Shown: positions 1 through 64,000, counted from the first letter of the stretch. The stretch: 64,000 nucleotides of DNA from Candidatus Poriferihabitaceae bacterium (GCA_965213885.1 OZ243919.1:1052692-1116691); one strand, 5' to 3'. The notes: a model not told the origin generated them from the sequence alone. Numbers and translations: made by a program.

Positions 1-330
1 GTCGCAGTCTCCGCAACCAGGAAACGATTCAGGAACGCGATCTAATTTTTTCCCTGGCACTCAATCGCTATTCCGGCGGAGTGACTGGAACGGGTCTACC
101 CGCACAAGTCCGAGAGAGTCAATATGGAGGTCATTGGATACACATCCATACTCTCTTCCCCTGATGGCCGACGGCAATATTTCATGAATTCATCGATCCG
201 TGCTGATTCCGTCATGATTAATCAAATCTGTCCCCTAAATACGCATGAACTGTCACTTTTCTTGGGGTGGGCAATGTGAAAATATTGAACTCTTGCTACA
301 ACCACTTGTGTTGATCAGGAGGGTAAGAAA

Positions 331-1917
331 GTGAAAAGCATTATTCGTATATTATGTGCGGCCATTGCGTTGCTCGCACTAACCCCGGGTTTTGCCGAAC
401 CCAAAAGAGGGGGGGATTTGGTGCATGTTTACAGTCAGTTCCCGCCACACTTCAATTCCGGCATCAAATCGGGTGCAACGCTCTATGCCGGGGCTTCCAA
501 TATTTTCGTGGGCTTGGTGGAAATCAATGAAAATTTTGAAGCAGAGCCCTATCTCGCAAAAAGCTGGGAGATATCAGACGACGGATTGACGTATACGTTC
601 TACTTGGAAGAAGGCACGGAATTTCACGACGGTACACCGGTAACCTCAAAGGACGTGGCTTTCTCGTTGGGTGTATCAAAGGAAAACCATCCCTTCGGTC
701 CATCCATGTTCGGTGCCGTTGACCGAGTGGAAACGCCTGACGACCATACTGTTGTAATACAGCTGAAGAACCCGCATCCGGCCCTGCTGTACTCCGTGTG
801 CATACCGCTCTTGCCGATTCTTCCGGAGCATGTTTACGGTCCTGACAACGGTCCGATTCGAGATAATCCTGCCAATATCCAGGCAATCGGATCAGGTCCC
901 TTCAAGGTAGCTGAATATGTTCCCGGCAAGAGCTATATCCTGGAACGTTACGACAATTTCATGCGTCCGGGGCAGCCCTATCTCGATCGTTACATTGGCA
1001 TAAAGAACAGTAGTGCCAGTGGATCCGTAATCGCCTTGAGCCAGGGACAAGCCCATGGTTGGTCATTCGTTGGGGATCCCCACACGGTCGACAGGCTGAA
1101 GAAGGAGGAGAACCTTCATGTCACCTCGCAAGGTTACCAGGGTATCGGTGAAACCGCTTTCATTGAATTCAACCTGCGCAAGGAATACACGGGTGATCAC
1201 AAGGTCCGTCAGGCGATCGCGTATGCCATCGATGATGATTTCATTACCCAGAAAATGCATCTGGGAGTGACCAGCAAAGCGACCGGGCCCATCCACTCAT
1301 CCAGCCCGTTTTACACCGATGAGGTCAATCAGTACGCAGTTGACATCGAGAAGGCGAACCAGCTATTGGATGAGGCGGGTTATCCGCGCCAAGACGACGG
1401 TATGCGCTTTTCGCTCAATCTGACGTACCAGCCAGGCGTGGACTGGGAGCAGAAGAATATTGCTGAGTACATGAAGCCGCAGCTCAAGAAAATCGGAATT
1501 GACATCAATCTGATACCGCCGGCTGATTTCCAGGACTGGTATCAGTCCATTGCAGCCTGGGATCACGACATGACGGCAAACAACAACTTCAGTTGGAGTG
1601 ATCCGGTGATCGGAGTTTACCGTATGGTGTTGTCAACCAATATCAAGAACCGGGTCTGGACAAATACCTCCGGATATATCAATGAGGAGGTCGACAGGCT
1701 CCTGCATGCTGCTGCCGTTGAAACTGATATGAACAAACGCAGGGATTTGTACGTTGAATTCCAGAAGATTCTGGCACAGGATCTGCCCGTCTATTTCACG
1801 ATTCAAAGCAATTTCCATAGTGCCTACAACAATGAGTTGATGAACACCCCAACCGGGATCTACGGTGCAATTGGCGCCATGCATAGTGTCTACTGGAAAA
1901 ACGGAAAAGCCCCCTAA
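331..1917 (+). CDS. ABC transporter substrate-binding protein, family 5 (Dpp/Opp/Nik-type)
   Basis: 528-aa ORF with a GTG start 9 nt after AGGAGG. It has an N-terminal Sec signal (MKSIIRILCAAIALLALTPGFA). Its size and layout are typical of SBP_bac_5, and it is followed by two permease and two ATPase genes. Confidence 0.85.
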   Translation: MKSIIRILCAAIALLALTPGFAEPKRGGDLVHVYSQFPPHFNSGIKSGATLYAGASNIFVGLVEINENFEAEPYLAKSWEISDDGLTYTFYLEEGTEFHDGTPVTSKDVAFSLGVSKENHPFGPSMFGAVDRVETPDDHTVVIQLKNPHPALLYSVCIPLLPILPEHVYGPDNGPIRDNPANIQAIGSGPFKVAEYVPGKSYILERYDNFMRPGQPYLDRYIGIKNSSASGSVIALSQGQAHGWSFVGDPHTVDRLKKEENLHVTSQGYQGIGETAFIEFNLRKEYTGDHKVRQAIAYAIDDDFITQKMHLGVTSKATGPIHSSSPFYTDEVNQYAVDIEKANQLLDEAGYPRQDDGMRFSLNLTYQPGVDWEQKNIAEYMKPQLKKIGIDINLIPPADFQDWYQSIAAWDHDMTANNNFSWSDPVIGVYRMVLSTNIKNRVWTNTSGYINEEVDRLLHAAAVETDMNKRRDLYVEFQKILAQDLPVYFTIQSNFHSAYNNELMNTPTGIYGAIGAMHSVYWKNGKAP

Positions 1918-2743
1918 AGGCGAATTCGATTCTCACTGTGCCGGAAATTTTTCCGCCAGAAACAGCCGGGCGCACACTGGAATCCGGCTTGTTGCGACAG
2001 ACCGCTACGGTTGGATTCCGCAAAGCCGCCTTTATGTGAGTCGGTCTTTGTACTGATAAGATGAATTGGTCGTTGTCGGCGGACCTCTCGGTCCGCCCTT
2101 CGACTGTCCCAGGCCTTTGTTGTGAACGGGTTTTCATACCCCTCCAGGGTTTTGTGGGATGGATACACCAGTCTCGGTTAAGGGATGGAAACGAGAGGTA
2201 GTCCCAGTGTCGTTTGTGAAATTCACCGAGAGAATTGCCCCATTCAATCGGTTGGCGGTAGACGCTTGGACGACGGTGTCGTCCTTCGGGCATCGTACTT
2301 GGTTGATTGGATGCCAGAGTAGGGTGGAGCCGGGCCGGAGTTGACGCGATACAAGCACTCGGCGGGTTGCTCCACGCGATCGGAAACCCCGCCTGATTTA
2401 CGGCAACCACGGCCCGGTACTCGTGTCCGCGAAGGTTCGGGCACAGAGGATTCAAAGACATGTCGATCCACATTACACTCGGGCTAGATCCGGCTGCAAA
2501 ACCGGTACGGGAAGATCCGGCCAGTCAGCGGGGTACTTCCTTGAGGTGTCGATTTTTCAAATTCCGAAGTTGTTATGGTCTAATTAGGCAAGGTGCCTTG
2601 CATAACAAGGGGCGGGCTTCCGTACGAATCATTGTGACTGGCAAACCGCAGTTTTAATGCCTGTTCTTGTCATCTTCTGAAATCGGTAAGTGCCGAGGGA
2701 TTACTTTCTGTCCGGTCTTCGTCTTCGAATGAGGTAACAATCC

Positions 2744-3712
2744 TTGAAAACAATCCTTGTCGGCCTGAACCGGACAATCTACTCCCTGGTGCTGTTGCTC
2801 GCCGTTATCGTCCTGAATTTTGTCCTGGTCCACATCGCCCCTGGCGACGCGGTGACGGCAATGATCGGTGATATGGGCGGCGCAACCCCGGAACTGGTGG
2901 CCGAGCTTCGGGCGGACTATGGGCTTGATCAGAGTCTCTTTACACAGCTTCATACCCATGTCTGGAAAATGATGCGTGGTGATTTTGGTATTTCGTTCAC
3001 CCACCGGGTGCCCGTGAGAGATTTGATTCTGGATCATCTGCCGGCCACCATTCTGCTGGTAACAACCGCGTTTTTCCTTGCCATCATAACCGGCACCATC
3101 CTGGGAATCATTGCGGCTCAAAAACCGAAAAGCTTGGTCAGCCATGTGGTCACTGTTCTCTCCCTGTCGGGCTTTTCAGCACCGATATTCTGGACCGGTT
3201 TAATGCTGTTGATCGGCTTCGCCTATTTGCTGCCGCTGTTTCCGGCTTCCGGAATGAGGACACCCGGATTTCAGGGTACGGGCCTGGAAGCGTTTGTTGA
3301 TGTTCTCAAGCATCTCATCCTCCCGGCGGTGACCCTGGCCAGCGTATATATAGCGGTATATAGCAGATTGGCCAGGGCCAGTATGCTGGACGTACTGGGA
3401 TCTGATTACATCAGGACCGCTCGGTCAAAGGGCCTGTCCCGGCGGGTCGTCGTGTACAAACATGCCTTGAAGAACGGAATCCTGCCGGTAGTTACCATGG
3501 CCGGACTTCAGTTTTCACAGTTGATTGCCGGGGCTGTTGTGGTGGAAACCGTGTTCAGTTGGCCCGGGATCGGACAACTGGCCTTCAACGCAATTCTGCG
3601 CCGGGATCATCCACTCCTTCTGGGGATCCTTTTTTTCTCCACTCTCATGGTGGTGGTAGCAAACCTGATCACCGACTTTTCGTATCGAGTTCTGGATCCC
3701 CGAATCAAGTAG
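2744..3712 (+). CDS. ABC transporter permease (DppB/OppB-like)
   Basis: 322-aa multi-TM ORF with a TTG start 10 nt after GAGG. The N-terminus (...VLVHIAPGD...) and the BPD_transp_1 layout are typical of DppB/OppB. Confidence 0.85.
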   Translation: MKTILVGLNRTIYSLVLLLAVIVLNFVLVHIAPGDAVTAMIGDMGGATPELVAELRADYGLDQSLFTQLHTHVWKMMRGDFGISFTHRVPVRDLILDHLPATILLVTTAFFLAIITGTILGIIAAQKPKSLVSHVVTVLSLSGFSAPIFWTGLMLLIGFAYLLPLFPASGMRTPGFQGTGLEAFVDVLKHLILPAVTLASVYIAVYSRLARASMLDVLGSDYIRTARSKGLSRRVVVYKHALKNGILPVVTMAGLQFSQLIAGAVVVETVFSWPGIGQLAFNAILRRDHPLLLGILFFSTLMVVVANLITDFSYRVLDPRIK

Positions 3713-3716
3713 GCAT

Positions 3717-4592
3717 ATGAACGACAGGGAAAAATTGAATGCAGCAGTTCGGCCGGATCGCCCCATTGCCGATCTGTGGCATCTGTTTTTTGCCAACAAA
3801 GCGGCAGTTCTCGGCTTGGCGTTATGGCTCATCGTAGTATTCACGGCGATTTTCGGGCTGACGATCCATCCCGGTGATCCCTTTGCGATGGTCGGGGCTC
3901 CAATGACGCCTCCGGGTGAGGAATTTCTACTGGGAACAGACTATCTTGGTCGGGACGTCCTGACCGGCATCATACACGGGGCTTCCATCACTCTGGCCAT
4001 CGGTTTTTCCGCGACTATCTGCACGGCCTTGATCGGGGTAATCATCGGTGTACTGGCCGGCTACTACGGCCGCTGGGTCGACAACCTGCTGATGCGCGTG
4101 ACCGAATTCTTTCAGGTGTTGCCTCCCATGTTGTTTGTCATGGTGCTGATTTCCCTGTTTACCCCCAGCATCTACCTGATTGTCCTGGCAATCGCCATCG
4201 TAAGCTGGACAGGCATGGCACGATTGACGCGGGCGGAATTCTTGAAGATCAAGGAAATGGAATACGTCAAGGCGGAACGGGCCATGGGAGCCAGAAACGC
4301 GAGCATCATGGCGAAAGTGATACTCCCCAACGCGCTGCCCCCCCTGATCGTTGCCATTGCCCTGAATGTCGGCACTGCGATTCTGTTTGAAGCGGCTCTG
4401 AGTTTTCTCGGATTGGGAGATCCCAACGCCTATAGTTGGGGATACATGATTGGTTCTTCCAGGGAATACATCTGGGATTCCTGGTGGACAATTACGTTCC
4501 CGGGATTTGCAATTTTCCTGACCGTACTGGGTGTCAGCCTGGTTGGCGACGGCCTGAACGATGCTCTGAATCCCAAATTGAGAGAACTATGA
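3717..4592 (+). CDS. ABC transporter permease (DppC/OppC-like)
   Basis: 291-aa multi-TM ORF starting 4 nt after the previous stop. It has the OppC-type N-terminal region (LGTDYLGRDVL). Confidence 0.85.
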   Translation: MNDREKLNAAVRPDRPIADLWHLFFANKAAVLGLALWLIVVFTAIFGLTIHPGDPFAMVGAPMTPPGEEFLLGTDYLGRDVLTGIIHGASITLAIGFSATICTALIGVIIGVLAGYYGRWVDNLLMRVTEFFQVLPPMLFVMVLISLFTPSIYLIVLAIAIVSWTGMARLTRAEFLKIKEMEYVKAERAMGARNASIMAKVILPNALPPLIVAIALNVGTAILFEAALSFLGLGDPNAYSWGYMIGSSREYIWDSWWTITFPGFAIFLTVLGVSLVGDGLNDALNPKLREL

Positions 4593-5581
4593 AGCAGGAA
4601 CCGTTACTGCAGGTCAATGGATTGTGTGTGGATTTCTCCACCAAGGCCGGCCGTGTCCGGGTGCTGAATCAACTGAACCTCCACCTTTTACCGGGCGAGG
4701 CGCTGGGAATCGTCGGTGAAAGTGGCTGCGGGAAAAGTATGACAGCTCTGTCGATCATGCGCCTGGTGCCTGTACCGCCGGGTAATATCACCGCCGGCCG
4801 GATATTGTTGAATGGCACCGATATTCTGCAGTTGACGGAAAGCGAGATGGAGGATGTCCGGGGTAACGAGATTTCCATGGTTTTCCAGGAGCCCATGACA
4901 TCGCTGAATCCGGTTTTCACAATCGGCACTCAGGTATCCGAAAATATCCGACGGCATCAGTCGACAACCTCCGCACAGTCAAAGGAGAAAACCCTGCAGA
5001 TGCTCGAAGCTGTCGGCATCCCGGCTCCCGAACAGAGGATCAACCAATATCCACATGAACTCTCTGGCGGTATGCGTCAGCGTGTCATGATAGCCATGGC
5101 GCTTTCCTGTCAGCCCAGCGTACTGATCGCCGATGAACCAACGACCGCTCTGGACGTTACGATCCAGGCGCAGATATTTGAACTGCTAAGGCACATTCAA
5201 GAAGAAATGGGGACTGCGGTGATACTAATTACCCATGACATGAGCGTCATCGCCGAATTTGCCGACCGCGTGGCAGTCATGTATGCAGGCCGCAAGATAG
5301 AGGAGGGGCTGGTGAGGGACATTATTGACAATCCCCGTCATCCCTACACGCAGGGCCTTATCAACTGCGTGCCGGTTCTCAAGAAGGATCCCGGGCCTGT
5401 ACGGGTAGAACTCAACGAAATTCCGGGTGTTGTGCCCAATATGGCGCAATTGGGAACCGGCTGTTCATTCGCCCCTCGCTGTCACAAGGTCATTGATCGA
5501 TGCCATGAGGAAATCCCGCCCGAAGAACCGGTTGGCGAGAACCATTACGCCAGCTGCTGGCGGGTTGGGGAGGCCGTATGA
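4589..5581 (+). CDS. ABC transporter ATP-binding protein (DppD/OppD-like)
   Basis: The ATG at 4589 overlaps the upstream stop (ATGA), so the ORF-track start at 4436 is an over-extension into the permease gene. Motifs seen are Walker A GESGCGKS, signature LSGGMRQR, Walker B LIADEPTTALD and the C-terminal oligopeptide-ABC extension. Confidence 0.85.
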   Translation: MKQEPLLQVNGLCVDFSTKAGRVRVLNQLNLHLLPGEALGIVGESGCGKSMTALSIMRLVPVPPGNITAGRILLNGTDILQLTESEMEDVRGNEISMVFQEPMTSLNPVFTIGTQVSENIRRHQSTTSAQSKEKTLQMLEAVGIPAPEQRINQYPHELSGGMRQRVMIAMALSCQPSVLIADEPTTALDVTIQAQIFELLRHIQEEMGTAVILITHDMSVIAEFADRVAVMYAGRKIEEGLVRDIIDNPRHPYTQGLINCVPVLKKDPGPVRVELNEIPGVVPNMAQLGTGCSFAPRCHKVIDRCHEEIPPEEPVGENHYASCWRVGEAV

Positions 5582-6546
5582 AATCCGAGATTTCCCTGAA
5601 GGTTGATGATCTCCGAACTTATTTCAAGGTTCGCAGACCCCACCTGCTTGCGGAGCAGCCAACCGTGTACGCAGTGGATGGCGTGAGCTTTGAAATCGAG
5701 TCGGGTAAGACTCTCGGCCTGGTTGGAGAAAGCGGCTGCGGAAAATCGACAACCGCTTTCTCTGTACTTCGTCTGGTTGAGCCAACTTCCGGTTCGGTGG
5801 TTCTCAAGGGGGTCGATGTCTGCCGGCTGAATGAGAATGCCCTGCGGAATTATCGCCGCCATATGCAGATCATTTTTCAGGATCCCTATTCCTCCATGAA
5901 CCCTCGAACAACCGCGGGCGAAATCATCAGGGCTCCCCTGAAAATCCTCAAAATCGGGACACCAAGAGAACAGCACGAGAGGGTGGCGGAACTGCTCAGT
6001 CTGGTGGGATTGCGTCCTGAACAAAAGAATCTTTTTCCACACCAGTTTTCGGGCGGCCAACGACAACGAATCTGTGTTGCCCGTGCACTGGCTCCGAATC
6101 CTGACTTTATCGTCTGCGACGAACCTGTTTCCGCCCTGGACGTCGCGATTCAGTCACAAATACTCAATCTGTTAGCGCGACTGCAGAGGGAGTTCGGCCT
6201 GACCTATCTGTTTATTTCTCATGATATGGCAGTTGTTCAGCATATATGCGACGAAATCGCTGTCATGTATCTGGGCAGAATCGTAGAGAGGGCGGATCGC
6301 CGATCACTCTTCCTGGATGTAAAACACCCTTATACCAAGGCGTTGCTGTCGGCTGTCCCGACAATGGGCAGGGTAACTGAACGTTCATCCACCCCCATTA
6401 GAGGAGATGTGCCTAGCCCCATGAATCCTCCGTCAGGCTGCCATTTCCATACACGATGTCGTTTTGCAGAGAAGCGCTGCAGTGTGGAGAAGCCCGTTTT
6501 ACGGGAAGTTGTCCCCAATCATTGGGTTGCCTGCCATCTAGTCTGA
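5578..6546 (+). CDS. ABC transporter ATP-binding protein (DppF/OppF-like)
   Basis: The ATG overlaps the upstream stop. Motifs seen are Walker A GESGCGKST, signature FSGGQRQR, Walker B IVCDEPVSALD and the C-terminal HPYTKALL...C.FHTRC extension. Confidence 0.85.
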   Translation: MKSEISLKVDDLRTYFKVRRPHLLAEQPTVYAVDGVSFEIESGKTLGLVGESGCGKSTTAFSVLRLVEPTSGSVVLKGVDVCRLNENALRNYRRHMQIIFQDPYSSMNPRTTAGEIIRAPLKILKIGTPREQHERVAELLSLVGLRPEQKNLFPHQFSGGQRQRICVARALAPNPDFIVCDEPVSALDVAIQSQILNLLARLQREFGLTYLFISHDMAVVQHICDEIAVMYLGRIVERADRRSLFLDVKHPYTKALLSAVPTMGRVTERSSTPIRGDVPSPMNPPSGCHFHTRCRFAEKRCSVEKPVLREVVPNHWVACHLV

Positions 6547-6635
6547 ACCCCGGAGCACTGGGTTCGATTGATACGCTCGGGAATGGTTTGGGTGAAAATT
6601 GAGATCAAAAGCCCGGGATTCAACGCCTGCCGTTT

Positions 6636-7781
6636 CTAGCGCAGACTGCCCACAAAGGCCCGCAGGTCATCGATAAAAAGTTCCGGTTCTTCCATCGCCC
6701 CGAAATGGCCGCCGCGGGGCATCTCCGTCCACCGGTGTACATTGTAGAGCCGTTCAACATAACTGCGGGGTGGCCAGGCCAGTATTTCCTTCGGAAACAG
6801 GGCGCATCCGGTTGGCACTTCCACCCGTTTCCCTTCCGGTGACAGGGTGCGCCCCCCTTCCTCGCGTCGACCGTAGTAGATCCACGAAGCCGTGTTGAAG
6901 GTTCGGGTCACTACATAGACCATGATGTTGGTAAGCAACTCGTCTTTGGTATGTGCGCTTTCAATGTCATCCCCATCGATATCCGACCATGAATTGAATT
7001 TTTCGATAATCCACGCGGCGACACCAACCGGGCTATCCATCATTGCATAACTCAAGGTTTGCGGTCGGGTGGCCTGCTGGATTCGGTACCCGTTCTCGAT
7101 TTCCTGTTCCCGTTCAAATTTTTCCGCCCAGGCCTCTTCCTCCGCGCCCTGTGGGCCGGCCGGATGTCGCATGGTCAATATGCTGATATGAATTGCCCTG
7201 CAAGCCGGGTGTTCCAGACCCAGCCAGGACGAGATGGCGCCGCCCCAATCCCCTCCCTGTGCAACGTAGCTGTCGTAACCCAGTATCCCGGTCATCAGGG
7301 TGTTGAGGACATCCGCCATTTTACGCGGGCCATAGGGTCGTGGAGGACGGCCAGAGAAACCAAAACCCGGCAACGAGGGCGCTACAACGGTGAATGCGTC
7401 TTCTATTTTCCCGCCATGTCGTTCAGGATGCGCGAGTGGATCGATGATCTCCATAAACTCGACGATCGACCCCGGCCAGCCGTGACTGATGATCAACGGA
7501 GTCGGCGAAGGACCACTGCCGATTTTGTGAATAAAGTGAATGTCGATGCCATCGACCTGCGCCACGAACTGTGGAAAATTGTTGATCGCAGCCTCCTGTT
7601 TTCGCCAGTCGAATTCGCTAATCCAGTATGTCGCGATCTCCTGCATGTAATCCAGATTGGTGCCGTATTTCCAGCCTCCGTCGTCCGGCATCTCGTGCCA
7701 TGGGTAAGCCGCGACTTTCGCACGGATGTTGTCCAGAGTCTCGTTGGGAACGAAAACCTTGAATGGCTGAGGGGTGGTCAT
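6636..7781 (-). CDS. Epoxide hydrolase family alpha/beta hydrolase
   Basis: The ORF runs 6636-7814, and the likely start is MTTPQPF at 7781. It shows the N-terminal epoxide-hydrolase domain pattern, the HGWPGS oxyanion motif and the GGDWG nucleophile elbow. Confidence 0.75.
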   Translation of the reverse strand: MTTPQPFKVFVPNETLDNIRAKVAAYPWHEMPDDGGWKYGTNLDYMQEIATYWISEFDWRKQEAAINNFPQFVAQVDGIDIHFIHKIGSGPSPTPLIISHGWPGSIVEFMEIIDPLAHPERHGGKIEDAFTVVAPSLPGFGFSGRPPRPYGPRKMADVLNTLMTGILGYDSYVAQGGDWGGAISSWLGLEHPACRAIHISILTMRHPAGPQGAEEEAWAEKFEREQEIENGYRIQQATRPQTLSYAMMDSPVGVAAWIIEKFNSWSDIDGDDIESAHTKDELLTNIMVYVVTRTFNTASWIYYGRREEGGRTLSPEGKRVEVPTGCALFPKEILAWPPRSYVERLYNVHRWTEMPRGGHFGAMEEPELFIDDLRAFVGSLR

Positions 7782-8061
7782 GACATGAAGCCGTAAAGCA
7801 TAAATTATCTTCAATTAACGCAAAAATCTGTCGGCATCGTCGAGAGACAGATTGAAGTTTTTTGGAGGACAGAATCTGCCGGCGACACTGGGTATTCCAT
7901 CACCACTTTCGGGCTGGAGCACAGGTTGCCCGGCGCAGGATACCCTGTAAGCGTCTGGAATACCTGTTTTGATCAACGCGGGACGCCTGGCAACGGGAAT
8001 TACGGGAAGGTCCTTTCAACCAGAAAATAAGATTGCCGTCCTCGTCAAACGGTGTTTCGTT

Positions 8062-9521
8062 TTAGATCTGGCGCTTGACTTCTTCTGAAATAATTCGAAT
8101 TCCTTCCTCAAGCTTTTTCAGGGGCACAAACGCAAATCCAAGCCTGAAACTTCGCTGATCTTTTTTCAGGCTGAATCTTTCCCCGATATCGATCAGGACA
8201 CCCCGTTCACGAAGTCGCTCGCCGAGTTCTGTGGAGTTGAAACCCTTTGGCCCGGTCAGCCAAAAACAGGTGCCGCCCTTGGTCGGTGCTTTTTCAAGCA
8301 TCCCCAGGTGCTCGTTGATCGCATCATTCATGACATGCCATCGCCGCTTGTAACGCCGCTCGATGTTCCGTAAATGAGAATCGTAATAGCCGAGCTGAAA
8401 AAAAAGCGCCACTACTTCCTGCACAATCGTCGGCGCATGGCGCATGATCACGCCCCTGACTATCCTGGCCTGCCGGATAATGTCCCGATGAGCTACCATG
8501 AAACCCAGACGTAGCCCGGGGGACAGGGTCTTTGAAAGGCTGCCAACATAGATCACGCGACCGTTCTTGTCCAGTGATCTTAAGGACTGCGACCGATTGT
8601 TGAAAAAGTTCATTTCGGCCTCGTAGTCATCCTCGATGATCAAAAATTCCTTGCGACTGCCGCTTCAAGCAAATTCTTCCGACGTTGATTCGACATGGTC
8701 ACCATAGTGGGAAACTGGTGGCTGGGAGTGGTGAAAACCAGCTGGCAGTTATCGGGAATCCGCGACACGATCAAGCCATGTTTGTCAACAGGTACCCCGA
8801 CAACCTTATTTCCGGCAAGCTGAAACGCATTGCGGCCATAGGAGAATCCCGGATCTTCGATGGCAATGGGTTTCTTCTTGTGAGCAAACGTCGCGCCAAT
8901 GATATAGAGCGCATTCTGGGCCCCGAGGGTAATCAACACCTCGTCTTTGTTTATGTAAATACCGCGAGTGCTCAACAGGCGTTGTCGCAATTGCTGCAAC
9001 AAGTGCGGGCTGTCGCTTTCGACAGAGTCGTCTCTCCATGCGGGCATCTTTGTTCGCCTCAATGCAAGTCGGGTGCACTCGCGCCAGCTTTCAACCGGAA
9101 ACAGGTCAGGGTCAATCTGGTTGTAAATGAAGGGAAATGAATAGCTTTTCCAGTTCAGCGGGTTGTCGACTGGCACTAATCCCAGGGGTTTGAGCTTGAC
9201 TGGTGCAGGAATATCAGTGAGATCTTCGCGATGACCGTGCAGATCCACTTCCTGCCCCTGTTCACGGGCAATCGGATTTACGAAGTAACCGGATCGATTC
9301 TTTGCGACCAGCAATCCGAGGTCCATCAGGCGATTGTAGGCGGAAAAAACCGTGTTCCTGGATACCCCAAGCTGTTCGGCCAATTCGCGACAGGAGGGCA
9401 ACCGCTTTTCCGTCGATAGTGCTTGGCTGGTAATTGCGGAACTCAGCATCTCGCATATCTGATCGCGCAATCCCAGGCTTGATTCTTCCGGCAATACGAA
9501 CATTGGGGTTATTGAATCCAT
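8062..9521 (-). pseudogene. MocR-type (GntR HTH + aminotransferase-fold) transcriptional regulator, interrupted by a 1-nt frameshift
   Basis: Two abutting ORFs (9521-8640 and 8643-8062) lie in different frames. Together they give a full MocR architecture. The break lies in an A5 run (+ strand 8642-8646), and one extra base restores ...ARNFLIIEDDYEAE... Confidence 0.75.
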
Positions 9522-9628
9522 AACTTTTCCTCCATCAATTGATGTCTATCGGTTCATTTTCTCCGAATTCGAATCTTTCCCGATTTTGTCACTGTTGATT
9601 GCAACTGCCCCCTAGGTTCTGACAGTGA

Positions 9629-10022
9629 ATCTTTGTTGCAAATTGTAGCCATGTAGTAGGAGCCAGGCGACCACCTTATCTTCACTCAGCGAACGCGCTG
9701 GTCCTGAAGTCCCAATCGTGTTGAGCACTGATCAGTTGCCAGCCCGAATTATAGAGATTCTGGACAACGGTGTGAGAAGAGACAAATCTCTGGGTCAGTT
9801 TCATGACTTGAACCGTCACATTACTCGCTTCCTGAATCTGCTCTCCTCGTATGATAGTTCCGCCCGATTGTGTCCAAACTGAGTTGTACCGTGGACGGAT
9901 ACCGGCATTACTTCCCCATCTGAGATCCTGTAATTATGCAGCCTATCCGTTACTATTTTCCTTGGGCCGTCTCCACGGTTTCGGGGCGGGCAGCAGTGTC
10001 CAACTCGGAAAAAGAACTGAAA
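9629..10022 (-). mobile_element. IS6/IS26-family insertion sequence remnant (C-terminal third of the transposase plus one terminal repeat)
   Basis: Minus-strand translation in two frames matches IS6 transposase C-termini. One frame gives ...PRKIVTDRLHNY...FGHNRAELSYEESRFRKRVM and the other gives ...QRFVSSHTVVQNLYNSGWQLISAQHDWDFRTSAFAE*. The IS26-like inverted-repeat core TGTTGCAAA lies at 9634-9642, about 40 nt past the stop. The N-terminal two thirds are missing. Confidence 0.55.
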
Positions 10023-10310
10023 ATCCCCATGTACATAGTTCAAAAGGGCCCTCACGCAAACCATGAATTCCATCATCCAGGATGACCAGTTGTACAAACA
10101 GTTCGTGGACAACGACAGCTTCCGGCGTTGGATGACCGATAATGGATTCGTCTTGGCTGAACGGTCGGGCGCTTATCCAGAGCGCATGCCACCAGAGTCC
10201 AAAGAAGATGCAAGGTGGCTTCCGGCCAGATGCAGACAATGACGACGGATTTTAGCGCCTGTCTGAACAACAGGTGCCTGGGATCGAAGGCCCTGCCCAT
10301 ACAATCGCTT

Positions 10311-10607
10311 CGAGTACACCTCGATCCGCGGGCTGAACTGCTGCAGTGTCATCATCACCCGGTTGGAGATGTCGCCGTAGAGCGGATAGTTGGAGGAAAA
10401 GATCGCCACGCCATGCCGGCGCAACCGGTGCTCGATCTTGAAAAAAGGCTCCAGGTCCCGGAAACCGAGCGCCTTGGCTTCCCCGGAGCGCGCCACGACG
10501 AACCCGTCGTTGTTGGACAGGACCACCACGGGCTTCCCCCGCAGGTCGGGGCGGAAGATCTGCTCGCAGCTCGCGTAGAAGCTGTTGCAGTCAACGAGGG
10601 CGAACAT
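10311..10607 (-). pseudogene. umuC: Truncated umuC (Y-family DNA polymerase V catalytic subunit), first ~99 codons only
   Basis: [35 protein letters not shown]...[15 protein letters not shown]...PRIEVYS aligns to the UmuC N-terminus. Similarity stops at about 10311, where IDEAF should follow. A full-length UmuC would be about 420 aa. Confidence 0.8.
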
Positions 10608-10959
10608 GGCGGTGTGAGCGGATCGAGTGGATCACGACGCCTTCGATGAGCAGGTCCGCATCCTCGCCGACCGGGATCGGCGGATAGGCGTTGTTTGCGG
10701 ACAGCAGGCGGCATCGTTTCCGGTCGAGTATCTTGCAGGTCATCTCCCCGTCGATGACCGCCACGACGACGCTCCCGTGTTCCGGTTCCACGGCCCGGTC
10801 CACGATCAGGAGGTCGCCGTCGAAGATGCCCGCATCCTGCATGGACGCGCCCGAGACCCTGCAGTAGAAGGTCGCGGCGGGATGACTGATGAGGTGCTCG
10901 TTCAGGTCGAGCTTCCCGTCCATGTAGTCGTCCGCGGGGCTGGGAAACCCCGCCGGCAC
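10591..10959 (-). CDS. umuD: UmuD-like S24 peptidase (LexA family), possibly N-terminally shortened
   Basis: It shows AG|FPSPADDY, the catalytic Ser in SGASM and the Lys in TCKIL. It overlaps the umuC start by 17 nt. The only in-frame canonical start is the GTG at 10959, just 3 codons before the predicted cleavage site. Confidence 0.7.
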
Positions 10960-11476
10960 GGCGCCGGGGAAATGGGGAATCCGGTAGGATGTCCCGGAGA
11001 AATGCTCTCCCAGATATTTCAGTGCATCACTTCGACCCGTTCAGAACAAACAAACACCACAATCCCAAGCCAACTTGGCGTTGTACGAAGAGGCGACGAC
11101 CCGGCAACCCCAGGTACCCGGGCAAGTCGAACGCTCATGAAAATCGGTTGAAACCGGTGTCAGGTATTGGATACAGTTGGCATGAGGGTTGGATGTTTCC
11201 CCACAATGCAATTTATTCACCAGATGATACCAGCGCCTCCGGATGACTCCGGCCCCTTCTCCAGTGATGCTGCCGGCCCTGCGAAAGGCGAATCCTCCTT
11301 GCAGTGATTGCAAAGTATTCGATCAACGTGATTCGAACAAGACAGTTTGCTATGAATGACATCCAGTGGATCAGGAATAACGGTTCCGGTCCCGGAAACC
11401 AGCCACCGGGACTGCCTCCGGTTCCCGTTGCAGGCAGCTCATCCGCCCTTCGTCGGTTGCAAACAGGGGGCAGGGC

Positions 11477-13231
11477 ATGACCGCGGGCGACACCGACCTG
11501 CGGCAGGGAATCCGGTACGAGGCGGACGAGAAACCGCCGCCGATGCTTTCGTTCGGTCTCGGTCTCCAACTCGCAATCCTTATCCTGGGCGGCATCGTGC
11601 TCACGCCGGCAATCGTCGTGCGGGCCGCGGGCGGTACCGAGGACTTCCTGAGTTGGGCCGTCTTTGCGGCGGTCATGATCAGCGGCGCGACAACGGTCCT
11701 GCAGGCTGTCCGTCTCGGCCGGTTGGGGGCGGGCTATGTCCTCGCCATGGGTACGTCAGGGGCCTTCATCGCGATCTGCGTGTCGGCGATCGCCAAGGGC
11801 GGTCCTGCGATGCTCGCGACCCTCGTCTTCGTCTCCGCGCTGTTCCAGTTCGCGCTCGCCGCCCGCCTGTCGCTGTTTCGCCGGATCCTGACACCAACCG
11901 TTGCGGGAACGGTCATCATGCTGATCCCCGTCACCGTCATGCCGATCATCTTCGGGTTGCTGAAGGATGTGCCCGAGGGAAGTGCCGCATCGGCTGCTCC
12001 GGTGAGTGCGTTGCTGACATTGCTTGTCATCTCCGGCATCGCGCTTCGGGCAACGGGCGCGCTGCGCCTGTGGGCGCCCGTCATCGGTGTCGTTGCAGGC
12101 GCCGTCACAGCCGGGTATTACGGCATCTATGATACGGGCCTGGTGGCGGAGGCTTCCTGGATCGGCCTGCCGCAAGGCTCGTGGCCCGGCCTCGACCTCG
12201 ATTTCGGCCCGGTCTTCTGGGCGTTGCTTCCGGGGTTCGTTTTCGTGACGCTGGTCGGTGCCATCGAAACCATCGGCGATTCGGTTGCCATTCAGCGGGT
12301 TTCGTGGCGCCAGCCCCGGGCGGTGGATTTCCGGGCCGTACAGGGCGCGGTGGCAGCGGACGGGATGGGTAACCTGCTGTCCGGTCTTGCCGCCACAGTG
12401 CCGAACACGACCTACTCGACGGCCGTGTCGGTGACTGAACTCACCGGGGTGGCTGCCCGCCGTGTCGGGATCGCGCTTGGAGCAGTGGTCGTTGTCGTCG
12501 CGTTCAATCCAAAGGCGCTTGCGATGGTGCTCGCAATTCCGGGACCGGTGGTGGCGGCGTACATCACGGTGCTGCTGGCCATGCTTTTCGTGCTCGGGAT
12601 GAAGATCGTGGTCCAGGACGGAATCGACTACCGCAAGGGGCTGATTGCCGGCATTTCCTTCTGGGCCGGCGTGGGATTCCAGAATGGACAGATTTTCCCC
12701 GAGTATTTTTCCGGTTTCGCCGGCGGGCTGCTCGAGAACGGAATGACGGCGGGCGGCCTCGTGGCGATCGTCATGACCCTGTTTCTGGAATTGACCGCAC
12801 CCCGTCGCCGCCGGCTCCAGGTTCCGTTCGACATATCCGAACTGCCCAGGATCAGGGAGTTTCTCGCGGCGTTCTCATCCCGCAGCGGCTGGGGTGACGA
12901 GATGACCCAGCGTCTTGAAGCCACCGCCGAGGAGACGCTGCTGACGTTGCTGCGGCATGGAGAAGAAGAAGAGGCGGGGGATATGCAGCGGCGCCTGTTG
13001 CTCACCGCTCACAAGGAGACCAGCAGCGCGATTCTGGAGTTCATCGCCGCTCCCGGTGAGGAAAACCTCCAGGACCGGATCGCGCTGCTCGGCGAAAGGG
13101 CGGAGGAAACCCATGCCGAACGCGAGATATCGCTTCGGCTGCTGCGGCACCTTGCTTCCTCCGTCCATCATCAGCAGTACCATGACACGGACATCGTGAC
13201 CATTCATGTGGAATCCCAGGCGATACGCTGA
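11477..13231 (+). CDS. NCS2 (nucleobase:cation symporter-2 / SLC23-like) family permease with ~140-aa soluble C-terminal extension
   Basis: 584-aa ORF. The first ~440 aa are polytopic and carry an NCS2-signature-like stretch (PNTTYSTAVSVTELTGVAARRVG). The tail from about RRRRLQVPFD onward is hydrophilic. Confidence 0.7.
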   Translation: MTAGDTDLRQGIRYEADEKPPPMLSFGLGLQLAILILGGIVLTPAIVVRAAGGTEDFLSWAVFAAVMISGATTVLQAVRLGRLGAGYVLAMGTSGAFIAICVSAIAKGGPAMLATLVFVSALFQFALAARLSLFRRILTPTVAGTVIMLIPVTVMPIIFGLLKDVPEGSAASAAPVSALLTLLVISGIALRATGALRLWAPVIGVVAGAVTAGYYGIYDTGLVAEASWIGLPQGSWPGLDLDFGPVFWALLPGFVFVTLVGAIETIGDSVAIQRVSWRQPRAVDFRAVQGAVAADGMGNLLSGLAATVPNTTYSTAVSVTELTGVAARRVGIALGAVVVVVAFNPKALAMVLAIPGPVVAAYITVLLAMLFVLGMKIVVQDGIDYRKGLIAGISFWAGVGFQNGQIFPEYFSGFAGGLLENGMTAGGLVAIVMTLFLELTAPRRRRLQVPFDISELPRIREFLAAFSSRSGWGDEMTQRLEATAEETLLTLLRHGEEEEAGDMQRRLLLTAHKETSSAILEFIAAPGEENLQDRIALLGERAEETHAEREISLRLLRHLASSVHHQQYHDTDIVTIHVESQAIR

Positions 13232-13438
13232 GCTCTCGCCGGTTTTGTGTATGCAGGACCGGCAGGTAAACGGCGGAATCCGGCAAGTAGGGCAGGCCAC
13301 GGCGGCATGGACTGTCAGTCCAGATCTCGGCAGGTTCCGGTAACCGGAACGGGTCCATTGTCCGGTGGACGGATTCAGTGAACGAGGTAGTCCGGCCATT
13401 TTGAAATCCCGCCGGGCCTTTTCGTCAACGGCAATCCA

Positions 13439-14322
13439 TTACTTCACCTGGCGCCTCTCGCGCCAGAAGATCAGCAACCCACCGCCGACGATCAGGAAGA
13501 CCCCGGGGATCAGTCGTTCAAACGGGGCTTCGCCGAAGACCACCCAGCCGATCACGAAGGAGAACGGGATTCCGAAATATTCAAACGGGGAAAGATTGCT
13601 CGGCAGGGTCAACCGGTATGCGGCGATCAGCGAGAAGACCGCCATTCCCCGACAAGTCCCATGAGCACCATCCACATCCAGTCCTCTGCGCTGGCTACCG
13701 TGACGTAGGAGTCGGTGGCAAGCATCAGCAGGAAAGTGAACACCAGGGCGCTGAGCGTGGTGTGGAAATTGATGACTGCCGTGGTGCTTGCGTCGTCGAA
13801 CAGCCGGACAAGCACACTCGCCAAGCCGTAGCAGAAGGCGGCACAGATCGGCAGGAGGGAGACCCACTGGAAAATGTCCCCCCGGGGGTGCATGACCAGG
13901 ATGATACCCGCGAAACCGATGATGACCGCAACCCAGCGGACGGTGCCAACATGGTGATGCAGGATGGGTACGGACAGCGCCGTGATGAACAGGGGGCCGG
14001 CAAAGGCGAGCGTGGATGCAGTGGCAAACTCCATCAGGGTCAGGGACAGGTAGAGACAATACTGCGCGCAGGCGATGGAAGCGCCCCGCAGCACGGCGAG
14101 CGGCCACTGGCGCAAACGGAAGCGCGCCGAGCCCCGGAGCCCGGTTCTGGCAAGGTAGATCAGCAACACGCCGGGAATGAGTCCGAAAATGTTGCGGTAC
14201 ATGGCAATCTGGGGAATCCCGTAGCGGTCGCCGAGAAACTTGATGATGGCGCCCTGGATGTCGAACAGCAGGATGGCGACCAGGATGATCAGCACGGCCC
14301 GGGGGAAGCCGGCATCACGCAT
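13439..14322 (-). pseudogene. EamA/DMT-family transporter interrupted by a 1-nt frameshift
   Basis: ORF 14322-13627 covers EamA repeat 1 and most of repeat 2. It continues in another frame (...GMAVFSLIAAYRLTLPSNLSPFEYFGIPFSFVIGWVVFGE...) to the stop at 13439. The break is at a C4 run (+ strand 13647-13650), and one extra base restores ...MGLVGGMAVFSLI... Confidence 0.7.
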
Positions 14323-14324
14323 GT

Positions 14325-15164
14325 TCAGGCGAAGCGGTCAAGGATTGCACGGACCCTGGGCAGCCACCCGTCACCGAAGAGATTGAGATGATTGAGCAGG
14401 TGATAGAGATTGTACAGTGGCACCCGTTCATCAAATCCCGGCGCAAGAGGGCGGACTTCGTTGTAGGCGGCATAGAGGGGTGGAGCCATGGTACCAAACA
14501 GGCGGGTCATCGCCAGGTCCGCTTCTCCCCAGCCGTGATGGGCTGCGGGGTCGATCAGGGCGGGACCGTGCGCGCTGAAATGGATGTTCCCGCTCCAGAG
14601 GTCGCCGTGCACCAGCGATGGCTGCTGGGCAGGAATCCACCGCTGCAGGTTGTCCGCCAGCCACTCGAGACGCCGGTGGTCACGGGAAGGCAGCAGGTCG
14701 GCATCGTGGGCCCGGCGCCCCTGGGCTTCGAGCCTGCTGTGCGCGAAAAAGACATGGCCGTCCGTGTGCCGGGTATTGTCCTGGGGGGTCAGCCCGCAGT
14801 AATTGTCCCGCTGAAATCCGAATTCCGCCGCGGTTCGCGAATGCAAGCCGGCCAACTGCCTGCCAAGCTGCTCGGCATCGTCCGGTCCATGCTCCGAAGG
14901 GGGCAGCCATTCCATCAGGATGAAGGAAGATCCGCAACCGACCACCTCGGGCACACGCACCTCGCCGCTGGCGTCGAGGGCGTCGATTCCATCCCGCTCT
15001 GCAAAGAAGAAGTCAGCCGGTGCGCCGTTGCGGGTCTTCAGGCACCAGCTATGGCCGCCGCGTTCCACCTGGTAAACACGGCATGTGCTGCCGCCGGGTA
15101 TCGGTGTCAGCCGGTCAGCAGGACCACCGAGGACGGTCTCGACGGCATCGGGGATTTCATGCAT
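14325..15164 (-). CDS. Fructosamine/ketosamine kinase family protein
   Basis: The likely start is MHEIPD at 15164, and the track start at 15263 is an over-extension. It has an APH-like kinase fold with LVHGDLWSGN and a C-terminal DPA.HHGWGEADLA motif. Its stop lies 2 nt before the EamA start. Confidence 0.8.
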   Translation of the reverse strand: MHEIPDAVETVLGGPADRLTPIPGGSTCRVYQVERGGHSWCLKTRNGAPADFFFAERDGIDALDASGEVRVPEVVGCGSSFILMEWLPPSEHGPDDAEQLGRQLAGLHSRTAAEFGFQRDNYCGLTPQDNTRHTDGHVFFAHSRLEAQGRRAHDADLLPSRDHRRLEWLADNLQRWIPAQQPSLVHGDLWSGNIHFSAHGPALIDPAAHHGWGEADLAMTRLFGTMAPPLYAAYNEVRPLAPGFDERVPLYNLYHLLNHLNLFGDGWLPRVRAILDRFA

Positions 15165-15312
15165 TTTTCTCCCCGGCAAGAATCTGGAGAATCCTGACCA
15201 CGACCACGGCCGACAGCACCAGCAGGCCGAACGGATACACGAACCAGCCTGCAGCCCAGGCACCGAGGGTGAGGGCGAGCAACGACAGAATCAACGCGAG
15301 GGGCCAGTCCAT
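15157..15312 (-). CDS. Small hydrophobic protein (51 aa, two predicted TM helices), hypothetical
   Basis: I translated this myself, because it is below the ORF-track size cutoff. The product is MDWPLALILSLLALTLGAWAAGWFVYPFGLLVLSAVVVVRILQILAGEKNA. Third codon positions are G/C-rich. Its stop overlaps the kinase start (ATGCATGA). Confidence 0.35.
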   Translation of the reverse strand: MDWPLALILSLLALTLGAWAAGWFVYPFGLLVLSAVVVVRILQILAGEKNA

Positions 15313-15550
15313 GGGCGGATTCTAGCGCCCATGGGCGGGAAGTGTGCGGCTTGCAGACAGCCCATTCGGGCGAAACTCCGGCCGACAGACTTAATTTTAA
15401 CCCGCCGAAATCCACCGACCTTGTGGATTTTCTGTGCCGTCGCCCCCATCACTTGGGGTGCGTTGTGGCATAATACCGCGCCTGTTATCGGAGTCCAACC
15501 GGTAAAGCACAAATTTTTCAATAATTAACCTGTATTTTCAGGGAAATATC

Positions 15551-15988
15551 ATGAACTTTTTCATCCAAGATGCATGGGCCCAGTCGGGCTCCGGTGGCAC
15601 TGGCGGACTGATTGGTATTTTGCCGCTCGTCCTCATGTTCGTTATCTTCTATTTCCTCCTCATCCGCCCGCAGCAGAAAAAGGCCAAGGAGCACCGCAAC
15701 ATGGTGGCGGACCTTTCCAAGGGCGACGAGGTGGTAACCAATGGCGGCGTGCTGGGCCGGATCACCGGTGTCGAGGAAAATTTTGTCACGGTGGATGTGG
15801 CGGACGGGTTGGAGTTGCGGGTGCAGCGCTTCGCCATCGCACAGATGATGCCCCAGGGTACTATCAAGTCGAAGCGGGCCGACAAGCCCAGGAAGTCCGG
15901 CAAGTCGGGAAAATCCGGCAAGTCCGACAGGCCTGAACAGGCGGAACAGTCCGACGGATCGGAGCAGCCGGTGCAGTCAGACCAGTAA
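15551..15988 (+). CDS. yajC: Preprotein translocase subunit YajC with extended low-complexity C-terminus
   Basis: It has the conserved YajC core (LPLVLMFVIFYFLLIRPQQKKAKEHRNM...KGDEVVTNGGVLGRI) and lies directly upstream of secD-secF. Its 145 aa compare with about 110 aa for a typical YajC. Confidence 0.85.
   Translation: MNFFIQDAWAQSGSGGTGGLIGILPLVLMFVIFYFLLIRPQQKKAKEHRNMVADLSKGDEVVTNGGVLGRITGVEENFVTVDVADGLELRVQRFAIAQMMPQGTIKSKRADKPRKSGKSGKSGKSDRPEQAEQSDGSEQPVQSDQ
15893..15928 (+). repeat. 9-nt coding tandem repeat (AAG TCC GGC)x4, degenerate, giving KSGKSGKSGKSD
   Basis: Read directly from the sequence, inside the yajC 3' region. Confidence 0.8.
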
Positions 15989-16050
15989 TCCCGTACCGTC
16001 CTGTACGGCCCGGTCAGCAACTAACAGGTAGATAGCGAATCAGAATACCC

Positions 16051-17934
16051 ATGCTGAATAAGACACCCTGGTGGAAGTATATTGTGGTTGCGCTGGTGAT
16101 GGTGTGCGGGATGTATTACGCCCTGCCGAACATCTTCGGCAACGATCCCGGTATGACCATCCGCGGATCGCGCGGTCTGTCGCTGAACCAGGGGGCCCTG
16201 GAACGGGTGCAGGGAATTCTCAATGCCGCCGAAATCAGGCCCCTGTCACTGATACAAGATGACCGCGGCATCCGGGTCCGTTTTGCCAGCAGTGAGGACC
16301 AGCTCATCGCCCGGGACGCCATGGCGCGGAATCTCGGAGACCAGTACAGCTCGGCGCTGACTCTGGTGTCCGGTGCGCCGGACTGGCTGCTGAATTCCGG
16401 AGCGCATCCGATGTACCTCGGCCTCGACCTGCGCGGCGGTGTGCATTTCCTTCTGGAGGTGGATATGGAAACCGCCATCGACAACGCCCGGGAGCGGTAC
16501 GAGGATGACATTCGCCTGGTTCTGCGGGAGGGCAAGCTGCGCTATCGCGGGTTGCGCATTACCGGAGGCGGCGCGGTGGAGGTCACCATGCGCAACGCCG
16601 ATCAGCGCGATGAGGCCGTCAGACTGGTGGAAAGGGAACTGGGGGAACTCGACCTGGAGACGGACGAGGTCCGGCCCGACGTGTTTCGCGCCGACCTCAG
16701 CCAGACCCAGATCGACGAGATCCGCAGGTTCTCGCTGGAACAGAACATGACCGCCCTGCGCAATCGCATTGACCAGCTTGGGGTCGCGGAACCGGTGGTG
16801 CAGCAGCAGGGCGACAACCGGATCGTGATTCAGTTGCCCGGCGTGCAGGACACCGAACGCGCCAAGCGGATCCTCGGCAGGGCCGCCACCCTGGAAATGC
16901 GGATGGTGGACGAAAAGAACACGGCGGAAGCCGAGCGGAGCGGACAGTCTCCGGCGGGCGCGCGACTGTACAGGTTCCGTGACGGCCGGCGTATCCTGCT
17001 CAAGCGGAGCATCATCTATTCCGGCGACAACATCGTCGATGCTGCGGCGAGCATCGAATCCCAGACCGGGTCGCCCATCGTCAGCATCACCCTGGACGCC
17101 GAGGGTGCGCGCAAGAACAGTCGCATCACCGCAGATAACATCGGCAACCGCATGGCGGTGGTATACGTGGAAAACACCTCGGAGACGGAGAAGGATGCCG
17201 AGGGCAACGTGGTGCTGGGCGACAACGGTGTGCCAAGGCGGGTGAGCCGCAAACTCGAGGAGGTGATCACCGCGCCGGTGATCCGTGACCAGCTCGGCAA
17301 GCGTTTCCAGATTGAGGGCATCGACAGTGTGGATGAGGCGCGGGACCTGGCGTTGATGCTGCGTTCCGGTTCCCTCGCGGCGCCGGTTGAGATTATCGAG
17401 GAGCGAACCGTGGGCCCGAGCCTGGGCAAGGCGAATATCGACCAGGGGTTCCTGTCCGTGGTGGTGGGATTCGTCGTGGTGCTGATTTTCATGCTGGTCT
17501 ACTACCGCCTGTTCGGCCTGGCGGCGAACATCGCGCTGACCACAAACCTTGTACTCATGGTTGCAGTGCTGTCCTTTTTCCAGGCAACGCTGACGTTACC
17601 GGGGGTCGCCGGCATCGTGCTGACGGTGGGCATGGCGGTGGACGCCAACGTCCTGATATTCGAGCGAATCCGGGAGGAGTTGCGGAACGGCAATTCCCCC
17701 CAGGCCAGTATCCACCTTGGCTATGACAAGGCCCTGTCCACCATCGTGGACGCCAATGTGACCACGCTCATCGCCGCCGTGGTGCTGTTCAATTTCGGCA
17801 CCGGGCCCATCAAGGGCTTTGCGGTGACGCTGAGTATCGGCATCCTGACCTCCATGTTCACTGCCATCCTGCTGACGCGGGTGCTGGTGAACTGGTATTA
17901 CGGGGGCAAGAATGTCAGGCAGTTGCTGATATAG
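16051..17934 (+). CDS. secD: Protein translocase subunit SecD
   Basis: 627-aa ORF with an N-terminal TM helix, a large periplasmic domain and a C-terminal 5-TM SecD/SecF domain. It sits in yajC-secD-secF synteny. Confidence 0.95.
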   Translation: MLNKTPWWKYIVVALVMVCGMYYALPNIFGNDPGMTIRGSRGLSLNQGALERVQGILNAAEIRPLSLIQDDRGIRVRFASSEDQLIARDAMARNLGDQYSSALTLVSGAPDWLLNSGAHPMYLGLDLRGGVHFLLEVDMETAIDNARERYEDDIRLVLREGKLRYRGLRITGGGAVEVTMRNADQRDEAVRLVERELGELDLETDEVRPDVFRADLSQTQIDEIRRFSLEQNMTALRNRIDQLGVAEPVVQQQGDNRIVIQLPGVQDTERAKRILGRAATLEMRMVDEKNTAEAERSGQSPAGARLYRFRDGRRILLKRSIIYSGDNIVDAAASIESQTGSPIVSITLDAEGARKNSRITADNIGNRMAVVYVENTSETEKDAEGNVVLGDNGVPRRVSRKLEEVITAPVIRDQLGKRFQIEGIDSVDEARDLALMLRSGSLAAPVEIIEERTVGPSLGKANIDQGFLSVVVGFVVVLIFMLVYYRLFGLAANIALTTNLVLMVAVLSFFQATLTLPGVAGIVLTVGMAVDANVLIFERIREELRNGNSPQASIHLGYDKALSTIVDANVTTLIAAVVLFNFGTGPIKGFAVTLSIGILTSMFTAILLTRVLVNWYYGGKNVRQLLI

Positions 17935-17955
17935 CGGTCCGACAGGAGACGTATC

Positions 17956-18972
17956 ATGAAATTCCAGCTCGTCAGAAATACCAATATCGATTTTCTCGGC
18001 AGGCGCCGGCTGGCGATGGTCGTGTCCGTGGTTGTCCTGGTGGTGAGCATCGGCGCCATTGCGATCCGCGGCCTGAACTTCGGCATCGATTTCACCGGCG
18101 GCACCCTGGTGGAGGTGGGCTACAGCGATACGGTGGAAATCCAGGGCGTACGTTCGGCGCTGGCCGAAGGAGGATTCGAGGATGCCGTCGTCCAGCACTT
18201 CGGCACCTCCCGGGATGTGCTGATCCGACTCCCGGTAACCGTGGAGCGGGAGGAGGTCAAGGCGGCGGAGCTCAGTTCCGCGGTGATGCAGTCGCTCAGA
18301 AGGCCCACCGGCGAGGTCCTGGCCGAGCAGGCCGGAACCGGAAACCAGCTCTGCAACCACAGTGGCGTAGTGCAGGACTGTGCCGTGCAGATGCGCAGGG
18401 TGGAATTCGTCGGCCCCCAGGTTGGGGATGAACTGAAGGAAAAGGGCGGTCTTGCCATGCTGTATGCCCTGATTGGAATCCTGATCTATGTCACCTTGCG
18501 GTTCGAATGGCGTTTTGCCGTGGGCTCGGTGGTGGCCCTGGTGCATGATGTCCTGATCACGGTCGGGGTGTTTGCGCTGTTCCAGTTGGATTTTTCCCTG
18601 GCGGTACTGGCGGCCGTGCTGGCGGTCATCGGCTACTCCCTCAACGATACCATCGTCGTGTTCGACCGGGTGCGGGAGAACTTCCGCAAGCTGCGCAAGT
18701 CCCAGCCAATAGCGGTGATGAACCAGTCCGTCAACGAAACCCTTCCGCGCACGCTGCTGACCTCTCTGACCACGCTGTTCGTAGTGTTGTCCCTGTTGGT
18801 TCTCGGCGGGGAGGTGATTCATGGATTCGCCCTGGCGCTGCTGGTAGGCGTCCTGGTGGGCACCTATTCATCCATCTTCGTTGCAAGCCCCACGGTGCTG
18901 TCGCTTGGTATCAGCCGGGAAGACCTCATGCCGGTGGTCAAGGAAGGTGCAGAGGCAGATACCAGCCCTTGA
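17956..18972 (+). CDS. secF: Protein translocase subunit SecF
   Basis: 338-aa ORF with the SecF layout (NIDFLGRRR..., C-terminal 5 TM helices, LNDTIVVFDRVREN). Confidence 0.95.
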   Translation: MKFQLVRNTNIDFLGRRRLAMVVSVVVLVVSIGAIAIRGLNFGIDFTGGTLVEVGYSDTVEIQGVRSALAEGGFEDAVVQHFGTSRDVLIRLPVTVEREEVKAAELSSAVMQSLRRPTGEVLAEQAGTGNQLCNHSGVVQDCAVQMRRVEFVGPQVGDELKEKGGLAMLYALIGILIYVTLRFEWRFAVGSVVALVHDVLITVGVFALFQLDFSLAVLAAVLAVIGYSLNDTIVVFDRVRENFRKLRKSQPIAVMNQSVNETLPRTLLTSLTTLFVVLSLLVLGGEVIHGFALALLVGVLVGTYSSIFVASPTVLSLGISREDLMPVVKEGAEADTSP

Positions 18973-18987
18973 CACCCCCCGGCCCGG

Positions 18988-19497
18988 ATGATGCGCTGCC
19001 CCTATTGCACCGCTACCGATACCAGGGTTGTCGACTCCCGGCTCGGTGACAGCGGCGATGCCGTGCGCAGACGCCGGGAGTGTCAACAGTGCGGAGAGCG
19101 GTTCTCCACCATGGAGCAGCCGGTGCTGCAAATGCCCCAGGTCATCAAGTCCGACGGACGTCGGGAACGCTTCGATGAGGGGAAACTCAGAAGGGGTGTC
19201 GACCGCGCGCTGGAAAAGCGGCCCGTGGACAGTGAGATCGTGGCCGCGTCCCTGTATCGGCTGAAGCGGAAAATCGCCCACGGCGGTGACCGTGAAGTCT
19301 TGGCCAAGCAGATCGGCCGGGAGGTCATGGAGGAACTGCGGGAACTCGATGAGGTCGCGTATGTCAGGTTCGCATCGGTCTATCGCAATTTCCAGGACCT
19401 TGATGCCTTCAGCGACGAGGTGGAGCGGTTGCGGGAAACCCTGAGCGACAACAGCAATAAGGTGCAGTTGTCCCTGTTTGTCAACTCCCGGGACTGA
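18988..19497 (+). CDS. nrdR: Transcriptional repressor NrdR
   Basis: It has the N-terminal zinc ribbon (CPYC...CQQCGERF) and an ATP-cone domain. It lies in the classic position upstream of ribD. Confidence 0.9.
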   Translation: MMRCPYCTATDTRVVDSRLGDSGDAVRRRRECQQCGERFSTMEQPVLQMPQVIKSDGRRERFDEGKLRRGVDRALEKRPVDSEIVAASLYRLKRKIAHGGDREVLAKQIGREVMEELRELDEVAYVRFASVYRNFQDLDAFSDEVERLRETLSDNSNKVQLSLFVNSRD

Positions 19498-19515
19498 CTC
19501 GGGCGGACACTGTCC

Positions 19516-20703
19516 ATGGCCATTTTTCCAGGTATCCGGGAATTCAGGGAGTCCATCGGCGCCCAGCCCGAAAGCCGGCCGGAGATTCCCGACACCTACA
19601 ATCATCCCCCGGGGGATGATCACCGGTTCATGGCACGGGCGCTTGAGCTGGCTGCGAAGGGGACTTGCACTACCCATCCCAACCCGCGGGTAGGCTGTGT
19701 GATCACCCGGAACGGCGTCGTAGTGGGGGAGGGCTGGCACCGGTTTGCCGGAGAACCCCATGCGGAGGTCAATGCGCTGCGTCAGGCGGGAAGGCATGCC
19801 CAGGGCGGAACGCTGTATGCCAACCTGGAGCCCTGCTGCTTTCATGGCCGGACCCCGCCATGCACGGATGCCATCATCAAGGCGGGAATCAGCCGGGTTG
19901 TCTGTGCCATGGAGGACCCGAATCCGCGGGTGAACCGCGCCGGCATAGCAGTCCTCCGGAAGACCGGCATCAACGTGGATGTGGGCACCAACCGGCAGCA
20001 TGCGCTCCGACTGAATCGCGGTTTTATCCGCAGGGTCACCCAAGGAGTGCCCTGGGTCACGCTGAAGATCGCCGCGAGTCTTGACGGCAAGACAGCCATG
20101 GCCGACGGGGAAAGCCAGTGGATCACTTCGGAATCCGCGCGCCGGGATGCGCACCGGCTGCGGGCGGCCAGCGCGGCCGTCGTCACGGGCATCGGCACCG
20201 TTCTGAGGGACAACCCCAGGATGACCGCCCGCCTGCCCGGCGTCCGGCGTCAGCCCCTGCGGGTCGTTCTTGACAGCCGCCTGAGCACACCGGTGGATGC
20301 CGCCATCCTGGCGGAGCCGGGCAATGTACTGATCATGACGGATCCGGAGATCGTGGCTGACGCGGATCTTTATCCCCAGAAGAACGTGGAAGTGGTTGGC
20401 TGCGCCATGCAGGGAGGCGGCATCGATCCGCAGGCGGTGCTTTCGGAACTGGGGCGACGTGAAGTCAACGAGGTGATGCTGGAAGCGGGCTCGAGACTGA
20501 GCGGCGCCATGCTGGCCAGGGGGCTGGTGGATGAACTGGTCGTTTACATGGCGCCGGATCTGCTTGGCGGTGACGCCCATGAAATGTTCCTGATACCCGG
20601 AATCGAAACTCTGGCGGACAAAAGGCGTCTGTCGTTTCGGGATATACGCACGGTCGGCCGGGATCTGCGCCTGACCCTGGACATCGGATCCCGGGAAGAC
20701 TGA
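19516..20703 (+). CDS. ribD: Bifunctional riboflavin biosynthesis protein RibD (deaminase/reductase)
   Basis: It has the CMP/dCMP deaminase zinc motif (HAEVNAL...PCCFHGRTPPC) followed by the RibD C-terminal reductase domain. The exact start is uncertain, and the first ~35 codons may not be translated. Confidence 0.9.
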   Translation: MAIFPGIREFRESIGAQPESRPEIPDTYNHPPGDDHRFMARALELAAKGTCTTHPNPRVGCVITRNGVVVGEGWHRFAGEPHAEVNALRQAGRHAQGGTLYANLEPCCFHGRTPPCTDAIIKAGISRVVCAMEDPNPRVNRAGIAVLRKTGINVDVGTNRQHALRLNRGFIRRVTQGVPWVTLKIAASLDGKTAMADGESQWITSESARRDAHRLRAASAAVVTGIGTVLRDNPRMTARLPGVRRQPLRVVLDSRLSTPVDAAILAEPGNVLIMTDPEIVADADLYPQKNVEVVGCAMQGGGIDPQAVLSELGRREVNEVMLEAGSRLSGAMLARGLVDELVVYMAPDLLGGDAHEMFLIPGIETLADKRRLSFRDIRTVGRDLRLTLDIGSRED

Positions 20704-20707
20704 CGAC

Positions 20708-21331
20708 ATGTTTACCGGTATCATCGAAGCGACGGGGCGAATCTCCGCCATCAATCCGGTACCGGACGGTCTGACACTGTATGTGGATCTCGGGAATCTA
20801 GAGGCGGAGGTCATCCGTGCCGGTGACAGCATCGCGGTGAATGGCGTATGCCTTACCGTGACACGCATTGATGGCGGCATTAGCCGCTTCGATGTTTCCA
20901 GGGAAACCATGGACAGGTGCCTGGTGGGCGACTGGAAAGTCGGCGACGGGATGAACCTTGAATCCGCGCTCACCCTCTCAAAACCTCTCGGCGGTCACCT
21001 GGTTTCGGGGCATGTGGATGGAACCGGCGTACTGGATGCTGTTGTTCCCGGTGGGGAATCCACCTGGATGCGAATCCGGGTATCCCGTAATCTGGGACGT
21101 TTCGTGGCGATCAAGGGGTCCGTGGCGGTGAACGGGGTCAGCCTGACCTCCAACCGGGTGACGGATGACGGTGAAGAGACGATGTTCGAACTGACCCTGG
21201 TCCCCCATACCCTGTCGATGACGACCCTGGGAGGCCTTGCTGCAGGGGACGGGGTGCATATCGAGGTGGACCTTTTGGCAAGATACCTGCAGCGCCTGCT
21301 GCAGACCGAACAATCGGTCGAGGAAAACTGA
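20708..21331 (+). CDS. ribE: Riboflavin synthase alpha chain
   Basis: It begins MFTGIIE... and has two lumazine-binding repeats, the second starting GGHLVSGHVDG. Confidence 0.9.
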   Translation: MFTGIIEATGRISAINPVPDGLTLYVDLGNLEAEVIRAGDSIAVNGVCLTVTRIDGGISRFDVSRETMDRCLVGDWKVGDGMNLESALTLSKPLGGHLVSGHVDGTGVLDAVVPGGESTWMRIRVSRNLGRFVAIKGSVAVNGVSLTSNRVTDDGEETMFELTLVPHTLSMTTLGGLAAGDGVHIEVDLLARYLQRLLQTEQSVEEN

Positions 21332-21334
21332 ACA

Positions 21335-22504
21335 ATGGAATCGCTCAAGGTCAACCACATCGAAGAGGTGCTCGCCGACTACCGCCAGGGAAAGATGGTG
21401 ATCCTGGTGGATGAGGCGGACAGGGAGAACGAAGGTGACCTCCTGATGGCGGCGGAGTGCGTCACGGCCGACCACATCAACTTCATGGCCTCCCACGCCA
21501 GGGGCCTGATTTGCCTGACGCTCACCGAGGAACGCTGCCGGCAGCTGGACCTGGAATTGATGGTCAGCCGCAACAATGCCCGGTTTTCGACCAACTTCAC
21601 GGTGTCTATTGAGGCGGCGGAAGGGGTTACCACCGGAATTTCTGTCCAGGACAGGGCGATTACGGTGCGTGCGGCGGTCAAACGGAACGCACGTCCGGAG
21701 GACCTGGTCACGCCTGGACATATCTTTCCCATCAAGGCGCAGCCCGGCGGGGTGCTCACACGCGCGGGCCACACCGAAGCAGGGGTGGACCTGGCGCGCC
21801 TGTGCGGCTTCGAACCCGCCAGCGTGATCTGTGAAATCCTGCGGGATGACGGCACCATGGCACGGCTGCCGGACCTGGTCGCCTTCGCCCGCCAGCACGG
21901 TCTCAGGATCGGAACCATCGCCGATCTCATCAAATTCCGCCTCCGGAGCGATCCCACACTGGTGCGCGTCGAATCCCATTCACTGGATCTGGAGCAGGGC
22001 AGGTTCGAGGCCATGATCTACCATGATGTTGCCGAGGGAGGCACCCATCTTGCCCTGACCCATGGTGACATCGACCCGACAAAGCCGGTCCCGGCAAGGA
22101 TCCAGGTCCATCGGGGGTTGCTGGACACGATCCTGGAGGCCGGTGCGCCGGAAAGTTGGAGCATTCGGTCCGCGCTGGAGGCCATCGTGGAACATGGTGC
22201 CGGAGTCCTGATCCTGCTGGCGTACAACGAAAGCGCGGGTGAACTGTCGTCGCGCATTCATGTGCGGATGAATCGGGAGCGACGGAGCACACCCCGGGAT
22301 GGTGCCGATGATCACCGGCACCATCCGGGAGATCTGCGAATGGTGGGCGCCGGCAGCCAGATTCTCGCGGATCTTGGCCTTCACAAGGTGCTGTCCCTCG
22401 GCAGGGAATGGCGTACATTCGGCTTGTCCGGCTTCGGCCTTGAGGTTGTAGAATACCTTCCCGACCGTCGGGCTCTCGAAACCTGGAAACATACTCATGC
22501 GTGA
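21335..22504 (+). CDS. ribB: DHBP synthase fused to a degenerate GTP cyclohydrolase II-like domain (RibBX-type)
   Basis: The N-terminal half has RibB motifs (DRENEGDLLMAAE, HTEAGVDLARL). The C-terminal half is GCH-II-like in length but contains no Cys, so the CX10CXC zinc ligands are absent. Confidence 0.85.
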   Translation: MESLKVNHIEEVLADYRQGKMVILVDEADRENEGDLLMAAECVTADHINFMASHARGLICLTLTEERCRQLDLELMVSRNNARFSTNFTVSIEAAEGVTTGISVQDRAITVRAAVKRNARPEDLVTPGHIFPIKAQPGGVLTRAGHTEAGVDLARLCGFEPASVICEILRDDGTMARLPDLVAFARQHGLRIGTIADLIKFRLRSDPTLVRVESHSLDLEQGRFEAMIYHDVAEGGTHLALTHGDIDPTKPVPARIQVHRGLLDTILEAGAPESWSIRSALEAIVEHGAGVLILLAYNESAGELSSRIHVRMNRERRSTPRDGADDHRHHPGDLRMVGAGSQILADLGLHKVLSLGREWRTFGLSGFGLEVVEYLPDRRALETWKHTHA

Positions 22505-22964
22505 ATTCAGCGGAGATTTCGTTCAGTGCACGGGCCGTTATGCCATCGTGGCCGGCCGGTTCAACGCGTTCATCACCGAACGGCTTGTGACGGGTGCGCG
22601 GGACGCCTTTGTACGGCATGGCATCGGGGAGGATGATGTCGATCTCGTCTGGGTGCCCGGCGCATTCGAAATACCATTTGCCGTGCGGAAAGTCGTGGAC
22701 ACCGGCAGGTACCGGGCCGTGGTGGCCCTGGGCGCCGTGATCCGGGGCGCAACGCCGCATTTCGATTATGTCGCCGGAGCCTGTGCCGATGGACTTGCCC
22801 GTATCAATTCCGAAGGCGGAATCCCGGTGGTGCTCGGTGTCCTCACCACGGACACCATCGAGCAGGCAGTGGAAAGGGCGGGCACCAAGTCCGGCAACAA
22901 GGGTGCCGAGGCTGCGTTGACCGCCATGGAAATGGCAAGTCTGGCATCCAGCCTAGGGGATTGA
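22497..22964 (+). CDS. ribH: 6,7-dimethyl-8-ribityllumazine synthase
   Basis: The sequence ...YAIVAGRFNAFITERLVTGA...VPGAFEIP... is typical of RibH. The ATG overlaps the ribB stop. Confidence 0.9.
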   Translation: MREFSGDFVQCTGRYAIVAGRFNAFITERLVTGARDAFVRHGIGEDDVDLVWVPGAFEIPFAVRKVVDTGRYRAVVALGAVIRGATPHFDYVAGACADGLARINSEGGIPVVLGVLTTDTIEQAVERAGTKSGNKGAEAALTAMEMASLASSLGD

Positions 22965-22976
22965 GGCCGGACCGTC

Positions 22977-23387
22977 TTGGCAAGGAGCGGTCGACACCTG
23001 GCGCGGCGATGCGTGGTCCAGGCCCTGTATCAATGGCAGATCACGGGGCAGGCACCGGACCAGATCATGAAGACCTTTATCGACAATGACAACCTGACCG
23101 GAAAGCACAGGGACTTCTTCCAGGTGCTGATGGATGCAATACCGATGCACATTGACCAGATCGATACCCTGATCGAACCCCACCTCGACCGTGGGGAGGA
23201 CCGGGTGGATCCGGTTGAACAGGCCATCCTGCGCCTTGGCACCTATGAATTGCGTTTCGATCGGTCGGTACCAACCAGCGTGGTGATCGACGAGGCGATC
23301 GATCTTGCAAAGACTTTCGGTTCCGAACATGGTTACCGCTATGTCAACGGGGTGCTGGACAAGGTGGCAAGGGCCGTCCGTGAATAG
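22977..23387 (+). CDS. nusB: Transcription antitermination factor NusB
   Basis: 136 aa with a TTG start. It contains ARRCVVQALYQWQ... and lies in ribH-nusB synteny. Confidence 0.9.
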   Translation: MARSGRHLARRCVVQALYQWQITGQAPDQIMKTFIDNDNLTGKHRDFFQVLMDAIPMHIDQIDTLIEPHLDRGEDRVDPVEQAILRLGTYELRFDRSVPTSVVIDEAIDLAKTFGSEHGYRYVNGVLDKVARAVRE

Positions 23388-23886
23388 GCCCGCGACCCGG
23401 GTGGATCTCTTTTCCGGCGCCATCCCGTTCCTGGGTCTCGGATTCGGAACCGGGCTGATTCCCCGGGCCCCGGGCACGTTCGGGACCCTGGCGGCCGTGC
23501 CGCTGGCCGCCGCCGCGGCGTTGGCTGGACAATGGGTATATCTGCTGATCACGTTGCTGGCGGTTGTCGGGGGCGTGGTGATCTGCGGAGAAACCGCCCG
23601 CCTGCTGGGTGCCCATGATCATGCCGCCATCGTCTGGGATGAGATTGCGGGATTCCTGGTGACCATGCTGTTCGTGCCCATGACCGCTGTCAATGTCATC
23701 GTGGGGTTTGTCCTGTTCAGGCTGTTTGATATCCTGAAACCATGGCCGATTCGACGTATAGACCGACAGGTCAGGGGTGGCCTTGGTATCATCCTGGATG
23801 ACCTGGTGGCCGGGCTGTTTGCCGCGCTTGTCCTTTACTTGCTTGTACAGGCCGGGCTGTTCCGGCCGTACGCCGAAACTTCCTGA
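23380..23886 (+). CDS. pgpA: Phosphatidylglycerophosphatase A
   Basis: The GTG at 23380 overlaps the nusB stop, and the track start at 23305 lies inside nusB. PgpA motifs seen are GLGFGTGLIPRAPGTFGTLAA and VWDEIAG. Confidence 0.8.
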   Translation: MNRPATRVDLFSGAIPFLGLGFGTGLIPRAPGTFGTLAAVPLAAAAALAGQWVYLLITLLAVVGGVVICGETARLLGAHDHAAIVWDEIAGFLVTMLFVPMTAVNVIVGFVLFRLFDILKPWPIRRIDRQVRGGLGIILDDLVAGLFAALVLYLLVQAGLFRPYAETS

Positions 23887-23910
23887 AACCCAATTCCGCG
23901 AAAGAACATT

Positions 23911-24903
23911 ATGACCACATTCAGCGCTTATCGAATCAATCAGACGGAGGAAAAAAAGATTACCGCCGGATACCAGAAAATGACACTGGAGGAATTGACT
24001 CCCGGGGAGGTGGTCATCCGGGTCCGGTGGTCGGACATCAACTTCAAGGATGTCCTGGCGGCCACGGGAAAGGGAAAAATCCTGCGGCGTTATCCCCTGA
24101 ACGGCGGGATTGATCTTGCCGGCGTGGTGGAAAGTTCGGAGGATGAACGCTTCAAGCCTGGTGACGAGGTGCTGGTAGCCGGTTGCGGACTGTCGGAAAC
24201 CGCTGATGGGGGGTATGCTGAAATGGCCAGGGTCTGCGCCGACTGCGTGGTCCCATTGCCGGTGGGTCTTTCCATGAAGGAGGCCATGGCGCTTGGCACT
24301 GCGGGTTTCACCGCCGCCATGGCAGTCATGCGGATGGAGCAGAATGGCCAGACACCGGAACATGGCAAGGTGGTGGTGACCGGCGCCACCGGCGGCGTGG
24401 GCAGCATAGCCATCGATATCCTGGCTTCCCTGGGGTACGAGGTGGTGGCGTTCACCGGCAAAAAGGAACAATATGACTATCTCCGCGTCCTGGGCGCCGG
24501 TGAATTCATCGACCGGCACGACGTGGAAATGGGCACCCGACCCCTGGAAAGCGCCACCTGGGGCGGGGCCGTCGACAATGCCGGCGGGGAAACCCTGGCC
24601 TGGCTGACACGCACGGTGAAACCCTGGGGCAATATCGCCAGTATCGGCCTGGTGGATGATATCAGGCTGAATACCACGGTGATGCCATTCATCATTCGGG
24701 GCGTCTCCCTGCTCGGTATCAACTCCATTGAAATGCCCAACCATGTGCGCAACAACCTGTGGGAGCGCCTGGGACAGGATCTGAAGCCTGCGCATCTCGA
24801 CAGGATCGTGACCAGGGAGGTTGGTTTTGACGATCTGCCGCAAACCTTTGACAGTTTCCTGGACGGGAGCAATACCGGGCGGACGCTGGTCAGGATCGGA
24901 TAA
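23911..24903 (+). CDS. acuI: YhdH/AcuI-family NADPH-dependent acrylyl-CoA reductase (MDR superfamily)
   Basis: The 330-aa product matches the YhdH pattern (VRWSDINFKDVLA..., GIDLAGVVESS, cofactor loop VTGATGGVGS). Confidence 0.7.
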   Translation: MTTFSAYRINQTEEKKITAGYQKMTLEELTPGEVVIRVRWSDINFKDVLAATGKGKILRRYPLNGGIDLAGVVESSEDERFKPGDEVLVAGCGLSETADGGYAEMARVCADCVVPLPVGLSMKEAMALGTAGFTAAMAVMRMEQNGQTPEHGKVVVTGATGGVGSIAIDILASLGYEVVAFTGKKEQYDYLRVLGAGEFIDRHDVEMGTRPLESATWGGAVDNAGGETLAWLTRTVKPWGNIASIGLVDDIRLNTTVMPFIIRGVSLLGINSIEMPNHVRNNLWERLGQDLKPAHLDRIVTREVGFDDLPQTFDSFLDGSNTGRTLVRIG

Positions 24904-25124
24904 ACAGGCAATTCGATATTCCTGCCGCCAGCATCGTAAGCCGGCAACTCCGGCAGGGATCAGGTCTGCCCATGATACGGGGCATGGGAGTCGAACATGC
25001 CGTTACGCCGGTCACCCGGCCGGAAAACAGCCGCTCCGGAATTGCCGTGGACCGGCGCCGTCCCGGATGCGTGATGACGCTTTCCGCGAATTTCCCCTGC
25101 CGGATTCGAGCATCCTGACCGCCC

Positions 25125-26456
25125 ATGTCCCCTGAGGTGCTTTCGTGGCTCGTCGCCGCCCTGCTGATCTGCAACGCCGGGCTGCTTGTCTGGATCTGGC
25201 GTCTGGTAAGGAACGGGAACGGGCGGCTGGATCGGGAGTTGCTGGAGCCGATGGTGCGGGAGGAATTTCGGGTCGGCCGGGAAGATGCGGACCGGGTGGC
25301 CCGGGAGCTGCGGGCGGAGATCACCCGGACACAGCATGCGAGCACCAAGCAGCTTGGTGTCATGTTGCACCAGATCAGCAAGGCCCAGGGAGAACGGCTC
25401 GGAGATATCGTCCGCGAACTCGAAAGCCTGACGCGGACCAACGAGTCACGCCTCGACAAGTTGCGCGAGTCGGTGGAGCATCGGCTCGATCGTCTACAGA
25501 AGAACAATGAGCTGAAGCTTGATCAGATGCGCAAGACGGTCGATGAACAACTCCAGGGCACACTCGAGAGGCGGCTCGGGGAGTCGTTCAAACTGGTGAG
25601 CGAACGGCTCGAACAGGTGCACAAGGGCCTCGGGGAGATGCAGCAGCTCGCGACCGGGGTCGGGGACTTGAAGCGGGTGCTCACCAACGTCAAGACGAGA
25701 GGTACCTGGGGAGAGGTTCAGCTGGGTGCACTGCTCGAGCAGGTATTGACGCGGCACCAATACCAGTCGAACGTGCAACCGAAGCCCGGCTCGAACGAGA
25801 TCGTTGAGTTCGCGATCAAGCTGCCTGGTCCGGATGACGACCCGAAGGGAGTCGTGTGGCTGCCGATCGATGCGAAGTTCCCGCAGGAGCACTACCACCG
25901 GCTGCTCGATGCCTCGGATTCCAGGGACCCCAGGGCGGTGCAGCGTGCGTCCACCGACCTCGCACGGGCGGTTGAGTCGGCCGCGGCCGACATCCGGGAC
26001 AAATACCTCGCGCCGCCGCATACCACGGATTTCGGGATCCTCTTCCTTCCAACCGAGGGGCTGTATGCCGAGGTGGTGAGAGACCCCGGACTTCTGGACA
26101 GACTCCAGCAGCGGCATCGCGTGGTGGTTGCCGGGCCAACCACACTGTCGGCGATCCTGAACAGTCTCCAGATGGGATTTCGCACGCTGGCCATCGAAAA
26201 ACGTTCGAGCGAGGTATGGACCGTGCTCTCGGCGGTAAAAACCGAGTTCGGCAAGTTCGGGGACGTGCTCGACAGGGTGAAGAAACAGCTTGATACCGCA
26301 ACGAGGTCAATCGATCAAACCGGGACACGCTCACGCGCCATCGAACGCAGACTTCGTTCGGTCGAGGAACTGCCGTCCGATGGGGACGCGGCCGGGCTGC
26401 TCGGGCTTTCAGCCGGGGAATCGTCCGGTGAATCCGAAGATACTGCGGGGTCCTGA
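25125..26456 (+). CDS. rmuC: DNA recombination protein RmuC
   Basis: It has an N-terminal TM helix, a long coiled-coil region and a C-terminal RmuC nuclease-like domain (WLPIDAKFP..., ILFLPTEGLYAE). Confidence 0.85.
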   Translation: MSPEVLSWLVAALLICNAGLLVWIWRLVRNGNGRLDRELLEPMVREEFRVGREDADRVARELRAEITRTQHASTKQLGVMLHQISKAQGERLGDIVRELESLTRTNESRLDKLRESVEHRLDRLQKNNELKLDQMRKTVDEQLQGTLERRLGESFKLVSERLEQVHKGLGEMQQLATGVGDLKRVLTNVKTRGTWGEVQLGALLEQVLTRHQYQSNVQPKPGSNEIVEFAIKLPGPDDDPKGVVWLPIDAKFPQEHYHRLLDASDSRDPRAVQRASTDLARAVESAAADIRDKYLAPPHTTDFGILFLPTEGLYAEVVRDPGLLDRLQQRHRVVVAGPTTLSAILNSLQMGFRTLAIEKRSSEVWTVLSAVKTEFGKFGDVLDRVKKQLDTATRSIDQTGTRSRAIERRLRSVEELPSDGDAAGLLGLSAGESSGESEDTAGS

Positions 26457-26836
26457 AAGTGAGCCCGTGATCTGGCCGGTGCAATGCAACCGCTTTTCCC
26501 TTCGCTGGCTGAACATAGTGGTCCCGGCTGGCATTGTCGATGAAGGCGGAACGGACTGCGGGCAGGACAGTTCGCGGTCGGGGTCATGGGACATGTGGAC
26601 CTTGACGATCCGGTCCTCGTGCCGGATTTTCACGTCCGTGAACGTCCGGGGCGACTCGATTCCAAACAGGCGGTTGCATCGTTGATCACAAGGCGTTCCG
26701 GTGTTGGGGCTTCCGTCCAGGAACCCGGGCGGGGTTGGGAATCTTCTCTTCAGCCATCATGTCTCAACGACGAAGGGCGTCCCGGGGACCGGAATCCTCC
26801 TTCAGATCCATGCGGTGCATTGGCATCACGGACAAC

Positions 26837-28276
26837 TCAATTCCTCCGCCAGCGGTGAAATTTCTCCAGCAGCGCAAGGGCCCATGACGGTGCGTGCGCC
26901 CTTTTCCAGTTGCCGGCGGCGTACTTGTTGGCCTCCATCCAGGTGGGGTAGGCATGAATGGTGCCGAGAATCTTGTTGAGGCCGATGTTCTGCTTCATGG
27001 CAAGCACAAACTCGGCGATCAGGTCACCGGCGTGGCTGCCGAGTATGGTGACACCGAGAATCCTGTCCTTCCCGGGCACCGTCAGCACCTTGACCACACC
27101 CTCTGCGTGGCCGTCGGCCAGGGCCCGGTCCAGGTGGGACAGTTCGTACCGTGTCACCTCATAGGGAATGTTCTTCTCCCGCGCGTCCTGTTCGTTGAGT
27201 CCAACACGGGCCACTTCGGGATCGGTATAGGTGGCCCAGGGGATGACGCGGTAGTCCACGCGGAACTTGCGTAACGGCCGGAACAGGGCGTTGACGGTGG
27301 CATACCAGGCCTGGTGGGATGCGACATGGGTGAACTGGTAGGGCCCCACGACATCGCCGCAGGCAAAGATGGAGGGATAGCCCGCCTGCAGGTAGTCATT
27401 GGTCTCGATGGTCTTTTTTTCCGTCAGCGGAATGTTCACGGCATCGAACCCGGAACCGACGGACCGGGGCGCCCGTCCCACCGCCACCAGGATGCGGTCG
27501 AAGGGCACCTCCACGGTTTCCCCGTTCCCTTCGCAGTGGATGACCTGCCGTCCGCCCTCCGAGGTCACTCTCACGGCCCTGTGGCCGGTCAGCAGCCGAA
27601 TGCCCTCCTCGGCGAAACGCTCCGCCATGAAGGCTGCGATCTCGCTGTCTTCCCGGATCATGATCTGGGGGAGCATTTCGACGACGGTGACCTCGCTGCC
27701 GAAACGGGCAAAACACTGGGCCAGCTCGCAGCCGATGGGACCGCCGCCCAGGACCACCAGCTTTTCGGGAAGATGCGCCAGTTCCCAGATATTGTCGGAG
27801 GTCAGAACCTCGACCTGATCGAGACCGGGTATCGGCGGCACGAACGGCTGTGCGCCGGTGGCGAGGATGATATTCCGTGTCTTGATCACGCGGCCGCCCA
27901 CGTCCACTTCCGTAGGCGAGCGTACCGTGGCGTCACCCTGGATCACCTCAACGCCGAGGCTGGTATAGCGTTCCACGGAATCGTGAGGTTCGATCGCTGC
28001 GATCACCGAGTGCACCCTGGCCATGACCTCGGCAAAATCGTATACCGCTTCGGCCTTGCGGATACCCCAGTGCTTCGCGTTGCGTATCTGGTGAAGCAGC
28101 TTGGCTGTGGCGATGAGCGACTTGGAGGGCACGCAGCCGGTGTTCAGGCAGTCACCGCCCATTTTTCCCCGTTCGACGAGAACCACCCGGGCCTTGACTG
28201 CTGCCGCGATATAGGCGCTGACCAGTCCGGCGCTGCCGGCGCCGATGACCACCAGGTTGGCATCGTACCTGCCCAT
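26837..28276 (-). CDS. Class-I pyridine nucleotide-disulfide oxidoreductase (Lpd/MerA-like)
   Basis: The ATG at 28276 starts MGRYDANLVVIGAGSAG. It has the redox-active disulfide GGDCLNTGCVPSK and a dimerisation domain with HAYPTWMEA. The 741-aa track ORF is an upstream over-extension through the dedA-like gene in another frame. Confidence 0.8.
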   Translation of the reverse strand: MGRYDANLVVIGAGSAGLVSAYIAAAVKARVVLVERGKMGGDCLNTGCVPSKSLIATAKLLHQIRNAKHWGIRKAEAVYDFAEVMARVHSVIAAIEPHDSVERYTSLGVEVIQGDATVRSPTEVDVGGRVIKTRNIILATGAQPFVPPIPGLDQVEVLTSDNIWELAHLPEKLVVLGGGPIGCELAQCFARFGSEVTVVEMLPQIMIREDSEIAAFMAERFAEEGIRLLTGHRAVRVTSEGGRQVIHCEGNGETVEVPFDRILVAVGRAPRSVGSGFDAVNIPLTEKKTIETNDYLQAGYPSIFACGDVVGPYQFTHVASHQAWYATVNALFRPLRKFRVDYRVIPWATYTDPEVARVGLNEQDAREKNIPYEVTRYELSHLDRALADGHAEGVVKVLTVPGKDRILGVTILGSHAGDLIAEFVLAMKQNIGLNKILGTIHAYPTWMEANKYAAGNWKRAHAPSWALALLEKFHRWRRN

Positions 28277-28278
28277 GT

Positions 28279-28983
28279 TCAGGCACCGCCGGCGGGGTCG
28301 CCGTTCTGCCTGATCTTCTTGACCAGCCTGAGGAGGTACTTGGCAATATAGGGAAACACCGCCAGCAGGATGAAGGACGCGATCATCACGGGTGACAGCA
28401 GGCCTTTCACCGACTCCAGCCGTGCAAGCTGGGTGCCGGCATTGACGAACACCATGCTTCCCGGCGCCATGCCGATGAACGAGGCCAGGGCGTAGGTCAG
28501 TGTCCGGATCGGAGTCAGTCCCATGAGCAGGTTTACGGCAAAGAACGGGAATACGGGAACCAGCCGCATGGAAAACAGGTAGAGCGCACCCTCCCGGCGG
28601 AAGTTCTCCCGGATGGCGCCCAGCCGCTCTCCCATTCTGGATTCGACGAGATCGCGGAACAGGTATCGTGCAAGCAGGAACGCGATGGTGGCGCCGATGG
28701 TGGCGGAAAACAGTACCACCAGGGATCCCACGACGAAACCGAAAATCGCACCCCCGACCAGTGTCAGGACCAGTGCCCCCGGGATCGATGACGCTGTTAC
28801 CACGATGTAGACTGCGGCGTAGACAAGCAGGGAGCCGACCGGGTTGGCCGCGCGATGCTGACGGATGGTTTCCAGTTGGGACTGGACGAAGTCCAGACTG
28901 AGATAGTGCCTTGGCCCGAAAAGGACAAAACCGCCGACGGCGGCGATCAACAGGACCAGTACCAGGATCTTGGCTTTTGACAT
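28279..28983 (-). CDS. TVP38/TMEM64 (DedA-superfamily) membrane protein
   Basis: 234-aa polytopic ORF with SNARE-associated/DedA-like motifs (...FLLARYLFRD..., RLVPVFPFFAVN). Its stop lies 2 nt before the oxidoreductase ATG. Confidence 0.8.
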   Translation of the reverse strand: MSKAKILVLVLLIAAVGGFVLFGPRHYLSLDFVQSQLETIRQHRAANPVGSLLVYAAVYIVVTASSIPGALVLTLVGGAIFGFVVGSLVVLFSATIGATIAFLLARYLFRDLVESRMGERLGAIRENFRREGALYLFSMRLVPVFPFFAVNLLMGLTPIRTLTYALASFIGMAPGSMVFVNAGTQLARLESVKGLLSPVMIASFILLAVFPYIAKYLLRLVKKIRQNGDPAGGA

Positions 28984-29166
28984 GGGTCTTGAATACCGAG
29001 TTCGATGTTGGCAGGGTCGCGGACAACTCCCGACTAGAACATACGGACTCCCGGGAGGACAAGAAGGTTCCCCTGCGGATTGATATCCGCCGGAAGTGTA
29101 ACGGAAAACAGGAGCCGGCCTACCCTGATGAACGGTAGTGCCGGCAATTCGGACGGCAGGTCCGGG

Positions 29167-30414
29167 TTATGTCATCTTGGCGATCAGTGCATCGGCAAAG
29201 CCGCTGGTGGAAACTTCCCTGGCGCCATCCATCAGTCTGGCGAAGTCATAGGTCACGGTCTTTTCCGCCAGCACCCTGACAAACGCATCGTTGATCAGGT
29301 TCGCGGCCTCCTGCCAGCCCATGTGCTCCAGCATCATCACGCCGGAAAACATCAGCGAGGAGGGGTTCACCTTGTTCTGGTTGGCGTACTTGGGCGCGGT
29401 GCCGTGGGTTGCCTCGAACACGGCCACATCGTCGGAGATATTGGCGCCCGGGGCGATGCCGATGCCTCCCACCTCCGCCGCCACCGCGTCGGACAGGTAG
29501 TCGCCGTTCAGGTTCATCGTGGCCAGGACGTCGAACTCGGCTGGCCGGAGTTGCAGCAACTGGAAAGTGATGTCAGCGATCCGGTCCTTGATGACGATCT
29601 TTCCTTCCGGCACCTGGCCACCGTGTACCTCCCAGAGCTCTTCCTCGGTCACGATCCGGTCGCGGAACTCCTCCTTGGCAAGCTCATACCCCCAGTTGCG
29701 GAATCCACCCTCGGTGAACTTCATGATGTTGCCCTTGTGTACAAGCGTGACACTGGCACGACCGTGGTCGATGGCGTACTGGATCGCCTTGCGAATGAGA
29801 CGGCGTGACCCGAAGGGGCTGACCGGCTTGATTCCAAGGGCCGCCCCCTCGAAGAATTCCGCACCCATTTCCTCGCGCAGGAACCTGGCGAGCTTCTCGT
29901 TTTCCGGGGTGCCGCTTTCGTACTCGATGCCACAGTAAACATCCTCGGTGTTCTCGCGGAATATCACCACGTCAACTTCCTCAGGACGACGCAGCGGCGA
30001 GGGTACGCCCTGGTAATAGCGTACTGGTCGCACGCAGGCAAACAGATCCATTTCCTGGCGCAGGGAGACGTTGAGGGAACGGAAGCCTCCGCCCACCGGT
30101 GTGGTCAGGGGCCCCTTGATGGCGACTCTGAGATCCCGGATGGCGGCCAGGGTCTCTTCCGGGAAATAGTCCCCGCCATAGATGCCCGCCGCCTTTTCCC
30201 CCATGTAGAGTTCGCACCACGCGACCCTGCGTCTGCCGCCGTAGGCCTTCTCCACGGCAGCGTCCCAGATGCGCAGAGAGGCCGAGGTGATGTCGGGTCC
30301 GATGCCATCTCCTTCGACAAAACCGAGGACTGGCTGGTCCGGCACGTTGAGCTTGCCGTTGGACAGGGAAATCCGGGTGCCGCTTTCCGGCATTTTGATG
30401 TGCTGGTAGGTCAT
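29167..30414 (-). CDS. icd: NADP-dependent isocitrate dehydrogenase (homodimeric type)
   Basis: The ATG at 30414 starts [12 protein letters not shown]. It shows the [12 protein letters not shown] substrate/phospho-Ser loop and NLNGDYLSD. Confidence 0.9.
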
Positions 30415-30776
30415 TTCTCGTTGTTCGGGAGGAGACTTGTGTGGATCGGATTTTGCCTGAAATCCGCGTCGGTGGCGATCCGACCAACTGTGGAAATCAG
30501 CCATCCCCGCCGTCAGGACCGGCTATCCGCCCACATGCTTCCGTCCCGGGCGCCGGTCCCCCGTGGGAAATCTGCCCATGAAGGACCGGGTCCCGCTGCT
30601 GCGACTGGATCGCGGCCCACACCGGGCCCATGTATCGCCGGGCACACCTGGGGATGATCCGGCAATGCCCGACATGGCTCAAACCATGGTCTAGCCTTTC
30701 GCCGGGATTGGCATCTGTTCATGCCGTGGGCTTTGGGCTATATTGATCGCCCTGATAATTAACTGCCTGAAATCCA

Positions 30777-32912
30777 ATGACAAAACTTCCGAACAATCTG
30801 GATCTATGGCGTCAGGCCGCCGCTGCGGATCTCAAGGACAGGGAGGTCGGGGTGCTCAACTGGGAGACGCCGGAGGGAATTCAGGTCAAACCGCTGTATA
30901 CCGCGGCGGATCTGGAGAAGCTGGAGTTTGTCGATACCCTGCCGGGTTTCCCTCCCTATACGCGGGGACCCAGAGCCACCATGTATGCCGGCCGTCCCTG
31001 GACGGTGCGCCAGTATGCCGGCTTCTCCACCGCCGAGGAATCCAACGACTTCTACCGCAAGAACCTGGCGGCCGGCCAGGCGGGGCTGTCGGTTGCGTTC
31101 GATCTTGCCACCCACCGGGGTTACGACTCGGACCATCCGAGGGTGCGGGGCGATGTGGGCAAGGCCGGCGTCGCCATTGACTCCGTGGAGGACATGAAGA
31201 TCCTGTTCGACCGGATTCCGCTGGACAGGATGTCGGTTTCCATGACCATGAACGGCGCGGTACTGCCGGTCATGGCGATGTATGTCGTCGCCGCCGAGGA
31301 GCAGGGCGTGGAGCGAAGTTCACTGTCCGGCACGCTGCAGAATGACATCCTGAAGGAATTCATGGTGCGGAACACCTACATCTATCCGCCAGGACCTTCG
31401 ATGCGCATCGTCTCCGACATCATCGCGTTCACCGCCGGGGAGATGCCGCGATTCAATCCCATCTCCATTTCCGGATACCATATGCAGGAGGCGGGCGCTA
31501 CCTGTATCCAGGAACTGGCCTACACCCTTGCGGATGGTCTTGAGTACGTGCGCTCGGCGGTGGATGCCGGCCTGGAGGTGGACCGGTTCGCACCGCGCCT
31601 GTCATTCTTCTTCGCCATCGGCATGAACTTTTTCATGGAGGTGGCCAAGCTGCGCGCGGCAAGGACCCTGTGGGCGGAACTGATGCAGGAAAGGTTCCAG
31701 CCCATGGACGAGCGTTCCCTCATGCTGCGCACCCACTGCCAGACCTCCGGGGTGAGCCTCACCAGCCTCGATCCCTACAACAATGTGATCCGCACCACCA
31801 TCGAGGCCATGGCGGCCGTGCTGGGCGGGACCCAGTCGCTGCACACCAATGCCTTCGACGAGGCCCTGGCGTTGCCCACGGACAATTCCGCCCGCATCGC
31901 CCGCAACACCCAGCTCATCCTGCAGCACGAGGCGGGCCTGACCAGGGTAGTGGATCCCATGGCCGGTTCCTATTACCTGGAGAGCCTCACCGGCAGCCTG
32001 GTGAACGAGGCCCGCAAGGTGATTGCGGAAGTGGATGAACTGGGCGGCATGACCTGTGCGGTGGAGGCCGGTCTGCCGAAGCTTCGCATCGAAGAGGCCG
32101 CTGCCAGGCGCCAGGCCCGCATTGACCGGGGGGAGGAGGTCATCGTCGGGGTGAACCGGTTCCGGCGCGAGGAGGAAGAACAGATCGACATCCTGGTGGT
32201 GGACAACGATACGGTCCTGGAAAGCCAGTTGTCACGGCTGGAGGCCGTCCGGGCCGGCAGGGATGAAGAAGCCTGCCGGAATGCGCTGGAGGCGCTGTCG
32301 AAGTCCGCTGCAGCAGGAGACAACCTGTTGGCAGGGGCGGTGGATGCGGCGCGTGCGCGCGCCACCGTGGGAGAGATTTCCGCCGCCCTGGAGCAGGAGT
32401 TCGGCCGCCACCGGGCGGAGATCCGCTCCATCACCGGCGTTTACGGCTCGTACTATGATGGCGACGATGAATTTGCTGCCCTCCGGTCGAGAATCGATCA
32501 TTTCGCCGAAAAGGAGGGCCGGCGGCCCCGCATGCTGGTGGTGAAGTTGGGACAGGACGGTCACGACCGTGGCGCCAAGGTCATTGCAACGTCCTTCGCG
32601 GACATGGGGTTCGATGTGGATGTCGGGCCGCTGTTTCAGACCCCGGAGGAGGCGGTCCGCCAGGCGATCGAAAATGATGTCCACCTGATCGGCATCTCGT
32701 CTCAGGCCGCAGGTCATCGCACCCTGGTGCCCGGGGTGATGGATTCCCTCGCGGCCCAGGGAGCGGACGATATCCTGGTGATCTGTGGCGGCGTGATCCC
32801 CCCGGGTGACTATGACATGCTGAGAGACGCCGGGGTGGCGGCCATCTTCGGTCCCGGCACCAATATTCCGGAGGCCGCCGGGGCGATCATTGATATACTG
32901 GAAGCAGCCTGA
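30777..32912 (+). CDS. scpA: Methylmalonyl-CoA mutase (single-chain, catalytic plus B12-binding domains)
   Basis: 711 aa. The N-terminal barrel shows [30 protein letters not shown], and the C-terminal B12 domain has DxHxxG ([10 protein letters not shown]). Confidence 0.9.
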
Positions 32913-32962
32913 GTCTCCGGTCGGGACCAGGCTTCCCGCAAAAGCCAATTCGAATCTAATCC

Positions 32963-34495
32963 ATGCAAGAGATCATTCATCAACTGGAACAGAAGCGTGC
33001 CGAGGCCAAGCTCGGTGGCGGTGAAAAGAGGATCGAAGCCCAGCACACACGGGGAAAGCTGACCGCCCGGGAGCGCCTAGACATACTCCTGGACGAGGGG
33101 AGCTTCGAGGAATGGGATATCTTCGTCGAACATCGCTGTACCGATTTCGGAATGCAGGACAAGGCCATTCCCGGCGATGGTGTCGTGGTGGGATATGGAA
33201 CCATCAACGGCCGCCTGGTGTTCGTGTACAGCCAGGATTTCACGGTTTTCGGCGGTTCCCTGTCCGAAGCCCATGCCGAGAAAATCTGCAAGGTGATGGA
33301 TCAGGCCATGAAAGTGGGCGCGCCGGTGATCGGCATTTCCGATTCCGGTGGTGCCCGGATCCAGGAAGGAGTGGCTTCGCTGGGCGGCTATGCCGAGGTA
33401 TTCCAGCGCAACGTCATGTCTTCCGGGGTGGTGCCGCAGATATCCCTCATCATGGGACCCTGTGCCGGAGGCGCGGTGTATTCCCCGGCAATGACGGATT
33501 TCATTTTCATGGTGCAGGAAAGTTCCTATATGTTTGTCACCGGCCCGGATGTGGTCAGGACGGTGACCCATGAAAGTGTCACCGCCGAGGATCTCGGCGG
33601 TGCCGGCACCCATACCTCCCGCTCCGGGGTGGCGGATCTCGGGTTCGGCAATGATGTGGATGCATTGCTCATGACCCGGCGGTTTTTCGACTTTCTGCCT
33701 GCAAACAACCGGGAGAAGCCGCCCCATCGGAGTACCGAGGACCCCGAGTCCAGGGTGGAGACGTCCCTGGACAGCCTGGTTCCGGACAATCCGAACCAGC
33801 CCTATGACATGAAGGAGCTGATCGTCAAGCTCGCGGACGAGGGGGACTTTTTCGAACTGAAGCCGGATTACGCGAAGAACATCGTCACCGGGTTCGCCCG
33901 CCTGCAAGGCAACCCGGTGGGCATCGTCGCCAACCAGCCCATGGTGCTGGCCGGTTGTCTCGATATCAATGCCTCGGTCAAGGCCGGGCGTTTCGTGCGA
34001 TTCTGCGATGCATTCAACATTCCGATCATCACCCTGGTGGACGTACCCGGGTTCATGCCCGGTACTTCCCAGGAATACGGCGGCATCATCCGCCACGGTG
34101 CCAAGCTGCTCTACGCCTACGCGGAGTGCACCGTGCCCAAGATCACGGTGATCACCCGCAAGGCCTACGGGGGTGCCTACGACGTCATGGCGTCCAAGCA
34201 TCTGCGCGGTGACGTGAACTTTGCCTGGCCCAGCGCCGAGATCGCGGTGATGGGCCCCAAGGGCGCGGTGGAGATCATCTTCCGCGAGGACGCAAGGGAT
34301 TCCGACAAGCTGGCCGAGCGGACGGAGGAATACCGGCAGAAGTTCGCCAATCCCTTCGTCGCGGGACGCCGTGGCTACATCGACGACGTGATCCTGCCGC
34401 GGGACACACGCAGGCGGATCTGTCGTTCCCTGGCCATGCTGGGAGAGAAGAACATCAGCAATCCGTGGAAGAAACACGGCAATATTCCACTTTGA
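32963..34495 (+). CDS. pccB: Propionyl-CoA carboxylase beta chain / methylmalonyl-CoA carboxyltransferase
   Basis: 510-aa carboxyltransferase with two crotonase-like halves ([12 protein letters not shown]..., [10 protein letters not shown]). Confidence 0.85.
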
Positions 34496-34507
34496 TCCGG
34501 GAACGCC

Positions 34508-36508
34508 ATGTTCAAGAAGATCCTGATCGCCAACCGTGCAGAAATCGCCTGCCGGGTGATTCGAACCGCCCGGCGAATGGGCATCGCCACGGTGGCAGTG
34601 TATTCCGATGCCGACCGCAACGCGCGCCACGTGGAAGAGGCGGACGAAGCGATCCACATCGGCGCCGCCCCGGCAACGGAGAGCTACCTGGTTGCCGAGC
34701 GGATTTTTCAGGCCTGCCGGGATACCGGCGCGGAAGCTGTACATCCCGGCTACGGCTTTCTCTCCGAAAACTCCGCCTTCGCGGCGGGCCTTGAGGCCGA
34801 GGGCATCACGTTCATCGGTCCCGGAAAACGCGCCATCGAGGCAATGGGTGACAAGATCACCTCCAAGCACATCGCCGAAGAGGCCGGAGTGAACGTGATA
34901 CCCGGTCACACCGATGTGGTGAAGGATGCCGACGAAGCCGTGACCATCGCCGGGGGTGTCGGTTATCCCGTGATGATCAAGGCCAGCGCCGGGGGCGGCG
35001 GCAAGGGCATGCGGGTCGCCTTTGACGAGGCAGAGTGCCGTGACGGTTTCGAGCGCGCCACCGGCGAGGCGATATCGAGTTTCGGCGACGGCCGGATCTT
35101 CATCGAGAAGTTCATTGAGCAACCCCGGCACATCGAGATTCAGGTCATCGCCGACGCACACGGCAACGTGGTGACGCTGAACGAACGTGAATGCTCGATC
35201 CAGCGCCGCCACCAGAAGGTGGTGGAGGAGTCGCCGTCTCCCTTCATCGACCCGGAGACCCGGGAGGCCATGAGCGCCCAGGCGATCGCACTGGCCCGGG
35301 CGGTGGACTACCGCTCCGCCGGCACGGTGGAACTGATCGTGGACGCCCATCGCAATTTCTACTTCCTCGAGATGAATACCCGGCTGCAGGTGGAGCATCC
35401 GGTCACCGAACTGGTCACCGGTTTCGACCTGGTGGAACTGATGATCCGGGTCGCCGCGGGCGAGCGTCTGCCCATTACCCAGAACGATGTCGGCATCCGC
35501 GGCTGGGCCATGGAATCCCGGATCTACGCGGAGAGTCCGTTCCGCAACTTCCTGCCTTCCACCGGGCGGCTGGTGAGGTACCGTCCGCCGCCCGAAAGCG
35601 AGTCGGTGAGGGTGGATACCGGGGTCATCGAGGGCTCCGAAATCTCCATGTACTACGATCCCATGATCGCCAAGCTGGTGACCTGGGGAGCGGACAGGGA
35701 GGAGGCGATCCGGACCATGCGGCAGGCACTGGACCGTTACTACATACGCGGTGTGGACACCAACCTGCCGTTCGTCTCCGCAATCATGTCCCATCCCCGC
35801 TTCCAGTGCGGCGAGATGACCACCAATTTCATCGCCGAGGAATATCCCCAGGGCTTCCAGGCCAATGCCGTCGACCTCGGTGATCCCGAAGTGCCGGCCG
35901 CGTTGCTGGCCTGCATCCATTACCGCCTGATGCTGCGGGCCGGCACGATTGCCGGCCAGATGCCGGGGCATGGCCGCAACTTCGATCATCGACTGGTGGT
36001 GCTCATGGGCGGACAGCGTCATGCCGTCGAGGTGAACCGCGATGGGGACGTGTGGCGCCTGGTCAACGGACAGCGCAGTATGCGGCTGGCGGACCAATGG
36101 CGGCTGATGGATCCGGTCTATGTCGGCCAACTGGATGAAGAACCGGTCTGCATGCAGGTCGAGCGGCCCGGTGACGGCATTGTCTATCGCATCGTCTACC
36201 GCGGACTGCCCATGGAGGCTCGGGTGCTCAGCGAATCCGGTTCGGCCCATTTCGCCAAGATGCCCGTCAAGTCATCACCGGACCTGTCCGGCTTTCTGCT
36301 GTCGCCCATGCCAGGGCTCCTGTTGTCGGTAGCGGTGTCCCCGGGCCAGTCGGTCAAGGCCGGAGAGGTTCTCGCGGTCATCGAGGCGATGAAAATGGAG
36401 AACGCCCTGCGCTCGGAACGGGATGCAGTGGTGGAAAAGGTGCTGGTGGAACCAGGCAATACCCTGGAGGTGGATCAGCCCATCATCGCATTCGAGGCTC
36501 AGGGCTGA
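34508..36508 (+). CDS. pccA: Propionyl-CoA (acyl-CoA) carboxylase alpha chain: biotin carboxylase plus BCCP
   Basis: It begins [20 protein letters not shown], has an ATP-grasp domain, and has a C-terminal biotinyl domain with the EAMKME motif ([10 protein letters not shown]). Confidence 0.9.
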
Positions 36509-36512
36509 CGGC

Positions 36513-37493
36513 TTGATCGATACCCGACAACTCCGCGCCGGAGACCGACGTACCTTGGCCAAGGCCATCACCCTGATTGAATCGACCCGGGCCGAGGACC
36601 GGGTCGAGGCGGAGAAACTGCTGGAGCAGGTCATGCCCGATACCGGGCGGTCCCTTCGGCTGGGCATTTCCGGAATTCCGGGCGTCGGCAAATCCACTTT
36701 CATCGATGCGCTTGGCCGTTTGCTCATCGGCTTGGATCAGCGTGTCGCCGTGCTGACCGTAGACCCCAGTTCCGCCCTCAGCGGCGGTGCCATACTCGGT
36801 GACAAGACACGCATGTCCTGGCTGGCGGTGCAGCCGCTGGCCTACATCCGTCCCTCGCCCGCAGGGATGACCCTGGGTGGCGTGGCCCGGCGCACCCGGG
36901 AGGCCATACTGCTCTGCGAGGCCGCAGGATATGACGTGGTGATCGTGGAAACCGTGGGCGTGGGCCAGTCGGAATCCCTGGTCGCGGAGATGACGGATGT
37001 CTTCGTGCTCATGTTCCTTCCCGGTGCCGGGGACGACCTGCAGAGCATCAAGCGCGGCGTCATGGAGCTCGCCGATCTGGTGGTTGTGAACAAGGCGGAC
37101 GGCGATCTCCTGACCAGGTCGGGGATCGCCGTTGCCGACCTGCAGTATGCGCTGCACATGCTGCGGCCGCGATTGCCCGGTTGGTCGACTCCCGTTCTGG
37201 CGGTCTCCAGCCGGGAGCGTCGCGGCATCGATGCGGTATGGGACAGGATCATCGAGTACCGCCAGGCCCTTGCCGAGGACGGCGGGCTGGAGGCACGCCG
37301 CAGGCAACAGTCGGTGGACTGGCTCTGGCGGGAGACCGGCGAACTGCTGCTGGAGGCCCTGCGGGCCGATCCGTCGTTCAGACGGGAGATGGCGCAATTG
37401 CAAGATCAGGTGCGTAGTGGAACAATACCGGCTTCCGTTGCCGCCGCCAGGCTGGCACGGGAATTCATATCCGCTTCCCGGCCCGGCCGGTGA
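36513..37493 (+). CDS. meaB: Methylmalonyl-CoA mutase-associated GTPase MeaB/ArgK
   Basis: P-loop [19 protein letters not shown] and NKAD motifs are present. The probable start is the TTG at 36513, just after the pccA stop, and the track start at 36423 lies inside pccA. Confidence 0.85.
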
Positions 37494-37511
37494 GCCGGAC
37501 GGACCCAAATA

Positions 37512-37709
37512 ATGCCTACAACTGAACTGATCGAGCTGGCGAAAGAGTTTGAGCTGAAATTCAAAGAAAATATTGAGATCGGGTGGATGATTCGGGACGA
37601 ACACGCGCCATTGCTGCGGCGATGTATACGGGAAAATGACCCGACTCCCCTGCATGAGATGTTGGACCAACAGGCGTCTGACGTGTCGGAAAACAGTATT
37701 CTGCTCTAG
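37512..37709 (+). CDS. Hypothetical small protein (65 aa)
   Basis: It is an ORF only, with no recognisable family, a visibly lower GC than the flanking genes, and no clear Shine-Dalgarno sequence. It sits between meaB and mce. Confidence 0.3.
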   Translation: MPTTELIELAKEFELKFKENIEIGWMIRDEHAPLLRRCIRENDPTPLHEMLDQQASDVSENSILL

Positions 37710-37815
37710 AATATGGCCATGAATATACGCCATCGCGTGAGCGCGATAATCGACGCTGCGGCCGGGCGTACCGAGGACCGGTCCAGGGGGTATTCCCTTA
37801 CGGAGTGTTGACACC

Positions 37816-38220
37816 ATGATCGGTAAACTCAACCACGTTGCCATCGCCGTCCCCGATCTGCAGGCAGCCTCGGCCCAGTACCGCGACATTTTCGGTGCCA
37901 GGGTTTCTGACCCGGTTGACCTGCCGGAGCACGGCGTTACCACGGTATTCGTGACCCTGCCCAATACCCATATCGAATTGCTGTGTCCCCTCGGCACAAA
38001 TTCTCCGATCGCGGGATTCCTGAACAGGAACCGGGATGGCGGTATCCACCACGTCTGCTACGAGGTTGCGGAGATCGGCCTTGCCGCGGAAAAGCTCGCC
38101 GCGGCGGGCATGCGAATTCTCGGTGACGGCAAACCCCGGATCGGTGCCCATGGCAAACCGGTGCTGTTTCTTCATCCCAAGGATGCCCAGGGAACCCTGG
38201 TGGAACTCGAGCAGATTTGA
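37816..38220 (+). CDS. mce: Methylmalonyl-CoA epimerase (VOC/glyoxalase fold)
   Basis: 134 aa, with LNHVAIAVPDL...THIELL...GGIHHVCYEV...LFLHPKD...LVELEQ. Confidence 0.85.
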   Translation: MIGKLNHVAIAVPDLQAASAQYRDIFGARVSDPVDLPEHGVTTVFVTLPNTHIELLCPLGTNSPIAGFLNRNRDGGIHHVCYEVAEIGLAAEKLAAAGMRILGDGKPRIGAHGKPVLFLHPKDAQGTLVELEQI

Positions 38221-38286
38221 GAATCCCGGGTTACCCCTCCACCACAGGCGCCCCGGGCACGAGGGCCGGGAGACATTGATATCACC

Positions 38287-39015
38287 ATGAGCAAGTCGGA
38301 CCGGATCTATGCGGCCTCCAGGCCCCGCGTGGTCGACTTCACGTTCGACCAGGCCGTAGCGGATGTGTTCCCGGACATGATCCGCCGGTCCGTGCCGGGC
38401 TACGAGACCGTGATCTCTACCCTGGGGGTGCTGGCGGAAACCCATTTCCGGTCCGGCACCCGGGTATATGATCTCGGCTGTTCCCTGGGAGCCGCCACAT
38501 TGTCCGTTCACCGCTGCCTGGGGGATGCGGATGTGCACTATGTCCTGGTGGACAATGCGCCGGCAATGCTGGAGAAGTGCCGAGAGCATCTGGATCGCCT
38601 GATGCCCGGGGCGGGAATCGAGTTCCGGGAAGCGGACGTCCGCTCTGTTCGCGTGGAGAACGCCAGCGTGGTGTTGCTGAATTTCACGATCCAGTTCGTG
38701 CCGCCCGGGGACCGCCAGGCATTGCTCGACAATGTCTATGCCGGGCTGGTGCCGGGGGGGCTCGTGGTACTGTCGGAAAAGGTGCTCGGCGGGGACCCTG
38801 GTGAGGAACGCTGTTTTTCCGACCTCCATCTCAATTTCAAGTCCGCAAACGGCTACAGCGACCTGGAAATCAGCCAGAAACGGAGCGCGCTGGAAAATGT
38901 GCTGCAACCGGATTCACTGGCGCAGCACGGGGAACGCCTTTCCAGGGCCGGGTTTGCCCACATAAGGCCCTGGTTCCGCTGCCTCAATTTCGTCTCCCTC
39001 ATGGCGATCAAGTAG
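38287..39015 (+). CDS. cmoA: Carboxy-S-adenosyl-L-methionine synthase CmoA
   Basis: It shows FTFDQAVADVFPDMIRRSVPGYE and the SAM motif I YDLGCSLGAAT. Confidence 0.85.
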   Translation: MSKSDRIYAASRPRVVDFTFDQAVADVFPDMIRRSVPGYETVISTLGVLAETHFRSGTRVYDLGCSLGAATLSVHRCLGDADVHYVLVDNAPAMLEKCREHLDRLMPGAGIEFREADVRSVRVENASVVLLNFTIQFVPPGDRQALLDNVYAGLVPGGLVVLSEKVLGGDPGEERCFSDLHLNFKSANGYSDLEISQKRSALENVLQPDSLAQHGERLSRAGFAHIRPWFRCLNFVSLMAIK

Positions 39016-39025
39016 TCCCGTTATC

Positions 39026-40042
39026 GTGTGGGAGTTCGACGAGTTGCATGGCGCCCTGGCGGAGACGTCGCTGGCAGCCCTGGCGGAACCTCTTGCCAGC
39101 ACTTCTCGGTCGAGTTTGTCGAGTCGCACCCACGGGGACCGGGCACGATGGCTGGCGGCCATCGGGGCCCTGCCGGAGGTTCCAGTTTCGGCGGTCCGGC
39201 TGAACGGGGATGCCGTATGTGCTGCGGCCGCACGGCCGCCGGATACCGGAACCCTGGCACAGTTGCGCCGCTCGATGCAGGTCCTGCATCCCTGGCGCAA
39301 GGGCCCGTTCGATCTGTTCGGCATGGTCATCGACGCTGAATGGCGATCCTGCATGAAATGGTCCCGGGTAGCCCCCCACCTGTCGCCGCTGGACGGGAGA
39401 GTGGTGCTGGATGTGGGTTCAGGCAACGGATATTATCTCTACAGGATGCTGGGCGCAGGTGCGTCCGCAGCCATCGGCGTAGATCCCGCGGAATTGTTCC
39501 TGGCGCAGTTTCACGCCCTCAATCGCTATCTTGGGGCATCACGGGCGGCGGTGCTGCCGCTCAGGTGCGAGGACCTGACGCCGTCGAAGGCGGGTATGGC
39601 GTTCACCGGCTTCGACACGGTGTTCTCCATGGGGGTGTACTACCATCGCCGTGAGCCCCGATCCCATCTCAGGGAACTGGCGGAATTTCTCCGACCGGGA
39701 GGCGAACTTGTCCTGGAGACGCTGGTCATCGAAGGTGATCGGGCCGCCGTCCTTGAACCGGCGGGACGTTATGCGCGCATGCGCAATGTCTGGTCCATAC
39801 CGTCTCTTCCCTTGCTGAGCGCTCAGCTGCTTGATGCAGGTTTCATCTCACCGAGGATCGTGGACGTCACCTCCACCACGGTGGCGGAACAGCGCAGTAC
39901 CCCCTGGATGAACTTCGAGTCTCTGATGGACTGCCTCGACCCGGCGGATGCCACAAGAACCGTGGAAGGTCACCCCGCCCCCGTCCGGGCCTGTATCATT
40001 GCCACCCGCATCCCCCCGGATTTCCCGTCGAATGCGTCTTGA
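39026..40042 (+). CDS. cmoB: tRNA U34 carboxymethyltransferase CmoB
   Basis: 338 aa with a GTG start. It shows ...LHPWRKGPFDLFG..IDAEWRS..KW... and VLDVGSGNGYY, and it directly follows cmoA. Confidence 0.85.
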   Translation: MWEFDELHGALAETSLAALAEPLASTSRSSLSSRTHGDRARWLAAIGALPEVPVSAVRLNGDAVCAAAARPPDTGTLAQLRRSMQVLHPWRKGPFDLFGMVIDAEWRSCMKWSRVAPHLSPLDGRVVLDVGSGNGYYLYRMLGAGASAAIGVDPAELFLAQFHALNRYLGASRAAVLPLRCEDLTPSKAGMAFTGFDTVFSMGVYYHRREPRSHLRELAEFLRPGGELVLETLVIEGDRAAVLEPAGRYARMRNVWSIPSLPLLSAQLLDAGFISPRIVDVTSTTVAEQRSTPWMNFESLMDCLDPADATRTVEGHPAPVRACIIATRIPPDFPSNAS

Positions 40043-41141
40043 CACCGACAATTACCTGCAGCTGTTCCTTGAGAACATTCCCCTGATCGACACCCGTGCG
40101 CCGGTTGAATTCGCCCGGGGTGCGTTCGAGCATGCGGTCAACCTGCCGCTCATGACCGATGCTGAACGCCACCAGGTCGGAATCCGCTACAAGGAATCGG
40201 GACAGGAAGCTGCCATCGCACTGGGTCGCGAGCTCGTGGGTCCGACGCTGCAGTCGGAACGCACCCGGCTCTGGGTGGATTTCGCAAGGCACCACCCGGA
40301 GGGCTACCTGTACTGCTTCCGGGGTGGTCTGCGGTCACGCATCACCCAGGACTGGATGGCCCAGGCGGGCGTGCACTACCCCTACATCAAGGGAGGCTAC
40401 AAGGCCATGCGTCGTTTCCTGCTGGGAGTGATGGAGCGTCTGGGCGGCGGGTTACCGCTGATTCTGGTCAGCGGTCGTACCGGGACCGGCAAGACCCGAT
40501 TGCTGGGCTCCATCCACCGGTCGTTGGACCTGGAGGGTCTGGCCAACCATCGTGGCTCCAGCTTCGGCACCATGGCGGAGTCCCAACCGACCCCGGTCAA
40601 CTTCGAGAACCGAGTCGCGGTCCGCCTGCTGAAACTGGCCCAAGAAGATGAAAGGTCACCGGTGTTCGTCGAAGGGGAAGGGCGCCTGGTGGGAAGCCTC
40701 ACGGTGCCGGACCCGCTCTGGGCGAACATGCAGCGCTCGCCGGCCCTGGTGCTGGAAGCGGATATCGAGCACAGGGTGGATATCGGAATCTCCGACTACG
40801 TGGTGGACCTGCTGGACCGGTTCCGGCAGCTGGAGCCGGGAGAGGCCGGATTTGAACGCTTCGCCGAGCGCCATCGGCAGAGTCTCTACCGCATCCGCCG
40901 ACGGCTTGGTCTGGCATCCTACGATGAGGGCCTGTCCATGCTGGAAGCCGCACTGGCCGCACACCGCGACCATGATGACCTGGAAGGTTACCGGCCGTTC
41001 GTCCGCCTGCTGCTGGAACGCTACTACGACCCCATGTACGACTACCAGCTCTCGCGGCGGCAGGGTGAAGTGCTTGCCCGGGGTGATGCTGATGCGCTCG
41101 CGAGCTGGCTGCAGCGCCGGGGCGTGACACTGGACCGGTGA
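40032..41141 (+). CDS. selU: tRNA 2-selenouridine synthase (SelU/MnmH)
   Basis: The ATG at 40032 overlaps the cmoB end by 11 nt. It has a rhodanese domain with the active-site loop CFRGGLRS and the P-loop GRTGTGKT. Confidence 0.85.
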   Translation: MRLDTDNYLQLFLENIPLIDTRAPVEFARGAFEHAVNLPLMTDAERHQVGIRYKESGQEAAIALGRELVGPTLQSERTRLWVDFARHHPEGYLYCFRGGLRSRITQDWMAQAGVHYPYIKGGYKAMRRFLLGVMERLGGGLPLILVSGRTGTGKTRLLGSIHRSLDLEGLANHRGSSFGTMAESQPTPVNFENRVAVRLLKLAQEDERSPVFVEGEGRLVGSLTVPDPLWANMQRSPALVLEADIEHRVDIGISDYVVDLLDRFRQLEPGEAGFERFAERHRQSLYRIRRRLGLASYDEGLSMLEAALAAHRDHDDLEGYRPFVRLLLERYYDPMYDYQLSRRQGEVLARGDADALASWLQRRGVTLDR

Positions 41142-43423
41142 ACGACTTGACCCCCCAGGTCCGGGATCTGGTCCTGCTGGGTGGCGGGCACAGTCACGTC
41201 ATCGTCATCCGGAGGTGGGCGGCGAATCCCGTACCCGGTGTCCGGGTCACGCTGGTTTCACCCGATGCGCTGACGCCGTATTCCGGGATGCTACCCGGCC
41301 TGGTGGCGGGACACTACAGTGTTGAGGAGACCCACATCGACCTGACTCGCCTGTGCCGCTGGGCCGGGGTCCGGTTCGTGCAGTCCGCCGCCAGCGGGGT
41401 GGATGCCGACGGCCGTCGGGTCCTGTCCGACACCAGGCCGGCCATCGAATACGACCTCCTGTCCGTGGACACCGGCGGCGCGCCTTCCCTCGCCACTGTT
41501 CCCGGCGCTGCGCAGTACGCAACCCCGGTAAAGCCTGTCCACCGGTTTCATGCACGATGGCGGGAACTGGAGGCCCGTGCCCGGGAAAGTGGGAATGCCC
41601 TCGAGATCGGCGTGGTGGGTGCCGGGGCCGGCGGATTCGAAATCCTGCTGGCGATGAACCATGCCCTGAACTCGGTGGACAATCGCCCCGTAACGGCGAC
41701 AGGACCGTTGCGTCACCGGCTGCACTGGTTCATCCGGGATACCGCGCTGGAGGATTTTCCCGCCGCGGTACGGAGAATGGCCCTCAGGGCCTGTAAACAG
41801 CGCGGCGTTCACTGTCATCACGAGTTCGACGTGACGGAGGTCCGCGCCGACGGCCTGCGGTCGGCGCGGGGCCGGGAGGTCCGGTTGGACGCCGTCGTGT
41901 GGTGCACCGAAGCCATGGCTGCCTCGTGGCCGGCGGAGTCGGGACTCGATTGCGACGAGAGGGGATTGATCCGTGTATCCGACACGCTGCAAAGCCTGTC
42001 CCACCCGGATGTTTTCGCCGCCGGCGATGCTGCAGTGCAGGTGCATCATCCGCGGCCAAGGGCGGGGGTTTTCGCCGTTCGCCAGGGTCCCGTCCTGTCA
42101 GAGAACCTGCGAAGGGCGGTCCTGGGTGAAAGGCTACGGGAATACCGGCCCCAGAAAAGGTTCCTGACCTTGCTGTCCATGGGGGACCGCAGTGCCATCG
42201 GCCGCAAGGGGCCGTTCATTGCAAAGGGAGAATGGGTCTGGCGATGGAAGCACCGGATTGATCAAGAATTCATGTTCAATTTCAGTAAATTGCCTGAATT
42301 AATGCAACAAAAATCAAAAAAGATACCATCTGCGTTACAGGCTGAACTGGTATCGGGAGGCATGCCGGACGGCATGCGCTGCGGGGGCTGCGGAGCCAAG
42401 CTGGGGGGCGATGTGCTTGCGTCCGTCATGGACGGACTGGACGTCCCGGAGCGGGATGACCTGCCGGTGGGGTTGGCGTCACGGGGGGATGTGGCCGTGA
42501 TCGATTGTGGCAGCAGGCCGCTGGCCCAGTCGGTGGATCAGGTGCGGTCGTTTATCGACGACCCCTGGCTGTTCGGCCGGATTGCAACCGTTCACGCGTT
42601 GAGTGACTTGTACGCCGCACGCAGTGTTCCCCAATCCGCCATGGTCATCGTGACCCTGCCGTGGGGGGCCGAATCCACCATGCGCAGGGAGTTGTCACAG
42701 CTGATGCAGGGCGTGACCGTGGAACTCGCCCGGGCGGGATGCGCCCTGTCCGGGGGACATACCGCCGAGGGGCTCGAAACGACTCTCGGCTTCGTGGTCA
42801 ACGGCTATTCACCCGGCGCCGATGCATCCGTTGCCGATCGTCCCCGGGCGGGAGATTGCCTGATACTGACCAAGCCCCTGGGAACCGGTGTCATCCTGGC
42901 GGCAGCGATGCGGGCCAGAGCCGCCGGCCCGGTGCTGGACACGGCTCTGGCATCGATGTTGCAGTCAAATGCCCGCGCCGCCGGGATCTTCGAGGATTAC
43001 GGCGTCAGTGCTATGACTGACGTAACCGGATTCGGCCTTGCGGGCCACCTCCTGACGCTCCTCAGGGCCTCGGGCCTGTCTTGCCACCTGCGGCCGGATG
43101 CGGTGCCGGCACTGCCGGGGACGGCAGCACTCCACGGGGAAGGAATCCGCAGCTCACTGCAGGGTGCCAATGTCCGGATGCTGCAAGGCGGTGGGAACGT
43201 GGATTCGCCTGACGCCATCCCGGGCTGGGAACTCCTGACGGATCCGCAGACCAGCGGGGGACTCCTAGCGGTCATTCCGCCCGACGCAGCCGGCGGCTGC
43301 CTTGAGGCCCTGCGCCAGTCCGGTTATGACCGGGCGGCCTGTATCGGAACGCTGGCCGACCGTGTCGACCGTGATCCCCTGATCGTCTGCGGACCGGATC
43401 CGAATACCTGCCGTTGTCCGTAG
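41138..43423 (+). CDS. selD: Fusion protein: FAD/NAD(P)-dependent pyridine nucleotide-disulfide oxidoreductase-like domain plus selenide,water dikinase SelD
   Basis: The GTG overlaps the selU stop. The N-terminal ~370 aa carry two Rossmann motifs (LLGGGHSH, VVGAGAGGFE). The C-terminal ~350 aa are SelD, with the RCGGCGAKL active-site loop (Cys form) and a PurM-like fold. Confidence 0.85.
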   Translation: MNDLTPQVRDLVLLGGGHSHVIVIRRWAANPVPGVRVTLVSPDALTPYSGMLPGLVAGHYSVEETHIDLTRLCRWAGVRFVQSAASGVDADGRRVLSDTRPAIEYDLLSVDTGGAPSLATVPGAAQYATPVKPVHRFHARWRELEARARESGNALEIGVVGAGAGGFEILLAMNHALNSVDNRPVTATGPLRHRLHWFIRDTALEDFPAAVRRMALRACKQRGVHCHHEFDVTEVRADGLRSARGREVRLDAVVWCTEAMAASWPAESGLDCDERGLIRVSDTLQSLSHPDVFAAGDAAVQVHHPRPRAGVFAVRQGPVLSENLRRAVLGERLREYRPQKRFLTLLSMGDRSAIGRKGPFIAKGEWVWRWKHRIDQEFMFNFSKLPELMQQKSKKIPSALQAELVSGGMPDGMRCGGCGAKLGGDVLASVMDGLDVPERDDLPVGLASRGDVAVIDCGSRPLAQSVDQVRSFIDDPWLFGRIATVHALSDLYAARSVPQSAMVIVTLPWGAESTMRRELSQLMQGVTVELARAGCALSGGHTAEGLETTLGFVVNGYSPGADASVADRPRAGDCLILTKPLGTGVILAAAMRARAAGPVLDTALASMLQSNARAAGIFEDYGVSAMTDVTGFGLAGHLLTLLRASGLSCHLRPDAVPALPGTAALHGEGIRSSLQGANVRMLQGGGNVDSPDAIPGWELLTDPQTSGGLLAVIPPDAAGGCLEALRQSGYDRAACIGTLADRVDRDPLIVCGPDPNTCRCP

Positions 43424-43637
43424 GGCGCTGCGACGGCACCTTGGACCCGCCGTCCATCCGGGCATGCGGGGACCCATGCCGTGGGCACCGGGAGCAGCCG
43501 TTGTCGCACGCAGGAGTCCGCCGGAAACCCGGGAGTCGGGCGGTTCGCCGTCGGTACCCTCCTGTCGACGCCCTTGGCCGGGTGGGGTAAGATGATTTCA
43601 AGGGCGCAACACAGGACCGATTCAGGATCACGGGGCA

Positions 43638-44294
43638 TTGAACATGGGCGACAGCAAATTCCGGATGAACCGGATCGACAGCCGACTGTCCCGGCTGTAT
43701 ACAGGGACCGACAACAAGCGGGAAACCTACGACCGCTGGGCGGACGACTACGAGAACGACCTGGTCGGGGACCTGGGATACGTGGCTCATGTCGATGCGA
43801 CGCGGGTCTTCCGCGACGCGGTGCCGGATCTGTCCTGCCGGGTGCTCGACGTGGCCTGCGGCACCGGGCTGGCGGGCATCGAGCTGGAACAATACGGTTA
43901 TTCGGACGTGGACGGTGCGGATTTTTCCCCGGCAATGCTGGCAAAGGCGGCCGCCACGGGTTGCTACCGTACGCTGTACCGGCACGATTTCACGCGCGAC
44001 CCGGAACCCCCCGGGCAGTATGACGCGTTGATCTGCGTGGGGCTTTTTGCATTCGACATTCCCCCGATCACGGACATGATACGGGTCATCCGCTGCGCCA
44101 GACCCGGTGGAACCTGTGTGATCACCATCAACGGGGCCGCCTGGCATCAGCTGGACCATGAAACCACGGTCAGGGGCGAAGCCGAACGGCATGGTTTTGC
44201 CATCGAAGCCATCCACCGGGCGGACTATATCCGGGGGCAGGGCATCGATGGGCGGGTTCTCGTGATCCGGGCCTTCGGAGACGGGGTTGGCTGA
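43638..44294 (+). CDS. Class I SAM-dependent methyltransferase
   Basis: Motif I VLDVACGTG is present, along with a post-I acidic residue (DGADFS). The start may be the ATG at 43644. Confidence 0.7.
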   Translation: MNMGDSKFRMNRIDSRLSRLYTGTDNKRETYDRWADDYENDLVGDLGYVAHVDATRVFRDAVPDLSCRVLDVACGTGLAGIELEQYGYSDVDGADFSPAMLAKAAATGCYRTLYRHDFTRDPEPPGQYDALICVGLFAFDIPPITDMIRVIRCARPGGTCVITINGAAWHQLDHETTVRGEAERHGFAIEAIHRADYIRGQGIDGRVLVIRAFGDGVG

Positions 44295-44901
44295 CACGAT
44301 CCAGATCCCGCTGTTTCCCCTCGGGACGGTGCTGTTCTCCGGCGGCGTCCTGCCTCTGCGTATTTTTGAACCCCGTTATCTGACCATGATCGGGAACTGC
44401 ATGCGCGAAGGCGCAGGCTTTGGCGTGGTACTGATCGTGGAGGGCAGGGAGGCCGGTGAGGCGGCCAGGTTTCACCAGGTCGGGACCCTGGCGCGCATCG
44501 AGGACTTCGACAGGCTCGATGACGGGAACCTCGGTATCACCTGTCGAGGAGACCGCCGCTTCCGTGTCGTTGAACGCGAGGTCCAGGAAGATCACCTCAT
44601 CATCGCGGACGTGGAATTTCTTGCTGAACCGGTGTCGCCGCCGTTGCCGGACAGGTATCCAGAGATGAAGCGGTTCCTGCAGGGTCTCTACCGGCGCGAA
44701 GAACTCAAGGTCTGGGCCGATTCCATCATGCCGGACTGGGACAACGGCCACTGGCTGGCCTGTCGCCTGATCGAGGTACTGCCGCTGGCTGCGGAAGGCA
44801 GGCAGGCCTTCCTCGAAATGGAGGCGGGGGAACGATTGATGAATCTTGAGCGGATCATGGACGAGAACGGCCTGCTCCAGGAGCCGAATAATGAAGATTG
44901 A
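44287..44901 (+). CDS. LON substrate-binding (N-terminal) domain protein
   Basis: IPLFPLGTVLFSGGVLPLRIFEPRYLTM... is typical of stand-alone LON_substr_bdg proteins. It has a TTG start overlapping the upstream stop. Confidence 0.75.
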   Translation: MADTIQIPLFPLGTVLFSGGVLPLRIFEPRYLTMIGNCMREGAGFGVVLIVEGREAGEAARFHQVGTLARIEDFDRLDDGNLGITCRGDRRFRVVEREVQEDHLIIADVEFLAEPVSPPLPDRYPEMKRFLQGLYRREELKVWADSIMPDWDNGHWLACRLIEVLPLAAEGRQAFLEMEAGERLMNLERIMDENGLLQEPNNED

Positions 44902-44974
44902 AGCCACCTGCGAACTGCCGGGAAATTACCAACATCCGTTTCAGATCGTGCTTACAACCATCTAGACCAGGGCC

Positions 44975-45751
44975 ATGTGTCAACTGTTCGGGATGTCGAC
45001 CCGTACACCGGTGCGGGTACGTTTCCGCTGGAAACGCTTCGCCAGTCAGGGGGCCGCTGCCGGAAATCCGGATGGCTGGGGTGTGGCCTATGGCAATGGC
45101 GACGTCCAGGTGCTGCGCGAGCCGATACCGGCGGGAGACAGTGAACTGGTCAGGTTCCTGGCCGGACATGGCCCGCTGGCGACCACCGTGGTCTCCCATG
45201 TCAGGCGGGCAACGCGGGGCAGACGGATTCTCAGCAATACCCAGCCATATGCGAGGGTTCTGGGCGGTTTCACCCATGTCTTTGCCCACAACGGACATGT
45301 CCCGCTGGACGCGATACCGGAAAGTCCCTGGCTGCGTCCGGTGGGGGATACCGATTCAGAGGCCCTGTTCTGCCTGTTGCTGTCACGGCTCGAACCGTTG
45401 TGGACGCACGGCGCCCCCCCGCTGGAGGCGCGCTTTGCAGTGATTACGGAATTCGCCGGTGAAATGCGGTCCAGAGGTGCGGTCAATTTTCTCTACTTCG
45501 ACGGTCTGACCCTGTTCGCCCATGCCCACCGGCGGACCATACCGGGTGAGGGGATATCCGCGGATCCGGGACTCTACCTGTCCCCGCGCCCCCAAAGCGG
45601 TCCCCTGGGCCGCGACAGCGGTGTCGGCATGGACTGTGACGGGCCGGTGCCGGAGCAGACCCTGATTGCCACGGTGCCCATCGACAACGGCTTCTGGGAG
45701 CCCATGGCGGCCGGTGCGCTGTTACGGCTGGAACAGGGACGCGTGGTGTAA
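44975..45751 (+). CDS. Class II (Ntn) glutamine amidotransferase, YafJ-like
   Basis: MCQLFGMS gives the nucleophile Cys at position 2, and the 258-aa size fits the GATase_4/6-like group. Confidence 0.7.
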   Translation: MCQLFGMSTRTPVRVRFRWKRFASQGAAAGNPDGWGVAYGNGDVQVLREPIPAGDSELVRFLAGHGPLATTVVSHVRRATRGRRILSNTQPYARVLGGFTHVFAHNGHVPLDAIPESPWLRPVGDTDSEALFCLLLSRLEPLWTHGAPPLEARFAVITEFAGEMRSRGAVNFLYFDGLTLFAHAHRRTIPGEGISADPGLYLSPRPQSGPLGRDSGVGMDCDGPVPEQTLIATVPIDNGFWEPMAAGALLRLEQGRVV

Positions 45752-45791
45752 GGGCGCCGCAGGAGTTCCGGGTTCCGGGTGGACCGTGGAG

Positions 45792-46172
45792 CTATTCCAT
45801 GCCCATCTCATCCATCACCTTCCTCGCTGCGCGGAAGCATTCCAGGGACTGCGGCACACCGCAGTAGATGCCGATGACGTGGATGATGGCGCGCAGTTCC
45901 TCCCTGGTGACTCCATTGTTGATGGCGCCGCGGCAGTGGAGTTCCCATTCATGCATCTTCCCGAGGGCGCCGATCATGGAGAGGTTCATCATGGAGCGGG
46001 TCTTGGGATCGATGCAGTCATCGCCCCAGCCAAAGCCCCAGCACCATTCCGTCATCATTTCCTGGAACGGGCGGGTGAAGTCATCTGCATGGTCCAGCAC
46101 CTGTTCCACGTACTCGGCGCCCAGGGTGGCCTTGCGTTGGGCAAGGCCGGTTTCGAAACGATTTTTGTCCAT
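45792..46172 (-). CDS. Carboxymuconolactone decarboxylase (AhpD-like) family protein
   Basis: 126 aa with the CMD pattern (...FQEMMTEWCWGFGWGD..IDPKTRSMMNLSM...ELHCRGAINNGVTREEL). Confidence 0.75.
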   Translation of the reverse strand: MDKNRFETGLAQRKATLGAEYVEQVLDHADDFTRPFQEMMTEWCWGFGWGDDCIDPKTRSMMNLSMIGALGKMHEWELHCRGAINNGVTREELRAIIHVIGIYCGVPQSLECFRAARKVMDEMGME

Positions 46173-46253
46173 GGTGATTGTCGGAGGTATTCTGGTTGAA
46201 TTGGTACCGGGGCCGTTCCGGCGGGAACGGCCGTGCGGCGGCTGATTGTGCGC

Positions 46254-48707
46254 CTAGTCGCTTGCGCGCGGCAAGCGGTTCTGCGGGTCGTAGACCGCGC
46301 CGGGGATGATCCGGGCTCTGCGATGACTGCCCCGCAAGAGGATCGTCAACTCCGTATCCGGTGCCGCAATCGCCGGATCGACGTAGGCGAACCCGAGCCA
46401 TGCGCCGACGGCATAGCCATAGCCTCCGGAAGAGACCTGCCCCACCGGCCTTTCTCCCTGCCACACGGACTCGGAACCCAGGGGGTCCACCGGGACCTCC
46501 CCCGGGGCCGGCTCATCCAACCTGAGCAGGACGAGTACCCAACGCGTGGCCGGGGCCAGTGATGCGGCCGCACCCTGGAAACCGCCGTCCCGGGAAAAGC
46601 GGGTGACATCCGCCTCTGCAAGGGTGACCTCGTTGGTGATCTCGTGGCCGGAGCGGTAGGCCTTTTCCATGCGCATGGCGTTCAGGGCGGCGGAGCCGAC
46701 ATGCACCATACCTTCCGCTGCCGGAGCCGAGAGCAGGGCATCGTGGACGGGCTGCATTCCCGCCATGGGAATGTGCAGTTCCCAACCGAGTTCGCCGGTA
46801 TAGGTGACCCGCATGGCGCGGATGTCCTTCACTCCGGCCACGGCGATATGCCGGGCTGACAGCCAGCGGAACTCCGCGTTGCCAAGCGGCGCCTCGGTCG
46901 CGGCACCCAGGATGTTCCGTGATGCGGGTCCAGCAAGCATGATGACCCCGTATGTCTCCGACACGTTGTCGAAGTCGACGGCCTCGCCGGGCCGTACCTG
47001 GGTACGCATCCAGTCAAGCAGGGCGGCTTCCCGCACTGCGGCGTAGACCAGGTAGAAGTGATTGCGGCCCAGACGCACCAGCGTGGCTTCGCCCTCGATC
47101 CGGCCGTTCTCCAGTATCAGGTAGGTCAGCGTGATGCTGCCGACATGTTGCGGTATCCGGTTGCTGGAGATACGTTCGAGGAAACGCGCCGCGTCTTTTC
47201 CGGCCACCTCGATCTTGGCGAAGGCGCTGAGGTCCGCTATCCCGGCATGGGCGCGCAGGCTGCGCACCTCATCGCCCACGATGCCCCATAGCCCGGTGCG
47301 CCGGAAGCTGTGGATGGGTTCACGCGGTGTCCCAGCCGGGGCGTACCAGTGAGGACGCTCCCAGCCGTACAGGTCCTCGTATACCGCACCCCGGGATTTC
47401 AGCCTTCCGTACAGCGGCGATGTCCTGGAATGGGAGGGGCGACATTCCGGGCGGTCAAGGGCAGGGAAGGGGATCTCATGCCGCAGTCGGTAATCCTCCT
47501 TGGCCTTGCGGATATGGTATTCGCGGTCCATGCGGGCGCCGAACCGTCGTGGGTCGAAGCTGCGCATGGAGATATCGGCGGCGCCGTGAATCATCCACTG
47601 CGCCAGATACCGGCCGGCGCCCGGCCCCCATGCGATACCCACCTGGGAACCGCAACAGAGCCAGAAATTGGGAAGGCCGGACGGTCCGAGCAGCATGTTG
47701 CCGTCCGGCGGATGGGTGATGGCGCCGTGGACCACGCGCCGGATGCCGAGTTCGGCGAAGACCGGCATACGCTCCATGGCGTTCTGGAGCCAGGGCATGA
47801 TCCGTTCATAGTCGGGCTCGAACAGTTCGTTTTCGGACTCCCAGGGGGTGCCGCAGTCCCAGACGGACTTGGGATTGGCCTTTTCATAGATGCCGATCAG
47901 GCCGGATTTCTGTTCCATGCGGATGTATCCGGAGACCTGGCGGTCGTCCCGCACCACCGGCAGTTCCCGATCAAGGTCGAGGAACTCCGGCACGGTGTCC
48001 GTAACCAGGTAGTGGTGCAGCATGTTGGCGATGGGCAGGTCCAGTCCGACCCAGGCGCCCACCTGGCGGGCATAGGTTCCCCCGGCATTGACCACATGCT
48101 CCGCACGAATGTCTCCCTTTTGGGTATGTACGACAAATTCGCCGTCTGTCTGCATGGTAATGCCGGTCGCACGATTCCTCCGCACTACCCCGGCGCCCAT
48201 CATCCGGGCGCCCTTGGCCATGGCGAGGGCGACCCCGGCGGGGTCCACGTGACCGTCGTGGGGAGTGTGCAGGGCCGCCTGGATTCCGTCCAGGTTGTAG
48301 AAGGGGTGCAGTTCCCTGATCCGGTTCGGTCCGATGATTTCCATATCGTGTCCGAGCCCCCTGCCCACGGAGAGGGTGTAGTGCAGCCAGTCCAGTTCGG
48401 CGTCCTCGTAGGCCACCCGGAGGCTGCCGCATCCGTGCCAGGTACAGGATTGACCCGTTTCAGCCTCCAGCCCCGGATAGAGTTCGGTGCCATAGGCGGC
48501 CATTTTTGCCAGGCCGTAATGACTTACGGAATGGGTAATCTGACCGGCGGCGTGCCAGGTTGAACCGCTGGTGAGCTCGCCTTTTTCAATCAGCAGGACA
48601 TCGGTCTCCCCCTCCCTGCATAGATGATAGGCAAGGGAGCAGCCCATGACGCCACCACCGACAATGACTACGCGGGCCTGGGATTTCATGTTTCGTTTCG
48701 ACAGCAA
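46254..48707 (-). CDS. Dimethylglycine/sarcosine dehydrogenase-like protein (DAO FAD domain plus GcvT-type folate-binding domain)
   Basis: 817 aa. It has the N-terminal FAD motif VVIVGGGVMGCS and the C-terminal aminomethyltransferase-like domains. Confidence 0.8.
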   Translation of the reverse strand: MLSKRNMKSQARVVIVGGGVMGCSLAYHLCREGETDVLLIEKGELTSGSTWHAAGQITHSVSHYGLAKMAAYGTELYPGLEAETGQSCTWHGCGSLRVAYEDAELDWLHYTLSVGRGLGHDMEIIGPNRIRELHPFYNLDGIQAALHTPHDGHVDPAGVALAMAKGARMMGAGVVRRNRATGITMQTDGEFVVHTQKGDIRAEHVVNAGGTYARQVGAWVGLDLPIANMLHHYLVTDTVPEFLDLDRELPVVRDDRQVSGYIRMEQKSGLIGIYEKANPKSVWDCGTPWESENELFEPDYERIMPWLQNAMERMPVFAELGIRRVVHGAITHPPDGNMLLGPSGLPNFWLCCGSQVGIAWGPGAGRYLAQWMIHGAADISMRSFDPRRFGARMDREYHIRKAKEDYRLRHEIPFPALDRPECRPSHSRTSPLYGRLKSRGAVYEDLYGWERPHWYAPAGTPREPIHSFRRTGLWGIVGDEVRSLRAHAGIADLSAFAKIEVAGKDAARFLERISSNRIPQHVGSITLTYLILENGRIEGEATLVRLGRNHFYLVYAAVREAALLDWMRTQVRPGEAVDFDNVSETYGVIMLAGPASRNILGAATEAPLGNAEFRWLSARHIAVAGVKDIRAMRVTYTGELGWELHIPMAGMQPVHDALLSAPAAEGMVHVGSAALNAMRMEKAYRSGHEITNEVTLAEADVTRFSRDGGFQGAAASLAPATRWVLVLLRLDEPAPGEVPVDPLGSESVWQGERPVGQVSSGGYGYAVGAWLGFAYVDPAIAAPDTELTILLRGSHRRARIIPGAVYDPQNRLPRASD

Positions 48708-49389
48708 CCGGGGGAAGCGTGACGATACATACGTATCAAGGCATAAATCAACAGTTCAAATGCAGTTCCCTGGGTCTGTGGCCGGGTCTTGTCCGTTCGC
48801 ATGCTTCCGGACGCCGCCAATGCTTCCTGTACATGCGGTATTCCGCATCATCGGCCCCGGGTATTCGGGGACTGCCACAAGGGAATTGACAGATGTCACG
48901 CAGGAACGGCCGCCCACAAAATGGCGTCGATATCGCCGGTCTATCCATTGTCTTCAGCCGGGACGAGATCCGGGTGGTGGTCCTGATGTACGGACAGAGG
49001 CGCGTTGCCGGAGGAGGCGTACACCTCCTCCGCACAATCGCTTTGCGGCACTGGGACAGGACGAGACGATTGCATGGAAACTGACCGAAGCACCCCTGAA
49101 AGGGCTTGGAACGGCCGTGCCCACGGATTGTGTGGTCTACCGGTTCTACAAATCATCCAGGTCCATAACATGGTGCTCATGCAGGTCATCCACGGGAAAT
49201 TCGGTGACGGTTTCATGAGCGCGGTCGACCTCACCATGTGGATGGATAGGCAGGAGCATCCCGAGGGCGTCCGCGTGAATCTCACGATATCCGGACAATT
49301 CCTTCCCTACCGGTGATGGTGACGGGATCATCTCCCGGGAACGGCGCAGGTGGCTACGGCTCGCCTGGGAGCTTCCGTCCCGGGGGTCA

Positions 49390-49399
49390 CCCCCCCCCC
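49390..49399. repeat. C10 homopolymer
   Basis: Counted directly from the sequence. It lies in a stretch without an intact ORF. Confidence 0.9.
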
Positions 49400-49760
49400 G
49401 CGCCTCTTGGTCCTGGTCGAAGCGGGCACTCCCATCTGGCCCCATGTCATGGCCCCTGTTCCGGAATCCGACGGGATTTCCGCATCTCCCGGCTGATTGT
49501 GCAAGATGTTCCGCGGATATTCAGATCAGGGGCGCAGCGCCTCCGACGAGCCATTGTCATTCCGGCTGCAGGGTTGCTCACTGATCGGTTGGATTACCTT
49601 CCGCAGCGATTTCGGCAGCACTTCCCGGGCAAAGTCTCCCTGACGTTGTGCGCCAAGTTGCGACTACAGTAACCGCACCCGCCCCACGGTTGTTCACATT
49701 CCGGTTGTTCTTCCGGTTGACCCCCTTCTCGATTTCTCCGTGATCGAGCGCCAGCCCGGG

Positions 49761-51584
49761 TCACTCCACGGTTACGCTCTTGGCCAGGTTGCGTGGCTGA
49801 TCGACATCACGGCCCATCAGAACAGCGGTGTGATAGGCGAACAGCTGCAGACCGATATTCATCACCAGGGGGTGCAACAACGGGTGGCAGGGGGGCGAGC
49901 AGATCACATCGTCCGCGAGGGAGCGTATGTCCTCACGTCCTGAGTTCGTGACCGCGATGACCGGCCCCCGACGGGCGCGGATTTCCTGCAGCGAAGACAG
50001 CGATTTGTCCAGCAGGTCGTTGTCCGGCAGGATCACCAGGGTGGGGGTGTCCGGATCGATCAGTGCCAGGGGCCCGTGTTTCAGTTCCGAGGCGGGATAC
50101 GCCTCCGCATGCACGTAGGAGATTTCCTTCAGTTTCTGCGCACCTTCCAGTGCGACGGGATACGCATCGGTTCTGCCGATATAGAAGGCGCTGGAGGCCT
50201 GGTGGTATCTGGCCGCGATTTCCCGGATGCGGGGGCTTTCCTGCAGGGCGTTCCCGATCAGCCCGGGCAATGCGCGGAATGCTTCGACCAGTTCATCTCC
50301 CCGCTGGGGGGAAATGTCCCTGATCCGGCCGAGCTGCAGGGCGAGGAGCATGAAACAGGCGAGCATGCCGGAAAATGCCTTGGTGGAGGCGACGGAGATT
50401 TCCGGACCGACATGCATGTAGATACCGCCGTGCACTTCACGCGCGATGCTGCTGCCCACCACGTTGCAGATGCCAAGGACACGCCCGCCTCTCCTCCGTA
50501 CTTCCCGGATCGCGGCCAGGGTGTCGAAGGTTTCTCCGGACTGGCTGACGGCGATGTAGAGGGTGTCGTTTTCGATGACCGGATTGCGGTAGCGGAATTC
50601 CGCTGCGGGTTCCGATGCCGCCGGCAGCCTGGCCAGGGACTCGATCATGTTGGCGCCCGCGATACCGGCATAGTACGCTGAGCCACAGCCGAGAATGCGG
50701 ATCCGTTGAATAGCCCGCAGTTCCCTGGCTGACAGGTTGAGACCGCCCAGGTGAGCAGTGCCGAATTGCCGGTCCAGGCGTCCACCCAACGCGCGCGCGA
50801 TGGCTTCGGGCTGCTCTTCGATTTCCTTGAGCATATAGTGGTCATAGCCGTCCCGGGACAGCGCTTCCGGGTGATGGGCCAGTGTGACCGGGGGGCGTGA
50901 GATCATCGAATCGTCCATGGTGGCGATGGAAAACTCCCTTGCATTCACGGCTGCCAGCTCGCCATCCTCCAGGTGCACGACCTCCCTGGTATGCGTCAGG
51001 ATTGCGTTGGCGTCGGAGGTGATGAACAACTCCCGCTCACCCACGCCGATGATCACCGGGCTGCCGTTGCGCGCCGCCACGAGTTCGCCCGGCCGGCTGG
51101 TATCCATCACCACCAGGCCATAGGTTCCCTGCACCCGTCGAAGAGCAAGCCGCACCGAGTCGCGAAGGCTGTCGGCAGGATGCATCGCCACCAGATGCGC
51201 CAGGATCTCGCTGTCGGTTTCGGAGGTGAAAACCGCGCCCTCGGCCTCAAGCGCACTCCTCAGGGCTGTGGCGTTTTCGATGATGCCGTTGTGGATGATG
51301 GCGATACTGCCGTCCGGGGAGTGGTGGGGGTGGGCATTTTGGTCGGTTGCCTCCCCATGGGTCGCCCAGCGGGTGTGGCCGATGCCGCATTTGGCGGCCG
51401 ACTGCGCCGGCAGTCGCCCTTCAAGCTGCACCAGTTTGCCGGCCGCCCGCCAGGTGGCGAACCGGCCGCGCTGGTGCAGCGTGATACCAGCGGAGTCATA
51501 GCCGCGGTATTCCAGCCGTCGCAGGCCCGCCACCAGGATCGGAAGGGCTTTGTGGTGACCGCTGTAGGCGATGATGCCGCACAT
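49761..51584 (-). CDS. glmS: Glutamine--fructose-6-phosphate aminotransferase
   Basis: It has the MCGIIAY Ntn glutaminase start, two SIS domains and the canonical C-terminus ...RNLAKSVTVE. Confidence 0.9.
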   Translation of the reverse strand: MCGIIAYSGHHKALPILVAGLRRLEYRGYDSAGITLHQRGRFATWRAAGKLVQLEGRLPAQSAAKCGIGHTRWATHGEATDQNAHPHHSPDGSIAIIHNGIIENATALRSALEAEGAVFTSETDSEILAHLVAMHPADSLRDSVRLALRRVQGTYGLVVMDTSRPGELVAARNGSPVIIGVGERELFITSDANAILTHTREVVHLEDGELAAVNAREFSIATMDDSMISRPPVTLAHHPEALSRDGYDHYMLKEIEEQPEAIARALGGRLDRQFGTAHLGGLNLSARELRAIQRIRILGCGSAYYAGIAGANMIESLARLPAASEPAAEFRYRNPVIENDTLYIAVSQSGETFDTLAAIREVRRRGGRVLGICNVVGSSIAREVHGGIYMHVGPEISVASTKAFSGMLACFMLLALQLGRIRDISPQRGDELVEAFRALPGLIGNALQESPRIREIAARYHQASSAFYIGRTDAYPVALEGAQKLKEISYVHAEAYPASELKHGPLALIDPDTPTLVILPDNDLLDKSLSSLQEIRARRGPVIAVTNSGREDIRSLADDVICSPPCHPLLHPLVMNIGLQLFAYHTAVLMGRDVDQPRNLAKSVTVE

Positions 51585-51601
51585 GATCCGGGTGCCCGGT
51601 G

Positions 51602-51880
51602 TCAGCCGTAAACCATGCGGCGGATCTGTCGCATGCTGACCGGGCCCGCAGGGAATCTCCGGTCTGGTATTTCCGCCAAAATCTGTTCGAAGATCTCCGG
51701 GTTCGGCAACCCGGCCCCCTGCAGTTCACGATGACGGCGCCGAACGAATTCCTCCGGGCTCTCGCGGAAGTAGTTCAAAACCTCCAGTACCAGCAGTTCC
51801 ACCTCTTCGGAAGCCAGTCCCCGGGTCTCGGAGAGGTGGTACGCCAGTTCGCTGTGCGCTGTAACGGGATTCATGAGCAC
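51602..51880 (-). CDS. Hypothetical protein (92 aa) immediately upstream of glmS
   Basis: It is an ORF with coding-like composition, ending 17 nt before the glmS start. I could recognise no family. Confidence 0.4.
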   Translation of the reverse strand: MLMNPVTAHSELAYHLSETRGLASEEVELLVLEVLNYFRESPEEFVRRRHRELQGAGLPNPEIFEQILAEIPDRRFPAGPVSMRQIRRMVYG

Positions 51881-52014
51881 ATAATATCTGTAAATATGAA
51901 GGTAAAGTCCAATGGTTTGCCCATATTCGGGCAGATTTTACCACTTATTTCAAATTAGACAGGGTTGTCCAGGGTACGGTACATTCGTATTCCCGTAAGC
52001 CATGCGAGATGTGA

Positions 52015-52905
52015 ATGTCCCAGGACCAAGCAGCGCCGGATACCCAGGAGGCCGTGCTGGAGCGTCTCCTCGCGGACTTCGACCGGTTGCCCACCCAGCT
52101 CCAGATCACGGCGCGGTTCATCATTGACCACCCCCGGGAAGTGGGAGTCCGGACCATGCGCAGCCTCGCCGGGCAGGCGGGGGTGCATCCCAACAGTTTT
52201 GTGCGACTTGCGCGCCATCTCGGATTTTCCGGATATGACGACATGCGGGAGCGTTTCAGGGATTTCGTCCGCGGTGGTGCAGGCAGCTTCCGTGAACGGG
52301 CCCGGTGGCTGCAGTCCATGGCCGGGCAGGGCGGGTCCGCGGCGGTCAGCGGAGAGATGGCCGCTGCCGTGCTGGCCAATATCGAACAGCTTTACCAGGG
52401 AGGGCAACTGAAAGCGATGGAGCGGGCGGTACGCTGGATGTCGGGCGCAAAACGGGTCTACGTCGTAGGAGTCGGGTCGAGCTATGCGCTGGCCTACAAC
52501 TTTTGGTATGTGGCGCGCATGATGTATCCCCAGTTCATCCTGATACCACGCCACGGGAGCCTGCCCATGGACGACATCCTCCATGTCGGCCGGCGGGACG
52601 TGCTGTTCGCCATGACGTTCCAGCCCTACCGCAGCGAGATCATCGAAGTGCTGAGGTTCGCCCAGCAGCGTGGGGCCCGCACCATCGGTTTGTCCGACAG
52701 CAAGGCCTCGCCCGTATACCGAGAAGCCGGACTCGGTCTTTTTGCGCCCACCCATACACCACAGTTCTTTCATTCAAACAGCGCCACCACCGCGCTGCTC
52801 GAGACCCTCTGCGCCCTGCTGGCCTCGGGGGGCGGGGATCAGGTACTGACGGAGATCGAGGCCTTCAATGAACGCCGCTGGCGAAGTGGGATATACCTCC
52901 GGTAG
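52015..52905 (+). CDS. MurR/RpiR-family transcriptional regulator (HTH_6 + SIS)
   Basis: It has the N-terminal RpiR HTH (ITARFIIDHPREVGVRTMRSLAGQAGVHPNSFVRLARHLGFSGY) and a C-terminal SIS domain. It is divergent from the glmS unit. Confidence 0.8.
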   Translation: MSQDQAAPDTQEAVLERLLADFDRLPTQLQITARFIIDHPREVGVRTMRSLAGQAGVHPNSFVRLARHLGFSGYDDMRERFRDFVRGGAGSFRERARWLQSMAGQGGSAAVSGEMAAAVLANIEQLYQGGQLKAMERAVRWMSGAKRVYVVGVGSSYALAYNFWYVARMMYPQFILIPRHGSLPMDDILHVGRRDVLFAMTFQPYRSEIIEVLRFAQQRGARTIGLSDSKASPVYREAGLGLFAPTHTPQFFHSNSATTALLETLCALLASGGGDQVLTEIEAFNERRWRSGIYLR

Positions 52906-53355
52906 GAAATTGCGCTGTAGCTCACTTGCTGTAAGGGAATGTTATTGCGAAGTCGGTAGAAACACTGTTCCCCAGAAGGATAGGAATCGATGCCATGGGC
53001 AGACGTGAATCTCTATTCGAGTCCGATGGGCGCCCGGCATGCAAGCCCCTTCAAGTTCTCCAGATCGTGTCCCTGGACATGGTGCAGGAGGTCCGGCTCC
53101 CGTTGGTAACCTTGGATAAGTAGCCCGCCGCAGAGACCGCCACGAGTCTGGCGTCGAACCTCTGATCCATAGCGGATGACAACCCGTTGACGGTCAGGGT
53201 TGGTCCTGGAGAGCTCACCAGAGCAGAGTTGTAGCATGACGGTGCCAACGACATGAAGACCTTACGCGGGCTATTGGAAATGAGTTTCCAGGTTGCCGGC
53301 CCTTGCGGAAATGATACATTCGTACTAGATTTCCCGCATTGATACATGCAGCTGA

Positions 53356-54486
53356 TTGCCGACGCCAGGTTTTGCCATGCCAACATCTGCACAACCTCCC
53401 GTACGGGGATTGCCGGCCGTCTATTTCAACGACCCGGCGATCTTTGACAGGGCCAAGGAGGAGATCTTCTTCCGTACATGGCAGTACGCCTGCCACGCCA
53501 GCCAGCTGCCCGATCCCGGAGACTATCTGACCCTCACCCTGTTCGACCAGGATATTGCGGTGCTGCGGGACCGCGGAGGAACGTTGCGCGCGTTCTACAA
53601 TGTCTGCCAGCACCGGGGGCACCGTCTGCTGGAGGGTAGGGGCAACCGCCGCCTGCTGGTCTGCCCCTACCATGCCTGGAGCTACGACCTGGACGGTCGC
53701 CTGAAAGGAGCGCCCGGGAGCGGTGCGGTCGACAGATTCGATCCTGGAGCCATCTGCATACCCTCTATACAGCTGGAGGAATTTCTCGGATTCGTCTTCA
53801 TCAATCTGGATGACGGGGCCCCTTCCATGGACCGGTGCTATCCAGGCGTCCGGGAGGCCATCCTGACGCTGTGTCCGGATATCCGGGAGCGCCGTCTGGC
53901 TGATGAGCACAGTGTCGAGGAGGGTTGCAACTGGCTGGTTGCGGTTGAGAACTACAACGAGTGCTATCACTGCAGGGTGGCCCATCCCGACTTTGCCGAA
54001 GGCGTCATTGATCCTGATTCCTACGGCGTCCTGCCGTTCGGTAACGGCAAGGTGCTGAAACACAGTTCGCGGCCTGCCCGTGGGGAAGGCGCATGGTACG
54101 ACGTCAGCGGATCGGATTACGGCAGTTTCTATCTCTGGCCGGCGGCTTCCATTCAGATCTACCCCGGGTGCGTGATCAACAACTACTACTGGCGCCCGCT
54201 GGCGGTGGATGGTACCCGCGTAGTCCGGGGCTGGTTTTCCCGTGACGGACAGGTCGACGAAGTCCTCCGTCAGGTCATCGAACTGGACCGGAACACCACG
54301 TTCGCGGAGGACCTCGTTCTGCTCCGGAACGTCCAGCGCGGCATCCGGTCTCGGGGCTACCGACCGGGTCCCCTGATCATCAGCCCCGACGGCGGGATCG
54401 ACAACGAACTGTCCATTTCCTGCCTGCATCAATGGTTGCGCGAAGCGGTGGACGGCAAATCAAGTGCATCCCGGACACCGGCATGA
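53356..54486 (+). CDS. Rieske [2Fe-2S] non-heme-iron oxygenase, alpha-subunit type
   Basis: It has the Rieske motif CQHRGHRL...CPYHAWSY and a catalytic-domain His motif (NYNECYHCRVAHP). The start may be the ATG at 53377. Confidence 0.8.
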   Translation: MPTPGFAMPTSAQPPVRGLPAVYFNDPAIFDRAKEEIFFRTWQYACHASQLPDPGDYLTLTLFDQDIAVLRDRGGTLRAFYNVCQHRGHRLLEGRGNRRLLVCPYHAWSYDLDGRLKGAPGSGAVDRFDPGAICIPSIQLEEFLGFVFINLDDGAPSMDRCYPGVREAILTLCPDIRERRLADEHSVEEGCNWLVAVENYNECYHCRVAHPDFAEGVIDPDSYGVLPFGNGKVLKHSSRPARGEGAWYDVSGSDYGSFYLWPAASIQIYPGCVINNYYWRPLAVDGTRVVRGWFSRDGQVDEVLRQVIELDRNTTFAEDLVLLRNVQRGIRSRGYRPGPLIISPDGGIDNELSISCLHQWLREAVDGKSSASRTPA

Positions 54487-55799
54487 AGGCTGTCCCGGAG
54501 AATACCCACCACACCTCCCCGGAACTGTTCGGGATTGCCGAGGATTGCCTGCCTGGTGCAGGGCTCGGAAGCTATTCGCTGGCCGACGATATCCGCCTGG
54601 TGTTCGCACATGGCAGGGGACCGCGCCTGTGGGATGTGGACGGGAGGGAGTACATCGACTATGTTGGGGGTGCCGGCGCCCTGATCCTGGGGCATTCCCA
54701 TCCGGCGGTGGTCCGGGCGATGTGCGCCCAGGTCGAGCGGGGCGCACATATGTTCGGTTCGTTGAACGACGTTGCCGTTCTCCTGGCCGAGAGACTCGTG
54801 CGGGACATTCCCTGTGCGGAAAGGATCGCTTACGCCACCACTGGTTCGGAAGCCACCGCCTACGCCATGCGGTTGGCGCGGGCTCATACCGGCCGGGACA
54901 AGATCCTCAAGTTCGAGGGGGCCTACCACGGCAATCACGACTATGCCATCGTGTCGACGTTTCCACGGGAGACGGGACACTATCCAGAGGGCGTGGCGGA
55001 TTCCCACGGTCAGCCCAGAGCAACGGTGGAAACCATGTTGGTCAGCCCCTATAACGATCTCGAAACCCTGGAGGGGATCGTGTTGGAGCAGGGCAGGGAC
55101 ATTGCCGCCATTATCGCCGAAGGTGTGCAACGGATCATCCCGGCAAGTCCGGAATTTCTCCGGGGCGTCCGTCGCATCTGCGATGAGCACGACATCCTGT
55201 TCATACTGGATGAGGTGGTGACAGGGTTCCGGCTCGGCTACGGCGGCGCTCAGGAGTGGTACGATGTGAAACCGGACCTCGCCACTTACGGCAAGGTGGT
55301 GGGCGGCGGAGGCCCCCTGTCCTGCATCGCCGGCCCTGCCGAGATCATCGACCTGGCGGATCCCCGCCGCAAGGGCTGGCAGGGTTTCACCTATTTCAAC
55401 GGTACGCTCCACGGCAATCCGGTGGCCGCCGCGGCAACCCTGGCAATGCTGGACGAACTGTCGAGGCCGGATACCTACCGCCGGCTGAACGAATATGCCG
55501 ACGAACTGTGCCGGGAAAGCCAGAAGGTCCTCGATCGACATGGTGTCGGAGCCATCGCCTGCAACACCGGCTCCCTGTGGCAGATCCTTTTCACCGGCAG
55601 CGTGCCCCGGAACCAGTCGGATATGCTCACCAGTGACCAGGCCGCCATGCGCCGGCTGGACTCCGAACTCATGAAACAGGGCCAGTACGTGCTTCCGGGG
55701 GTGCGCCGTTTCGTGTCCTGCGTGCATACCGGGAAGGATCTTGAGGATTCCCTCAGGGGGCTGGATGCGGCCTGCCGGGCATTCAGCAGGACCGGATGA
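54483..55799 (+). CDS. Class-III PLP-dependent aminotransferase (GSA-aminomutase-like)
   Basis: The ATG at 54483 overlaps the Rieske gene stop (ATGA). Motifs seen are TTGSEATAYAMRLAR, ILDEVVTGFR and the Schiff-base Lys context TYGKVVGGG. Confidence 0.8.
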   Translation: MKAVPENTHHTSPELFGIAEDCLPGAGLGSYSLADDIRLVFAHGRGPRLWDVDGREYIDYVGGAGALILGHSHPAVVRAMCAQVERGAHMFGSLNDVAVLLAERLVRDIPCAERIAYATTGSEATAYAMRLARAHTGRDKILKFEGAYHGNHDYAIVSTFPRETGHYPEGVADSHGQPRATVETMLVSPYNDLETLEGIVLEQGRDIAAIIAEGVQRIIPASPEFLRGVRRICDEHDILFILDEVVTGFRLGYGGAQEWYDVKPDLATYGKVVGGGGPLSCIAGPAEIIDLADPRRKGWQGFTYFNGTLHGNPVAAAATLAMLDELSRPDTYRRLNEYADELCRESQKVLDRHGVGAIACNTGSLWQILFTGSVPRNQSDMLTSDQAAMRRLDSELMKQGQYVLPGVRRFVSCVHTGKDLEDSLRGLDAACRAFSRTG

Positions 55800-56492
55800 T
55801 TCATGCGGGAATCCTGACACTCGTGAATCCTGTCCCGGCGGCGGGATTGTCAATTTCGCGGGGCTAAGCACTGGCCTGCGGGGCGTCCGGCCGGATTCGC
55901 CACAGGGACGGGGTTTCCATGGACACCGCCAAAATCCGGCAGGTAGCATACTGCCGCCAAGGTGTGCAGGGGAATCGGGACAAGTCAGTCTCTTACACAA
56001 GTCTTTTGTAATTCAGATCAGGACCTACCGGTAGGTTTCATCTCGAGACTGTGGTTCAAAGTCGAAGGTGGTCGCTCCGGTCAGGAACGAACGGATCACC
56101 TCCACCGTCTGCAATCGTTGGCGGTGCAATTTCAAGATCATTCTCCGATGATCCTAAAATCGCCCCTTTCATGTTTCAGTCACACACCAAAATAGAGAAT
56201 TTATATGCTATAGTTAATAATAGGAGCATACTCACCACATAGAAGCAAGCCCACGTGCCTTGAACACGGATGGGAAGGCGCTGGCGGGAGGTTCTCATGA
56301 ATCACTTGCATGCGTCGGACATTCGCTGCCCCCAGTGTCCTGCACAATGGCCTTACCCTCGGGTTCAAGGTCCGCCTCTGGGTGAAGTCCCGGATGACGG
56401 ACTGGATAGCAGCGCGGTACTAAAAGCCAAGAGTCATCCACATCCTGCAAAAGCACCAGTGCTTGCAGAAGGAACGGAAGTTCCGACCACAT

Positions 56493-56514
56493 CCCCCCCC
56501 CCCCCCCCCCCCCC
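56493..56514. repeat. C22 homopolymeric tract directly abutting an in-frame ATG (56515) of the giant ORF
   Basis: Counted from the sequence as 8 + 10 + 4 consecutive C residues. Confidence 0.95.
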
Positions 56515-56604
56515 ATGCGTGCGGGCCCAGCCATAGAAGGGCGCCATCGGCCGGACAAGTCGGTCCCTGAAGCCGAATCGAGCGACGTCACCCGCTCCTT
56601 TCGT

Positions 56605-59600
56605 GTGCTCCACCGGGCACTGGCTGCAGGGGCACTCACCCTGACGCTCCTTGCGCTCCTCGCGCCCGCCGCCGAAGCCAACAAGCCCAACTGCTCCGCG
56701 TCGAGCGGTCCCTACCCAGCCCACGAGGACTGGGTGTTCACGCCCGAGAGTCTCGACGCCGGCGATACCTTCCGCCTGCTCTTCGCAACAAGCGCGACAC
56801 GCAGCGCGGACTCTGTACTCCCGTCCGTGTACAACACCTTCGTGCGCAACGCCGCCAAGGGCGGACACGGCCAGATCCCCGCAAGCTGCGGGAACAGGTT
56901 CAACGCGATCATCTCGACGCAGTACGACTCTGCGCGGTTTAACACAAGGACCAGGTCGACCGACACCGACGCACCCATCTGGTGGGTGAAGGGCGACAAG
57001 GTCGCGGACAACTACGCCGACTTCTACGACGGGTCCTGGGACAGCCGCATCGCAAGAAACGAGTACGGAACGACCCCCATCAGCGAGCAAAGGGTATGGA
57101 CCGGAAGCTTGTCGAACGGGCACCACCCCGGATCCGGCTACGCAGGGCACTTCGGCGTTGAGGTCCATCGAGGCCACCTCAAAACGGGCGATCCACTGAA
57201 CGCGGGAAGCACGAACAGCGGTGCCAAGTATCGCTTGTACGGTCTCTCGCCCATCTTCACCGTGGTGAAGGCCCCGCGGCTTTCGATTTCGCTCAACAAG
57301 ACTTCGGGGAACGAGCTGAATTCAGCGGGAGGCCATGCCACCATCTCGGTCAAGCTCGACCAGACGCGCCCCAACGACACGTCGTTCAAGATGTGCGTGA
57401 AGACCACGAGCACCGCAACGTTTCGCACGAGCACCAGCACGAACGACCGCGATTTCGACCTCTACGAGTACCTTCTCGACGCCCAAGGTCAGCTCGTTGA
57501 GCTCGCCGTCGACGCCTCGAACTGCCACACGATGACGATCAAGACGGGCGACAACCAAAACCAAGCCATTTTGGGGTTCTTCGGCGACACCCTGAAGGAA
57601 GAGAACGAGACCGTGGTGCTCGAGCTGAAGGACCCGCCGTCGGGCGTCAAGATTGCTTCCTCCGGACGCACCGCGACGTACACCATCACCAACGACGACT
57701 CCGAGCCCACCGTGACCATCACCGGCGGTGCGACGGCGTCCGAAGGCACCAACGCGACCTTCACCGTCAAATCGAGCCACGCCCCGAAGAACGCCCTCTC
57801 GGTCAAGGTGAACATCACCGAAGCCGAAGACGCCGACACCGGAAAGAACCACGTCGACGCCGACGACGAGGGCGTGCGCACGGTGACCGTCGCTGCGGGC
57901 AGCACGAGCCAGTCGTTCACGGTGCCAACGACCGAGGACTGGGTCGACGAGCCCGACGGCGTCATCACCGCGACCGTGCAGGCGGGGACCGGCTACGTCG
58001 TCGGGCAGGCCAACAAGTCCGCGCAGGTGAACGTCCAAGACGACGACACGCGCGGGTTCGTGTTCCGTCCCGCAAAGCTGAAGCTCAAGGAAGGGGGAAG
58101 CGCCACCTACACCGTGGCGCTCACCTCGCGCCCGCTCGACGAGCCCGAAGGCGTCACCGTCACGCTGACGCCCTTGGGCGACTTCACAGTGGACACCGAC
58201 ACCAGCAAGGACGGCAACCAGACGACGCTGCGCTTCGACGCCGTGGGCGGGAACCTCTGGCAGTCCGGACAGACGGTGAAGGTCACTGCGAACGAGGACG
58301 CGAACAGCACCGACGACACCACCGCCATCAACCACGAAGGGTCCGGTGCCGGTTACGGCCCACGCCCCGGCGCCGATTTCGGCGCGAGCCGAGGCATCGT
58401 AGTGACCGTCACCGACAACGACGTCCCGCACCTGGTGGTCGCGCCGACCGAGCTCAGCGTCACCGAAGGCGGCAGCTCGACCTTCACCGTGCAGCTCGGG
58501 ACGCAGCCGTCCGCCGACGGGACCCTCGCGTTCGCCTCGACGAACCCGGACATCACCTTCAACCCCGCGAGCCTCAGCTACTTCAAAAATGACAGTCACC
58601 AGACCCAGGGGTGGGACAAGGTGCGGACCGTGACCGTCCATGCCGCGAGCGACAACGACATCGGCGACGACGCAGCGACCTTGACCGTGACCGCCTCAGG
58701 GGGCGACTACGAGGGCAAGACCGCGACCATCGCCGCCACCGTCACCGACACCACCACCCCGGCGCTCGTGCTCTCGACCAGCACGCTCGCCGTCATGGAG
58801 GGCGCGAGCACCACCTACACGGTCAAGCTCGCCGCCAGGCCGACCGGGACGGTGACGGTCGCCATCGGGTCGAACAACGGCGACGTCATGGTCGATACCG
58901 ACAACGATGACACCAACGGCAACCAGAACAGGCTCACCTTCAACGCCAACGGCAGCAACCTCTGGAGCACGGCACAGACCGTGAAGGTCACTACACGCGG
59001 CGACGCCAACACCGCCAGTGAGGCCGTGACGCTCACCCACACCGCCTCGGGCGGCGGCTACGGCGCGGTCAGGAAGACGCTCTCGGGCACCGTCACCGAC
59101 GACGGCAAGAAGACCGTCGCGTTCGCCCAAACGGACTACCCCGTCATCGAGGGCAAGGGGCCGGTGACGGTCACGCTCGTCATGTCCGAAGCGCGCAGCG
59201 CGACCACCAATGTGAGGGTCTCCGCGACGCCGCTGACCGCGACGGGCAGCGGCGTGGACTACACCGGCCTGACCTTTGTCGCGACGTTTGCGGCAGGGAG
59301 CACGAGCGCAACCTTCGAAATACCGATCAGGGTGGACGACCTCCTCGAGGATGCGAACGGAGAGCGTTTCCGCGTGGACATCTACGACGGCGACTTTCCG
59401 AACGACCTCAAGAAGGTCAGACCCGACCTGGCCTACGTCACCATCTACGACGCGGCGGTCCTGTCCTTCACCCGCCCGGACACGACGAGGGTTTTCGAAG
59501 GCGGGCGGGCGCTCGAGTTCACCCTGGACGCCCGCGCGCCGTATTTCGACGAGGCCGACGGGCACGGCTTTGCCCATGTACGGCTGTCGGGTCGGGCAAG

Positions 59601-62600
59601 CTCGCACAGCGACTACCGCATCGAGTACTGGTACCCCGGGCTCGGGTGGACCAGCTCGACGCGCTTCATCGCAATCCCGGCGGGCACGCCGAGCGCCCGC
59701 GTACGCGTGACGGCGCTCGAGGACGGGCGCAAGGAGGGAAGCGAGACGGCAACCCTCACCCTGATCGAGCTCCCGAAGGTCTACCGCGACACGGGGCAAC
59801 CGTTCTACCGCGCCGGCACCCCCCGCACGGTGAGCTTCACCGTGGCCGACCGCGAGACGGTCGCGCCGCGATTGACGTCGGTTGCGCATCACGACCCGGC
59901 TGCATCGACGGCCGTCTCTCCGGCAAGCCTCACCTGGCGAGTCACCTTCAACGAGGAGGTGCACGCCGTCGATGCGAGCGACTTCACGCTGACGGGCACC
60001 AGCGCGACGCTCGCCGTGGCGCGGGTCGCGGGCACGCATGCGTTCGACGTCACCGCCTCGGGCGGGAACCTCGGGCGCATCACCGGCGGACAGGTCACGC
60101 TCGGCCTCGCGCCCGACAACGACATCACCGACGGCAGCGGCAACGCGTTCACCCGGTGGAACGAATTCACGAGCACGTACTGGGTCCACGACGGCACCAC
60201 ACCGCCGCCGCCCGGCCCAACGGTGACCGTCGAGGCACAATTGCCGGGCGTCGCCGTGACGGAGGGCCAACGGGTGAGCTTCCTGTTGCCGGCGAGCCCG
60301 ACACCCACGGCAGACTTCCCCGTCAATATCACGGTGACGCAGAGCGGCAACGTGGTATCTGCCGAAACTCTGAGCACGAATCAGACAACCATACGGCGCG
60401 CATTCGGCGCCGGAGCCGTCGGCCCGAAAACACAAGACGACTCCATCGACGAGCCAGATGGCAGCGTGACGGTGACGCTCGACAGCGGCACCGGCTACAC
60501 CGTGGGCAGCCCGTCCTCGGCAACGATTGTGGTCAGGGACAACGACCCGACGGTGGTGAGTCTCACTCGTACGGGCACCGGCGCGGTGACCGAAGGCGGC
60601 ACCGTCGAGCTTGACGTGACGCTCGGCCGCGCGCTCGTCGCCGGCGAGACCATCGATGTGCCGCTCGCCATCGGCGGGACGGGTGTCACCACCGGCGACT
60701 GGAGCTTAGGCAAGAAGTCGGGGGCGACCAACACGGGTGTCGCGCTCCTCGATGCGGGCACCACGACCCCGAAGGTGCGCTTCGAGGGCGCGGGCGCGCA
60801 AACGGCGACGCTCGAGCTCACCGTGACGGCGGACGGCACGGCGGAGGGCACCGAAACCTTCACCGTCGCGCTCGGCAGCGACAGCACTTTCGACGACTCG
60901 AGCCTCGGCACCAACGTCGGCGGCGGCGCCGACCCCCACGGCACGGACAACACCTTCGACGTGACGGTGAACGACGGCGCCGCCCCGCCGCCGGGCACGC
61001 CCGCGGTCGGGTTCGCCTCCGCCACCTCGAGCGCGGCCGAGGATGCCGGCACGCACAACGTGACGCTCGACCTCGCCCCCGCGGCGCCCTCGGGCGGCCT
61101 TGACATTGCCTACGCCGTCACCGGCACGGCGACAGCGGGCAGCGGCAACGACTTCACCATCGCGGGCTCGGGAACCCTCAGCGTCGCGGCCGGAGCGACC
61201 ACGGCGACTATCCCGGTTGCCATCATCGACGACAGCACCGACGACGACGCCGAGACGGTGGTGCTGACGCTGAACCCGGGCACGGGCTACACGCTCGGCG
61301 GCACGACGGTCCATACGCTCACCATTGCCGACAACGACGACCCCATCACGCCGGCGGCTTGCGTGTCGGCGCAGCTGTTGAGCGACGTCCAGGGCTATGC
61401 GGGGGAGAACCGGCCGAACTCGCCGGACCATGTCCCGCGCTGGAGCCGGGTGCTCGCCGCCTTCGGGGAGAGCAACAGCTACAGCAACAACCCGATGACC
61501 GTTGCCGAGGCGCAGGCGCAGGCGGCTCGCGGCCTTCAGCGCTGGGTGCCGGTGGTGACCGCGCTCGAATGCCTCGAGGGCACGACGCCGCCGGCTGTCC
61601 CCCAAGTCACGGTGCAGGGCGGCAGCGCCGTCACCGAGGGCGGCAATGCGGTGTTCACCGTCAGCGCGAGCTCAAGTCCCGCGGCGGCCCTCACGGTGAC
61701 GCTCACCGTCGCCGACGACGCCAGCAGCGATTTCTTGAGCGCCAGTGACCAGGGGGAGAAGACGGTCTCCATCGCCAGTGGCCAGACCTCTGCCACCCTG
61801 ACGGTCCCGACGCAGAACGACAGCACCGACGAAGCGAACGGCAGCGTGACGGCCACCGTCTCGAGCGGCACCGGCTACACCGTCGGGAGCCCCTCCACCG
61901 CCACGGTGGCGGTGAGTGACAACGACCCGACGCCGCAAGGAACACCGGTCGTTCGCATCGCCGCGGGCACGGGCATCACCGAAGGCGCCAGCGCCGAGTT
62001 CACGCTCACAGCGTCCCCAACACCGACCGCGTCCATCACCGTCAATGTCGCCGTCGCGCAGAGCGGGGCTTTCGCAACCAGCGGACAGACGGGGACGCGC
62101 ACCGTCACCATCGGAGCAGGCGGCACCGCCACCCTCACCGTCGCCACCGACAATGATGGTACCGACGAGACGAATGGCAGCATCACCGCCACCGTGCAGA
62201 CGGGCACCGGCTACACCGCGCACGGGACGCAAAACGTAGCCACCGTGGCAGTGACCGACGACGACGTACCGGTGGTCAGAGTCACCGGCGGCGCCGGCAT
62301 CACCGAAGGGGGAACCGCAGCGTTCACCCTCACGGCAAGCCCGACGCCGGCAACCGCCATTACCATCAATGTCGCCATCACGCAGAGCGGCGACTTCGCA
62401 GGCGACGGACAGACGGTGACACGCACCGTTACCATCGGAACAGGCGGTACCGGCACCGTCAACGTCACGACCGTCAATGACACCGCCGACGAGCCGGATG
62501 GCACCATCACCGCGACCGTGCAGACGGGCACCGGCTACACGGTCGCGGCGGCGCCGAACCATGCGGCGAGCGTCACTGTCGCCGACGACGACGCAACGAC

Positions 62601-64000
62601 CGGGGTTCCGACGATCTCGATTGCCGATGCCACCCTGAACGAGAACGAACGCTTGGGTTGGTTCACGGTACGCTTGAGCAAGGCGACGGACCAGGACGTC
62701 CGCTTCGCCTACGCGACGCGCGAATCGACGCCGGTCTCGGCAACGGCGAACAGGGACTATAGCCACGTCCCGCGCGCGTGGCGCATAGGAAGCCGGATCA
62801 GGGCCGGCGAAACGTTCACAGAAATCCGTATCGGCATTCGCGACGACAGCCACGACGAGAATCCGGAGACGTTCGAGGTCGAGCTCTTCGACGCGTTCAT
62901 GTACCGCTCGGGCCAGAAGGTGCCGGTGTCGATTACGGACGACGTCGCGGTCGGCACCATCACCAACGACGACCCGATGCCGGCGGCGTGGCTGTCGCGG
63001 TTCGGCCGGACGGTGGCGGAGCAGGCGCTGGACGGGATCTCGGGCCGGCTGTCGGCCCCGCGCACGGCGGGCACCGAAGGCACGTTCGGGGGCATTTCCC
63101 TGCAGCCCCGGGATTCCGGCGATGGGGATTCGGGTCATTCGGATCAGTCTGATCCATTCCATTCATTCGACCCATTCAGCCCATTCAATCAATCCGACCC
63201 TGTTCCTTATGGCTTCGGCATCGACGGGATTGACACGAATGAAGGAGTCGACGGCATGGCGCCCCCTGGCATCCGGACCATGACGCTGCAGGAACTGCTG
63301 CTGGGCAGTCATTTCACGGCGACGGGCCCCGGGGATTCCTCGGGGGGCAGCCTGGCACTGTGGGGCCGTGCGGCGCACTCGAGCTTCGATGGCAGGGAGG
63401 GGACGTTCTCGCTGGACGGAGAGGCGACCACGGCGCTGCTGGGGACCGACTATGCGCGGGGCAAGTGGCTGGTGGGCCTGGCGCTGCTGCAGAGCGGCGG
63501 GGAAGGCGGTTACCGGGATACGGAGACCGGGTCCCGCGCCGCGTCGCAGCTCTGTACGGATGCCGATCATGACATGGACCCGCAGACGAGGGAGGTTCTG
63601 TGCGGCGGTGCGGTCCGGGAGGGCGATGGAACGGTGGAGTCGTCGCTGACGGCGGCGGTTCCCTATGGCGCGATCCGGGTATCGGAGAGGCTGAAGCTCT
63701 GGGGCGCGCTGGGTTACGGCACGGGCGAAGTGACCCTCAAGCCGGAGGTGGGCGGCTCGCTTCGCTCCGACCTCACCTGGACGATGGCGTCGGCGGGCCT
63801 TCGGGGGGATGTGATCGCGCTGCCGGCACAGGGATCCGGTCCGGCCCTGGTGATCACCTCGGATGCACTGTGGTCGCGGACGGAGTCGGACCGGACCAGC
63901 GAACTGGCAGCGTCGGACTCTGATGTAACCCGCCTGCGACTCGGTCTGGAGGGCAGCTGGCGCATCGCCACCGAGGGCGGAGGTCATGTCACGCCGAAGG
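56605..64000 (+). CDS. Giant surface protein, 5' part only: Sec signal peptide, lectin-like head, ~15 Calx-beta/Ig-like modules, and an autotransporter (type Va) linker plus beta-barrel. It continues past the window end.
   Basis: This ORF is not in the supplied track. Frame +1 has no stop from 56410 to 64000, and I checked the register at 57001, 57991, 58981, 60001, 61021, 62041, 63001 and 63961. The frame shows strong third-position G/C bias. The GTG at 56605 gives MLHRALAAGALTLTLLALLAPAAEA|NKP, and an alternative ATG at 56515 lies 30 codons upstream. Repeated modules end in xDNDD/DDD, with recurring TGYTVG and bona fide Calx-beta stretches. The C-terminal part, AWLSRFGRTVAEQALD...SLALWGRAAHSSFDGREG.FSLDGE..TALLGTDYA..KWLVGLAL, is typical of an autotransporter beta-domain. 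Confidence 0.85.
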   Translation, partial: MLHRALAAGALTLTLLALLAPAAEANKPNCSASSGPYPAHEDWVFTPESLDAGDTFRLLFATSATRSADSVLPSVYNTFVRNAAKGGHGQIPASCGNRFNAIISTQYDSARFNTRTRSTDTDAPIWWVKGDKVADNYADFYDGSWDSRIARNEYGTTPISEQRVWTGSLSNGHHPGSGYAGHFGVEVHRGHLKTGDPLNAGSTNSGAKYRLYGLSPIFTVVKAPRLSISLNKTSGNELNSAGGHATISVKLDQTRPNDTSFKMCVKTTSTATFRTSTSTNDRDFDLYEYLLDAQGQLVELAVDASNCHTMTIKTGDNQNQAILGFFGDTLKEENETVVLELKDPPSGVKIASSGRTATYTITNDDSEPTVTITGGATASEGTNATFTVKSSHAPKNALSVKVNITEAEDADTGKNHVDADDEGVRTVTVAAGSTSQSFTVPTTEDWVDEPDGVITATVQAGTGYVVGQANKSAQVNVQDDDTRGFVFRPAKLKLKEGGSATYTVALTSRPLDEPEGVTVTLTPLGDFTVDTDTSKDGNQTTLRFDAVGGNLWQSGQTVKVTANEDANSTDDTTAINHEGSGAGYGPRPGADFGASRGIVVTVTDNDVPHLVVAPTELSVTEGGSSTFTVQLGTQPSADGTLAFASTNPDITFNPASLSYFKNDSHQTQGWDKVRTVTVHAASDNDIGDDAATLTVTASGGDYEGKTATIAATVTDTTTPALVLSTSTLAVMEGASTTYTVKLAARPTGTVTVAIGSNNGDVMVDTDNDDTNGNQNRLTFNANGSNLWSTAQTVKVTTRGDANTASEAVTLTHTASGGGYGAVRKTLSGTVTDDGKKTVAFAQTDYPVIEGKGPVTVTLVMSEARSATTNVRVSATPLTATGSGVDYTGLTFVATFAAGSTSATFEIPIRVDDLLEDANGERFRVDIYDGDFPNDLKKVRPDLAYVTIYDAAVLSFTRPDTTRVFEGGRALEFTLDARAPYFDEADGHGFAHVRLSGRASSHSDYRIEYWYPGLGWTSSTRFIAIPAGTPSARVRVTALEDGRKEGSETATLTLIELPKVYRDTGQPFYRAGTPRTVSFTVADRETVAPRLTSVAHHDPAASTAVSPASLTWRVTFNEEVHAVDASDFTLTGTSATLAVARVAGTHAFDVTASGGNLGRITGGQVTLGLAPDNDITDGSGNAFTRWNEFTSTYWVHDGTTPPPPGPTVTVEAQLPGVAVTEGQRVSFLLPASPTPTADFPVNITVTQSGNVVSAETLSTNQTTIRRAFGAGAVGPKTQDDSIDEPDGSVTVTLDSGTGYTVGSPSSATIVVRDNDPTVVSLTRTGTGAVTEGGTVELDVTLGRALVAGETIDVPLAIGGTGVTTGDWSLGKKSGATNTGVALLDAGTTTPKVRFEGAGAQTATLELTVTADGTAEGTETFTVALGSDSTFDDSSLGTNVGGGADPHGTDNTFDVTVNDGAAPPPGTPAVGFASATSSAAEDAGTHNVTLDLAPAAPSGGLDIAYAVTGTATAGSGNDFTIAGSGTLSVAAGATTATIPVAIIDDSTDDDAETVVLTLNPGTGYTLGGTTVHTLTIADNDDPITPAACVSAQLLSDVQGYAGENRPNSPDHVPRWSRVLAAFGESNSYSNNPMTVAEAQAQAARGLQRWVPVVTALECLEGTTPPAVPQVTVQGGSAVTEGGNAVFTVSASSSPAAALTVTLTVADDASSDFLSASDQGEKTVSIASGQTSATLTVPTQNDSTDEANGSVTATVSSGTGYTVGSPSTATVAVSDNDPTPQGTPVVRIAAGTGITEGASAEFTLTASPTPTASITVNVAVAQSGAFATSGQTGTRTVTIGAGGTATLTVATDNDGTDETNGSITATVQTGTGYTAHGTQNVATVAVTDDDVPVVRVTGGAGITEGGTAAFTLTASPTPATAITINVAITQSGDFAGDGQTVTRTVTIGTGGTGTVNVTTVNDTADEPDGTITATVQTGTGYTVAAAPNHAASVTVADDDATTGVPTISIADATLNENERLGWFTVRLSKATDQDVRFAYATRESTPVSATANRDYSHVPRAWRIGSRIRAGETFTEIRIGIRDDSHDENPETFEVELFDAFMYRSGQKVPVSITDDVAVGTITNDDPMPAAWLSRFGRTVAEQALDGISGRLSAPRTAGTEGTFGGISLQPRDSGDGDSGHSDQSDPFHSFDPFSPFNQSDPVPYGFGIDGIDTNEGVDGMAPPGIRTMTLQELLLGSHFTATGPGDSSGGSLALWGRAAHSSFDGREGTFSLDGEATTALLGTDYARGKWLVGLALLQSGGEGGYRDTETGSRAASQLCTDADHDMDPQTREVLCGGAVREGDGTVESSLTAAVPYGAIRVSERLKLWGALGYGTGEVTLKPEVGGSLRSDLTWTMASAGLRGDVIALPAQGSGPALVITSDALWSRTESDRTSELAASDSDVTRLRLGLEGSWRIATEGGGHVTPK
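61600..62595 (+). repeat. Three tandem ~330-340-bp coding repeats (about 110-aa modules) inside the giant ORF
   Basis: The units span about 61600-61926, 61927-62265 and 62266-62592. They share ...GITEGG.A.FTLTASPTP...I.VNVA..QSG.F...GQT.TRTVTIG.GGT.T..V.T.ND..DE..G.ITATVQTGTGYT.... Units 2 and 3 are the most alike, by eye roughly three quarters of nucleotides identical. Confidence 0.7.

Follow-up and report, generated by a model that had tools for sequence, protein, structure and literature searches.

At the 3′ end of the analysed stretch of DNA (the window, 64 kb), we found a giant gene on the plus strand, preceded by a long poly-C tract and encoding, in order, a signal peptide, a globular head, a stalk of tandem modules, a conserved helix, an acidic linker and a predicted outer-membrane beta-barrel. 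The features of the locus are as follows.

56493–56514, plus strand: non-coding homopolymer of 22 C (C22) directly 5′ of the ATG, a candidate slipped-strand switch from comparison with relatives
56515–64000, plus strand: giant gene with its 3′ end outside the window (protein P0241; GC3 0.86 in frame)
56605–56679, plus strand: Sec-type signal peptide, aa 31–55, VLHRALAAGALTLTLLALLAPAAEA then NK, read by eye
56680–57282, plus strand: N-terminal head, aa 56–256, with a predicted endostatin-like (C-type-lectin-like) fold (AF2 and Foldseek)
57283–58050, plus strand: modules 1–2, Calx-beta-like, divergent from the Pfam model (repeat HMM 108 and 117 bits; in Pfam, weak LapA only)
58051–59103, plus strand: modules 3–5, second module type, weakly LapA-like (PF20579, 27.1 bits on the block)
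59104–59460, plus strand: module 6, Calx-beta (PF03160, 46.7 bits, cutoff 27)
59461–59859, plus strand: module 7, Calx-beta-like, under Pfam detection (repeat HMM 63.8 bits; no Pfam match)
59860–60210, plus strand: module 8, Ig-like, weakly Big_5-like (PF13205, 17.6 bits, E 0.0064, below cutoff)
60211–60993, plus strand: modules 9–10, Calx-beta-like (repeat HMM 103 and 75 bits)
60994–61341, plus strand: module 11, Calx-beta (PF03160, 32.8 bits)
61342–61593, plus strand: module 12, a recurrent 84-aa non-beta insert with two Cys (no Pfam or NCBIfam match)
61594–62601, plus strand: modules 13–15, LapA/Calx-beta-like beta-sandwiches (repeat HMM 102–120 bits)
62602–62976, plus strand: module 16, Calx-beta (PF03160, 30.7 bits)
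62983–63054, plus strand: conserved amphipathic helix AAWLSRFGRTVAEQALDGISGRLS, a candidate alpha-linker (AF2 helix, residues 4–27 of the C-terminal model, pLDDT ~90)
63118–63285, plus strand: acidic low-complexity linker, predicted disordered (pLDDT <50, model residues 49–104)
63286–64000, plus strand: predicted outer-membrane beta-barrel domain, its first ~55% in the window (profiles of the full-length C-terminus and AF2)

As the original prediction had stated, the plus frame +1 is free of stops from 56410 to the last base of the window (64000); it holds 2,530 codons. The stop that the prediction sought further downstream is accounted for by a complete product in the protein collection (P0241, 2,680 aa), which is 100% identical over the part in the window; given this length, the gene spans 56515 to ~64557, with ~185 codons past the window end. 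The full-length architecture was taken from a whole-ORF query, two earlier homologue searches having returned lengths of at most ~1.75 times the query only. An exact-match search with the last bases of the window gave no match in GTDB genomes, and a 9-kb sister contig, reached via the neighbouring aminotransferase gene, likewise ends inside the giant gene. In a contig of 97.8% identity (L001), a gene caller placed the start at the ATG that lies at 56515 here; GTG 56605 offers an alternative, and neither candidate is preceded by a visible Shine-Dalgarno sequence.

That absence and the original ORF track, which listed minus-strand ORFs at the locus, are all that speaks for a reading in which those ORFs are the true genes, the long frame being a relic without function or an artefact of assembly. 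The stop-free run of 2,530 codons, the high GC3 in the plus frame, the Pfam domains, the thousands of homologues and ~17 full-length orthologues (identity 67–84%) argue against it. The minus-strand ORFs, for their part, are in the precise antisense frame; GC1 in them (0.79–0.92) equals the plus-frame GC3, and none of them has a match in Pfam. We regard the relic reading as effectively refuted, with next to no chance of being correct: the minus-strand ORFs are antisense shadows, and the open frame, as had been argued from the start, is a real gene, whose giant product is a predicted surface protein.

Besides the C22 tract ahead of the gene, the 64-kb window contains just one other homopolymer of at least 9 nt. 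The tract is C12 in L001, where the flanks are identical, a difference of which long-read homopolymer error may account for part. Upstream tracts of C16 and C25–27 are present in an orthologue (L003) and in three paralogues (L011, L031, L034), respectively. A 5′ tract whose length differs between close relatives is the simple-repeat pattern of phase-variable loci, and the tract is thus a candidate phase-variation switch. Scanning the gap upstream for promoters and terminators yielded weak consensus matches only, on which we do not rely. Downstream of the start, the signal peptide, read by eye, has a hydrophobic core of 17 residues between a basic n-region and an A-E-A cleavage motif. The segment is conserved in orthologues while the residues ahead of it are not, and both observations uphold the Sec signal peptide originally placed at 56605–56679.

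A non-repeat head follows the signal peptide, where it had been expected (about 56680–57270). Its AF2 model (~200 aa) has a pLDDT of 90.7 and a pTM of 0.86, and its family carries the signature Y-x-D-F-Y-D-G-x-W. The top five matches of the model in a Foldseek search of the PDB are all endostatin (1dy1, 1dy2, 1koe, 1dy0, and 1bnl), with E-values of 1.8e-6 to 4.4e-5, a probability of 1.00 and TM-scores by target of 0.67–0.71; C-type lectins come next, at E>0.6. At the sequence level, identity to endostatin is 13–17%, the endostatin cysteine pattern is not kept, and aligning the head profile with human endostatin by hhalign puts the motifs in register weakly (E 0.049 over 96 columns). The head profile found spurious matches only among PDB sequences, none of them to endostatin; a Pfam and NCBIfam search with the head gave no match, and 0 of the 55 head-family members match Endostatin (PF06482) or DUF1554 (PF07588) in Pfam at E≤1. 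The tentative call of an endostatin, C-type-lectin or DUF1554 type of head therefore stands for the fold and fails for the sequence families. We rejected DUF1554 membership for want of a match, and the modelled head shares its fold with endostatin, the link being at the fold level only.

For the stalk, our own segmentation gave 16 units, comprising 14 Calx-beta/LapA-like beta-sandwiches, one Ig-like unit and one 84-aa non-beta insert, close to the ~15 modules counted originally. Three of them (modules 6, 11, and 16) pass the PF03160 Calx-beta cutoff, and these are the same three units that had been named as clear Calx-beta at about 59104–59460, 60997–61341 and 62596–62973. The second module type, described as three copies between 58048 and 59103, is likewise real, and the Ig-like unit proposed at about 59860–60195 extends to 60210. 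Across the whole protein, PF03160 scores 105.9 bits. The other 11 beta-sandwich modules are tied to Calx-beta only by a self-built repeat HMM, which module 8 does not fit; among them, module 10 has a partial PF03160 match (17 bits) and module 13 reaches 27.3 bits against PF20579 (cutoff 27). The picture of a stalk of Calx-beta beads thus holds above the Pfam cutoff for 3 of the 16 units, the rest being LapA-like or divergent beta-sandwiches. The insert, module 12, is 75–95% conserved in orthologues and occurs in one or two copies in many paralogues.

The junctions between modules are acidic (NDD, DDD, and DNDP motifs), and together with the domain type this suggests that the stalk binds calcium. 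Neither Tandem Repeats Finder nor Rfam, at its gathering threshold, found anything in or upstream of the gene, which indicates that the modules did not arise by recent tandem copying of DNA. Within the passenger, Pfam gave no pertactin, AIDA or beta-helix match, and one sub-threshold Invasin_D3 match in the stalk was accompanied by no other intimin or invasin domain.

No motif of the family is more strongly conserved than the helix AAWLSRFGRTVAEQALDGISGRLS beyond the stalk, and the DNA of the acidic linker has no nucleotide homology to orthologues. In the original prediction, an autotransporter linker and barrel began at 62974. The incomplete C-terminus in the window has no autotransporter match in Pfam or NCBIfam, while the full-length C-terminus scores 19.2 bits against TIGR01414 (cutoff 16) and 21.3 bits against PF03797 (cutoff 26), the latter aligning to the first ~230 barrel residues (profile positions 2–208). 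Among relatives, one (P0010) scores 36.3 bits against PF03797, 6 of 51 family members match at E≤1e-3 (best 6.9e-13), and some are named autotransporter barrels in the NCBI annotation. The protein ends in ...GFEMTVRW, with a terminal W, and relatives end in ...ARW, as expected of an aromatic beta-signal. These sequence matches support the assignment of the C-terminus to a divergent autotransporter beta-domain family, whose barrel would translocate the passenger.

The form of the barrel departs from the canonical one. A single AF2 model (pLDDT 77) has ~18 strands, not 12, in residues 125–525 of the C-terminal 527 aa, and in this model a 12-stranded barrel with an alpha-helical linker in its pore is not seen, a disordered spacer of ~55 aa parting the helix from the barrel. 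The domain, at ~420 aa, is ~135 residues longer than the barrel portion of TIGR01414. The C-terminus might therefore belong not to type Va but to a new class of larger translocators or anchors, either a distinct type V-like subclass or an anchor only, with export by BAM/TAM or another route. The ~18 long strands over 400 residues, the extra length, the confinement of the PF03797 match to the first part of the domain and the modest TM-scores by target to the best-fitting 12-stranded PDB barrels (BrkA 0.62, EspP 0.51) all point that way, and ‘long-type’ autotransporter barrel sequences of unresolved structure have been noted before (PMC3419190). Against this stand a genuine sequence kinship with autotransporter barrel models and the origin of the strand count in a single model of the stated confidence; nor does any other barrel class fit better by TM-by-target. 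We consider a new class possible but rather unlikely, and retain the autotransporter beta-domain as the preferred assignment: TIGR01414 above its cutoff and the relatives with PF03797 speak for the original barrel call, whereas the sub-cutoff PF03797 score, the unmatched window copy and the strand count do not.

The head family comprises 6,732 clusters in the representative library, spread over many phyla and almost entirely confined to sponge-associated genomes. The plan of head, stalk and barrel was found in ~36 of 84 sampled head-bearing genes, and these ~36 are all from diderm lineages; monoderm lineages have heads and lack the barrel. One alphaproteobacterial genome carries at least 8 paralogues, and in relatives the head occurs together with cadherin-like, fn3, He_PIG and SWM repeats. 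A literature search for the plan of head, stalk and barrel found no description, in keeping with the claim of an unusual and uncharacterised architecture; among sponge symbionts, however, this architecture is common and not a one-off.

Passenger DNA is 80–90% identical between genomes of Gamma- and Alphaproteobacteria that share no flanking genes. Such identity across classes without flank synteny indicates horizontal transfer, the gene having passed between symbionts of sponges that are not related to each other. This is a stronger basis for the separate ancestry proposed originally than GC content, from which it had been argued. The gene has a GC of 67.4%, its neighbours 62–64%, the region around secD ~61–62% and the first 10 kb 50–54%; compared with the steps first given (~65% here, ~57% in secD, ~48% in the ABC operon), the high value of the gene stands and the 57% for secD does not. 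Amino-acid composition explains part of the excess (GC2 0.55 vs 0.47; Thr, Ala, and Gly make up 36% of residues), and we rejected high GC alone as proof of foreign origin. Heads have diverged (54% identity) on a conserved stalk (80–95%).

Taken together, the product of the locus is probably a fibrillar adhesin of 2,680 aa, anchored in the outer membrane of a gammaproteobacterial sponge symbiont, and the transfer of its gene between unrelated symbionts makes it a strong candidate host-attachment factor. After Sec export, BAM would insert the barrel in the outer membrane, and the passenger would be threaded outward with its C-terminus leading. Stepwise folding of the beads, stabilised by calcium in seawater (~10 mM), may drive and rectify export, as has been suggested for inverse autotransporters and their Ig-bead passengers. 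The head would emerge last, at the distal tip, tens of nanometres off the cell, where it may attach to a ligand of the host or matrix within the sponge mesohyl. Endostatin binds laminin, fibronectin and other extracellular matrix components. On the bacterial surface, laminin, fibronectin and factor H are ligands of the Len proteins of Leptospira, for which an endostatin-like fold is predicted (PMC2063517). Calx-beta proteins are reported to be enriched in sponge symbionts as compared to free-living relatives (PMC11706023). The gene would circulate horizontally among sponge symbionts as a mosaic of conserved stalk and exchangeable heads and barrels, and its expression in this lineage is probably varied via the hypermutable poly-C tract beside the start codon.

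Calx-beta/LapA-like repeats are also typical of biofilm adhesins (PMC7616799), and genomes may carry many paralogues, as in the alphaproteobacterium above; the protein could thus serve mainly in bacterium–bacterium, biofilm or matrix cohesion, or in calcium-dependent self-association of the LapA or Ag43 type, and not in host recognition. We think this improbable, given that the head family is almost entirely restricted to sponge-associated genomes of many phyla, that its fold is that of an animal extracellular-matrix protein, and that heads diverging on a far better conserved stalk are expected for ligand-facing diversification. Attachment to the host thus remains the function we favour.

A wider reading joins these elements, and we put it forward as speculation that is unlikely to hold in full. 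The head would be a ‘symbiosis domain’ lacking a Pfam model that has spread horizontally over at least 8 sponge-dwelling phyla; displayed on stalks of Calx-beta, the type of domain from which the sponge Aggregation Factor is made (PMC5400394), it would act on the matrix and adhesion system of the host, by engagement or by mimicry, so that symbionts are retained and not eaten; in proteobacteria it would be exported by a new ~18-strand branch of type V, and here it would be switched by poly-C.

The locus offers a concrete candidate for how sponges tell resident symbionts from food bacteria, combining a predicted distal fold of an animal extracellular-matrix protein, thousands of clusters, unrelated symbiont phyla and diverged heads on a shared stalk. 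For secretion, it presents a widespread natural autotransporter-like barrel, with more predicted strands than the canonical 12 and a passenger of >2,100 aa built of beads in place of a beta-helix, and this bears on outer-membrane passage and on display technology. The poly-C switch, if true, would be a rare case of contingency-locus regulation in an uncultured mutualist.

Among known systems, the head finds its structural counterpart in endostatin (the NC1 domain of collagens XVIII and XV), on which its model superposes. Len proteins, compared by description only, differ in being small lipoproteins and not tips of giant stalks. The eukaryote-like proteins of sponge symbionts (Calx-beta, cadherin, fn3, and ankyrin) share the ecological setting, and the head family escapes surveys of such proteins by Pfam counts because it has no Pfam model. 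Type 1-secreted RTX adhesins (LapA, MpIBP, and SiiE) are alike in having stalks of >2,000 aa with calcium-type Calx-beta, LapA or BIg repeats, and LapA matches lie at threshold here. Those adhesins are made without a Sec signal peptide; their C-terminus carries RTX repeats and a T1SS signal, and an N-terminal plug retains them. Pfam found no RTX (HemolysinCabind) match in the giant protein, which has a signal peptide and a barrel, and we rejected this class.

Closer to our protein are the type Va autotransporters (AIDA-I/Ag43, BrkA, and EspP), whose barrel sequence models match the family (PF03797 below its cutoff in our protein) and which include the best-fitting solved barrels, BrkA and EspP. 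A beta-helical passenger with an autochaperone is typical, though not universal, in type Va, whereas the passenger here consists of beads with a globular lectin-fold tip, an autochaperone is not evident, and the barrel differs in its size, its predicted strand number and its acidic disordered spacer behind the helix. The type Ve proteins intimin and invasin resemble it in build, with a rod of tandem Ig-like beads, a C-type-lectin-like tip and an outer-membrane barrel. The order is reversed, with the barrel N-terminal and the tip C-terminal in type Ve, and the barrel C-terminal and the tip N-terminal here.

We found that frame +1 is free of stops for 2,530 codons, from 56410 to the last window base, and a search with the whole open frame recovered the full-length protein of this very gene, P0241, with 2,680 aa encoded on a contig of 3.56 Mb. 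Therefore, the gene extends from 56515 to about 64557, and its last ~185 codons lie outside the window. On L001, a contig of 9.2 kb from ENA sample ERZ25070917 with 97.8% identity to the window, a gene caller placed the start at ATG 56515. The minus-strand ORFs of the ORF track were ruled out as real genes: they lie in exact antisense register to the long frame, with a GC1 (0.79-0.92) equal to the GC3 of the plus frame, and Pfam found no domain in any of them. The original prediction, which took the frame to be open to the window end and the minus-strand-only track to be misleading, was borne out by the translation, the complete P0241 and this antisense GC1/GC3 relation.

Features of the giant gene
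56605-56679, plus strand: signal peptide (aa 31-55), with a basic n-region, a 17-residue hydrophobic core and A-E-A before the cleavage point
56680-57282, plus strand: head, ~200 aa, at the mature N-terminus
59860-60210, plus strand: module 8, weakly Big_5 Ig-like by Pfam
61342-61593, plus strand: module 12 (aa 1610-1693), an 84-aa non-beta stalk insert with two Cys, not a beta-sandwich repeat

The Sec signal peptide proposed at 56605-56679 appears sound, as judged by its typical Sec features and by its retention in orthologues. The orthologues keep this stretch, while the N-terminal extensions called before it are not conserved; translation may thus begin at either ATG 56515 or GTG 56605.

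Poly-C tracts in the window and in other loci
Window, 56493-56514: C22, directly 5' of ATG 56515
L001 (97.8%-identical contig), 4568-4579: C12
L003 (orthologue locus), 9524-9539: C16
L011 (paralogue locus), 9744-9769: C26
L031 (paralogue locus), 9714-9740: C27
L034 (paralogue locus), 9720-9744: C25

No in-frame start precedes the C22 tract, so the tract is non-coding. L001 carries C12 at this place between identical flanks, a 10-nt difference between contigs whose tract lengths may include long-read homopolymer error. The C16 of the Poriferihabitaceae orthologue lies ~300 nt upstream of its start, and in another gammaproteobacterial genome, three paralogues carry C25-27 shortly before GGGAGG-ATG, with no other homopolymer of at least 9 nt in their 20-kb loci. 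No poly-C tract was found in the alphaproteobacterial paralogue loci. We regard the tract as a candidate slipped-strand contingency switch, whose signature it bears. Just one further homopolymer of at least 9 nt occurs in the window, a C10 tract (49390-49399) between a dimethylglycine-dehydrogenase-like gene and glmS. The 5' regions of L011, L031, and L034, which belong to one genome, are near-identical (compared at about 9790-9830); a 13-nt duplication (GCCGGCCGTCGAT) that immediately follows the SD-ATG in L031 and L034 is missing from L011, whose SD-ATG consequently falls outside the reading frame of the main ORF. The paralogues may differ here in a second on/off feature.

The head was modelled by AlphaFold2 with a pLDDT of 90.7 and a pTM of 0.86, and its five best PDB matches by Foldseek are all endostatin, that is, the NC1 domains of collagens XVIII and XV (E 1.8e-6 to 4.4e-5, probability 1.00, target-normalised TM 0.67-0.71). 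C-type lectins come next, at E>0.6 only. Therefore, the tentative guess of an endostatin/C-type-lectin-like head was correct at the fold level; membership in Pfam DUF1554 or Endostatin was not supported, as no family member has a Pfam match on the head. A search with the head profile found no endostatin chain in the PDB, and hhalign against human endostatin (query sequence checked against 1BNL) gave only E 0.049, with the conserved motifs nonetheless in register. At the sequence level, the putative link between head and endostatin is thus very weak. Beyond the 55 aligned head homologues (A1), the family proved to be very large: among 1.84 billion representative proteins searched with the profile, 6,732 clusters matched at E<=1e-3 and 2,302 still did so at E<=1e-30, and in many the proteins have several head copies each.

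To define the stalk modules, which span aa 257-2154, we started a repeat HMM from the three evident Calx-beta units and iterated it over P0241 itself. In a module-by-module Pfam scan, modules 6, 11, and 16 passed the Calx-beta gathering score (46.7, 32.8, and 30.7 bits), in agreement with the three clear units first recognized. Module 13 stands at the LapA-domain threshold (27.3 vs 27), and modules 2-5 are weakly LapA-like. The Ig-like unit expected near 59860-60195 finds its counterpart in the Big_5 character of module 8, although the match is weak. The remaining modules are below Pfam detection. Acidic NDD, DDD, or DNDP motifs close most modules. Module 12, which has no Pfam match, occurs as one copy in orthologues (75-95% identical) and as one or two copies in many paralogous proteins. 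DNA-level tandem repetition was not found in the gene.

The C-terminus as cut by the window end gave no family match. The full 527-aa C-terminus scored 21.3 bits with PF03797 (Autotransporter), below the cutoff of 26, and 19.2 bits with TIGR01414 (autotransporter barrel), above the cutoff of 16. PF03797 was detected at E<=1e-3 in 6 of 51 relatives (best 6.9e-13); for example, P0010, a relative that shares 72% identity with the window, reaches 36.3 bits. Several relatives are named by NCBI as [quoted passage not shown], and the family proteins end in ...RW. In the AlphaFold2 model (pLDDT 77), a conserved helix (AAWLSRFGRTVAEQALDGISGRL) leads into a short hairpin and an acidic spacer of ~55 residues predicted to be disordered; long antiparallel strands follow, provisionally counted at about 18. 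The best target-normalised TM scores of the model were with the autotransporter beta-domains of BrkA (0.62) and EspP (0.51); large PDB barrels such as TonB-dependent receptors gave low TM (~0.3). We conclude that the C-terminus is a divergent autotransporter-type translocator. The proposed barrel gains support from TIGR01414 and from the relatives that match PF03797; the window copy gave no match, and the full C-terminus stayed below the PF03797 cutoff. The modelled translocator is probably larger than the canonical 12 strands; Celik et al. had noted a "long-type" group among autotransporter barrel sequences, its structure unresolved (PMC3419190).

The giant gene has a GC content of 67.4% as compared to 62-64% in its neighbours. 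This excess is part amino-acid composition (GC2 0.55 vs 0.47; Thr, Ala, and Gly account for 36% of residues) and part GC3 (0.86 vs 0.77). Across genomes, the gene stays at 67-71% GC, with flanks at 48%-66%. The nucleotide identity of 56602-63047, with taxon labels as in the deposited records, is 89.8% to a Poriferihabitaceae gene, 88.2% and 79.6% to genes from two Paracoccaceae genomes, 86.6% to a gene of an Alphaproteobacteria genome, and 85.5% to one of a Rhodospirillales genome. The similar region opens with the signal peptide, and those loci contain none of the genes that flank the giant gene in the window. Against the orthologue loci L003-L008, the amino-acid identity of 56602-63999 is 80-95% in the stalk, 52-73% in the barrel, and 42-59% in the linker; for the head, most orthologues show ~54% identity, and P0242 alone reaches 94%. 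The usual autotransporter pattern is reversed here, with a stalk far more conserved between genomes than barrel or linker. Cross-class identity, the lack of shared flanks, the gene's own GC, and the regional mosaic indicate recent horizontal transfer between classes, in which heads and barrels have been swapped on a conserved stalk. The separate ancestry proposed from GC is supported, chiefly by the 79.6-88.2% nucleotide identity across classes without shared flanks, since GC partly reflects composition.

Elsewhere in the window, the first ~10 kb (1-10000) differs in composition, with a GC of 50-54% vs ~62% in the rest, and might form an island of its own. Among its genes are those of a peptide-type ABC transporter (substrate-binding protein 331-1917, ATPase 4436-5581) and, at 6636-7814, an epoxide-hydrolase-like ORF. 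Reading the translations by eye, we recognized a series of tRNA-modification and selenium genes at 39026-43423:

39026-40042: cmoB-like
39948-41141: tRNA 2-selenouridine synthase-like ORF
41138-43423: 761-aa fusion of FAD oxidoreductase and selenide water dikinase

The window's SecD, SecF, and GlmS share 90%-identity clusters with proteins of metagenome-assembled genomes (MAGs) named "Gammaproteobacteria bacterium", and the closest head in GTDB genomes (94%) is on a "Candidatus Poriferihabitaceae" chromosome (Gammaproteobacteria, Arenicellales), a name whose sole mention in our literature search was in a sponge genome note. The head signature YxDFYDGxW was confirmed in 497 stretches, from MAGs of Gamma- and Alphaproteobacteria, Nitrospirota, Acidimicrobiia, Chloroflexota, Acidobacteriota, Thermodesulfobacteriota, and sponge cyanobacteria; sponge-derived names (e.g., Poriferisodalis and Synechococcus spongiarum) are common among the genomes. 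In the 80 loci fetched, 36 of the 84 head-bearing ORFs also have the C-terminal barrel, all 36 diderm, and one alphaproteobacterial genome has at least 8 head-plus-barrel genes. Therefore, the architecture, first thought unusual and uncharacterised, is common in the sponge habitat and not unique to the window, while the literature searched contains no account of a head, stalk, and barrel combination, nor of any endostatin-like domain from a sponge symbiont. Monoderm lineages carry heads without the barrel, up to 14 per protein. At L072, L061, L065, and L069, ORFs without a barrel are open across the whole 20.5-kb locus (>6,800 codons) and have multiple heads, 14 in a Bryobacterales genome and 2-4 in Acidimicrobiia. 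P0001 (L002, 10001-11770) has the look of a family member from the same metagenome that has decayed or been rearranged: this 589-aa remnant keeps only the end of a Calx-beta unit, the helix, the linker, and the barrel. Genes for a DDE transposase and a reverse transcriptase lie beside it, and a stray piece of Calx-beta sequence is found downstream.

The order of the domains and their assigned folds come from the analysis, and from these we infer the steps of export and binding. Sec export would be followed by barrel insertion assisted by BAM. The bead passenger might then be threaded out C-to-N, driven by sequential calcium-stabilised folding; such a drive has been proposed for inverse autotransporters. 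The endostatin-fold head would reach the distal tip and may bind a host or matrix ligand. Endostatin itself is a precedent for ligand binding by such a fold. The endostatin-like Len proteins of Leptospira bind laminin, fibronectin, and factor H (PMC2063517). Calx-beta proteins are reported to be enriched in sponge symbionts (PMC11706023), and the sponge Aggregation Factor is Calx-beta-rich (PMC5400394), which allows a speculative reading as mimicry.

The P0241 family is uncharacterised and horizontally mobile, with a Pfam-less head domain, and we infer that P0241 works most like an autotransporter adhesin. It departs from classical type Va proteins in the 12-strand barrel, according to the predicted model, and in the beta-helix. 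With LapA-type RTX adhesins, it shares a calcium-type bead stalk but not the RTX/T1SS features. Inverse autotransporters resemble it in their Ig beads and lectin-like tip, whereas the polarity of P0241 is opposite.
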